A stretch of DNA of 64,000 nucleotides from Marsupella aquatica (taxonomy: Eukaryota; Plantae; Marchantiophyta): assembly GCA_973895155.1 (NCBI GenBank), contig OZ316896.1, positions 9,807,525-9,871,524 on the forward strand, given 5' to 3'. The position numbers and the translations under genes were made by a program. Positions 1 through 64,000 of the stretch are shown piece by piece. The first letter of the stretch is position 1, and each line of letters opens with the position of its first letter. The notes under the pieces were generated by a model. It saw nothing but the letters and a program-made list of their open reading frames with translations, ran no database searches and was not told the DNA's origin.

Positions 1-1
1 T

Positions 2-2212
2 CCTTCTAGTGCTATCAATTTCAAAACGCCGTTTGAGATGCGCTATAAGCGGCAAGCAGACTATCATGGCTTGGTAATTTTTGGAAGTGATGCATATGCT
101 CTCACACCAAAGCAGAATAGGACCAAGTTGGATCCTACCTCCAGGAAATGTGTTTTTCTTGGGTACCAGAGTGGTGTGAAAGCCTATAGGCTATGGGATC
201 CTATTGCCTGTAAGCTCGTTGTCAGTAGGGATGTTTCCTTCAATGAATCCAGATTATTGAAGGAGGGGGAGAATACTCAGGTCTCCCGTACTGACAAAGG
301 AAAATCTCCTATCCCGGATCTCGTTGAGGGGGAGATTGGTTATGAGGTGCATGACCGGAGAGAAGGAGTTGCTCCAATTATGGAGCTGGTTCCTGTGCCA
401 GAGGAACCAGAGGAGTTTGTTGATGCTGGTGAGCAGCAAGTGGATGCTGTTGAGCTTCAAATTGTACCAGCACACGCAGATCAACCGGAGTCATCGGCTA
501 GAAGAACATCTGGTCGCACTGTACGCGCTCCATCAAGGTATGGACAGTGGGTTGATTCATCTCAACTGCAAGAGGATGATTTTACAGCTGATGATGAGGG
601 TGATGCGTTAATTTTGGAAGAAGGAGAACCTTCTTCATTTCATGAGGCAAGTGCTTCAAAAGAGAAGCAGAAGTGGACTGCAGCAATGCAAACGGAGATG
701 CAGTCACTAAAGGACAACAAAACTTGGGAGCTTGTTAAGCTGCCTAAGGGTCAGCAAGTGGTGGACAGCAAGTGGATTTACAAGCTGAAGGATAATTCCA
801 TAGGAGGTGGATCGAAGGTCTACAAGGCTAGATTGGTAGCAAAGGGATTCACACAAGAGAAATGTGTGGATTACAATGAGGTCTTCTCACCAGTTGCTAA
901 GTACTCTACAATACGACTATTGTGTGTACTTGTTGTAATGTTTGGTCTGCTCCTAGATCAGATGGATGTTGTCACAGCTTTCCTCTATGGCACATTGGAA
1001 GAGGTGATCTTCATGAGACAACCGCTAGGTTTTGTGAAGAGAGGACAGGAGGAATTGGTTTGCAGATTCCTGAAATCCTTGTATGGGTTGAAGCAGTCAC
1101 CAAGACAGTGGAACAAGCGGTTTGACGATTGGATTCGGTCACAAGGTTTTCACAGAAGTGTATTTGACCCTTGTGTGTATTTGAAACCGGTGAAGAATGT
1201 TGTCTTTGGGTTCATTGTTTTAGTACTTTATGTGGATGACATGCTAATTGCAGCCAAGGATAGGTCTGAGATTGTTAAGCTCAAGGCACTGCTTAGGGCA
1301 GAGTTTAAGATGAAGGACTTAGGGCCAGCCAAGAGGATTTTGGGTATGGAGATCACTAGGGACTTGGAGGCTGGCAAGCTATGGTTGACGCAGAGCAGTT
1401 ATGCGAGGAAGGTAATTGCAAGGTTCAACATGGAGAATAACAAGTCAGTAAGTACCCCGTTGGCTCCACACTTCAAGTTATCATCAGCGTTCTGTCCTAC
1501 GGATGACACAGAGAAGGGGTTGATGTCAAAGGTTCCATATGACAAGGCAGTGGGGAGTCTCATGTATTTGATGACTTGCACTAGACCTGATCTTGCCATG
1601 GCTATGGGCAAGGTGAGCAGGTACATGTCGAATCCAGGGAAGGTACACTGGGAAGCAGTGAAATGGATTATCAGGTACTTGAAGGGTACCGTGGATCATG
1701 GTCTTTTATTTGATGCGAATGCAAAGAATGCTAGATCATTGATTGGCTATGTAGATTCTGACTATGGACAAGATTTGGATCGAAGGAGATCAACAACAGG
1801 ATACGTGTTCACACTTGGCGGTGGATGCATAAGTTGGAGGTCTACTTTGCAGAAGTGTATTGCTCAGTCTACTACAGAAGCGGAGTATGTTGCAGCTGCG
1901 GAAGCAGCAAAGGAAGCGATTTGGTTGGATAGACTTATCACTGAAATGGGATTGCCACAGGGGAATGTGAAGCTCCATTGTGATAGTCAAAGTGCGCTCC
2001 ACCTTGCTGTGAACCAGGTGATGGACAGCAGAGTGAAGCACATTGACGTCAGGTACCATTTTATCAGGCAGGCTGTGTCTGATAATTTGTTTGAGCTAGT
2101 CAAGATTGATGGTAAACTCAACCCGGCTGACGCATTTACCAAAGTGATTCCTTTGGAGAGTTTCTCTAGACACCGTGACGTATTGCAGGTTTTGCAATTG
2201 CATCACAAGTAG
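2..2212 (+). CDS. Ty1/copia pol, 3' part (integrase C-terminal/SH3 region, reverse transcriptase, RNase H); 5' end lies outside the window
   Basis: Frame is open from base 2. Motifs: KLDPTSRKCVFLGY (integrase SH3 region), YKARLVAKGFTQ, QMDVVTAFL, LYGLKQSPRQW, LYVDDMLI (RT), GYVDSDYG...STTGYVF...STTEAEY...KHIDVRYHFIR (RNase H). INT-RT-RH order is copia. Confidence 0.97.
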   Translation, partial: PSSAINFKTPFEMRYKRQADYHGLVIFGSDAYALTPKQNRTKLDPTSRKCVFLGYQSGVKAYRLWDPIACKLVVSRDVSFNESRLLKEGENTQVSRTDKGKSPIPDLVEGEIGYEVHDRREGVAPIMELVPVPEEPEEFVDAGEQQVDAVELQIVPAHADQPESSARRTSGRTVRAPSRYGQWVDSSQLQEDDFTADDEGDALILEEGEPSSFHEASASKEKQKWTAAMQTEMQSLKDNKTWELVKLPKGQQVVDSKWIYKLKDNSIGGGSKVYKARLVAKGFTQEKCVDYNEVFSPVAKYSTIRLLCVLVVMFGLLLDQMDVVTAFLYGTLEEVIFMRQPLGFVKRGQEELVCRFLKSLYGLKQSPRQWNKRFDDWIRSQGFHRSVFDPCVYLKPVKNVVFGFIVLVLYVDDMLIAAKDRSEIVKLKALLRAEFKMKDLGPAKRILGMEITRDLEAGKLWLTQSSYARKVIARFNMENNKSVSTPLAPHFKLSSAFCPTDDTEKGLMSKVPYDKAVGSLMYLMTCTRPDLAMAMGKVSRYMSNPGKVHWEAVKWIIRYLKGTVDHGLLFDANAKNARSLIGYVDSDYGQDLDRRRSTTGYVFTLGGGCISWRSTLQKCIAQSTTEAEYVAAAEAAKEAIWLDRLITEMGLPQGNVKLHCDSQSALHLAVNQVMDSRVKHIDVRYHFIRQAVSDNLFELVKIDGKLNPADAFTKVIPLESFSRHRDVLQVLQLHHK

Positions 2213-2403
2213 AGTTTTCTTAAACATTCATTGTAATTACTGATATATGCTCTTCCTCATTCCTATGTATTAGGCTACGGCTTACTTCTGGTTTGCTCTA
2301 GTTAGAGAGGGAAACCGGTTTGGTTTCTGTCCAGAACTTCCCGCTGAGGGATCATATACATTGGCAGTATTACTCTCCCCTAGACCAGAGTCAAGGGGAA
2401 GAT

Positions 2404-2878
2404 TGTTGGGTATTTACTCTTACGTCTAGGTTAGGTATGACGTGGTTGGTACAACAACGTGGGTTGGTACAACTACGTGGTTAGGTACAACTACGTGATT
2501 AGGTACAACTATGTGGTTAGGTACAACTACGTGATTAGGTACAACTATGTGGTTAGGTACAACTACGTGATTAGGTACAACTATGTGGTTAGGTACAACT
2601 ATGTGGTTAGGTACAACTAAGTTGCACACTATATCATAAGAGGCATGTGTGCTTGGAGAGGTAGAACCAAGGCTCATTGTTATGGAGCCACTTGAGAGAT
2701 AGGGAGAGCTTACACTGTGGAGACTCGGTATAGCCGACGGGCTTAGAGTTCAGTAAAGCTCTCTTGTGTGTTCCCGTGGACGTAGCCTCAAGGAGGTGAA
2801 CCACGTATCTCTTGTGTCGACTATTGTGCGTTGGATGGTTCATGGGCTTGTCGTTGCGATCGTCGTCTATGCTCAACA
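2404..2878 (+). mobile_element. 3' LTR of the copia element (about 475 bp)
   Basis: Polypurine tract AAGGGGAAGAT (2393-2403) is followed directly by TGTTGGG; the segment ends CTCAACA (TG...CA, near-inverted termini). The 5' LTR is not in the window, so the right end is inferred. Confidence 0.75.
2441..2620. repeat. 18-bp tandem repeat x10 inside the copia LTR (consensus GTGGTTAGGTACAACTAY)
   Basis: Directly visible head-to-tail units with no spacers. Confidence 0.95.
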
Positions 2879-4543
2879 GTCCACGGATTAATTTTGCCCC
2901 TCCCGGACCTGCAACTGTGGCCTGTAACACGGAAAGGGGGGCAAGGGGGATGCTGGCAGGTTAAGGCTAGCCAATAGTGAGTTGCCACATGGCAATGGGA
3001 ATCCATACACAAGTTGATACTGAACCTAGTACGAAATGGGGGCAGGTTGATAATTACTTTTGTTTAGGGGGCATGCTTGTAATATCGGGTGCTTTTGGGG
3101 GACAGGTTAGTAAAAAACTGTTAAGAAACCTTGCCATTTCTTTGTGTAGGGTATCCCATGGGGTTTTAGGATTTAGCCTAGGGACAGTGGTGGACCTCGC
3201 CACCCAGCGCCCTCACCAATCCCAGCACTTGCTCCTAAGTGCCCTTGGTGCCCGAACGCCTCCACGGAATACCTCGAGCAAGCACCCAAGTGCCTCTAGC
3301 AGCACCAGCGGCCCCTCCCATACGAAGCCGCACTTGCTCACCTACACGACCGCTACTCAACGGTCCTCACTGTCTGCACAAACAACCAAGCTCCTCGGTA
3401 AGTAACCCCTCCGGATCTAGAACTCGCCCAGTCTAGCATCCTAACTCAAGCTCAACAGAAGTTGGTAAATAGGTCAGCAATAGATCCTCCCGATGCCATA
3501 AGCCGGAACCAGAACCCACGCCCATTGTCCGTCCAGGACAGCTCCTTCCTTGGGCGCGGCCTGGGTTCCCCCTCGTACCTATCCATCACCAACTGACCAC
3601 CCTGACCTCAGGACATGCTCATGGCCCAAGTAGCGTAGCTTGTCCTAAGCTTGTCTCAACACGCCGGGACCAGAACGGCCCCGACTCTAACAACCGCTCC
3701 CGGTTCGCCCCACTGATGGTCTAGGGACCGGGCACCCTTGGGACTCAGCTTCCATACCTACTTGGCCTTGCCTCCCCAACGCAAGTTCCCTTGGGAGGCT
3801 GAACACGGCTTGGCTGCTGTTCGGCAAGATTTGGCAAGCGGGAGAGGTAACACCCGCAAACCATGAGAACCCAGGGCACCCCCAGACCCATCTGAGCTCA
3901 GGAGGGCGTAGTCCTCCTCAAGAGCTTTCCAACGCACCTAAGAAGTCCTCCAACGGACTTCCCGTTGGGAAGATATCGCAATTTTTGTTTGACAATTTTC
4001 CTTAGTGTCGCGACCACCGCGGCTCACGACTTCGGCTCGCCCTTAGCCCCCAGGGAGACACCACTCCCCTCATATATGCTTCTGGAGACCTGCCACCCTT
4101 GGACTAGCTTTGGTCCCTAAACATTTGGCCCCCAACCCGGATCCCATCGCGCATAATGGGCGCGCCACCAACTGGCAACGCCTATAACTTTCTTGATAGA
4201 CATCCGCAAGCGGAGTGCCTTAGCCCGTTGTGACCGGGCCGACCCAGTGCTCATGCCTAGGCCCTCAGGTCTGTTCGCCGCTAGGGGCCCCCGACCGGCC
4301 CAACCCGGATCGGGCCACAACTTGCGCCCCAAGCATCCGTTGCCAATGGTGTCAACTCCATTGGCCTTGGGCCCAAGAGGAGCTCACTCCCAAGCCCTCA
4401 GAACTCAAAGTCCATCCGACAGTCCGGACGGCCATCCTTGAGCCCGACCCATTTCCCCTTGACCCGACCAGCCGTAGGCTAGTCCAAGTCCTTAGTTTGT
4501 GTCCCCAACTTGGCCCCTTGCCTCGCCAGTGTCACGTCTCATT

Positions 4544-4795
4544 CTCGGGGGGGGGGGGGGGTCACTATATGAACGGTCATACATCACGTGCGACGGTTTG
4601 GGTCATTTATGATCCCCCTAAGTCACTTTCTAGAAAGTTGTACAACACCAATCATGTGATGACATATATGCATTTTGCAATTAAACAACCCTATATTTCC
4701 ATAGAAGACTTAATAAGTCTTCCGCCAAAACCATTTAAATGGCCCTATACTTCGTCGCACATGATATGCCACTTCCATGGAAGTGACCCCCCGAG
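4544..4795 (+). mobile_element. MITE, copy A of an 8-bp-TSD family
   Basis: TIRs CTCGGGG..TCACT / AGTGACCCCCCGAG; perfect TSD GTCTCATT at 4536-4543 and 4796-4803. Confidence 0.85.
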
Positions 4796-4940
4796 GTCTC
4801 ATTGCCCACAAGTCTCCCCATGCTAAGTCCTCCCCGGATGGCCTATCCGGGCCTGGACCATAAGGGAGCTCGGCGTCGGAGTCAGCGACGCCGGAGCTAA
4901 GTGTTAAGGTAGTCGAGTTTCGCGACTGGGACCCACTATG

Positions 4941-5290
4941 GTGACCAAAGGTTTGTGCCAAGGTAGACCATAGATAATACGTGAGAAACATTGTAATTTT
5001 TTTGTGTAGGGTAACCCATGGCCTCAAGGGTTTAGGATAAATTTAGCTTGTGACCAAACGTTTGTGCCAAGGTACACCATAGATAATTAGTGAGAAACAT
5101 TGCCATTTGTTTGTGGAAGGTAGCCCCTCGCCTTGAGCAAAGGATTAGGAGTGTGACCAAAGGTTTGTGCCAAGGTACCAGTTTCATAGACAATTAGTGA
5201 GACTGAAACATTAATTGTCATTTGTTGTGTACATTAACCCATGGCCTCAAGCTAAGGGTTTAGGATTTTGGCTTGTGACCAAAGGTTGTG
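4941..5290. repeat. Diverged 105-120-bp tandem repeat, about 3 copies; a related partial unit lies at about 3121-3180
   Basis: Units start TGACCAAAGGTTTGTGCCAAGGTA at about 4942, 5051, 5154 and 5276. Confidence 0.85.
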
Positions 5291-8200
5291 GCCACCATAG
5301 ATGACCAAAGGCACAAGCACCACATCAGCCCTAACGGGCTGAGGCACCTTACCTAATGAAGTTTGACTAGAAAGTTATGGGCCTAGCAACTTAGCTTCAT
5401 GTTGAGTTGACTTGGTTGGAGTCCTGGTGGGGGGCCAAAACTAGTGGATCACGTCCGGGGGTGGCAGGCCTTTAGAAGCATCCCAATGGGCCAGGAGATA
5501 TAGAAAGAAAAAGTGATGAGAAAGAGAGTGATTGCTAGTAGTAAGGATTTTTCACGATCTATGGGTTTATATAAAATCCATGTTTCGGGTGTATCAAAAT
5601 ACATTATTTTCACAAAGCGTATATAATATAAACAACTGATAGCCTGTAGGCGATACCAGCGAGGTCCAGCCAGGTGAGCGCCGGCCAAGGCGGGTTGGAA
5701 GTGAGAAGGCCCGCAGTACCCGACTAAACCTTTACTTTGAGAAGGGGAAGGCACTAGAAACACCTGGTCCAGTAATCGGGAAGGGGCCTAGGTATTTGCT
5801 TGGTCTAGGTAGCAAGCCCAAGTCGTGGAGTGTGGCGGTTGTGCTACTAATGGGGCTACTAAGGGGAAACGCTGAATGAAGATGACAATATCTCCTCAAT
5901 AGAAGATCTGTTGGAGTACTTCTTGGATGCATTGAGCTCTCAAGGAGAGCTACCTCCTCCCGATCTCAACTTGGTTTGGGGGTGCCTTTTATTAATCCTT
6001 ATGGTTTGCGAGGTCTATCTCTCTTGCTTATCGATCCTCCCAAAATAGCAGCCAAGCCGCGTCCAATTCCTATGGGAGCTTGCATTGGGGAGGCAATGCA
6101 GAGTAGGCATGGGTGTTGACGCCCAAGTGCATCATGCCCTTGGACTCCCGATTGAGTTGGATCCTAGAGACAATTGCTAGGGCCGGAGGTGAGCTAGTCC
6201 TGGCGCTTTGGGACAAGCTTTGGGACAAGCTAGCTATTTGGGCCATGGGCGTGTCTTGGAGGCAAGGGGGTCAACTAGTGATGAATGGAAAGTAGGGACT
6301 CTTGGGCGGCACTTGGTAGAGGGGCTGTAATGGACGAACAGTGGGTGCCAATAGCTTATGCTAAAGCCACGCGGGCCTACAAGGCTCTCTTCGTTGACCT
6401 ACTTACTAACAAGTTTTGAGCTTGAGGCAAGACAATGGTCAGATTGAGAGCCGAGATCAAGAATTATTTACTGATGGCGTTAGTTGCTTGTGCAGACAGT
6501 AGAGCGGCGATAGTGCTAAGGAGCAAGTGCAACTATGTATAGGAGTTGCCAAAGGAGGTGATAGACGCTGCGAATTACTTGTTTGTAAAGTTTCGTGCAA
6601 GTGTTCAGGCATCAAGAGTACATAAACAAAGGTTCTAGGTTTGGTGAGGGCGCTAGGTGGCTAGGTCCACCACTTTGACTAAGTTATCACTTTTTGCATT
6701 ACTGGTTGAGTAAAGTACCAAATAACTAGTTTGGTTACTTATGGTGGAATGATTCAAGTGTCACATCCTGCCAGTTCTCATGATTGAAAGTATCCAATGT
6801 AAACTTATTTTTTGGTGTTGGTTAGAACCTCATATATTTTCACTAAGATGAACTAGGCCTGCCAATTTACTCAAATTTCATCGAGAGTTGGGATACTACA
6901 AATTTCCAAAATTGTCTGTCTCATTTTCTTGCCATGTTTCATATATCATGGATTTTACATACTACTATCCCAATGCCTATGTGTTACACAATTATCATTG
7001 TGGCAATAACCAGCACTGTGGCTGTTGTGGCCATGTTCTCATTGCCATCATGCAATTGTTTTCACCATGATGTCATTGCGGCCATACACTATACTCTTGC
7101 AATCATGTTGCCGCTGTGGCTATGTTAATGCAATTGCAAGTTTAGTTTGCCAAAAATAAGCAAATGATATAGGTCAATCATCTTTTTTTTCTTTTTGTGA
7201 ATAGATGGAGATGTCACATCACCTACATCAATTTTAATTTGGGACAGTCTAAAACTTGAAAATTCTCTTTCATTGTTGCCCCTAGAATCAATTTGGAATA
7301 AAAATGGATTAATTTTAATTTCTTATCTCTTCTTGTACGTTGATCTCAAATTGGATTCAAAAGACACTAACCCTTTTAAACAAAAAGTTCAAAGTCCTTT
7401 CTTAGGACTTGACTTTGTGGAAGTAAGATTCCCCAACATCAGGTGTACCACAGAGGTACTCCTCTGTGCCATAAGGAATCATTCAGTGTGAAACCCCTAA
7501 ATTATGTGCAAACAAGATAATCAAAATTGAATGGTATTGTATTTGATTTGTTGCCACCATTTTCCATTGATGGTTAAGGTGGAATGATCCAATGGTCAAC
7601 ATCCTGGCTATTTTCATTATTGAAACATTGTTGCTGTAAAAATCAATCCATCATTCATTGTCCACACTCAGCTCTTCTGGAAGTTTTTGAGCAATCAAGT
7701 ATAACATGCATTATGTCCATCACTATCCAACCAAATGCTAGTATTTTTTTTGTGTTGGTGATCGAAAATCTTCTTGGAGAGACCTTTCCAACGAGCCTGA
7801 TTCAGTAAAATTTTGCTGAGAATTAAGGAAGCTACAATTTTCCAAAAATGACTGTCTTATTTTCTTGCCACAATTCACTCATCATATTTTATATGCACAA
7901 TATGAGCAGAAACAACGGTCTTGCCCTAGTCCATTTGGGTTGCAAAAGCCTATCCCAACACTTCAAGGGCAATTCAAACTTTGAGTTCTATCTAGCCTTC
8001 AGTTTGACTGGTTTTGTGGTTACGGATCCCCATAAAAAGCTCCTACCAAAATCCCTGGAAGCATGTGCTGCCACATCTGTTCAACACTATTGGTCACAAA
8101 CAAGAAGAGTTAGTTATACAAAAAAGTATTAAACAAGACTATGTGTGTTTGGGACAAGTAAAAACCTTGTGAGTGTACAAACAATGGAAAACTGAAAAGT

Positions 8201-8909
8201 AACTTTTCAAATAAACAAAGAAGGGGTGAAAAGAAGATAACCTTTGGATGGACCATGATTGATATATCAGTGTTTTGCAGTAGATTGTATGAGTTTTCTA
8301 TTTAATTAGAATTTTTTTGGAATAACCATGGGTAGAAAGAAACTCTTCAACTACTGTAACATTTACCAAGGTAATGTTAGAAACTTTTTGACTAATATGG
8401 ACAAAAGAACACCAAGTGAACATAAAAACGCTTCAACTACTATGGATAAAAGAATAACACCAAAAGAATGTAAGAAACCCTTTGGCTCCTATAACACATT
8501 TTGCATGTCCTCTATGAACATAGGAGTACCAAGGGAACGGTGTGCATTGACTACTACCATGAAAAATCTACCCTTTTTTCCCCTCATTTCCATTTTCAAA
8601 GCTATTCCAGTACGCAACTCTTCATGTGCACTAACTTAGTTGTTGAATAACATCAAACTTAGATAACCAAGGGGTCCTCAAACTAATTTATTCTGTTTCA
8701 CTTAATTTTGATCCATCATGCACAAATAAATATAGGGTTTTATTGGGTTAGTGGAAAACTTCAAATTTTTTGTGTAAGAGGATTATGGGTGGTTTAATCT
8801 AACTTGAGAATTATAAGTATTATAATGGCTTCATAAATATTCCAAAATATTCCATAAACTTGGGGGTAGGAAAATACTTTGAAAACCTTTTTTCTTCTGT
8901 TTAGGGTCT

Positions 8910-9190
8910 CCGGGGAGGGGGGTGGGGTCACTTCCACGAATGTTGACATCATGTGCGAACAAAGTAAGGAGAGTTTTATTCATTTTAGGGAAGTACTTAG
9001 AAGTAGCGAGGAAGTAAGTAAGGGGGTAACAATTCAAAAAATGCCACTTGTCATCACATGATTCATTGCTTGCCACATGTCAATAAATGATTGGTGTGTA
9101 GTTGAGTTTCCTATTCCTTTTGAGAGAGAGTGGTTAAGTAGGGGCGTTTGCACATGGTATACAGCTATTTCATAAGGTGATCCCCCCAAG
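8910..9190 (-). mobile_element. MITE, copy B (older, reverse orientation) of the 8-bp-TSD family
   Basis: GGGGTCACTTCCACGAATGTTGACATCATGTGCGA is the reverse complement of the 3' end of copy A; the other end is GGTGATCCCCCCAAG; imperfect TSD TAGGGT(C/G)T. Confidence 0.65.
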
Positions 9191-10171
9191 TAGGGTGTTA
9201 ATTACGTACCCAAGCATGTTGAGCGTGAAAAGACGCACCATGGAGCTTGACAACACCAATCTGTGGAACAAGTTGGAGATAAGAAATAGTTACTAAAATT
9301 CTGGACCTGACTAGTAACAAAATTTGAGTGCTTGTGAAACAATACTTCAAATCCTTAGAAATGGTGTTGAGGAAACTTTAATTCAACCTGCTTGAAATAT
9401 CCATATTGGATAGTAGGAGTTGCAGGGTAATTGAACCTTGTCCTTGTCATGATAACAGAAAACTTGTTACTCAATCTAAAAGACCTATTGTAAACTTCTT
9501 AAGGTTAAGCAAGAAAGTGCTGAGAAGTGACAAAAAGTCACTTAATTAGCAATCCAAAGGACATATCGTCAAGATCGTAAGTATTCAGCAGGAAAGTGCT
9601 GAGACGTGACAAAAAGTCAATTACTCAAGAGCCGATGAAATTAATGAATTGCAAGTAAAAATATCAATACTTAAACTGGCCCATAACCTGTAATTTAGAA
9701 CTTGAAACATCTCTTGCATGAAAACTGAGAAAAGAATATGCGCAACAGTACATTTCACAATGAACGGCAAGTACATGTAGATGTGAGAACCACATCAAAA
9801 CTTATCCCTGTCCTTTGTAGGGGTAAAGCAACTATTTCAAGATGCCAAGTGAAATGCAAATGGAGATGTGCCTCTGTAAGTGATGTAGAATACACTAAGC
9901 ATCTTGATATAACATTGACTTTTCAGTGCATACATTATGTTTTTTAATTTAAAAACCAAATCATGAGAAATTTATTTGTGTTGCATTCGAGGTTGCATTA
10001 TTTACTTGGCTAAAACTTAGTATCAGGATAAGCAGGGTAATGTGCAAACTAGGATGGCACTAGGGTATGTGAAGAGACTAGCCATTTTCCATGGCTAGAG
10101 AATTGTTTGAGAATCAGAATCAAGTCACAGCAATTTGTTGAGCACTTTGAATGGTTACTGATCACTTAATT

Positions 10172-10281
10172 TGCTGGACCAGAGAGTATATATATATATA
10201 TACATCAGGTATCAGGCTGCCAATGAACTTGGCTGGACCAGAGAGTATATATATACATCAGGTATCAGGCTGCCAATGAAC
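10172..10281. repeat. Tandem duplication of about 55 bp containing a (TA)n tract
   Basis: GCTGGACCAGAGAG(TA)nCATCAGGTATCAGGCTGCCAATGAAC occurs twice. Confidence 0.9.
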
Positions 10282-10793
10282 AAAAAGCTCCTGGCCAAGA
10301 GAGACACTCTTAGGCCAAAGACCCAATAAAGGGGAGAAACCATGAGAAAACCCAGGAAAAGGAAAGGCCAAAAGGCCAGTCTCCAACAACAGTAACAGAA
10401 CTAAAGCCCTGTAGGATAACAAAGTAAAGAGCCTGGTAAAGCTAGGGAGTAGACCACATTCAAGTGACAGTCCCTGAGAGGAATTTGTCTAGAAACCCTG
10501 AGGAATTTGTCTAGAAACCCTAGAGCCTACAACCTAATTCTCACTAAGAATAGTGAATTGCAAAAGGCCAAAAATCCTGAAATTTATGGTTGAAAGAAAT
10601 GGCGTGCGCTGTCCTGTTTGACCACTTCTTTGAAAACCCTAATAGATATTTGTCAATTCATGCCTGTTTTTCAAATGCGGTATATGGATTTGATAGCCCA
10701 TCTATCAGATTAAAGCAGATATGGGTTTGCATTTTCTAAGTAGAGAGGCCATTTTATGCGTGCAGCTGTGGTTTAACACACCGCACAGACAAT

Positions 10794-11350
10794 ACATTGC
10801 TTCAGTTCTCTTCGGTAGTCTAGCAGCTTAGTGCTGAGCTAGGTACAGTAGATCGGTCAGTTGTGAAATTGCAGTTGGGGAAGTTCTACTGTAGAGCTCT
10901 TAGACTAGCACTAGTCCAGACACAAGCCTGGGTAATCACATTGCTTCAGTTCTCTTCGGTAGTCTAGCAGCTTAGTGCTCAGCGAGCTAGGTACACTAGA
11001 TCGATCAGTTGTGAAAATGGAGTTGGGGAAGCGATGGTTTACTTCTGTTGTAGAGCTCTTAGACTAGCACTAGTCCAGGCACAAGCCTGGGTAATCTATC
11101 CCGAATCTCTAGCAGTGGGTATATACTAGTGCTCAGCAAATCCATTCGAGATCTCTGGCAACGGGTACGTCTTGTGTTGAGCGTAGGATTAAGCAATTCA
11201 TTAGAGATCGACCTCTTGCTGTAGGCACTAGTGCAATCCATTCGGGATCTTTAGCAATGGGTACAAGCGCTCAGAGCAGAGGGAATCTCTAGCAGGGGTT
11301 ACTAGTGCTCAGCAAAGGCTTGAGGAATTCGAGATCTCTGGCATTGGGTA
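10794..11350. repeat. Tandem duplication of about 145-160 bp followed by shorter degenerate repeats
   Basis: ACATTGCTTCAGTTCTCTTCGGTAGTCTAGC...CACAAGCCTGGGTAATC occurs twice; then repeated TCTCTAGCAG..ACTAGTGCTCAGCAAA..TTCGAGATCTCTGGCA. Confidence 0.85.
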
Positions 11351-12339
11351 CTATGATCGATCCTTGACTGTGAACTGTGATTTCCTACTTCATGGAACGT
11401 AGGTGCATGGATGCATCGATCTGTCTGCCTAGTGTTCACGAACCGAAGCCGGAGGGCTTCATATGGAGACCTTAGTTTGAGGCCTCCAACTTACGAGAGA
11501 GAAGACGTCGGTAGTAGGTGAAGCCCCGGGTGAAGCTTCTAATTTGCATATGTGGAGAGAGGACGATCAAGTCCTACCGTTCTAAGTGTTGCAATTATTT
11601 GCTCACTCATGATAATTGCCTCTTTGATGTCCCCATTTCGATGAGTTGACTTGGATTCCTGGACTCAACTGATCGAAGTCTCTAGTGATTCCCCCGTCAA
11701 CATTTACAACTTTATGACGAGAAGATGTAAGATTCTAAGCCGGTAACGCCTTAGGTTCCGCTTGGCGTGTTGTATATTCCTGGATACTTTTTGGCAGTAG
11801 CGTCTCGAGAATGGGTTTCATTTGGACGTGTTGAATTCCTGCGTACTGTTCGCATTGGCAACACGTACAATTGGTGGAAAAAAAGAGTACTCTGCACAAA
11901 GCTTCCAAATCGCTTCGAAATTAAGTACTTCTCCCACTTGTATACGCAACGATCCAACGTACTTGGACTGAAAGTCGTTCCCTGCAGTCCCTATTTACCT
12001 TTTCCGCATTGTCTTGGCCGTCGTGGTGATTTTAGGCTTCGAGGGTGACTTTTACGCAAGACCATTTCTTGTCATAGATTTGTAGCGCACTTCCATGTAA
12101 TGTCACGATAAAATGCTTGGATGAATCATTGGCAACAACAGGATCAACGTCATCCAATCGACACTCCAAACTTTGCCAGCGGGACTGTTCACTTTTCTCC
12201 GGAGTGAGTGCATCATATATTGGACGATCTTGGCTTTCAAGTCAGCTACACTTTTGGCAAGACAAGAGTCGGGCGGGGTAGTATCTCCACGTAACGCAGG
12301 TAGGATTTGAGTAGGGTCACTGTCAAATCAATGAGAAAT

Positions 12340-12900
12340 AAAGGAGATAAGGGAATTTAACAAGGGGTAAAGCTTGTGAGATCAAACCTGGTATCCATGA
12401 GAAATCGACGAAATGAATTGAAATTATAAAGCTTGTGAGATCAAACCTGGTATCCACGAGAAATCGACGAAATGAATTGAAATTATAAAGCTTTTGAAAT
12501 CCAATGACATTCAAGAGTAATTTGAAGCGTAAAGCCAGACGTACGTGGGATCAATGTAACCATGAAAATCGATCTGTCCGACTGATAAAAGGGAATTGAA
12601 GGGGGTAAACCTGGTGAGTCATACCTCCCCCTCCATGAGAAGGACGCATGTGTGCGAATGAGAAAGGGGGATTGAAGGGGTACAACGTATAGCGGAATCA
12701 AGGAATCCATGAGAAATTATACTGCCTCAGTAAGAAAAAGGGAACTGAACGGGTAATGCCAGTGGGATCAAAAGTCTGTCCATGAGAAGTCTACCTGTCC
12801 GACTGAGAATCGAAGGGAATTGAACCCGGAATTGAAGTGGTTCTGAAGTAAGACGTGGGACTGATCAATGTCTCCATGAAGAATCGACCTGTCCAGTTGG
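12340..12900. repeat. Degenerate minisatellite of about 60 bp, including a near-exact 59-bp duplication at about 12368-12490; paralogous to about 19440-19860
   Basis: Recurrent GGGAATTGAAGGGGTAAA...CCATGAGAA.CGAC motif in both regions. Confidence 0.7.
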
Positions 12901-15481
12901 GAAAACAGAACCAAAGGATCCAGTAGTACGGAGTAACAATAGCTCCACTTCTAATTCCCAGCACGATTCATTCGCTTTGAGAGATGTGGAGATGCGAAAG
13001 CGCTGCTGTTGAACCAATTGGCCTTAATATTTCCGATAGATCTTCAAGCGAGATATATCATCAGCGCAAGAAAGCTGGAATTTCTTGAGAAAATTGGGAG
13101 GAACCTTAACGTTTGGACGAACTGTTCTTATTTGTCATGTGGCATTCTACTGACAAACTAGACGCCAGTAGAAGCTTTCTCTGGACAGCAACTAATTAAT
13201 GCTCAGTTACATGACTTTCACGTGTCTGATCGAAGGTCAAGGTGTCATGATCATTGAGCTCGGGCTTCTGACATGTATGGGACGAAGGCTCCGGCTTGCT
13301 TCGGTAGCTACTGTCCATTGGCTTGCCTAAGAAGAGGTGGCCACCTCGTGGATCTATGCCTCACGGAGGAGTTTAGGACTGATCTCTCACCCACACAAGA
13401 TATGCATTTAGTGAGCAGTCGGATCTTTGTCAGAAGTTTTGGCAAGTTCCAACCAGAGCTTGCAAGAAGGACAAGTCAGGAAAAATAAGGTCATGTAAGA
13501 AAATAGTTCAAATGTGCATGAAATTGAACCCCTCCATGAGTCCAAATGCAACCTATTGCCAAGCAGCTGGCTACCTGGTACACATCTGTGTAATTGTGTA
13601 TGCAGGTATGTGAGGAAGAGGTGGTGATAAGTACAGGTATATATATCGGGGGAACACTGTCCATCAAGTGTATTTCTGTGGCGGGACAATAGGGCGTTTC
13701 ATTGACAATTTGATGGACCTTAACCCCCTAGTTACAGGTTACCCACACACAAAATGAAATGACGGACTACAAAATTCCTAGTCCATAACTTTTTGCGGGA
13801 AGGATTGGTTCGTATACCATTACAGTCAGTCACTCTAGAGGCGAGTGGAAGAAAACACAAATTTTTTTCCAGAACCTTGTAAAAAAATTAGGACTATTTT
13901 TTTGATGCTGAATATCATCATCCTTAATTTTGAAGCTGTGAGACGCTCTAATAGTGGGCCAGCCCACAGTGTCTTGGGAGGCACTGGCCAGTCAACCCTC
14001 AGGAGTGCTCCTCACAACACACTTCTGTCAGCATGTGGCAAATGTTTCAATTTGCTTTTCAAAACTTGCTTTTGGTAGCATAAGTAATCTCAATGCAGGG
14101 CAGGAGCTTGCTAATGCTAGCCGATAAAGATCCCTAAGCTGCCTTCCTTTGACAATTAGCTCACTTGAATGGCATCTTCTTCCTCTTTTTCCAATCTAAC
14201 CCATGTTCTTATTACATTCCAGCCATCAGGGCCGTCAGTAAGGGTGAAGCTGATGATTAATTTTTAGGTCTGTAGAGCAGACCCATTGGAAGACCCAAAT
14301 AATAGAATAAGTTCAAGTATCTTCAACTTGCTGAAATCAAATATTGGTGCAGATCACTGCAAATTTGAGAAATAGAATATGATGCAATTGTAAATGACCG
14401 CCACTTTTGAAGTTTCAAAAATAAATATGATACAATTGTAAATGACCGCCACGTTTGATGGTGGTAGCCTTACAATAGTGAAAAAGCTTTGTTCATGGTA
14501 CAAAGCGATCCGAACCAGATTTGAAAGGATCATTCAGACATGGCACTTTATGGCCCATAATTGCAATGCCAGAAAGCTCGTTTGAAAGCTGTATTGTGTG
14601 AAAGCGCGAGGCAAAGTACAATTTTGAGACTCGATCGACTTGTACGTGGCAATGCGCGACGAAGTTGAGAAGCTTGTATCCTGATTACTGATTACTGATT
14701 CGACATCTGACCTGGTTGTTGTCTTTCTGTTCAATATAAAGGAGAGCAAGCAATCAGCACATGTACATACAGTTGCAAAACTCATTTCAGGCTGAGCTCG
14801 CGGAGCAATATCCGTATCGGTACAGCACTACTGTAATAAACTGCATGAGAAGGTTGCGTTTTTGGGATGAGATACGAGGCTTGGGGGTGGAGTAGGCTTA
14901 GTATCCCGCATAGCATCTGGTGGGTCCATTCTTCTCCAATGAGTGACTATCTCACGCTCGAACCATCACGATGAATATGTAGTTCTGAGTTCATTGTCTT
15001 GTACCAGGATGTCCGATTCCACTTCCTGAATTACACAAGGGAGACATTGATTCTCACGTTCTGTTGCTCGAGCTTCCACTCCTGGCCGGGACAAATCAAT
15101 CGATCCTGTCTTGTGGAAGTACAGCAAAATTCGTCTTTGCTAACATGCAAGGCGGATACAGAAGCTAGATCGATCAAGATTGGTCGAGTTTCTCGATAAT
15201 ATCCTAGCCCAACATGTTCCAGCTCAATATGGTTGCCGAATCGATTCCAGAGCGATTGCAAATTGTGAAGTGTGTAAATTATTTAACCTTTGAATTTTCT
15301 TGTTTGGCGAGCTGGAGAGCATAACACAGTCACTGATTCTAAGCATTAACCCTAGGACTTCAGCATACTTGAAGATATATTGCCAGGCAGAATGATCTCC
15401 AGGAAATTGTTTTCATTGAGGAAGGTCTTTTCCGGATCGTGCAGTCTTATGTATGGGTTTTCTTCGCCACCGGCCACGAAG

Positions 15482-18400
15482 ATGAGACCAGCGGTCTTAG
15501 TACTCTTTCTTGGGCTTGTGGGTCCCTTGCTACTTTGCCCAGGAGCGTGGACTCAGCCTAGTGGGGGTGGGGGTAAATTTGCGACCAGCTTGTGTGATGA
15601 ACTAATCAGGCCTAACGGCTACAGCTGCATTGAAAATAGAGTAAGTAGCTTGGACCCTGAGCTGATGAAATCGAACGTCATAATAGAGGGCACTTGATTT
15701 GTTGATTACGGAGCAAACAACTTCATGTGCAATCCGTGCAGACATTGCGTAAATTAGTCCTGTACTTAGAAACATGTTCTTCCATTTGTACGACAGTACG
15801 TTATGTCGCACTAGACCGAGTACTAGACGACTGTGTCCGACTCCGAAATCGTCGATCGGTGCCAAATTGTGTCAAGTAATAATCATGGTTGAATGATACA
15901 TTTAAATTTCTAAACTTGTTTGTTTGCAGGCAGTGACCGACGACGGGTTTATCTTGGGCCTTCAGAACATTCCCGCTCCCCAAGGACAGACGCAGCCATC
16001 TGGTGGCCCTCCTGTACTTCTTATGCACGGACTCATTGCTGTAAGTGAATGAAGGGTTTACTCTCTTTTAGTTAACAATTTGTTGTGGTACAGTTGTTAG
16101 ACCGGAGATTTGTTCCCTCGATCGGCAATTGTTTACGTACAGATTGTCTCCGATTGCTGCATTATTCAGCACCCAGATTGCCTCATGTAGTAATTATTGC
16201 ATTCTGGAGCTTCCTCTCAGTTCTTGTGCTTGAGACGTCTCTTCTGAATGTAGATGGCCCAGTGCCTTAATCAAAAGAGCTGACATCAGCGAACCGTTTT
16301 TTGGTGCCTTGAATCAATGTTTATCCAGGCCGGGGACACTTTCGCCTTGAACCCACCGCAAGAATCTTTGGCATTCGTCTTAGCTGACGCTGGCTTCGAT
16401 GTTTGGATTTTAAACAGCAGAGCTGTGCAGTGGAGCCATGGTCATCAGAACCTCTCTTCATCTGACGACGTAAGTGAGAAGAGAAACGTAACTGATGAAT
16501 GCCAACTTCTTATCTGCTGCATGATGGGTCTTTGCTGAACTTTTGGATGAAACTCCTTCTACAATTTTCTCGATCGTTCGGTCCTTGCATGACGGAAGGC
16601 ATGAGACAAGGGAACTTTGAAAGTAACGATGACATGAGATTTTGTGTTGCTTTTGAGCAGAAGTATTGGGACTGGACGTATGACGAACTAGCATGTTATG
16701 ACTTGAAAGCTATGACTGAGTATGTCTACATCCAAACAAACGGGAGAAAATTGAATTATATCGGCCACTCTCAGGTACAAATCTTCATTAATTTCCGGGC
16801 AAGTATATTAATTTATGGAGTGATAGGGCTTCAACGAACGACAGAAAAACGTGTTCAACTTGGTGGTCACTTACAGCTAGAACCTTCTTCAAATTTTTTG
16901 ATTCGTCAACTTTGCAATGCACAAATTTTCAAGTCAGAGTAAAGAAGGGGACAAAGCAATGCATGAAGGAAGCCTGACTGTTTCAAATACTTGGAATGGC
17001 AAATTAGAAGGTATCAACAAGCCAGCTCCTAGAGTATTTCTCACTCGCTCTACAATATCGGCTTCAAACTTGACTTGTCAAACTGGAAGTAGCTCCTTTA
17101 GAACTCAATAATCCTTATCTCCGTGCAACGAATACTGAAAGGTGTTGTTCACTATTGGCAAATACGATCAGGGAACCTTGATGCTCTTTGCTGGTCTTAC
17201 TGGCGGCAGATTCAAGACAGAGATTCTGAGATATTTGAATGCAGCCGTGATGCTGGCTCCAGTCGCATATGTCTCCCACCTTACGGTCCCAATTCTCAAA
17301 GCAGGACTCACGATCTACGCTGACGAGGTACTATTCTTAAAACCCCCCTCACCGGTTGATTAAACCCCTCACATTGTACAAAGGTTTCAATGATTGGTCA
17401 AAAACCATCGAGTAGCATATAAGTTTCCCTCTTGCCCTTCGCTAGTTTGATCTTTCACTTCTTTCCTGTTAGTTGTCTTTGTTTCGTGATTTTGAGGACA
17501 ATACCAACATTAAAAAACCTCAACTCTCGTTTGTCACTGGTTTCTGAATTCGTTAACCTATTCTCGATAAATTAACATAATTATTCAAGCATGACTGCAA
17601 ATGTCGTGATTGTTTTGTTTGGGGTGTTGTAGATTTTCACTGTTATTGGCAACGGAGAATTTGATATTAACATGTAAGTTATTTAAGGTGAATTTATAAG
17701 GAAATCAAAGTCAGATTCCAATTCCGCAGATTGCTGTATGTGGTATGCTAATTAATCATGTCGAAAGTAGCTAAGATATCATCATCGTAGTAAGATAACA
17801 ACTTGAACAACTTTTTTGTGTCCGGCCTACGAATCCAATCCCTTTCTGTTTGCTAATTGACCATAATCGTCATCGGTTTTGCAGATTTTTCAATATAACA
17901 TGCACAAGTCTTTGGCTAACGTCTCCAGCCTGTACTGATATCTATAATGGCCTTCTAGGTAACTGGCATTGTTGCTCCTTTACCCCTTGATACTAGGCAC
18001 AATGGAATGAGGTTACTTAATGATGTATCCCGTTTAATTGGAGATTTCGTGATGAGTATCGGTCCCTTGTGTGATTAGATCAACGATTCCGTGTTTGATG
18101 CGTGGTACTGTAGGTCAAGACAACTATATCAATCAATCCCGTATTGGGTTCTACAGCCAATACTTCCCACAAGCAACTTCATCATTCAACGCCAACCATT
18201 TCGGCCAAAGTGAGTCGTGTACTAATGTAAACATGGCCTTTGGATATTCACTAGAAAGGATTTGCCTTGATATAGGGTTGTAGGACTTTTCGGTTGCAAC
18301 CGCTAAGCAAATGATCACATTTTGAAGGCTTTTCGGTCAGGTTTTGAGACCTAGCGAAATGCTAATCCCTGGCATGTCTGTGGAGCTTAAGGGAAACGGG

Positions 18401-18858
18401 GGACAGCGGAATTGCAAGATTTCTGAGAAAGAGGGAGTAGGAGAAAGAGACTGCAATTTTTCTCTTCTCTGCTCTTGCTGATATTCTAAACAGCTATTAT
18501 AATTTGAAAAAACCAGTGTGCGGGGATGATCACCATTCTAATTTTGGGAAGTATGTGATGTATTGCAGGTTTAAGAACGGAGACCTTCCAATTATACTCC
18601 AGAGGTCCCCTTGACGACCCTCCCAAATATGATTTGACAACTTTTCCTACGAGCCTTCCTCTTCAACTCTGGAATGGTGGCGTGGACGGATTGGCTGACC
18701 CAACTGATGTGAATGCACTCTTAGCAGAGCTGCCAAGCTCCAATAGAATAGTCAATACTCTACCAGATTATGGGCATGCAGATTTCCTGTTAGGGGTTAG
18801 AGCTTACATAGATATTTACCCCGGCATCATTACTTTCCTCCGAAGTCATACATCGTAG
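15482..18858 (+). CDS. Triacylglycerol/acid lipase, copy 1 (LIP1/LIP2-like alpha/beta-hydrolase), 9 exons, 393 aa, signal peptide
   Basis: Exons 15482-15640, 15930-16040, 16329-16469, 16661-16774, 17172-17327, 17633-17673, 17885-17958, 18114-18209, 18569-18858; all introns GT-AG; 1182 nt in frame. Motifs TDDGFIL, PVLLMHGL, LADAGFDVW, YWDWTYDELA.YDL, GHSQG (catalytic Ser), DGLAD (Asp), YGHADF (His). Confidence 0.95.
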
Positions 18859-20281
18859 TTGGCCGAATATTGTACATATATAATAGACCCTATAAACTCT
18901 CCCAAAGCGTGATTCTGCGAAATATTAATTTGAAGTTGCGCCAGAGAGATACAATCCGATTTAGAGCACAACTATCCAAAAAAATAATTGCATATATTCG
19001 AGGTTTCCTAATTCGTTAGAACTCAATACAACCTGTCAAAACGAATGTTTACTTCAAAAGTAGTTCTATACATTCAAGTGAAACTGTCTGGTGGTGTATT
19101 GCTCTTGTCCACGAAGTGCCCATTTATATCTAAAGCATGTGAGAAAGTATAGAGGATGGACCGTGGATCTAGCACATCCTCGTGTAATGTCAAGATAAAG
19201 TTCGAGATGAATCAATGGCATTCACAGGATTCAATGCAATCGGTACTCCAAACGCACGTATATGATCCACGCTGATTAACTTTGCCAGCGGGATTCTTCA
19301 CTTTTCTCCGAAGTTGATTGCATCCTTGGACGATCTTGGCTTTCAAGTCAGCTACGGTTTTGAATTGGTAAGTCGAGAGAAGCGCCGGGGGGTGGGGGAG
19401 CGCTATTTCCATGTGAAGCTGGTACGATCTCAGTAGGATCAATGTCAAATCAACCTGTGCGAATGAGATAAAGGAATTAAATAAGGGATAAGGCTTGTGA
19501 TCCCGCTTGTGAGATGAAAACCATCCACTAGAATCGACAATTGAAGGGTAAAGGTTTTTGAGTCCAAATGGCATTCAAAGGGAATTGAAGCGGTAAAGCT
19601 AGACGTGGGACCATGTACCTATGAACAATCGACCTGTCCGAATGATAAAAGGGAATGGAAGGGTAAACCTGGTTGAATCAATTCTTCCCTGAGAATCGAC
19701 GTACGTGAGCGAATGAGAAAAGGGAATTCAAGGCGTACGTAACTCGTCTAGTGAGATCCATGCATGAATCCAATCATGAGAAATCCTGTCTGAACGAGAA
19801 AAGGAAATAGAAGGGATAAAGCTAAAGTGTATCCATGAGATATACGGGGGTATTAATAAACGACGTGCGATTGATCAACACTCCTGAACAATATACTGTC
19901 ACTCTTCTACACTATTCTTGATGGGACAACAGAATCAAAGGATCCAATAGGATGGTGTAATAGTACAATAGCTTTACCCCCACCTCCCAACACAATTCAT
20001 CCCCGTTCCGAGATGTGGAGATGCGAAGCACTGCTGTTTGGGCAAGTTGGCCGTTAAATGTCCACTAGATCTAGCTTCAAGCGAGATATATCCTCAGCGC
20101 AAGAAATCTGGAATAGGGTTTAGGGGTGTAGGGTTTAGACAAACTGTCTTTCGATCTTATTTGTCGTCTAGTATTTTTCATGAAGAAGTTTGAAGGCATT
20201 TATAATAAGCCACAATGAAATGAATTGTTAAAAGGTCCAGGTTCATCACTACTGTCCTGATGAAAGAAGTCAGGAAGTACA

Positions 20282-20385
20282 GCAACATTCAATTCAGGGA
20301 GTGCATTCAATACACGGCTGTGGGACCCGCTGCAACATTCAATTCAGGGAGTACATTCAATACACGGCTGTGGGACCCGCTGCTG
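20282..20385. repeat. 50-bp tandem duplication just left of the hAT insertion
   Basis: GCAACATTCAATTCAGGGAGTRCATTCAATACACGGCTGTGGGACCCGCT x2. Confidence 0.9.
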
Positions 20386-21474
20386 TCCCTGCCCGTCTGC
20401 CACTGACTATGGAGATGGAAGCAGGGTTTTTTTTAGTGGCGAATTTTCGCTAGATTCCACCTCCTCCAGAAACCTTCGCCACATTTGGCGAACTTTCGCT
20501 ACATTTTCAGGGCTTTACTCGCCAGTATTCCACCACCTTCGGTCCTGGAGTAGCCAGCCGTCTGGCAGGTGGCAGTCCTGCATTAGCCACCTGCTTTTGC
20601 CCTAAGCACGAGGTCATCAGCCGCCAGCTCGCATTCTCCTTAGGCAAATCGCCACCCTTCCTACACTGGACGAGACGCTCTTCGCCATAGATGCTTCTCC
20701 TGATCTCATGTGCTTAGCAAAAAGCACGAGATCAGGGCACAATCAGCTGTGGCCCTGGAGGAACTCACCGTGTCGCACTCGGGGTCGCACTCTCAGCTTT
20801 CATTCCTCCCATTCCACTCGCCGTGCCGACAGGGAACTTGGCTTCAATGTCTTCGTTTTTTAGCTGGAAATGGCAGCCGAATGTTGTGTTTTTTTGTGCT
20901 GTCGTCTTTATGAGGTTTTTGGGAGGGTTAAGCAATTTGATGAGGGCGAGTTGGGGGCTGGCTGCGGGGCTACGATTCCACGAATGTTCTGGTCTTTAGG
21001 CCGAGCGGGAGATTGAGCTATGGTGCATTGTGAGATCAAGCGGGAATTTCAATTTGAAGAAGCGCCACTTACGTCAACACTCAACAACATTTCATGGACT
21101 CGATGGCCTACAAATATCTCAGGGGGTTTTCCTTTCCTTTATGTCATCAGTGTTTGTTTCCAGTTGAGCTTCCGTGGATCCTGCGAAGTGCGAAGTAGTC
21201 TTTGTTGAATTCTTCGTTCAGACTGAACTCGGTCTTTGCATCCTTATTTGTTGCGTGGTTGGCACTTGGCAGTATGTTGTTCTTGCATTGAGTCCTTGTG
21301 GCCACAGTTCATATTCTCTGTTCTGGTTCTTCGTTTTGACCAAAGCAACATCTCGTTGCTGCATTCGATCGAAGCATTGTTATCTAGTGTTGCTTGGTTG
21401 GCAGCATCTTGTTGCTCCATTCAGTCCTCGTTGCCATAGTCTGTTGTAGATTGCAGCAACATCAGCATAGGATC

Positions 21475-23948
21475 ATGGCAATGACGAAGGCAAAATTGAA
21501 GGCAGCAGCGCGTGCCTCAGGGCTGCCAAACAACCTCATGGTGAAGTATTTTTTGAGTAATCGTTTGAAGCCTTGCAATCCTAATGGCTCCCCTGTCTTT
21601 CATGGCTCTGGGTCATCGTCTCCAGGTGCTTCTCCTACTGAGAATGAGATTCTCAGTAGCGGGGCAGAGGGTGTAGACACCGATGTTGTGAATGTTGAGA
21701 ATGTCAACGCTAAAGAGGTCAGTAAGAAGAGAAAGCGCAGCTACGAGATGAAGCGTCACTTCCAACCTGGATGGGCAGCTGTTCATCCCTGGGCAGTCGC
21801 AGCTACGGTGGATGCAGAAGGGGTGGTCACCCAAGTGCGGTGCACAATCTGCACTAAGATTGAGGAGAGGGAGAAGTTATATGTTCCAAAGATCGATGGG
21901 CTTTGGAAACATGCTGGCATGAGGCGTGCTGAGAAGGACATGGTAATCCGTGGCAGGAAGTATGCGAAGGGCACTTTCTACTTTTACGGCACCACTCAAC
22001 ATGAAAAGAATGAGAAGCTGTTGTTGCGGCTGCCACAAGATCCCATCCATCGGCAGATTCAAGATGCAGTGAGTCTTGAACGAAAGAGGAAACTTGTCCA
22101 GTTTACTGTTCTTTTCAGTCTGCTTACGTTGGGACGTCCCATGACTGACTATGAAGCCATGTTGAAGTTGTTACAACATTTGAGAGTTCCAGAGACACCG
22201 ACCACACATTGGAGCATGAGTTCAGGCTGGGGCATGGCAGAGAGCATTTTCCACATCATTCGGTTGAAGACTCGAGAGTGGTGCTTTGGAGCCCGCTACA
22301 TCTCAATGTCTGCCAATGAGGTAACTGCCATTAATAACACTACGTGGATAAGCATTCATGTTTATGTCATGAGAGGGTGGGAACGAATCCCGTTTTTGCT
22401 TTCCTTGCAAAAGTTGACGAATGGGGCTGATGCTGCAAACTTGACTGTTGCTGTTGTGGAGTCCTTGACTGGAGATTGCGGGAATCTTGGGTGGAAAGAA
22501 GTAGCTTCAAAGCTCGTGAGCTTTGGAGCAGATGGAGCTGCGGTTTTCCAAGGGCATCGAACGGGGGTTTTGGCTCACATACAGAAACACCATGCTCCGT
22601 TCATGTCCGGCTTACATTGTTGCGCCCACAGGACTAGTTACATCTGTGTAGAGAAATTGGACTCCTTGCAAGTTGTACAGAAGATTGAGGCCCTTGTGTC
22701 CAGCCTGCATTCATATTTTGCTCACAGCCCGAAATGACAACTGAGTTTCAACGGCTAGCTATTGAGCTGGAGACTGAGGGCCGGAAGATTGAAAGAAACA
22801 CCAAGACTCGATGGATTTCCCTCCTACAACCCTTGCAGAGTGTTCTGCGTGAGTACAAGACACTTGTTGTACAAATGTCTACAGATGGGGCCACACTTGC
22901 AAGTGCGAGGTCCAATGCGAAGCTATTACTGGACCTAGAGACATTCATATCCTTGCCATGTATATTGCCTTTGTTAAAATCTGTGCATGACCTCATTCTG
23001 TTTGCCCAATCCAGGGATGTCATGATCCAGGATTTCATTAGTGCTGTAAAGGTACATCAGGCAGAATTGCATTGTTACTACGTGGATTTGCAAACCTCTT
23101 TTAGACCCGGGGCATTTCATTCGTTTCAAGAGATTGTAGCTGGTCGATCTCATACTGTCAGCCATGAGTGGATGACTGATCTGGAGACTGGCGTGGAGTA
23201 TCTCTCGTTTCGGATTGGTGACCACACCTATCCGACCCATTGGTTTGATGAGATTCTGGGGCATGACTTACCTGTTACACGACATGCATTTGACCACGTT
23301 GTTTATACTGTGAAGAATCAGTGTAAGGAAGCAACTTCAAAATTGATTAAGCTGTTTGACACATGGTTTCCTAACGTTGACCTGTTGAACGCTTTGGGCA
23401 TAGTCCATCCGCAGTATTGGGAGAGAGACGATGCAGAGGAGAATTTTGGCTGGTACCTTCAAGTGATCAAGAGCAACTTCTGTGAACAAAAGTCCATTTC
23501 CCATGAAGGTGAATCAGGTGAGGATAGTGCTGTCATCAAACCTATTCTCGATTACAACTTGCTGCGAGACGAACAAAGTTTTTTCAAGCTAACCATGGAG
23601 GCAAATGCTGCCAAGGTAATGGGAGAGCAAGAGTTTACCCCTGACATCAAAAACCCCATGACACGACTATGGAAGAGATTGGGGGCGAATCCTTTGATTC
23701 GGGCAAAGATGGGGGAGTGGTTTAAGCTTGTAGAAATCGCTGTGGTCATGATGACAGGTTCAGTGGAGGATGAACGGATTTTCTCCACTACGTCATTTGT
23801 GAAGAGTAAGCTTAGGAACAGATTGGGGAGTCATTTGGATTGCACGGTGAGGATGTTCACTCAGAAATTTTTCTCTCTAGATGATTTCCCATTCCAGGAT
23901 GCCATTACACACTGGCTAGAGGAAGAAAGGCGTGGAGTGGTTGGTTAG
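21475..23948 (+). pseudogene. hAT transposase (ZNF862/C17orf113-like), inactivated
   Basis: N-terminal CTIC...H zinc motif, FGADGAAVFQG, HCCAHR, TRW, C-terminal hATC GSVEDERIFS...KSKLRNRL. Frameshift at about 22735 (SPK/TTEF). First catalytic motif reads SANEVT where DE is expected. Confidence 0.9.
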
Positions 23949-24421
23949 ATTGAAATGAATGTCTTTGCAATGTAGCCGGGTACAATTAGAAGATGTGTGT
24001 GTTTCTTGTGATGGATGTATTAGTGGGGATTAGATTTAGATAGGCTAGGGGGGTAGGGGGACTTCGGCTTCTGGGAAGGACTGTGGGTACACAGTCAGGG
24101 GTCCAATTCCCCTCCGTAGTACTTGTGGCCTTGTGCAGACAATTAAGCAGCAGTACGAAGGAAGTCGATGGCGTATGAACTATGAAGTCCCACTTGTGGT
24201 GAGGCAGACAGGATCAGGTACCACTTAACATGAGTGAGATTTTGGTGATTTGGGCGCGAGACATTCAAGCTTGACGTGTTTTCTTGTACTTCCCAACAGA
24301 ATATAAAGTGTTGCGGGCTTGCGGCTCCTTGATCATCTTATTACCTTGTAAGCTTACTCTATGTGTACAGGGAATCAGGGAAGCAGCCAGTTTGAGACCT
24401 TAGTGAGCAGTTTAGTAAGCA

Positions 24422-24745
24422 ATGGCCAGGCCGAAGGTGTGCAGGAGCAGGCGACGACAGCCAAGCCCCGAGGTCACAACGATTGCTCCAGATATGGCAG
24501 ACAAGAACCTTCAGCTAGAAGTCGCCACCAAGGAGGAGCCACAAGAAGTGGTCCGTGAAGAGCCCCAACAACAGACTCCTTGGAGTTGGGTACTTCCACA
24601 ACTGAAGGCCAAGAAGAAGTTCTGCGCTACTGCAGAGATGATGCAAGATAGGAGAATGAGCTTAGACCAGGAGGCGAAGGAGAAATGGCCCGAACTTTGG
24701 AAGGCTGCGCAGGCCTTCAAACAGTCCAAGGACCCCAAGCATTAG
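24422..24745 (+). CDS. Possible small accessory ORF (107 aa) inside the hAT element
   Basis: ATG-initiated, basic N-terminus, charged C-terminus, upstream ATATAAAG (24301), downstream AATAAA (24922). No recognised family. Confidence 0.35.
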   Translation: MARPKVCRSRRRQPSPEVTTIAPDMADKNLQLEVATKEEPQEVVREEPQQQTPWSWVLPQLKAKKKFCATAEMMQDRRMSLDQEAKEKWPELWKAAQAFKQSKDPKH

Positions 24746-26700
24746 GCCCATGGAATTGACGGATTGGAGGAGACTGTGTGTAGAGTGTAGACCTTACAGC
24801 TTTAGAGCTTTAGAGCTTATAGAGCATGAAGTAGATGACACTTTGAGGGCTCAACAATTCAGCATATAAGAGCACATTTTGTCACGGGAGCACATCTATG
24901 TTTATACAGGCCAATTTGGTCAATAAATCTATGCATTTCTCACACTTTGAGGTTTTATGAAGGATTTTGGCTTTCATTGGTGATGCTGTTTGTGTATGAT
25001 TGTGGGATGTGTGTATTTGTGTTCATGTGCTGCGCTCGACAATTCCTAATTTGCCATCTCCCACACCAGTGCCCGTCTTGCATTAGCCACTTCGTCGACT
25101 GCGCTGAAACCTCATTCGCCATCTCCCACTGCGCTCGGCAATTTGGATTCGCCAGTGACTGTGACTGTGGTTAACCACATTCGCCAGTAATCCACCACTT
25201 CGCTAATGTGGTTCACCACTAAAAACTATGGTCGGCCGCTCCCAGTAGCCACCTCCCCCACCTGAACACTTGGGGAGTTGGCCAGTCTGGCGAAAATTCA
25301 AAATCCTTAAAAAAATCCCTGGATGGAAGCCCTAAACCCTCAACCTCTCTCTGCCGGGCCCCTCACAATCCCTGAGCTGCTGCATGCCTTTGGAACTTCA
25401 CTCTCTGGGCATCTTCGTTCTCTCGTTTCAATCTCAACGTTGTTCTTACGAACTGTTTCCAGAGAGTACAATTAAAGCACAAGAATCTTCAACTTACTCG
25501 AATGAATAGTGGCGCACACCTACTTCTGAATCCTCCGTGCAAATTCAAAAATAAACTAGAGTATGATATAACTGCATCTGACAGTCAGAGTACACTTTTC
25601 ACCGCTCGTTTGAGTGTACAAAGGCTGAGTGAAACATATCTCTATTCATGATAGGACGCACTGGATCGGAACCAGAATTTAAAAGGATTATTCAGACTTA
25701 GCACGTTATGGCCCATAAATGCAATGCGTGCTCGACCTGTGAAAGCTGCATCGCAGCGTGCCTCACCAAGTCAAGTACAACTTAGAATCAATTCACTTGT
25801 ACGTGGCGATGCGCAGTCAGGACGAGACACTCACATCCTGACTACCCATTCGACGTCCGACCTGGTTGTTATTTGTGCGTTCAGTATAAAGGAGAGCTAG
25901 CAACCAGCACGGTTGTAAAACTCATGTCAGGCTCAGCTCGCGGAGCAAAACTGGATTGGTACAGCACCAATGTAATAATCTAGATCGATGAGATTTGCGA
26001 TTTGGGACGACATTGGAGGCTTGTCGTTCCAAGGGTTCTGCTTAGCATCGCGCTCAGCGTCGGGTAGGTCAAGGCTGCTCCAATGAGTGACTATCTCACG
26101 CTAGAACCATCACGATGAATGCACCTCACTCGGGACCTCAGTATATATGATGTACGTCTGTGTCCATTGCTTTGACACACGACGCTCGATTTCATTTCCT
26201 GAATTGCACAAGGGAGACACTGTCATGCACCGTCGCTCGTGCTACCACTCCTGTCCGGGACAAACCAATTCATCGTGTCGTGTGGAAGTATAGCAAGATG
26301 GTCTATGATAACAATGCAGGTCCAGAAGCTAGCTCTCCCCTTGACCGAGCTTCTGGATAATACGCTATATACACCCCAACCCGTTCCAGCTGAATACGAT
26401 ATGGTCGCCCAATCGATTTCAGAGAAATGCGTAAATTATTTAGCGCTTTTGCTTGCTTGTTTGTCGAGCTGCAACACAGTCAATGAGATTCTAAGCATGT
26501 ACCTGTCGACATCAGCAGACTTGAAGTTATATTGCCAGGCCAAACAGAGTGAGCTCAGGAAATTGTTTTTGATTGATTAAAGTCTTTCGCAAATCTGTGC
26601 AGTTTTATATATGGGCGTCGGCTTGTTGTCGTAACTCCTGGCCGGGTTTGCATCTTTTGATTGGCGGTTACAGACGATTTCTTCGCCACCGGCTACGAAA

Positions 26701-29700
26701 ATGAGACCAGTGGTCTTAGTACTCTTTGTGGGGCTTCTGGGTCCCTTGCTACTTTGCCCAGGAGTGTGGACGCAACCTAGTGGGGGTGGGGGTAAATTTG
26801 CGACCAGCTTGTGTGATGAACTAGTCAGGCCTAATGGCTACAGCTGCAGTGAACATCGAGTAAGTAGCTTGGACCCTCTATGAAATTGAACCGTGACAAT
26901 ACAAGGCACTTGATTTGCTGATTACGGAGTAACTTCATGTGCAATCCGTGTAGACATCGCGAAAATTAGTCCTGTACTTTAGAAACATCTTTCTTCCGTT
27001 AGTACGATTTGTCGCACCAGACCAAGCACTAGATGACAGTGTCCGACTCTAGGTCGATCAGTACCCAATTGTGCCAGGCAATAATTATAGTTGAATGATA
27101 CATAATTTAATTTGCTTAACTTGCTTCTTTGCAGGCAGTGACCGACGACGGGTTTATCTTGGGCCTTCAGAACATTCCCTCTCCCCAAGGACAGACGCAG
27201 CCATCTGGTGGCCCTCCCGTAATTCTTATGCACGGACTCATCGCAGTAGGTGTTAAGGCTAAGATTTGTAACAATTTGTTGTAGTACAGTTGTTAGACCG
27301 GAGATTTGATTTTTCCCTCGAGCGGGAAGTCTTTACAATCCGTACAGATTGTGGCAGACTGCTGCATTCCTGAAATTTCAGTACCTAAATCTACTCATCT
27401 AGTAATTATTGCAGTCTGGAACGTCTGTTTTGCCTGGAGATGGTCAGGACGCGGCGTACCTTGGACCCCAGGGCCGTAGTCAAAGGAGCTGACATCAGCG
27501 AACCGTTTTTGATGCCTTGAATCAATGTTTGTCCAGGCGGGGGACAACTTCGTCGTGAACCCACCGCAGGAGGCTTTGGCATTCGTCTTAGCAGACGCTG
27601 GCTTCGATGTCTGGATTTTAAACAACAGAGCTGTGCAGTGGAGCCATGGGCATCAGAACCTCTCTCCATCTGACGACGTAAGTGAGAAGAGAAACGTCTG
27701 GTGAATGCCAACTTCTCACATGATCGGTCTTTTCTGAATGAAACTACTTCTACAATTCCCTCGATCGTTCAGTCCTTACATGATCGAAGAAATGAGACAA
27801 GGGAAGCTTTTGAAAAAATGAAATGGAATGTTATGTTGCTTTGAGCAGAGGTATTGGGACTGGACTTTTGACGAACTAGCATCTTACGACTTGAAAGCCA
27901 TGACCGAGTATGTCTACAGCCAAACAAACGGGAGAAAATTGAATTATATCGGCCACTCTCAGGTACAAATCTTCATTTCCAGGAAGACTGTGCTAGTCAA
28001 GTATATCAACTCATGACCATCTTATAGGGCTTCAACGAATGTTACTCAACGTGTTGAACTTGTGTTCAACTCTTTGAGAGTAATTTCAACTTCAAGTTCC
28101 ACAGTGAAACGGGATAAAACAATGAAGGAATCCCGCCTGTTTGAAATAGCGCAATGGCAATTTAAAATTTAGAATCAACAAGCTAGCCCCTAGAGAAGCA
28201 CTTCCCTCACTCTACAATCGCAATTAGTCGGCTTTAAACTTGAATAGTTAAGCTGGAAGTGGCTCGTTTAGAACTCCGTAATTGTTATCTCCGTGCAACA
28301 AATACTAAGAGATGTTGATAATTATTTGTGGCAACTGCGATCAGGGAACCTTGTTGCTCTTTGCTGGTCTAACTGGAGGCAAATTCAAGACCGATATTCT
28401 AGGACATTTGAATACAGCCGTGCTGCTGGCTCCAGCCACATATATCTCCCACCTTACGGCCCCGATTATCAAAGTAGGACTCACGATCTACGCTGATCAG
28501 GTATTACTCTCAAAGCCCCCATCACCGACTAATTAAATCCCTCAGATTGTACACAGGTTGCAATGATTGGTCAAAATCCGTCTAGGTGAAAAACGTTTTT
28601 ACTCTCTTCCTCTGCTAGTTTGATCTTTCATTTATTTACTAATTGTTCTCTTTCGTTGCTGATTTTGAAGACTACCAAAACCATTCTAAGAAACGGAACG
28701 CCCACCGTTGTCACCGGTTTCTGAATTCGTGAACTTATTCTCGATTTAACGTGACTAATCAAGCATGATGGTCATGATTATTTTGTTTGGCGTGTTGTAG
28801 ATTCTAAATGTTGTCGGCAATGGAGAATCTGATGCTAGCGTGTAAGTGATTTGAGATGAGTAAATTTATCGTAGTCAGATTCTAATTTCTATATATGTCG
28901 ATATCTGGTGTATTGTCCTAATCATGTTCAAGTGTCTAAGATATCATCATCGTAGTCAGATTACGAATTGAAGAAGATTTTTGTATCCGGTCTGCCCATT
29001 TATCCTACATTATAATCGTCATGGGTTTTGCAGCTTTTTCAATATAACATGCACAAGTCCTTTAATATCGGCTCTAGCCTGCAGCGATGTCTATTATGGC
29101 CTTCTAGGTAACTGTCATTGTTACTACTTTAGCCCTTGATAACTAGGCATGCTGGAATGAGCATACATTCTATGTATCCACTTTAATTGGAGATTTCGTG
29201 ATGAGTATCTGTCCCTGGGTGTGATTAGATTAACGATTCCTTGTCTAAAACGTGGCACGAACTTTTGTAGGTCAAAACGGCTATCTCAATCAATCCCGTC
29301 TTGGGTTCTACAGCCAGTACTACCCACAACCAACTTCATCATTCAACGTCAACCATATCGGCCAAAGTGAGTGGTTTACTACTGTGAAACATGGCGTCTG
29401 GATACACTAGACGTACAGTATTTGGCTGAATATATAGTTGTAGGATATTTTGGTCGCAATTGCTAAGGAAATGATCCCGTTTGGAATGCTTGTTATCAGA
29501 TTTTGAGAGCTAGCCAAATGCTAATCCCTGCCATTGTCAGTGTAACTAAAGCGAAACGAGAGACAGCGGGAATTGTAATTTTTTTGAGAAAGTGAGACAC
29601 GGAGAGAGAGAGACACTGGTGATGTCTTCTCTTCTCTTGTCTTTTCTAACTTGCCAATATTCTAAGAAGCTAGTGAGATCAATTGAAAAAATAGTGAGGG

Positions 29701-30034
29701 AATGATTACAATTCTAATATCTGGAAGTATGTGATGTGTTGTAGGTTACAGAACGCAGACCTTCCAATTCTACTCCAGAAGTCCCCTTGACGACCCTCCC
29801 AAATATGATTTGACAACTTTTCCTACAAGCCTTCCTCTCCAACTGTGGACTGGTGCCGTTGACGGAATTGCTGACCCAATTGATTTGAAGGCACTCTTGG
29901 CAGAGCTCCCAAGCTCCAATAGGATAGTCAACACTCTACCAGATTATGGCCATGTAGATTTCGTCTATGGCGTTAGAACTTACATAGACGTTTACCCCGG
30001 CATCATCACTTTCCTCCGAAGTCATACATCGTAG
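26701..30034 (+). CDS. Triacylglycerol/acid lipase, copy 2, 9 exons, 393 aa
   Basis: Exons 26701-26859, 27135-27245, 27537-27677, 27849-27962, 28345-28500, 28801-28841, 29034-29107, 29271-29366, 29745-30034; same exon lengths as copy 1; GHSQG, DGIAD, YGHVDF intact. Confidence 0.95.
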
Positions 30035-30344
30035 TTGGCCGGTTGTTGTACACATCATACCCGACCCTACATACTCTCCTAGACTGTCAGTGATTCTGCC
30101 AAATAATTTGAAGTTCACCAGAGAGATTTAATCTGATTTAATTAGAGTACCACGTTGATGTGCACTTATTTCAAGAATAATTGCATAATTCGAGGTTTCC
30201 TTAGTCGATAGAACTCGACATTACCAGTCAAAATCGATTTTTACTACTTCAAAACTAGGTTGTATACATTCAAGTGAAACTGTCTGGTGGTGTATTGGAG
30301 TTGTCCATCAAGTATGCATTTATATCTAAAGCCTTAGAGAAGCA

Positions 30345-33300
30345 AAATCTTTGGTCTGTGCTTTCGCAAAATCAAGTCAAATTGTTTCCTGTATTCTTCA
30401 TCCTCGAACTACTACACCTTTCAAAATGGTCCATCTTGATTTGTGTGGATAAACCTCCACTACAGGCATCATCAACAAACACTCTATTCTTGTGATCACC
30501 GACAAATTTTCTGGAACCTGCTGGACAACTAGCTTGTCTTACAAGCACGAGGTTTTCCCCTAATTCATAAGTTTTTTCAGATGGTGATCAATCAGTCCAG
30601 TTCTACAATACAGGAGGCTCCTCTTGATAGCAGTCTGAAATTTGGTGGAAATCAGTTACAGTAATTCCTCAATTCACATTGCGTAAACACTTTTCACTCT
30701 GCTCCTTATCATCACGATAAGAAAGGTATAGCTGAACAGGCCATTGATGGGTCACTGTTAAAGCTCGGGCAATGCTTCTGGATTCACATATACCCGTCCA
30801 ACTTTGGCCCAAGGGAGTGATAGCAGCTACATATCTTGCTATCATTCGTCTACATCTGTGAACCTTTCTTCCCAGTCACTTGCATTTTGCCTCTCAGACA
30901 TTAAATCTTCCATGTACTTTTGTCTTGAGCATTTGTACCTTTTGGTGCTATAGCTTACATTCATATACCTCCCAAAATTTGTTTTTGTGTCGAGGAAGTT
31001 TGAAGCTAATGCGCAAAAGGGATTTCTTGTCGGCTATTCACTAAAACATAAATTTTGAATCTGGTTGCCTCACAAATCCATTGTTAGTCAAATAGCAAAT
31101 GTTAATTGGACGAAACACCTAAAAATTCATCAATTCCATTTTAATCCCCGGATTCCTAGGTTCCTGATGGTGTGAAGTTGTTCCTTCCTTCATTACCCTG
31201 TCTACCACTCAGTTACCACCGTCCTTGGCACCTATTCCACGTCCCATTGTTCTACTTCCTATTAGTCCTTCACCCCTTGGCAGCCCACAATCCGAGTAAG
31301 TCCATTTCGACATACAAGCTGCTCATCTATCTACTTGAGTTTCATCTCGGACAAATAAGGGTCACCCACCCTCTCGGTATCAGGATGTCTCTGCTTCTAT
31401 GCCTACATATCATTTATCCCTGTACCAGTTTTGTTTTACATGATCATACCACTGGTAGTTCTCTATTCGTACCACAATGCTCTCTTCTCTTCTATCACTT
31501 CTGATGCCCCCATACATATGCTCAAGCTAGGGCTCGTCCAAATGGTGATCGATGGAAGGAGGCTTAGACGAAGTTGATGCCTCTTCGCACAGGTTCTCGC
31601 CTACTTCCTTCACATTGGGTGTATCAGAAACACAATGGAATCTGCAAGGCCTGATTCAAGGTTCGAGGTGACAAACAACGTCCTGGTCTTGACCATGATC
31701 ATATTTTTGTATTTGTCGTGCGACCTGAAACTTCTCACTCCACTCTGGCATTAACATAACTGGGGGGGCGCACAGTTTCAATGTCGTCACTGCGCTTGTC
31801 GGTGCATTACTACAATCACCCTCTCAAATTCATGCTCATCCACCCCCAGGCTATGAAACTCGTGATGATGATGGTGAGCGCCTTGTCTGGCTATTATTAC
31901 AGTCAAGCTTTGTATGGACTAAGGCAGTCTGGATGCACGTGGGTACTTCGAAATTGTTGATTTCTCCAGCACTTTTGGCTACACCCGTCTGCTATCAGAT
32001 TCTTATGTAGATAATCCTTCTGGCGAGCTCATTGTTCTCTGGGTTGATGATATGATAATCCCTGAATCTCAGCATCATCCATTGTACTCGTGATGGTCTT
32101 CAATCACAGTGAAATCTGGGACCTTGGTAAATTATCAGTTCATTTAGGCATAAGGATTACTCGCAATTGACCAACGTGCAGTCCGCATTTGGACCAAGAA
32201 CCTTATGCCCTAAAAATCCTGCAGAGTTTTCATCTTGATTCCAGTGCTATTCGTCTTCATCCTGGCACAGGCAGTGAGTCTGGTACCATGTACTTCCCGG
32301 GATTCCTATGATGAGCGACCGAGATATCATTTTATGATTGGACCACTTCTATATCTTGCAGTCTGGACCCGTCCCCATATTCCGGAAAGATGTACAGAGT
32401 TAGGACAAACTTTCATCAATCGTAACTCTACTCATGAAAGTGCTCTTCGCTCTGTTCATGTATATCGACTCCACTCGTCTCCTTCGTAAACATTTTCAAC
32501 CTGAACGATTCTCTGGCCTCAAAGCTCACTCTTTTGGTTTTGTTGGTTTCTCCGAAGCCTCTTTTGCTGACAATTGGCTGGTCGACGATCGTCAACCGGC
32601 CAGCGAAAATCTTTTCAAGCTTGAAGGAGGAGCTGTATCCTGGAAATCCAGGAAACAGCCAGTCACTGCTACTTCGTCAACTGAATCTGAACATTTGGCT
32701 TTTTCTCCTGTCTGTAAAGGAAGCCATTACGCAGATTGCTCTTCGATCTTGATTACGATTCTGCTGATGTTCGACGCGTGGTTCTACATTGTGACAACCC
32801 ACCTGCCCTGTCACCCACATTTAATCCAGAGCTCATTTTCCGACCAAACACATTGGGGTCCAACGGCGTTACACAACAGAACAGGTTAAGGCTGTTGTTA
32901 TAGAGATGCAGCATCTACCTACACAGATTAGGCCAGCTGACGGCTTAACTAGGACACTCCGTGCTCCTAAATGCATCAAATTTGTTGGGCTCTTTGACTT
33001 CGCTATGCTGTTTCCTTTTGTCACTTCTTCAGTTTTTTACTCAACCAATTCTTTTCTTCACAAAATCTGGGAGATCTGTTGTTTATGTTGATAAAACTAT
33101 CTACGTGACTAAGATGGCTGAACAGTGAAAGTAGAGGGCATAAGTACTTAAGTGAAGCCAAGGCAAGGAGTGCCCAGAGGAAGAGAGGCGCCGCACGGTG
33201 AGCGGGACCCATAGATCAGATCAAGGGAGCAGTGAAAGTACTTAAGTGAAGCCAAGGCAAGGAGTGCCCAGAGGAAGAGAGGCGCCGCACGGTGAGCGGG

Positions 33301-33790
33301 ACCCATAGATCAGATCAAGGGAGCAGTGAAAGTACTTAAGTGAAGCCAAGGCAAGGAGTGCCCAGAGGAAGAGAGGCGCCGCACGGTGAGCGGGACCCAT
33401 AGATCAGATCAAGGGAGCAGTGAGGCAGACCTAGATCAGATGGTACTCAGAAGAGGACGGAAGACGACAAGGAACAGCAAGTGGCGCAACGGAATGGTAA
33501 GTGGGCCCAACAGGTAAACGGTACTGAGGATCGCAGCATTTCCAACAGTTTATCCCCTCTTTTCGATGTTCTGCGTAGAATGACACCTGAACCGTTTACA
33601 GAGGCGCGTCTCCACTTCCTTTTCACGTAGCGTTTTTATACTGAGTTGTTTCCCTCCCACAAAAGACGGGGATCAATTTTGATGTGCTGAAGTTCTCACA
33701 TCTAAGTGTACTTGCTGGTTCTATGAAACTACGAAACTGTTACGCATTTTCATTTCTGACTTTTCAAGCAAGAGTTCTTTCAATTTCTCA
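30345..33790 (+). mobile_element. Heavily degraded, 5'-truncated Ty1/copia relic (integrase-RT-RNase H, probable 3' LTR from about 33077)
   Basis: Fragments MVHLDLCG (30426), PYHHDKKGIAE, GFLVGY, WVYQK, LYGLRQSG, WVDDM, GGAVSWKSRKQPVTATSSTESE, ADGLTR, with many stops and frameshifts. Paralogy to the lipase unit resumes at about 33795. Confidence 0.85.
33086..33547. mobile_element. Solo LTR (462 bp) with an internal 94-bp x3 tandem repeat (33142-33423)
   Basis: TGTTG...CAACA termini and perfect 5-bp TSD GTTTA (33081-33085, 33548-33552). Confidence 0.85.
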
Positions 33791-35785
33791 ATATACGACA
33801 ATTCATTTTCTTTCAGAGATATGGAGATGCGAAAGCCTTGCTCTTGGACCAATTGGCCATAAAATTTCCAAGAGATCTTCAAGCGAGATACATCATCAGC
33901 GCAAGAAGGGCTGGGATTCTGGGAAAATTGGGAGGAACCGGAACCTTTGGACGAACTATTTGCAACGAAATTTGATCTTATTTGTCGTCTATTATTTTTC
34001 ATGAAAAAGTTTGAAGGCAGAGCATATATAAATGAGCCATAATGAAATGAATTGTTAACACCAGGTTCATCACTGTTGTCCTGACGCAAGAAGTCAGTAC
34101 GCACAGCAACTAATGCTCTGTTTCATGACTTTGACGCGTCGGATCAAAGTTCAAGGTCTCACGATCATTGAGCTTGGGGTTCTGACATGTACATATGTCA
34201 CGAAAGGTCCGGGTGGCTTCAAGTCTACAGTACTGAATTTTTCGTCGAATTTCACACTCAATGCAAACTAATCTGTACTAGTTGCCCCCTGGTGCCACAC
34301 AGCCATTTACAAGTACTTAATGCACTTTGTGATTTCAATTTTCTTTGTAAGTTTGAGGGCAGATCAAGAGAAGAATGCACATGTCAAGATTTGGATCAAC
34401 TAATGATGAAAATACTCGTGTACTGCGACTAGAATTAGAATATAAAAAACAAAACCCTGCAATGTCTACTCTCTCTCTGCCGGGCCTGAAAATTTTTGAG
34501 CTGCCTTCTTTTGACACTTCACTCTCTTGGGATCGTCGTCCTTTTCGTTTCAATCTAAACCTTATTCATACGAGCCGTTTCCAGAGAGTACAACATAGAC
34601 ACAAGAACCTTCAACTAGCTGAAATTAATGAAATTTTGGCGCTCACCTACTTCTGAATCCTCCCTGCAAATTAGTATAGAAATAGAATAGGATATAACTT
34701 ACTGCACATGACAGTCAGAGTACAATTTTAACCGCCATTTCTGATCGTAGTATGAGTGAAAAATCTTTGTTCATGATACAACGCGCTGGATCAAGAGTCG
34801 GCACATTAAGGCCCATAAATGCAATGCCATCTCGACGTGTGGAAACTGCATTGTAACGTGCCTCAACGATTCAAAAGTATGATTTAGAAGCAATTCACTT
34901 GTACTTGGCAATGCGCGGTGAGACACTGATGTCCTGACTGCCGATTGAACGTCCGACCCTGGTTGTTATATTTGTGTTCAATATAGAGGAGAGCGAACAA
35001 TCACCACAGTTATAAAACTCATGTCAGGCTGGTCGATCTCGGGGAGAAAAATCTGGATTGCTACAGCACTAATGTAATGATCTAGATGAGACTGTTGCGA
35101 TTTTGGGACGAGATCCGAGGCTTCGGCGTCGGCTTTCCGTTCAGCATCTGGTAGGTCCATTTTGCTCCAGTGACTGACTATCTCACGCTAGAACCATCAC
35201 GATGTATGCACATCGCTATGCTGTTCGTCTGTGTTCATTGCTTTGTCACACGACGCTCAATTCGATTTCCTGAATTGCACAAAGGAGACACTGTCACGTA
35301 CCCTCGCTCGAGCTCCCACTCCTGGCGGGGACAAACCAATCGATCGTGTCGTGTGGACGCACAGCACGATGTGTCTATGGTAGCAATGCGGATCCAGAAG
35401 CTAGCTCAAGAAGCTCGGTCTGCCCTTGATCGAGCTTCTCGATAACATGCTAGCCAAACACGTTCCAGCTGAATACGATAAGGTTGCCCAATCGATTTCA
35501 AACAATTTCAAGTTTTAAAGTATGGAAATTATTTAGCGTTTTGATTTGCTTGTTTGTCGAGCTGTAACACAGTCAATGAGATTCTAAGCATGTACCTGTG
35601 CGACTTCGGCAGACTTGAAGCTATATTGCCAGGCAGAATGTAATCCAGGAAGTTGTTCTCATTGAATAAGATCTTATTCGAATCTGTGCAGTTTTATATA
35701 TGGGCGTTGGCTTGTTGTCCTTACTCCTGGCATTGCAGCTCTTGATTGGTGGTTACAGACGATTTTCTAGACACCGGCTACGAAG

Positions 35786-38700
35786 ATGAGACCAGTGGTC
35801 TTAGTACTCTTTCTGGGGCTTGTGGGTCCCTTGCTGTTTTGTCCAGGAGTGTGGACTCAGCCTAGCGGGGGTGGGGGTAAATTTGCGACCAGTTTGTGTG
35901 ATGAGCTAATCAGGCCTAACGGCTACAGCTGCATTGAAAATCATGTAAGTAGCTCGGACCCTCTCATGAAATCGACCGTATAGAAGGCTCTTGATTTGTG
36001 GATCGATTACGGAGCAAAGAACTTCACGTGCAACCATGTAGACATTGCCAAAATTAGTGCTGTCCTTCAGAAACATCTTTCTTTCATTAGTACGACACTC
36101 GCACTACACCTCGCACTAGACCGTGTCATGCAATCATCATACATTTATTAGCTTGCTAAACTTGTTACTCTGCAGGCAGTGACGGACGACGGGTTTATCT
36201 TGGGCCTTCAGAACATTCCCTCTCCCCAAGGACAGACGCAGCCATCTGGTGGCCCTCCTGTACTTCTTATGCACGGACTTAGTGCCGTGAGTGTGAAGGA
36301 TTTGCTCTCTTTAACTGTAACAATTTGCCGTGGTGCAGTTGCTAGCTAGACTCGAGATTTGATTTTTCCTTCGATGGGGAATTCTTTACGATAAAGATGG
36401 TGTCCCATTGCTGCATTCCCAAAAATTTAGCACCCATATGTACTCATAGTAATTATTGCATTCTGCGTCGCAAGTTTTACTTGGAGATGGTCAGGACAAC
36501 TAAGTTGGTCCTACCCCATCGCCGTAATCAAAGGAGCTCATATCAGCGAACCGTTTTTGGTTCCTTGAATCAATGTTTATCCAGGCTGGGGACAACTTCG
36601 TCGCGAACCCACCGCAGGAATCTTTGGCCTTCGTCTTAGCTGACGCTGGCTTCGATGTCTGGATTTCAAACAACAGAGCTGTGCAGTGGAGCCATGGGCA
36701 TCAGAACCTCTCGCCATCTGACGACGTAAGTGAGAACGAAAACGTCACTCTTATGAATGCCAACTATTCATCTGATGTATGGTCGGTCTTTTCTGGACTT
36801 TTGGATTAAATTACTTCTACAATTATCGCGTTCGCTTAGTCCTTAGGTGATCGAAGAAATGAGGCAAGGAATCTTTAAATTGATGACATGAGCTGACGTA
36901 TTGCTTGGAGCAGAGGTATTGGGACTGGACTTTTGACGAACTAGCATCTTACGACTTGAAAGCCATGACCGAGTATGTCTACAACCAAAGAAACGGGAGA
37001 AAATTAAATTATATCGGCCACTCTCAGGTACAAATCTTGATTGCCAGACAGAGTACGCTCGTCAAGTATATCAGCTTATGGTCTTATAGGGCTTCAACGA
37101 ATGTCCGAAAACGTTGCCAACTTGGTGTTTAACTGACGAGAACCTTCATAAAAAAATTGATTCTTCGACTTTGCCATGCACAAACTTCCAAAAGTAAAGA
37201 CCGGACAACACAACGAAGAAGTAAGAAAGAGTTTAAATGGCATACTTAAAGTTATCAACAAGCAGGCCCCTAGAGAAGCTTTGCACTCGTCCTATAATCG
37301 CAAATAGTCGGCTTCAAACTGGAATAGCTAAGCTGGAAGCAGCTCGTTTAGTACTCCGCAATTCTTATTTCCGTGCAACAAATACTGAAAGGTGTTAATG
37401 ACTGTTTGTGGTAAATACGATCAGGGCACCTTGATGCTCTTTGCTGGTCTAACTGGAGGCAAATTCAAGACCGATATTCTGGGATATTTGAATACAGCCG
37501 TGCTGCTTTCTCCAAACGCGTATTTCTCCCACCTTACGGCCCCAATTATCAAAGTAGGACTCACGATCTACGCAGACGAGGTACTACTCTCGAAGCCCTC
37601 ACCGGAAAATTGAATCCCTCTGTCAGATTGTACAAAGCTTTCAATGATTGGTCGAAAACCATCTAGTAGAAGAGAAGCTTTCCTCTTTTTCTGCTACTTT
37701 GATCTTTAATTTTTATGCTATTAGCCCGACAATTAGTTCTCCTCGGTTTGTGAAGTCAAACACTACCCAAAATCCAAAAAACCTATTCTCGATTTTAACA
37801 TGACTAATCAAGCATAACAGTAATGTCATGGTTGTTTTGTTTGGCGTTTTAAAGATTTTGGCTGTTGTCGGCAATGGAGAATCTGATGCTAACATGTAAG
37901 TAATTTGAAATGAATAATTTTATAAGAAAATCAAAGTCGGATTTTCAATTTTTATAGATTTCAGAGATTCTGGTATCATCCTAATCATGTTCAAGTTGCT
38001 AGCATATCCTCATCGTAGTCAGATTACAAATTGCAGAAGATGCTTGTATCCGGTCTACCAATCCAATGCTAAATCATAATCGTCATTGGTTTTGCAGCTT
38101 TTTGAATATAACATGCACGAGTCCTTTGATAACGGCTCTAGCCTGCAGCGATGTCTATGACGGCATTCTAGGTAACCGTCATTGTTACTGCTTTAGCCCT
38201 CTGATAACGAGGCACACTGGCATGAGGTTGCTTAATATGTATCCTCTCTAATTTCAGTTTTCGTGATGAGTATCTGTCCCTTGGTGTGATTAGATCATCA
38301 ATTTCTTGTCTGAGACGTGGTACGGACTTTTGTAGGTCAAAACAACTATGTCAATAAATCCCGTCTTGGGTTCTACAGCCAATACTACCCACAAGCAACT
38401 TCATCATTCAACGTCAACCATGTCGGCCAAAGTGAGTCGCTTGCTATTGTAAAAGATGGCTTCTGGATACACTAGAAAGTATTTGGTTTAATATAGTTGT
38501 CGCAACTGCTGCAAGTGATCCCATTTTGCATGCTTGTTATCAGGTTTTGAGAGCTAGCCAACTGCGAATCCCTACCATCGTCTCTGTAACTAATTGAAGG
38601 GAAACGAGGGACAGCGGGGATTGATAAAACCTGAGAAAGAGTCTCTTCTCTTCTCTTCTCTTCTCTTCTCTTCTCTTCTCTTCTCTTCTCTTCTCTTCTC

Positions 38701-39102
38701 TTCTCTTCTCTTCTCTTCTCTTCTCTTCTCTGTATTCTCTGTATTCTGAAGAACTAGTGAATCCAATTGATGATCACAATTCTAATTTCTGGAACTATGT
38801 GATGTATTGTAGGTTTCAGGACGCAGACCTTCCAATTCTACTCCAGAAGTCCCCTCGACGACCCTCCCAAATATGATTTGACAGATTTTCCTACGAGCCT
38901 TCCTCTTCAACTGTGGACTGGTGGATTTGACGGATTGGCTGACCCAACTGATGTGAATGCACTCTTGGCAAAGCTGCCTAGCTCCAATAGAGAAGTCAAC
39001 ACTCTACCAGATTATGGCCATGTAGATTTCATCTATGGTGTTAGAGCTTACATAGACGTTTACCCCGGCATCATCACTTTCCTCCGAAGTCATACACCGT
39101 AG
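35786..39102 (+). CDS. Triacylglycerol/acid lipase, copy 3, 9 exons, 393 aa
   Basis: Exons 35786-35944, 36176-36286, 36585-36725, 36914-37027, 37425-37580, 37855-37895, 38098-38171, 38336-38431, 38813-39102; triad GHSQG, DGLAD, YGHVDF intact; exon 6 uses an AAG acceptor. Confidence 0.93.
38642..38731. repeat. (TTCTC)n microsatellite in the last intron of lipase copy 3
   Basis: Pure pentamer run of about 90 bp. Confidence 0.97.
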
Positions 39103-39355
39103 TTGGCAGGATATTGTACACAGCATACTAGACACTGGAAACTCTCTTAAGACTGTCAGTGATTCTGCCAAATAATTTGAAGTTTCACCAGAAAGATACA
39201 ATCTGTTGAAGAGTACAACTTTGATGTGCACTTATTTCAAGAATAGTTGCAAACATTCGAGGTTCCAAAGTAGTTAGGACTCAACACCACCAGTGAAGAG
39301 AAGTGTTTACTTGACAACCAGTCAAAGCTTTTCAGAAACAAGCAGTCCTAAGTTT

Positions 39356-39785
39356 ATGGATAGCTCGGTTACTTGTGATTCTGAGTTTAGGAGAGTCGTC
39401 ATTTTCTTGATGATTAATGTTCTGGAATAATGATCATCAAGAAAATGATGGATAGCTCGGTTACTTGTGATTCTGAGTTTAGGAGAGTCGTCATTTTCTT
39501 GATGATGAATGTTCTGGAATAATGATCATCAAGAAAATGATGACTCTCCTAAACTCTCCCAAAGAGACTTATGAAATCATCGTTTAGGAGAGTCAATATC
39601 TTCTTGAGAATTAGAGATATGGAATAGAGTTATGAAATCATCGTTTAGGAGAGTCAACATTTTCTCGATGATTGGTGAACATTCTAGAATAGAGAGTTAT
39701 GAAATCATCGTTTAGGAGAGTCATCATTTGCTTGATGACTAGTGTTCGGGAATAGAGAGCTATGAAATCATCAAGAAAATGAATG
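39356..39785. repeat. Complex tandem and inverted repeat cluster
   Basis: 92-bp unit x2; 32-bp-stem hairpin at 39475-39556; several TTATGAAATCATCGTTTAGGAGAGTCA units. Confidence 0.9.
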
Positions 39786-39876
39786 ATTACCTGGAGTTCA
39801 ATGCCCCGGTTTGACCTTGCCCGTCAAACTGGGCGTTTTCGAGCGGCAAATCGGCAACCCGGCACCCGGGTTCGGA

Positions 39877-40410
39877 AGCAGTCCGGGAAAGGAAACCTTC
39901 GGCCGCAGTTCGGGTTCGGGAGGCCGGGTTCGGGAGGAGGTGCGGAGGGTTTGGGTGGGGGTTCGGGTGGGGGTCCGGGTGACTAATCGGGTCCGGGTCC
40001 GGGGCAAAGGCGCTTGGTTGGGGCTCGGGGTGGGGTCCGGGTGGGGTTCGGGTCCGCTCGGTGGGGGTTCGGGGTGGGGTCCGGGTGCGGCTCGGGTCCG
40101 AGAGGCCGAGTTTGGGAGGAGATGCCGGGGGTTCGGGTGGGGTTTCGGGTGGGGGTCCGGGTGGGGTTCGGGTCCGGGTCCGGGGGGTTCGGGTTCGGGA
40201 GGTGCGGGGGGTTTGGGTGGGGGTCCTTGCCCGGGGCGGAGGCGCTTGGTGGGGGTTCGGGTTGGGGTCCGGGTGGGGTTCGGGTTGGGTCCGGGAGGCC
40301 GGGGATCGGGGTGGGGTCCGGGTGGGGTTCGGGTGGGGGTCCGGTTCGGGGTTCGGGTCCGGGTCCGGGGGGCACTTCGGGGGTTCGGAGGTTCGGGGTT
40401 CGGGAGGGGA
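39877..40410 (+). repeat. G-rich telomere-like degenerate hexamer array (GGGTTC/GGGTCC/GGGGTT)
   Basis: Directly visible, with strong G-strand bias. Confidence 0.9.
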
Positions 40411-40535
40411 GTCTCAGATCAGGGTTTCGCAATTTAGGGTTGGAGGGTGAGGCCGGCCGGGAAAGGGTCGGGAGGGCGCTCGGGAGAGGATAAAAGGAGG
40501 AGATCCCTCCTCCCCCTCCTCATTTTTGGTTTTGC

Positions 40536-40720
40536 AGGAGGAGGAGAGGAGGAGGAGGGGAGGAGAGGAGGAGGAGAGGAGGAGGGGAGAAGAGGAGGAG
40601 GAGGGGAGGAGGAGAGGAGGAGGAGGAGGAGGAGAGGAAGAGGTAAGTGTTTGGTTTTGGTTTTGGTTTTTGATTTGTTTTTGTTTGTTTGTGTTTTGTG
40701 ATTTTTTTAGTTTTTTTTGT
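40536..40720. repeat. (GGA)n tract, then a GGTAAGT splice-donor motif and (GTTTTG)n
   Basis: Directly visible; donor-like motif at about 40642-40648. Confidence 0.85.
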
Positions 40721-41231
40721 GTTTTAAACCCCAACCTTAGAGCCAAATGGAGGGATATAAAGAAACACTTGTATGCGCACGCTTTGAGCCTCGGTTCGGT
40801 TTGCGATACTCCGTACAATAATTTCTTAATATCACCTTAACAATTTAGTCCCCTTTGTTCATTAAGTAAAACATTTGCGGAGATAGAGGAATCCATGTAC
40901 GCATGCTTAGAGTTTCGGCTCGGTCTGTGATACTTTGCATGGATACCACGATTCGCCGAGAATGTTTTTACTTCTCAAACAAATGAGTGTTAAATTATAG
41001 ACACCAAATCACATATGTCAAAACAGGAATATAACAACTTTGAAAGAAAAGAACACTTTTGTGCGCATGCTTTGAGCGTCCGCTCGGTCTGCGATATTTC
41101 ACAACTGTTGTCTTTCTCTTTTATTGTTGTTATATTTAAAGGTAATTAAAATCATGTGTGCAATAAAAATACATAATGCATGGGATAAACAAACCGGGAA
41201 GAGATAATAACAATACGACTTGTAATTTTCA

Positions 41232-42516
41232 GGCTGGTTGTTGAAACCTTATTGGAAGGATTTTATTTAAATCCCGGTAAGATTTTGTTCCTCCCTCACA
41301 TATTCCTTTTGTGAAGGGAAAACATGGTCATCGGTAATTTTAGTTTAGAGTATAGACAAGTGTTGGAGACGATCACAAAACATGTGAATGAGGGATATGA
41401 GCCAAATCTTGTTGCTCTGGACGCATTGAAGAACGCTCGAAACACTCTCAAACATGCTAGGAATTCTAGCAAAGTGGCCAGGAAATGAAAACGAAAGGGG
41501 GCAAACGAAGAGGCAAAACAGGTTCGACACAATGTGGTAGTGTCGATATGGAAAAAGATACTTTATCGCTACACTTAACCGAAACAGTATGGGGTGGACG
41601 GGTTTGAGAGGGAGTTTACCAGACACGGACAGAAAGGATACAAGAACTTTCTTGGTGAGATAACCCGTTGTATGCGGGAAAGCGTACAGAAGGAGGACAA
41701 TTTCACATGAGAGCAAATGAAGTCATTTGAAGATGAAACTGAGAAACCGGGAGGATTTCTGGAAAATTTGGCTCTCAACTTGGAGAAGCATATTTGGGAT
41801 AATTTGGTAGCCAAAGTGGAGGAGGGTGACACTACATTGCTTGGAAACCCCGGGATGTACACACACAAGAGAGAATTGCTAGTGAAGTGGAGTAAAGAGT
41901 TGGCAATGGCGAAATCTGATAGCAATGTCAAATATGCTAACGAGATTGTGCACTTTGGGGATTTCAGCATCAAAAGTGCTCGAAAAGGAACACGTCCATC
42001 GCGTGTAGTTCCAGAGGTCAGGAGTATCCATTTTCTTAAACCTGAGCAGATGCACAACACACGTCGCATTGGGAAAGGAATCCAAGGAGAGGTATACACT
42101 TGTCGTATATTAGATTGTCCTCTCATTCCCGTCAACGTGACCTTAGTCGCAAAACGGTTCAAGGATGGAGACAAGCATAAGAGACAAACTGACGCATTAC
42201 AAGAAGTGCTTATGGGAGGACTGAATCATAAGGGAATCATTGGAGCTCTTGCGTTGACTATTGAGGATCCGCCAAAACTTATTTACGATCACTACAATGG
42301 AGGTGATTTGGGTAGCTTTATTGATAAGTGCGGCATATCGTCAAAGAGCAAAGGTAAAACACAGATCACGACGGACCTTGATTTCAAGTTCATTTCGGAG
42401 AAGAAACTCTTGTTGGAGAACCATCTGGGAATCGCCTTGGCTTTGCTGGAGACACTGCAATACTTGCATGAGCATGATCGATTTCATTGTGATCTTCACT
42501 TTTGGAAACATCTTTC
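41232..42516 (+). pseudogene. Protein kinase pseudogene, 5' part (long N-terminal extension, subdomains I-VIb)
   Basis: IGKGIQGEVY Gly-loop, VAKRFK, DALQEV, HCDLH(F)GNIF with a +1 frameshift at about 42500. The frame continues upstream of 41717 through in-frame TAA/TAG/TGA stops. Cut by the gypsy insertion at 42517. Confidence 0.85.
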
Positions 42517-45500
42517 TGTCGCGCCGCTAACCTGGGCCTTAAATCCAGTTTAGTGCCATGGTGCGACCTCGACCACCAGTAAGGGTGAGGGTTCGGGCAA
42601 GGAGGTGTGCAGTGACCTCAATTAGCCCTAAGTCGGGCTAAGTCGATATACTTACCGGTATAACACTTGAATAATTCGTACTAGTCATAGGTATATTTGT
42701 TTTCCACTGCTGGAATATTCCCTCACTTAGTGACTCGGACTAACTCCCGGCTTGGGGCCTTTCAAGCCATCGACACGACAGGACCTTGTGACATACAATG
42801 AGGGGCAATCCCTACCATTAGTCCACACCCGGTACGTCCCTTAAAATGGCGCCTTTACCCAGACAAAGCATACACACAACACCAGTTACTTGCAGAAACA
42901 TTAGGGGGAAAAGACTACATTTACTCAGCGAAGCATCAGTTTACATGGTTGACTCGACTTCAAAGGGGGTTAGCAGGCCCAACGGCAGTCGATGCCCAGT
43001 CTCTACGAGGCCCTGCCTCACACTTGCCCAACAAGCTCGACTCTGGCTCTCACTCCTTGGTGCACTCTGACCCTGCTCAGGCCGGGACTCTCCGTGCCTC
43101 ACCTTCCCATTGCTGAGATAACTAAGCCTTCTCCCATTCCTTAGCGGAAGGGGAAGCCTAAATACTACAATCGCGGAGGAGAGCCGGAGGATACTGCCTT
43201 CTGGGATACTACCTACTGACTAACTACCTACTGACTACTGGCCGCGCCGTACTGACTGGATGACCGTCGACGACAAGGTGCTGACCGGGATGGCACCGGC
43301 CAATCCTACTGACAAATTCTAGTCCGTTGATGGACTCTATCCTACGTTGGCTGATCCTAACTCATCTGGCCCTAATTCTTCTTACTGCCGCTAATCGGCG
43401 CCTAATGACAGTCATTCTGTCGTTATGCCTAACCAAAAGATGCCGCTGACTTAACTTCCTCGCGCGGCGCCTGCTTCCACCCTTCGCTAACTACCCCTTA
43501 CGTGTGTGCAGTGGTTGGACTAGGGCTGGTCCCCTTGTCGGGACGAGACCTCGAGCCGCCTTGATCAGAGGTGGGCCCAGGTTTTCCCCGCTGGAGGATG
43601 AGCAGGGTAATGCGGTCCTGCAAAGCCTTGTTGTCCCGTACTGCTTCCTCCGCCTCGTTTGCAGCTTCATCGGCCTCGGTCTGGAGCCGCGCTACCTCCA
43701 AGTTGAGCTGGTCGATGGCGTCACGATGGACCTGGTCCTGCGCTAGCAATTTATCTCGTTCGGCGGAGAGACTAGCCACCTGCTGTGTTGCCTGCAGGAA
43801 TTGTTTGTTGAGGTCGGTCAGGCTAGTAACCCGAGCCGAAGATTCCGAGCGTAATTGAAGCATGGTGTTATCCAGCTTCTTGAGTTCGACCTGCGCTCCG
43901 CTTAACTCCTGGTTTAGTCCGTCCCTCTGTTCGACGGTGCGGACTAACTCCTCGTGTCGGGTTGTTGCCTCCTCCTCGAGGTGCTCTACCAACATCTGGA
44001 GGCGCCCGATCTCATTCCCCTTCGCCATGAGTTCTTCTTCTAGGCGGCTTACGATCCGTGGTTGGTGCTCTAACATGAAGAAGGCTGGTTGAAAGTACGC
44101 CGAGACTTGTTGTCCGATGTACGTCGCCAGCTCCCCAGACATAGTCTGGCTAAACTTCTGGACCAGGTCGTAGGCCATGGTCCCCGGGGCTACTTGGTAG
44201 TCCTCCATCCTCTCGGGTACCGGTGGTTCCTCGGCAGGGGCAATGAGCTCCTCCGTAGTCAGCACTGGAGAGGGGAAGGTCTCTTCAGGTGGTGGAGGGA
44301 TTGGGGGTGGTTGTACTGCGGGTAGCGGAGGCTCGACGGAAGGGGGCGGTGGAATTTCCACAGGGGGCGGTGGCGGAGTATTAGTCGGGGCTTCCGGCTC
44401 GGGGTTTGCCCGAGGGACGGTAGTCCGTGTAGTCGGGGTTGCCTCCTCTGGGGCGGGGGTGACATTACCCGGGGCTGAGGTGGCCATATTCTTTCCTCTG
44501 GCCTCCCGCCATGCCTTGTATCAGGCGAGGATAATGCCGATATGACTTCCCAAGTAAGTCTTCCCCCCAATAGCCATACCACCCTGAGCCTGCTTCAGCT
44601 CCCCCGAGAATCTTCGGTAGAAGAATTGGGCCCAGTTTCATCGTTTGTACTGTTCCACCTGCACGATCGTGTAGAGGGAAATCTCGGATCGTGGCTCAAT
44701 CATGTGTAGGGTAGTCCGTATGAAGTTAAGCCGCTCCATACAGGTTAAGTTGGTGCACGCCCCCTGCTTGTATCCGTTGTCCGTCTTACCCTCGGGTTTG
44801 AAGTGCCGCGGCGTATACTCCTTATCCCGAATTCGGATTTCCACCGGCACCGGCCCGGTTGGTAGGCAGAAAATTTGCGTTAACCGATGCTCCGTGAGTG
44901 ATAAGGCCTGCCCCGAAACCTTGGAGGGCGACGCGTCAGTGTCGAAATTGGAGATGAACTCACAAATCTCCTTCGGCCCGGTGGCGCACGGCCTCCATAG
45001 CAAGTGGGCGAACCGCTCCAACTGATGCTCCTTGAGATAGTCCGCATGTTCGAGTTTCTTGATCGCGATCCAGACTACCTTGGGGATGCGGATTACCTAT
45101 AATAAGTTGGACTTCGGGTTATCCGGGGGCCGTCGGGTATGGTTGGTCGGGGGGTTTGCTGGGGCAGGTGCAGGCGCGGCGTCGTTCCATGTTGATTCGG
45201 GGGCCGTCGTAGTCCTTGGCCGCTTACGAGGACGCTATTTGAGTTCCAGACTAGCTCGCTCGGAACCCGAAGAACACTCTGTGTTGATTACTGGACGGAC
45301 TTGGGATTGGTTCGGCGGTACTCCGGTGGTCATCGGTTGAGGCACTAGGGTAGCCATATCCCAGTTGAAGGCGTTGGACCTTTCCCCAAGGAACGTGAGA
45401 TTACGCGCCGCTTCCCGTTGTCTGCTGATGTCTTCCTAGCGGCGCTTTTCGGTTGCGATCTGCTGGTCTAGGTACCCCGGAATCTTGTCGAACTCCGCTT

Positions 45501-46357
45501 GAGTAAGCCGCTGGTTGCCCTTCAGCTTAAGAACTTCGCTGGAACCTCAAGAATCGCCTCTGCTACCGATCTAAGCCCTTCCTCGCTGAGATATAGTTCG
45601 GTGATGTAGTCTCGCAGCTTGTTGTAGCTAGAATCCCTGGTGATGGCTGTCCTTTCGCAATTAACCAGTGCTACCTTGGTTACCAGCTTCACGTACCTTC
45701 GTTCGTAAGCGGCTTTCTCGGGGCAAGAGTACCAGTAAGTCTCGGAGAACTTAGCACCTACCTCGCCAAACAAGGTCCAAAATCCCAAGGCTGTGAGGGT
45801 CATATTAACCTCGTAGTCCGGTTTGTTGAGTCCGCGTTCCCACCCGGCTGGTCCTCTGTCTCGTGGAGGCCTCGCTCGTCTTGACTAAATCTTGCCACAT
45901 TCCGCTCTTCTCCCTCGATAATCTCCTTGTAAAGGTCGACTCGATTCGATCAGCAGGGCCAGTGGGTGGCAACGTCCGCAAATTCAAAGAAAGGTAGACA
46001 TGAGCAAATGGCCCGCAGCACCATCGGCTCCTCTCTTATGAAGGTGCCAGGATGAGCCCGAGCGTGAGAAGGCCAGGCCGTTTTGGTCATTGATAGCGAG
46101 CTGAAGTCGGCGCCTCGGTCCAAGCGTGATTCTTCTAACTGATTTTTACTCCGCTGCCGCCACCGTACCTCGGTCGCGCGTAATAATCCCCTTCCTTAAC
46201 TCGTAATGATTCGATCATCTTAACCTACTCCTAATCTAATCATAATGGCAACAGACGGCTATACATGCTATTCTACACTATGGCTACGGTCCTAATGACC
46301 GTATAAGTCCTAATCTATGACCTGGGTTTGGTCAAGTGACACGTTACCCGTGTCACA
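42517..46357 (-). repeat. 3' LTR of the gypsy element (3841 bp)
   Basis: Starts (minus strand) TGTGACACG right after the purine-rich AGTAGGGAGCTA; ends GCGCGACA; collinear with 53133-56438. Confidence 0.9.
43498..45803 (-). pseudogene. LTR-embedded accessory gene (about 770 codons): Athila ORF2/plant-transposon-protein-like domain, Pro-rich linker, coiled coil
   Basis: ORFs 45803-45522, 45021-44638 and 44487-43498 join into one frame across one 1-nt deletion and several TAG/TGA stops. Motifs PKEICEFISNF, NWAQFFYRRF..YLGSHI.IIL. Confidence 0.75.
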
Positions 46358-49300
46358 TAGCTCCCTACTTAAGTGTGAAGCGTCCTCGCGAACATCATTA
46401 CGCTCGTTGTCCTGGTGGAAGTACCTCTTCACACGATCGTAACTAACTCGATTGGGAAAGAGGTCGCCGACGTACGTTGATAGCTGTAAGGATCCGTTCG
46501 GGTACATCTGCTGGACAACGAAAGGTCCTAGCCAGCGTGTGTGTAACTTTCCTGGAAAGTACATGTACCTACTATCGTACAGAAGGACAAGATCTCCCGC
46601 GGTGATGTCCACCTGGCGCAGTCCCTTGTCGTGCTGTTTCTTCGTTGCTTCTTGCTTGGCAGTTACGCGTCGCGATGCCCACAATCTCTGTTCTTCTAGA
46701 CTGTCGATCTTATATGCTCGATTGGATGAACTAGCGGCCTCCGATAGTCTGTGGCGGATGTGCACCCGCGGGGTCTCGACCTCGAACTCCACGGGTACTA
46801 GTGCATGTTGTCCGAATACCAAGAAATACAGACTATGGTTTGTAGTAGTCTTAAATGCCAAGTTGTACGAATAGACCGCCGCGAAAAGCTTGTCGTCCCA
46901 GTCTATTTTGTGGGCTGCCACGGTTTTGTTGAGAATTTTCCCTACAATGCCATTAGCCCGCTCGGCTAGTCCGTTACATTTGGGATGATAAGGAGTAGTC
47001 TTCCTGTGCTTGACGAGGTAACGGTCAGTCAGTTTTTCCACCATTTCGTTCAAAAATTGAGTCCCGCGGTCGCTGACTAATTCCAAGGGAGGTCCAAAGC
47101 GGGTGAAGATCTGTTCGTACAGGAACTTGGCGGTGGTGGCCGCGTTATCTTTGACCATTGCCCGGGCCTCGACCCATTTAGTCGAGTAGTCGATAGCCAG
47201 AAGAATGTACCGGCACCGCCGACCTCGGGTTACCGGAGTGAAAGGTCCTATATAATCGATGCCCCATTTCTCAAATGGGGCAAGGGGAAAGATCGGGGTA
47301 AGAGGATGATTACCCGACCTGCGAGGTTTGCCGGCACGCTGACACAAGTCGCAACCTCGGATAAAATGGGCTACGTCATGATGGAGCGTAGGCCACCAAT
47401 AACCTGTGTCCAAGATTTTGTGAGCCGTGGTGACCGAGGCGAAGTGTCCTCCTGCCTCTTCCTCGTGCATAGCTCGCATGACAATGATCGTCTCGTTATA
47501 ATCTAGGCATCGGCGGATCTTCCCATCGACGCCTTCCTTATGCAGATGTCCGCGGATCATCATGTATGGTGCGGCCTTGCGCAGAAAGACCGACGCGGCC
47601 TCTTGGTTTATGTTACTTGGAATGCGGGCCGTTAAGAGGAAGGTGATTAGGTCCCCGTACCATGTTAGTTGGTCCGTTTCTACGCGGAATAACTCCTCAT
47701 CCGGGAATGCATCATCGACAGGTGCGTCGTCCGATTCCCCTTCAATCCTCGAGAAGAAGTCCGCATTTACGTGAGCTTTCCCTGGTCGCACCCTGACTTC
47801 ATAGTTAAATTCTTGGAGCAGCAGGACCCAACGGGCTATTCTCCCCGTTAAGTCTGCTTTGTTTACCATGTACTTCAGGCTGTCATGATCAGTATGGAAT
47901 ACCACCTTATACCCCAATAGATAATGGCAAAACTTTTTGCACGAGTAGATGATCCCCAAGGCCTCCCGATCTGTGGGCGAATAGTTTTTCTCTGCGGCAA
48001 ACAGTTGTCGGCTCGCAAAGTAAATGGGGTGGTCACATTTTTCGTCGTCCAGTTGGCTTAGGACTGAGCCGATGCAGAACCCAGACACGTCGACATATAC
48101 ATGGAACTCCTTGTTCCAATCGGGGGTAGTCAGGATTGGAGCCATAGTTAGCTGTTTTTTTAGTTCGTCAAAGGCTGATTTTCGATGGGGAGTCATTTCT
48201 ATGACCGCGTCTTGCTTCATCAATTCTGTGAGGGGTAGGGCTATCTTAGCAAAATCCTGAATGAATCGTCGGTAGTACCCCACGCAGCCTAAGAAGGATC
48301 GCACCGCCTTCTGGTCCGCTGGGTAAGGGACATTCATCCATGCGGCTACTTTCTCTTGGTCCACCTCGATCCCCCGTTTGGACACTCGGTGTCCTAGTAG
48401 CACTCCTTCCGTTACCCCGAAGAAGCATTTTCCCGGGTGTAATTTCAACCCTACCTGTCGGCATCGCTCCAAAGTCCGCCTCAGGTGTTCCGGGTGTTGG
48501 GCGATTGTTCCGAAGATGGCAAAATCATCTATGAACACCTCCAAAAATTCTCGTAAGAAGTCATGAAAAATATTCATAATGATTCGCTGGAACATAGCCG
48601 GAGCATTTCATAAGCCAAAGGGCATCCGCCGGAACGCGTAGGTTCCCCACTCAGTTATGAACGTGGTTTTGAGCTGGTCTGACAGTCTGATCCAAATCTG
48701 GTTATAACCCGAATATCCATCCAGGAACGTGTACACCTCATTCCGGGCTACCATGTCAAGGACCATATCCGTGTAAGGAAGCGGGTAATGGTCCTTCCGA
48801 GTAGCGTCGTTGAGCTTCCGATAGTCTTGGCATATTCAAATTTTGGGTTTACCATCAGGCCCTACCTTCTTAGGAACCACCACAATGGGGGATACCCATT
48901 CACTAGATAAGACGGGGTAGATTATGTCTGCCACGATCAGTTGATCTAACTCCTCCTTTACCAAGATAGAATGTCTTGGGTTTAGTCTTTGTTGTCGTTC
49001 TCGGACGGCATGAGCACCCAAGTTTAGATCAATGACGTGTTCGCCGTAGGCTGGTGAAATCCCGGTTAAGTCTCGGTGACTCCATGCGAAGACGTCCTCA
49101 TATTCCGATAGGAGTTCTTGGATGGCCTTTTCCTCTGGCGCTCATAGGCCATAACCGACGTTGAATGTTCTCTCCCTCCTTGTGGTGTAATTGCCATAGT
49201 GCTCCTTGCGGATTACATCCACATGGTCTCTCGTGGTCCGGTCAAGATGAGCCTCCAATTCCTCTAGTCTGGTGCCATTGTAGGCCATGGGTTCCCAGAC

Positions 49301-52300
49301 TCTCGGCCGCTCCCTTGGGAGCTCCTTGGGTTCCTCTATTACGGACGGAATCTCGGGGCTCCAGGTAACCTTTTTCTTTGTGGGAGGAGTGGCGGTCTGA
49401 GTAGCGTTTTCTTCGGGTAAACCGGGCAAGGCAAGCCAGCCAACTGCCTTCTTAGGGCTCACCGTTCCGGGGAATGCTCCGCCCGTTGCCGCATCATCTC
49501 CATGTGGCCTCTCGGGTGTTGCGATTTGGGCCGCTGGCTTGGGTTGGTTCAGAAAATGGGTTTCTCGGACAGCACTTACCCCGAAGACTTCCTCTTCATC
49601 CAGGCGAGAGATTAACTCCACCATATTCACCTCTTCTTCTGAGATGTCCTCCTCCGAGTCATATTTGTCGGGTCCCTGGGGCGTTTCGCCCTGGTAGTCT
49701 TCTTCCTTCCATGATACCGTCGTAGTCGGGTTACCGAATCATAATTCCTTCCTTCCCCAGTCAGTCACGACTCGGGCACCGTATAACCAGGGTCTGCCCA
49801 GCAGTACTGGATAAGAAGAGGGTCGGACTGGTCGCATCACTAGGTAATTTAGGAAAAACTCGAGGCCTCCAATCCCCGTGGATATCTTGGTTAACGTCCC
49901 TAGTGGCATGATCCTGGCGCCGTTTGCTAACCAAATGGCACGCGCCGTGGGTTGATAAGACGTATATCCCAACCTTACGGAAGTGTCTTCCGTCATGATG
50001 TTTACACCGGACCCGCCGTCTACCGGTACAAATCAAACAGTACAACCCGCTATCTTGATAGAGACTTCCGGCGCTCCTAAGTCCTGGTAAATCATCATGC
50101 AGTCGGCTAAGGTGCTTACCCGAGGTAGCCGTCGCCTCCTCTTTCCTATCAGCATCTCCTTGAGTTGTTGCCGATACTTCGGGTTATCCTGTAATAGTTG
50201 TCCGACAGTGGCCATAGCTGCACAGTTCTGAACATCCTTTTTGATGTCGTATTGGTTAGACGGTGGGGTCGCAAATTTTAATGCTTCTGCTCCCTTGACT
50301 TCAGCTTGCAAGGCAATCTCCGCTTCCTCGGCTTCTTCTGTTGCCTTTGCATCGGCAATATCCTTCTTAATGGCTTTTTCGTGCTCTTGGGCCTCGTAGG
50401 CTTCCAATTGCTTTTTGACCAGTTCCTCTACTCATGGGTAAAATAGCTTCGGGTTATCCCGCTGGTAGTCTTCTAGCTCGTCGGGTTCCATTGGAACATT
50501 CTTATCCGGGACCGCCTCTTTCTGCTGGGCATCCTTCCGAACTCGTTTTTTGTACTTGTCCTTCTTGCGGGATGACCGAGTAGAAACGCGGTAGCACTTG
50601 TCGTCCGCGTGTGTTCCTGTTTGCTCGATTGCTTCTATGAGGTCGATCCACTCGGTGGAGTCGTCCTGCCATTCCATTGTTACCATTTGTACTACTGCAT
50701 CCGTAATTGGTGAGGCCGCAGGTTGAGCAGCTCTAACGGTACCGGCCTTCGCGGCTAGCACCAAGGAGCAATGTGACGTGGAGTGTGCTTCGGTTCGACA
50801 GACCTGGCACAATGGAAGCGCTCTCCCATCCCCCTGCTTCCTTTGCTCCGTGCACTCTCGGGCAAAGTGACCAGGTTTCTCGCAATTATAGCAAACCGGG
50901 GTCCGCCAAACTCCGGGTTTAGGTGGGATACTTGGATTGCTGACCATCTGGGGGCCACGCTCATTCACCGGGTATGGATAAGGGGTATGGAACCCTGGAT
51001 TGTGGCCGCTTAGAGTGCGAGCTCCCGTCATACTCATCTGGAACACCGCCTCACCTGGATCCTCGAAGAAGTACTCCATCGTGCATGCCTCTAGCTCGGA
51101 CTGTCCGGGCTCCAACTCCATCTGGTGCACGCGAGTGTTCCATCTTGGACATTCTTGCACCACATGTCCCGACTGATAACACTTGGAGCACCAAGCATGC
51201 GCTCGGATTTCCGGTGGTTTCTTCTTGTCCGGAGGTTTTTCCGCCAAGTGCACCGACAGTGCCTTCAGCCAGTCTGTGATTTCGTTCAGCTTTTCTACCT
51301 CAGCAGCCTTTGGGTCCGTGGTGACGACTTTGGCTCGCGGTTTATGTTTACCCGTATCTGACCATGATCCCTTCTTTCTTCGGTGGTTTTGAGACTCTGA
51401 CTCGGTCTCGCTGGAGGATGAGCTAGTTGACATCGGGCTACTGGACAGGGAATCACTAGACTCTGAATCAGAGTCTGACGAAGAGCTGGTCCGGCCCTTC
51501 TTCTTATGTCGTCGTTTCTTCTTCCTTTTTTTCTCGTCGTATTCAGAGTCGGAGTCGCTGAAGGTATGATACCTCCTGCTCTTCTTATGCTTGGTCCTCC
51601 TATTAAGCTGAGAGGCGTAGTGCGATTCCTTGAAGGATTCGGCACTATCAATTGCTTGTTGTAGAGTGGTGGTCTTCTTTTCTAGCACTGAGAACGCCAT
51701 CCTCTGGGGTAGCGCGTTGACGAACCATTTCCTCAGTAGAGAGTCATCTGGCTTAGGCCGAATCTTGGCGGCAACCTTCTGGAACCGCTGCAGAAATTTG
51801 CGAAGTGAGTCATGCTTACCCATTTGCATTCATCCAATTTTTGACAGGGCCCGAGATTCGATCCCGCGGGCCGAAATTCTTGCAAGAACGCCGTTTGGAA
51901 CTGGCCCTATGTACAACCCAGGGGTTGTAAGTTATACCACGGGCACGCTTCTCCTCGTAGCACGCCTGGAAGAATGGTTAGCTTAATGGCTTCCTCACCA
52001 TTCGCCTTGGCCGTGGCCTCGAACTCAGCTATCCATTCATCAGGGTCGTCTGTGGGTCGTCCCTTAAAGGGTCGATAGTGAAACCGGGATCGTTGAGACA
52101 CGTTCTGAGCCGCAGGGGGCCGCAATGCACCTGGTACCTGCGGGGCTGGTGGAACCGGTGGAGTTCCTCCCGCCATTGGTGCTTGGGTACCCATCACAAC
52201 ACGCGATCCTGCTTGGGAAGCCGAGCTCCTCGCTTCGCCGGACGTGGTATTCTCTTCCAACCTTGATGCTCCGTTCAGTTGTTGTAAATACGCAGAACGT

Positions 52301-52317
52301 GACCGGGTAAGGGGCAT
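46310..52317 (-). pseudogene. Gypsy gag-pol (disrupted)
   Basis: Gag FKGRPTDDPDEWI; three CCHC knuckles (CSKC..GH..EC, CYNC..GH..EC, CQVC..AH..HC); protease VDGGSGVN; RT WVSPIVVVPKK, FLDGYSGYNQI, VFIDDF; RNase H; integrase HHCC, WGIDYIGP, SDRG, NGLAE; WLGPF. Several stops and frameshifts. Confidence 0.95.
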
Positions 52318-52396
52318 GCCCCTTCCTTCACATCGAGTACAAAATCAAAAGTTACTAGCTCACTACACGGCTCCACTCGTAAGGCAAAATGAGTGC

Positions 52397-52414
52397 CCCC
52401 TCCATCTAGCGCCA
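52397..52414 (-). promoter_or_regulatory. Primer-binding site, tRNA-Asn type (TGGCGCTAGATGGAGGGG)
   Basis: Complementary, with one mismatch, to the plant tRNA-Asn(GTT) 3' end as recalled (..CCCCTCCTTCTAGCGCCA); about 80 nt upstream of the gag ATG. Confidence 0.7.
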
Positions 52415-52421
52415 AAAAAAC

Positions 52422-53132
52422 TGGTCGCCGTCCCTGGGCCCTCACTCTTACTATATAAAGTGAACCCCCCTGAGAACAGACACCCCCCATGTACCCCTTC
52501 TTAATATTTTTGTTCACAAAAAAAATCCCCTTGTTAATGTAAAAATATTAACTTTTCCTATTAAATTTTATCCTTTTGTAAATTATAATATAGTTTTTCA
52601 AGGAATTGAAAACATCCTTGAATTTTTAAAATTGCAAATATCATACTGAAATAGATAAGACTTTATTTTGCATAGGGGACTTGTATGTTACGCCTTTGTT
52701 TAGGGTACATATTTTATATAGTTAAACAAAATTAGTACCAGAGAATTATAGTTCTTCCTGTAGTATACAAACAAGCATGGCTACACTATCCTCTCAGTGT
52801 TCCTAAAGCCCACGAAACCAAACTTGCCTTATGACGACAAATAATTAAATATCTGATTTACTATATGAACATGTGCGCAAGTAAAGTGATGACATGTGTG
52901 CCAACCATATAGTGACATGTGTACTTGGCATTTTGGGTACCCTTGCATAAGATTAATCTGACATGTATTTGATAAGAGCCTTATTACTAATATTGTGCTG
53001 AATATATATACAGGGATGTTGCCTACTTTAAAAACTATTATAAAAATTAGTTTGCATTACATTAAAAACACCCTTGCGATGTTCGCACGTCCTCCCTGTA
53101 TTAGTAACACTTAGGGCCCAGGGGTCGCCGTA
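52422..53132. mobile_element. AT-rich 0.7-kb segment between the 5' LTR and the PBS (second-family LTR, or MITE with 8-bp TSD)
   Basis: Inverted ends CCCTGGGCCCT (52432) / AGGGCCCAGGG (53123) flanked by direct GTCGCCGT; absent from the 3' LTR. Confidence 0.6.
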
Positions 53133-56100
53133 TGTCGCGCCGCTAACCTGGGCCTTAAATCCAGTTTAGTGCCATGGTGCGACCTCGACCACTAGTAAGG
53201 GTGAGGGTTCGAGCAAGGAGGTGTGCAATGACCTCAATTAGCCCTAAGTCGGGCTAAGTCGATATACTTACCGGTATAACACCTGAATAATTCGTACTAG
53301 TCATAGGTATATTTGTTTTCCACCGCTAGAATATTCCCTCAGTTAGTGACTCAGACTAACTCCCGGCTTGGGGCCTTTCAAGCCATCGACACGACAGGAC
53401 CTTGTGACATACAATGAGGGGCAATCCCTATCATTAGTCCGCACCCGGTACGTCCCTTAAAATGGCGCCTTTACCCAGACAAAGCATACACACAACACCA
53501 GTTACTTGCAGAAACATTAGGGGGAAAAGACTACATTTACTCAGCGAAGCATCAGTTTACATGGTTGACTCGACTTCAAAGGGGGTCAGCAGGCCCAACG
53601 GCAGTCGATGCCCAGTCTCTACGAGACCCTGCCTCGCACTTGCCCAGCAAGCTCGACTCTAGCTCTCACTCCTTGGTGCACTCTGACCCTGCTCAGGCCG
53701 GGACTCTCCGTGCCTCACCTTCCCTTTGCTGAGATAACTAAGCCTTCTCCCCTTCCTTAGCGGAAGGGGACGCCTAAATACTACAATCACGGAGGAGAGC
53801 TGGAGGATACTGCCTTCCGGGATACTACCTACTGACTAACTACCTACTGACTACTGGCCGCGCCGTACTGACTGGTTGACCGTCGACGACAAGGTGCTGA
53901 CCGGGATGGCAGCGACCAATCCTATTGACAAATTCTAGTTCGTTGATGGACTCTATCCTACGTTGGCTGATCCTAACTCATCCGGCCCTAATTCTTCTTA
54001 CTGCCGCTAATCGGTGCCTAATGATAGTCATTCTGTCGTTACGCCTAACCAAAAGATGCCGCTGCCTTAACTTCCTCGCGCGGCGCCTGCTTCCACTCTT
54101 CGCTAACTACCCCTTACGTGTGTGCAGTGGTTGGACCAGGGCTGGTTCCCTTGTCGGGACGAGACCTTGAGCCGCCTTGATCAAAGGTGGGCCCAGGTTT
54201 TCCCCGCTGGAGGATGAGCAGGGTAATGCGGTCCTGCAAAGCCTTGTTGTCCCGTACTGCTTCCTGTGCCTCGTTTGCAGCTTCATCGGCCTCGGTCTGG
54301 AGCCGCGCTACCTCCAAGTTGAGCTGGTCGATGGCGTCGCGATGGACCTGGTCCTGCGCTAGCAATTTATCTCGTTCAGCGGAGAGACTAGCCACCTGCT
54401 GTGCTGCCTGCAGGAATTGTTTGTTGAAGTCGGTCAGGCTGGTAACCCGAGCCAAAGATTCTGAGCGTAATTGAAGCACAGTGTTATCCAGCTTCTTGAG
54501 TTCGACCTGCGCTCCGCTTAACTCCTGGTTTAGTCCGTCCCTCTGTTCGACGGTGTGGACTAACTCCTCGCGTCGGGTTGTTGCCTCCTCCTCGAGGTGC
54601 TCTACCAACATCTGGAGGCGCCCGATCTCATTCCCCTTCGCCATGAGTTCTTCTTCTAGGCGACTTACGATCCGTGGTTGGTGCTCTAACATGAAGAAGG
54701 CTGGTTGAAAGTACGCCGAGACTTATTATCCGATGTACGTCGCCAGCTCCCCAGACATAGTCTGGCTAAACTTCTGGACCAGGTCGTAGGCCATGGTCCC
54801 CGGGGCTACTTGGTAGTCCTCCATCCTCTCGGGTACCGGTGGTTCCTCGGCAGGGGCAATGAGCTCCTCCGTAGTCAGCACTGGAGAGGGGAAGGTCTCT
54901 TCAGGTGGTGGAGGGATTGGGGGTGGTTGTACTGCGGGTAGCGGAGGCTCGACGGAAGGGGGCGGTGGAATTTCCACAGGGGGCGGTGGCGGAGTATTAG
55001 TCGGGGCTTCCGGCTCGGGGTTTGCCCGAGGGACGGTAGTCCGCGTAGTCGGGGTTGCCTCCTCTGGGGCGGGGATGACATTACCCGGGGCTGAGGTGGC
55101 CATATTCTTTCCTCTGGCCTCCCGCCGTGCCTTGTACCAGGCGAGGATAATGGCGATATGACTTCCCAAGTAAGTCTTCCCCCCAATAGCCATACCACCC
55201 TGAGCCCGCTTCAGCTCCCCCGAGAATCTTTGGTAGAAGAATTGGGCCCAGTTTCATCGTTTGTACTGTTCCACCTGCACGATCGTGTAGAGGGAAATCT
55301 CGGATCATGGCTCAATCATGTGTAGGGTAGTCCGTATGAAGTTAAGCCGCTCCATACAGGTTAAGTTGGTGCACGCCCCCTGCTTGTATCCGTTGTCCGT
55401 CTTACCCTCGGGTTTGAAGTGCCGCGGCGTATACTCCTTATCCCGAATTCGGATTTCCACCGGCACCGGCCCGGTTGGTAGGCAGAAAATTTGCGTTAAC
55501 CGATGCTCCGTGAGTGATAAGGCCTGCCCCGAAACCTTGGTGGTCGACGCGTCAATATCGAAATTGGAGATGAACTCAAAAATCTCCTTCGGTGATGTCC
55601 TTCAGCTTAAAGAACTTCGCTGGAACCTCAAGAATCGCCTCTGCTACCGATCTAAGCCCTTCCTCGCTGAGATATAGTTCGGTGATGTAGTCTCGCAGCT
55701 TGTTGTAGCTAGAATCCCTGGTGATGGCTGTCCTTTCGCAATTAACCAGTGCTACCTTGGTTACCAGCTTCGCGTACCTTCGTTCGTAAGCGGCTTTCTC
55801 GGGGCAAGAGTACCAGTAAGTCTCGGAGAACTTAGCACCTACCTCGCCAAACAAGGTCCAAAATCCCAAGGCTGTGAGGGTCATACTAACCTTGTAGTCC
55901 GGTTCGTTGAGTCCGCGTTCCCACCCGGCTGGTCCTCTGTCTCGTGGAGGCCTCGCTCGTCTTGACTAAATCTTGCCACATTCCGCTCTTCTCCCTCGAT
56001 AATCTCCTTGTAAAGGTCGACTCGATTCGATCAACAGGGCCAATGGGTGGCAACGTCCGCAAATTCAAAGAAAGGTAGACATGAGCAAATGGCCCGCAGC

Positions 56101-56438
56101 ACCATCGGCTCCTCTCTTATGAAGGTGCCAGGATGAGCCCGAGCGTGAGAAGGCCAGGCCGTTTTGGTCATTGATAGCGAGCTGAAGTCGGCGCCTCGGT
56201 CCAAGCGTGATTCTTCTAACTGATTTTTACTCCGCTGCCACCACCGTACCTCAGTCGCGCGTAATAATCCCCTTCCTTAACTCGTAATGATTCGATCATC
56301 TTAACCTACTCCTAATCTAATCATAATGGCAATAGACGGCTATACGTGCTATTCTACACTATGGCTACGGTCCTAATGACCATATAAGTCCTAATCTACG
56401 ACCTGGGTTTGGTCAAGTGACACGTTACCCGTGTCACA
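53133..56438 (-). repeat. 5' LTR of the gypsy element (3306 bp, net internal deletion of about 535 bp)
   Basis: Same termini as the 3' LTR; about 32 substitutions counted by eye in the first ~980 bp (about 3%). Confidence 0.9.
54114..55884 (-). pseudogene. Second copy of the LTR-embedded accessory gene (internally deleted)
   Basis: ORFs 55884-55576, 55193-54726 and 54692-54114 are near-identical to those in the 3' LTR. Confidence 0.75.
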
Positions 56439-56443
56439 CTTTC

Positions 56444-56907
56444 TTCATTTCAATCACGAGCACGATGTGGCTATTAAGGTGTATGTTGGTTTATGTGATT
56501 TTGGCTTGTCTAAGCATAAATCACAGTGCAAATTACCAGCTAATCGGATGTGGCTCACAACAACAGAAAAAGCAGCAGCATACCAAAAACAATTTCCACA
56601 GTTGGCTCCGGAGCTTGTTCAACCTACCCCTGTCGAGTTTAGCGAAAGTACCAATATATATGCTTTGGGGAATATTTTTGAGACATTGTTGACAGAGAAT
56701 TGGGATGGAATGTCTAAGGGTTCACGGTTTTTGGGGAGGGGTTGGAGTGCACAAGTGCATGGCCCCAAATTGGATATCATAATTCGTGAAATGATGGCCA
56801 CGGATGCGAAGAAAAGAATGGATTGTGCTTTTTGGAGTTTGAAGATAGTTCGAACGTTTCCAGATTGCAGATTGCATTTGCACAACAGTCCACATCTTAG
56901 AGATTAG
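56444..56907 (+). pseudogene. Protein kinase pseudogene, 3' part (subdomains VII-XI)
   Basis: LCDFGLS, LAPE, STNIYALG, IIREMM..DAKKR. Removing the gypsy element and one TSD copy rejoins ..GNIF|LHFNHEHD... Confidence 0.88.
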
Positions 56908-57079
56908 AGATTAGGGTTTACACAGTTTTGTAAAGGTCATCTTAACGATTATATGTCAATTACAATGTTCTGTATTTTGTTCATAATATTCTATCAAACT
57001 TTGTCGTGAATGCCCAAAATTGTGCTAAATGTGTTTGTACAATGTCAAATGTCGCAGACTTTTTGTACACATCGCAAAC

Positions 57080-59331
57080 ATGGTACGATGGGAATTGTCT
57101 TCTGATGATGAAGACAAAGAGTTCACGACACAACATCCTACCATGCAAGATGGTCAAGGACCCTATTGTGACGATGAAGCTTTTCGTAATACTGTGTTGG
57201 ATAATCTTACAACCATTGGCATTCACTATGAGGCTAAACCCAAGGTTGATGGAACACCGGCTCAGGGGTCTCACTATATGGGGACCTCCCTATCGCCTGC
57301 GACGTTTTTAGGCCTCGGACCCCCTAAAATGCAAGAAGAAAAATATTATTTTTTAACCCCTATAAAGTTAGAATATTCTTGGAATATTCTAAAAATTGGA
57401 TTAAAAAGACCCTAATGTTCTTATAAGTCTCAAAATTGAATTTAAAAGACCCTATTGTTCTTCTACAAAAATTCTTAAGTCTTCCCTTAGAACCAATAAA
57501 ATGACCCTATCCTTCGTCGCATGTGATATGCCATTTTTGTGGAAGTGAAACCCCCGAGAACACCGGCGCCAAACACAAGAAGATGGGAAGATGAGGGTAC
57601 GAAGGATGAATGGAGTATATTAACGCCCAATATAAATCCTCCCCATGACGAATGGCCTATCAATGCAAAGGAATTGGAGATGTTGATGCCAAAGAAAGAC
57701 TTTTGGCCATTAGCACAAAAAGTTTTTCACGATCCGGATGTTTGGGCAACAAGATCATGGGCGCAAGAAAATTCACCATGTCCAAAGTAACACATGCAGG
57801 TGTTAAATCGCATTGGCAACAACGATATCGAGAGTTTGCTCCACACAAAGCCCAAACAAAAATGAGTTCCGTTTACCCTCCTTTTATCCAATGTCTGATT
57901 GCTGAATTTATTCTGAAGTGGAAGGTGGATTACCGTTGGGAAAATAGTGCTGGCAAGCTGACTCATCAGGTGCATCCATCAGTGGTTGCGATTGCAACGA
58001 ACAGGAATACAACTATTGCAAAGGACCCTTCAATGGAGACTTCCAACAAGGGATCCAAAAGAAAGCTAGATGAGACTGGGGAGGGATATGCGCATCAGAA
58101 GGGGAAAGCGACTGTACTTCCTCGAGTCTCCATGCCTGATCGTGCAGCACCACCAACCAATGTGGAGTCCACGCACACCAAAAACCCAATCCTTGTAGGT
58201 GTTGGGAGTAGAACTCCACATGCAAAGAACAACAATGTTACTGATGCTAACAAGGATAAGTTCAACCTGCACAACATATGCAAGAGCTTGGGGGCAGATG
58301 TTGCTGAGGTGATTGAGACAAATCTCTGCACGAAGTATGTAGTGGAGCTATGTGAATGTGGCAACATCGAAAAGTTTAAGTCACAATTGCAACAAGCTGA
58401 TTTAAAGATGAAATCACTTGAGAAGAACCAGAACGAGCCGACGACCAATTCTGAAGTGATGTTGTACAAGTGTCAATTGTTTGACAAGATGGAAGAAATC
58501 AATAAGTTGAAAAAACAACTTGCTGAAAAAGAACATCAATGCAATGAACTGGCACGACTTGAGGAGAAGGACAAGATCATTAATGATCTTAAAAGTGAAC
58601 TTGCAACACAAGCAGTCATCATATCAAATCTTCACGAAGAGGTGCAAGAATTTAACAATGGTGCTTTGGGGATGGGGTCAAACAAAGGGGAAGGAGAATT
58701 GTCGTCGCCAAATTTTGTTAACATGCAAATCATAGATCCTACAGGGCACAACAACCTTTTTCCAGATGTGGAGGTTGACGCGGAAGGTATTGAGAGGTTT
58801 TTTGATAAGTGGAAAAAGGATGAAACTATGGCAGCATTTGTTCGTGAAAAGGATGACAAGTGTACTTGGTGCCTATATCCTTGGGGCCCTGAATCTGTTT
58901 CCATGTTGGGAACCTGCGGTCATATATGGCATCATGCTTGCTTGTCTAAATGGTTGAAGAAAAGCCGAAAATGTTGGTGTCGCACACCATTTCATGAACG
59001 CGAGTATGAGCAACGAGGATTGTTGAAGCAAATGCCATCAATGGAGACTCAACAAAACACTGAAGAAATGACTGAAGACACTATACTGGCGATGCAAATA
59101 GATGAAACTCCCATTGAACATTTCACAATCAATGAATATAATTTGTCAGATGGGGAATTTGACAGGTTGTTATTCAGTGGTCGACTCGACGAGTGGAAAC
59201 AATATGCGACAGCCAACCAGCCATCAATAGATGAGCAAAATTTGCAACGATCCATTCGGCGCCATCGACGACGTCAACAACAAGCAGAGGTGAAAACAGA
59301 AGCCGTCGACAACAACAACAAAAGGAACTGA
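57080..59331 (+). pseudogene. Coiled-coil plus RING-H2 protein gene, interrupted by a MITE and one frameshift (about 57780)
   Basis: Removing the MITE restores KPKVDGTP|APNTRRWEDE. Central coiled coil; RING-H2 CTWC-x14-CGH-x2-H-x2-C-x10-CWC at 58861-58980; no introns evident. Confidence 0.75.
57261..57558 (+). mobile_element. MITE, copy C of the 8-bp-TSD family
   Basis: TIRs CTCAGGGGTCTCACT / AGTGAAACCCCCGAG; perfect TSD AACACCGG (57253-57260, 57559-57566); 3' ~55 bp homologous to copy A. Confidence 0.88.
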
Positions 59332-60081
59332 AACCAATAGTCTCTACATTTTGATGTTATTTTTATGCACTTACTATTAGAGACCTTTTGTTAAAATAGA
59401 AGCGGCATAACCTCTTTGACAATTGTTTTCAACTTGTAATTGGTAAAGAGATTTTGGAGTGACATTACATTGCCTATCCCGTTGAGTACATATATTTTTC
59501 ATTGGGGGCATGACGTCGCCTTTTGGAGAATGTGTATTTTCGTCAGAGTACTCCATCCTCCAATCAGCCATAGGTTTTGGAAGCATATTGTCGGGCTCAC
59601 AATCATATTTTTGGACACACAAAATGACACCGTAACAAAATTGGGATTCTAATGATTGAAAGAGTGGGAATGTTGTTCAATACAGATGTTTACAAGTATG
59701 TTAGCGCCTTAGGTTATGTACACCGGTCGCGGGCATAATTACAAAGTAAACTCACAAAAATTTGCCTACATGAGAAGGTTTGTGAAAGTAATGGAGGTTC
59801 GAGACCAATTTGATGGTCGTAATGTGGACTCCCAAAATTTGTCAATTTTTGCAATTGGTGACAAGTATGGGGAAAATAGATGTGATGAGAGACGGTAACA
59901 CAGTGGACTCAGGTACTGATCCTTCTCTGAAATCATTTCCAAAAGGAGGTCATGTAGCACAATGAGTTCAACAAAGTCAACATCGCAATGGTTTTAGCCG
60001 CCCAAGTTGAGAATGATTTTGTAGAAGGATGTATACCTAAGTCCACTCACTTTTCCTGTCTTTCATAATTTTTTCCGCTAT

Positions 60082-60515
60082 TGCTGCTACGGCCAATGAC
60101 ATTCATGCACATGCGAACCAAGGCCAACGCCTACTCCTTTGCCCACCGCAAAAATGGGCCCTCATTACAACTTGAAGTTGAACGGAGTTTATTTGAGTAT
60201 GAGAGGTGTTCTGAAAGCAAATGCACTCTCAGGTCAAATTTTCAGGTCCTTCGACCAGAAAATTACTGAGTATGCCATCAATCCGTTGGTTTCACAACTT
60301 CTCTCGTACTCAAATAAACTCTGTTCAACTTCAAGTAGCGCAGCTGCTACGGCCAATGACATTCATGCGCATGCAAACCGAGACCAACGCTTACTCCTTT
60401 GCCCACCCCAGAAATGGGCCCTCATTACAACTTGAAGTTGAACAAAGTTTATTTCATTATGAGAAGGTTTATTCAAGCAACGGCACTCTCAGATCAAATT
60501 TTCAGGTCCTCTCGA
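60082..60515. repeat. Direct repeat with a period of about 260 bp
   Basis: GCTGCTACGGCCAATGACATTCATGC...AAATGGGCCCTCATTACAACTTGAAGTTGAAC...TCAAATTTTCAGGTCCT occurs twice. Confidence 0.85.
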
Positions 60516-60645
60516 CTTTATTATTATTGAATATGTGGGTGCTCCGTTGCGTGAATAAATCTTTTGATAGTGAAATGAACTGACCAATGATTGGAGTACG
60601 GCTGCTACGGCCTATGGCATTAATTCGCACAATTGCACCTGCCTC

Positions 60646-60900
60646 TCCTCTCCTTTTCAAATTCCAATTCGAGCTTGGACATCCTCTCGTCAGCTGGTCT
60701 CCACCATTTCAGCTGCTCTTCACGCTAACCGAGATGGCAGCCTCTGGAATCCTCGAACCTATTTTATTTCAATGCATCATTCATAGTGTTTGAGGAATCC
60801 AGAGGCGTTGCCTTTGGTTCGCATGAAGAGCAGTTGAAAGGGTGAAGACCAGCTGACGAGAGGATGTCCAAGCTCGAATTGGAATTCAAAAAGGAGAGGA
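60646..60900. repeat. Inverted repeat with arms of about 113 bp and a loop of about 30 nt
   Basis: 60646-60758 is the reverse complement of 60788-60900 with scattered mismatches. Confidence 0.9.
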
Positions 60901-61808
60901 TATAAACAGATGAAGTTGACAAGCTTCTCGACCAATACTGACAGTGTATGATTGCATTCCATGGATAATTACATGATCATAGTGTAGTCCCTAAACTTGC
61001 AATTGGTGACAAGTGTGGGGAAAATAGATGTCATGAGAGTCAATAGCACTGTGGACTCAGGTACTGATCCTTCTCTGAAATCATTTTTGAAAATGATTAT
61101 TCACAATGGTTTCGACAATAAGTTGAGAATGATTTTGTAGAAGGATGGGTACCTAAGTCCGATGTGTTCCCGTCTTTTATCATAATTTCCGCTATTGCTG
61201 TCTGTACATAGTCATCATATCTTTTCATAGTGACAAAGTTAGATGTTTTTAGCGACTTGAGATCGGTGACTGTATTTTGCGTTTGCATATCAATTCGGTG
61301 ATCGATCTTGCAAAATTCCCGTGACCCTGTCTGATCATCATCATGGCATTGCTCTCCTTGGCCACCAATTGCTCGTACAATGAATTGATGCCGTAGCAGC
61401 CGTACTCCATTAATTGGGTTCACGACCAGGTACTGAAAACAATTGCTAACGTTTTTCCAATTCTACTCACGCCTAGTTTATACCGTATAGACTACAACGT
61501 ACCATGGATAAGCGTACCATGGATAAGTGTACCATGGAGAAGTGCAGACGAAGTGAGGAATTACTGATTATGTGGCCGATGTGTTCATTTCACAACTTCT
61601 CTTGTACTCAAATAAACTCTGCCCAACTTCAAGTAGTGCAGCTGCTACGGTCAACGACATTCAATCATTGTACAATAATAAAAGGTACAACACACTGCAA
61701 GATAATACAATCATGTTACAAAAAATATAACTGTTTATAATTTTGTCTATGTCAGTTAAGACAATATAAGAGTAGCAACATTTGATATTATCCTAATGGA
61801 AAGATGCT

Positions 61809-62411
61809 TCAAGGCTGTGAAGAGAAATTTCGTGCATTGTTGTTACGATTGTTGCGCAAAAGCGCATTCCACTCGTCTTGTTTATCGCCCCAACTGAGTG
61901 GATCACGATTGTATGACTGAACATTGTGCGATGTTTCTTGAAATGATGATATTCCTCGAAACCCACCAAGGCCAATAGGCCTGTTCGACGTATATGGATT
62001 CATGACACTTGGCCCTACATACGCATTGAAGGGTGGACCTGCATGGTGTTGCCAGTTTGCATGTGGGTCGTTTGAAGTTTGACCTTCATGATTGTTGTAT
62101 CCATGGAAAAAGGTTGATGTCCTTCCATCCGTCGGATGCCCTACTGTGCCTGTGCATTCCTCGTCGAAATATGGTCTGCTTGTGTCCACATCATTTGCGA
62201 AGTTCGACCAAGGTGACCTTGGTTGGGAAGGCATCACAAAGTCTGTGTCCAGTGATGCATCTTCGTCGTCTTTGATTTGCGATTCATGAATTGTAGGATA
62301 CATCTCCAAATCCATTTCATTCTCCCATTCCCCTGCATCAATGATGTCTATATCTGGTGGAATATGAGTCAAGAACTCACTATCCTTATCTAGTGAAACT
62401 CCGTGTAGCAA
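61809..62411 (-). CDS. Acidic, low-complexity ORF or exon (about 200 aa), unknown function
   Basis: Long open frame with protein-like D/E-rich then N/P-rich composition; no recognised domain. Confidence 0.35.
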   Translation of the reverse strand: MLHGVSLDKDSEFLTHIPPDIDIIDAGEWENEMDLEMYPTIHESQIKDDEDASLDTDFVMPSQPRSPWSNFANDVDTSRPYFDEECTGTVGHPTDGRTSTFFHGYNNHEGQTSNDPHANWQHHAGPPFNAYVGPSVMNPYTSNRPIGLGGFRGISSFQETSHNVQSYNRDPLSWGDKQDEWNALLRNNRNNNARNFSSQP

Positions 62412-62545
62412 TTCATCAGTGTAAACGATAAAAATTACACCGGCGATATTATAGTTTTTTTTAGGTTTAGAAGTGTCAACTAGAGGTCAACCAAGAGTAT
62501 TTAGGAAGTAGTAAGCAAGGACCAGTGGTTATTCATTTTGTTGAG

Positions 62546-63152
62546 ATGACAGAAAGGCTGGAAGTAGGGAAGGCGACAATCATCTCGATTAACGGTCGTG
62601 TAGGAGTCGAGTTCTGCTATGAAGGCTGCGATGGCCTACTAGCAGATGGCAGAGTATGTGCCTTAAGCACAAGAGCTCGACAGAGAAGGCAAGGGGGGGC
62701 GAATATAGGAACCCCTGTTAGTAGGAATCGGTTAGCTCATGAGTGTAAGTCGCTAGGCAAAGGAGTGCCTATGTTCATGTTCACTATTTGGATCAAAGAA
62801 GGAAGCTGTCGTGTATGGGATGCGGCGGGGCAACAATTGTTCGGAATGAAGGGCGAAGAGTTCCGCCAACGATTCACCACCGGCGAGGCCAATCGAAGAA
62901 CTCTATAGAAAGGTCATGCGGAAGAAATGGAATCTACTGCTAAGACTGGAGAACAGCCACGATCAGCGGATTACATGGCGATTAATCACCGCCAAACAAG
63001 TAATCGTGGCCGGCAAACCGAGCAACCCCAAGGAAGATGACAGAAGTCAGGAGGTCGAGGCACATATGGCAAGATTAACAATCGGAAGTCCGGAAGCTTC
63101 CGCATCAGGCGCAACCGAAGGGAATCGAGGAGGCCGTTGCACAGTTCAGTAA
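62546..63152 (+). pseudogene. Stand-alone RPA70 C-terminal (DBD-C)-like zinc/OB-fold ssDNA-binding protein, one frameshift at about 62890
   Basis: ATIISI..FCYEGC..C..HEC..PMFMFTIWI...VWDAAGQQLFGMKGEEF..ELYRKVMRKKWNLLLRLE..RITWRLI resembles the Rep_fac-A_C pattern (YxAC..C; F..AE.LLG..A.EL). Recognised by eye only. Confidence 0.6.
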
Positions 63153-64000
63153 CCAAGAAGACAGAACTTCTTGACATAGTAATCAGCAGTTCTTGGCTTC
63201 CACTCATCATTCTGGTAGGCATTAGTTAGCGTTCTTGATGAATGAGCAAAGGAGATCAAAGAGGGGGCGCGAGTCGTCCAAACTGTAATCGGCGCACCCC
63301 AAGAAGTAGTAGAGGCCTAGGGCAAAGACGGACGCGAGGCATAGGTATTTAGAGGCTGTGGAGCGCTAGGCGCTCTGTCACTTTTTGCTAGAAGTCTGGG
63401 GCAAGGTAGGGCTCCGCTCACCTTAGGAATGCCAGCAATTTTGTAATAGTGTCCCTACTCAGTTGAGTAGTCTTTGAGTATAAAGAGAGAGTTTGGAATG
63501 AATGCAACAGAGTGAAGTCCACACTTGAGCAGTGAATGAGAACGTCGAATCAGAGAGAGAGAGAAAGAGAGAAGGAATTTGCCTTATGCAGCAAGTCGTT
63601 ACTCGTTAATTGCAACGATGAATGAATATCGTCTCATTGAGAACCAGAACCTTACGGGCCAGCGCCTCAAGGTATAGGTTGAACAGACAGCTAGTGAGAA
63701 GCGGTGTCTGGTTGGAGATAGTGTGTTTTGAAGGCGATACACTGGTCGTCATACACCTCCATCATACAAGGGTAAACGTGATACTGGGGTACTTGCTTAG
63801 GGTAACCCTGTCATAGTCACCCACACAATCCGGAAATCAATTGCCAGGCAGGCTGATTCAAAGGACAGCCGGACTTAATCAGGTCACGGCTACTAAAAAC
63901 CATGAACACAGACAGCAGTGACGACAAGTCTTGCTCCTTGATTACCTTAAGATCACTGGAACTGTGGATCTGTTCTATCGGCACCCATCTTATTTCCCAT

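Follow-up and report, generated by a model that had tools for sequence, protein, structure and literature searches.

The window analysed here is a 64,000-nucleotide stretch of the Marsupella aquatica contig OZ316896.1. Comparison of the window with itself revealed long direct repeats that delimit an element of 13.9 kb on the minus strand (42517-56438), a degraded member of a non-chromovirus Gypsy family of plants. Its features were as follows (window coordinates, strand, feature, and evidence in brackets):

42512..42516, unstranded, left copy of the target site duplication (TSD), CTTTC (flank comparison)
42517..46357, minus, 3' LTR, 3,841 bp, TG..CA (self-comparison; family boundary at 46357)
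42858..42946, minus, ATGTAA and the only U-rich tract of the LTR (pattern scan)
43158..43164, minus, the only TATA-pattern match in the 3' LTR (pattern scan)
43163..43387, minus, YAGTA cluster of 9 words (7 CAGTA) on the same strand, candidate enhancer or target array (5-mer shuffles)
43498..45803, minus, accessory gene, ~768 codons, broken (frame reading, shuffles, heptad pattern)
43585..44088, minus, predicted coiled coil of the accessory protein, ~165 aa (heptad pattern; sub-threshold coiled-coil Pfam matches only)
44494..45108, minus, core domain of the accessory protein, ~205 aa, PF20167/Athila-ORF1-like, pI 9.4 (homologs and predicted VANC21-like fold)
46310..52194, minus, gag-pol with CCHC knuckles, PR-like motif, RT, RNase H and integrase (Pfam and ORF reading)
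46361..46370, minus, polypurine tract (PPT), 3 nt before the 3' LTR
52397..52414, minus, PBS-like motif, 18 nt from the LTR end when the MITE-like insert is discounted
52432..53123, unstranded, MITE-like insertion, 692 bp, AT-rich (11-bp terminal inverted repeats, 8-bp TSD)
53133..56438, minus, 5' LTR, 3,306 bp, TG..CA, with a 536-bp deletion near 55594 (self-comparison)
54114..55884, minus, second copy of the accessory gene, ~590 codons, with a deletion and 4 stops (frame reading)
56439..56443, unstranded, right copy of the TSD, CTTTC (flank comparison)

The initial annotation had described TSD-bounded direct repeats of 3.8 and 3.3 kb with TG..CA ends, and coordinates, ends and the CTTTC on both sides all agreed with this. 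Over 3,305 aligned columns the two LTRs show 80 substitutions, of which 67 are transitions and 13 transversions (K2P 0.025); one 1-bp indel and the 536-bp deletion in the 5' LTR are further differences. The deletion was also considered as a spliced intron; this was rejected, as there is no GT start and a short filler derives from within the deleted part. The 3' repeat had been said to follow directly on a PPT-like tract and to contain the end of pol. Both points hold: the purine tract (46370-46361) is separated from the LTR by a 3-nt gap, and the pol stop codon (46312-46310) lies 48 bp inside the LTR boundary at 46357. The element occurs in five public runs; the four that were used as contigs had it at 37-42% of the sampled words and carry two organism labels. 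In these contigs, the 45-nt block 46353-46397 (pol end, PPT and LTR start) had very high depth. The block is common to other families that differ in their LTR starts and pol ends, and a PPT at the end of pol is therefore the norm of the lineage.

On the other side, the MITE-like insert, missed by the initial annotation, separates the 5' LTR from the PBS region. It is presumably of hAT type, judging by the length of its TSD. In the public-run contigs, other copies lack the insert; their LTR end joins ~52420 directly, and the end at 42517 adjoins their PBS region. The PBS-like motif, which we take to resemble a tRNA-Asn-type PBS, lies ~18-21 nt away from the LTR end in the family. In Athila, the PBS is for tRNA-Asp, -Asn or -Ala and adjoins the 5' LTR. 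The spacer region (52431-52397) has a 14-nt complement with 4 G:U pairs at 53923-53910 in the 5' LTR (P 0.02), and the same complement was sought in the 3' LTR and was absent (P 0.97). The distant motif and the spacer complement possibly reflect self-priming or an unusually distant PBS.

The element splits a kinase-like ORF (41711-42553 and 56395-56907, plus strand; Pfam PK_Tyr_Ser-Thr, E 1e-9), whose left half has a contig depth above that of many single contigs. After it lies a 560-codon coiled-coil and RING ORF (57649-59331, plus strand), and the two flanking ORFs may belong to one mobile element that carries both kinase and RING. Positions 39356-40520, which precede the kinase ORF, hold GC-skewed degenerate short tandem repeats with palindromic parts. 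Elsewhere, the window contains three ~77%-identical repeats (14477-19145, 25345-30341 and 34471-39312) with ORF pieces that, from their motifs, we take to resemble intron-bearing triacylglycerol lipase genes. It also contains a frameshifted transposase-like ORF (21388-23948, plus strand) with no Pfam match, presumably a hAT-like transposase.

The interior of the element measures 6.8 kb, and gag-pol gave Pfam matches to the zinc knuckle, RT, RNase H and the integrase H2C2 and rve domains, but none to a chromodomain or a second RNase H (aRH). In pol, ~110 aa separate RH from INT. The reading frame is decayed (7 stops and 1 frameshift in ~1,950 codons). TG..CA LTRs, a TSD, a PPT and the pol order PR-RT-RH-INT place the element in Ty3/Gypsy. 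The lack of aRH separates it from Tat, Ogre and Retand. In the accessible part of PMC6317226, Phygy and Selgy are non-chromoviruses of non-seed plants in which the polyprotein fills the internal region; they have 4-bp TSDs, no extra ORFs and a length of 4.4-10 kb, whereas the element in the window has a 5-bp TSD, 13.9 kb and an extra ORF. Athila resembles it most closely in several respects, namely the 5-bp TSD, the absence of aRH and chromodomain and an RNA order of gag-pol followed by a sense accessory ORF (PMC6317226 and PMC11728184, as far as accessible). However, the extra sense ORF of the window lies downstream of the PPT, inside both LTRs and thus duplicated, rather than internally, and pol runs into the LTR. 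In a quick tree restricted to rows with >60% coverage (22 of 31) and including no labelled references, the window pol formed its own branch among 21 unlabelled relatives, with a best identity of 44%.

The accessory gene had been annotated as a frame of about 770 codons in each repeat. This was correct for the 3' copy alone, when read through its breaks; the 5' copy retains only ~590 codons because of the 536-bp deletion. An intact ORF is not present in the element of the window, since both copies are broken by stops, frameshift or deletion and neither is open. The 3' copy has a frameshift near 45530 and 5 stops (45438, 45237, 45099, 44640 and 44523). One stop is common to both copies, and the remaining breaks are private or fall within the deleted part. 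This decay is of the same order as that of gag-pol. The coding signal was nevertheless directly observed. The gene frame contains 5 stops in 676 codons, compared to a mean of 17 for the best of six frames in shuffled sequences (0 of 500 shuffles), so the frame is far beyond chance. GC by codon position (0.61/0.46/0.66) is like that of pol. Codon periodicity was significant in the core and in the coiled coil; the N-terminal piece and the linkers, when taken separately, did not reach significance.

Other copies were observed to share this LTR layout. Contigs part into mutually unlike flanks exactly at 46357 (6 in X1, 13 in X3 and 10 in X4), with a flank agreement beyond this position of 0.44-0.51; among the rows listed for X2, no contig diverged there. 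The summed depth of ten LTR bins was 7.8-11.3 times that of sixteen interior bins, a ratio that is not a copy number and that either numerous solo LTRs or relatives with a different interior would explain. Depth in the gene bins was not below that at the LTR 3' end. Moreover, among the eight LTR indels listed, six were 1-nt indels outside the gene; inside the gene, the indels listed were limited to one of 3 nt and to the frameshift of the window copy itself (P 0.004 for this pattern; 12 of 20 indel rows were listed). The shared junctions, the depth over the whole LTR and the avoidance of the gene by frame-breaking indels bear out the proposal that the lineage keeps its accessory gene in the LTR, and the gene is very probably LTR-resident throughout the family.

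The long repeats could instead be a one-off rearrangement of a short-LTR element with an internal extra ORF. Athila-type extra ORFs are normally internal, and one relative (L018) carries a homologous gene ~460 bp past the integrase. Against this, other copies begin at the same base with unrelated flanks, depth is high over the whole LTR, and the TSD borders the long repeats exactly. A relic second PPT followed by TG was sought after the gene; none was present, and this candidate was rejected. Together, the shared boundary, the whole-LTR depth, the indel pattern and the missing second PPT make such a rearrangement very improbable. By analogy with published Athila layouts, the gene may have moved from an internal position into the LTR. 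Among 30 pol relatives, the accessory domain was found only in L018, where the gene follows pol and no LTR is visible; none of the 30 displays both LTRs. The long upstream/downstream repeats of L013, L016 and L021-23 contained no ORF of 200 aa or more. In L018 (3145-5448), the reading frame of the integrase stays free of stops across a linker of ~150 codons and on into the homologous accessory domain, possibly a pol-accessory fusion or a chance read-through. In L008, L009, L011 and L014, the polyprotein extends ~430 aa beyond the integrase and has a second aspartic-protease-like motif there.

Within the LTR, the putative regulatory motifs lie behind the gene. The initial annotation had placed a TATA-like CATAAGAG upstream of it at about 46040; this matched none of the TATA patterns scanned, and the only match (43164) is downstream of the gene. 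The CAGTA cluster sits between the gene and this putative TATA. Its 7 words in 225 bp were not reached by the best cluster of any 5-mer in 500 shuffles of the 3' LTR (0 of 500; P 0.01 in the 5' LTR). A putative U3/R boundary would lie shortly downstream of the TATA match, and the only ATGTAA (42946) with the only U-rich tract (42917-42858) would form a putative poly(A) region in R/U5. As the stop codon is followed by the TATA match, the cluster, the ATGTAA and the U-rich tract, the sequence suggests, at the level of motifs, an LTR order of U3 (gene, motif array and promoter), short R and U5, and the gene is likely located in U3.

Alternatively, transcription could start near the LTR 5' end and the gene lie in a very long R (or in U5). 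In that case it would resemble Ogre ORF1 as an ORF in the 5' leader, and every LTR would produce an LTR-contained mRNA of its own. Some promoter must express the gene, ~550 bp of non-coding LTR precede it, and CATAAGAG falls there; moreover, LTR-contained spliced transcripts dominate in maize according to the accessible part of PMC13192763. However, no TATA pattern was found upstream of the gene, which instead is followed by the only TATA match, the motif cluster and the U-rich tract. In addition, 46024-45901 contains several short upstream ATGs, and gag-pol would be placed behind a 768-codon ORF. We consider the long-R position improbable, and likewise the leader-ORF role, and retain the U3 position.

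The accessory protein consists of a conserved N-terminal domain without Pfam match, a linker with a basic NLS-like motif, the core domain, a Pro-rich linker and the predicted coiled coil. Homologs of the core were observed in an index-free search, and those that could be named came from a liverwort only. Word-index searches with the core region gave nothing (344 and 50 candidates), and a metagenome scan with the stop-free piece gave 107 pattern matches, none confirmed. Three homologs scored against Transposase_32 (PF20167) (P0026, 24.8 bits; P0049, 34.6; P0050, 19.7), all below the gathering threshold of 45 bits, and the window protein itself had no PF20167 match in the Pfam scan. These PF20167-like homologs uphold the link to Athila-type extra ORFs that had been proposed, Athila having a PF03078/PF20167 3' ORF; the window protein differs by its additional N-terminal domain. 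The core is predicted to have a VANC21-like fold, shared with MAIN and the plant mobile domain (PMD), at 10% identity to VANC21. DUF1985 was not matched by the query or by 38 related proteins scanned, and neither DUF1985 nor PMD was matched by the accessory protein in Pfam. A single-sequence fold prediction of the accessory protein had a pLDDT of 37. Homology of the core to the VANC/MAIN/Athila-ORF1 fold is probable.

A sense ORF with a coiled coil downstream of pol is located where plant 'env-like' ORFs sit (PMC7264820), and the gene could accordingly encode an env-like fusion protein or a movement protein. No transmembrane segment was observed in the query or in 6 homologs, and an env function was rejected for this reason; a search of the viral fold library yielded nothing at E<=0.001, and a PDB profile search with the accessory profile returned generic coiled coils only. 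The env-like or movement protein reading is thus extremely improbable.

The sole solved-structure match of the core is an anti-silencer that binds specific DNA sequences. VANC21 attaches to closely spaced motifs of one orientation outside the coding parts of its own transposon, and it removes methylation (PMC5735166, accessible part). The accessory protein may, by analogy to VANC21, act as a DNA-binding factor on its own LTR, although we put an anti-silencing or transactivating role at slightly less than even. A selected LTR gene with a structural or nuclear job, and not an anti-silencer, is possible with a lower probability; the options would be chromatin tethering, integration targeting, or an RNP or particle chaperone. 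MAIN, a silencing factor, has the same fold (PMC13547354 and PMC5418596, in part), Athila-type ORFs have no demonstrated function (PMC7264820), and the protein has a long coiled coil and an N-terminal domain without Pfam match. The solved match, the basic core and the same-strand motif cluster in the non-coding part of the LTR argue for the DNA-binding anti-silencer.

As a whole, the explanation that we marginally favour is a conserved LTR gene, likely in U3, encoding a VANC21-like DNA-binding protein that sustains the transcription of its own element against silencing. Genomic RNA would have its start behind the 5' LTR copy of the gene and would run in the order R-U5-PBS-gag-pol-PPT-gene-R, with the gene read once, at the 3' end. 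Plus-strand synthesis would copy the gene into the U3 of both LTRs, because the PPT lies upstream of it; the U3 genes MMTV sag and foamy virus bel are likewise copied into both LTRs by reverse transcription. Every LTR would contain the gene followed by a putative poly(A) region, and solo LTRs would retain gene, motif array and poly(A) region. The protein would oligomerise via its predicted coiled coil, and its targets would be short motif arrays on one strand, for which the CAGTA cluster by the putative promoter is the candidate. Binding to its own LTR would keep the element transcribed against host silencing.

MMTV sag, HIV nef and foamy virus bel are LTR-resident retroviral genes, and the window gene resembles them as a protein gene, likely in U3, duplicated in both LTRs. 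It differs in belonging to a plant Gypsy element without env, in being much larger (2.3 kb) and wholly within the LTR, and in encoding an unrelated protein. Ogre also has long LTRs (1.9-6.5 kb; PMC6431247, accessible part), but its extra ORFs are internal and it has aRH. Compared to VANC21, with which the core shares its predicted fold, the window gene lies in a Gypsy LTR and VANC in VANDAL (Mutator) transposons, the named homologs are from a liverwort while VANC is described as dicot-specific (PMC13547354, in part), and VANC21's 9-mer is absent. Plant LTRs are described as non-coding in the accessible part of PMC13192763, and a review places extra ORFs only in the internal region (PMC7264820). 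No LTR-resident case was found in the accessible parts of PMC6431247, PMC5408684 and PMC11963269, and exact-phrase searches of the open-access literature, which are limited evidence, gave nothing relevant on a plant LTR-resident ORF. What is of interest is the very probably family-wide position of the gene in the LTR, combined with a predicted VANC-like fold.

A 2.3-kb gene in U3 across the family would redefine the solo LTR, since loss of the interior by recombination would leave the gene. For the accessory ORFs of Athila type, a long-standing puzzle, the fold match offers a function that can be tested, and it suggests that counter-silencing of the VANC kind extends beyond the Mutator elements of dicots. 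It is rather doubtful that a non-seed-plant lineage equipped its LTR with a sequence-specific anti-silencing gene of VANC type and with the target motifs of the gene product, with solo LTRs as trans-acting units and one ancient superfamily behind them. If this is true, solo LTRs, normally dead ends of elimination, would persist as many self-contained anti-silencing units and would keep the family active in trans, and a single ancient superfamily of DNA-binding proteins, older than the dicots, would comprise VANC, MAIN and the 'env-like' ORFs of Athila type.
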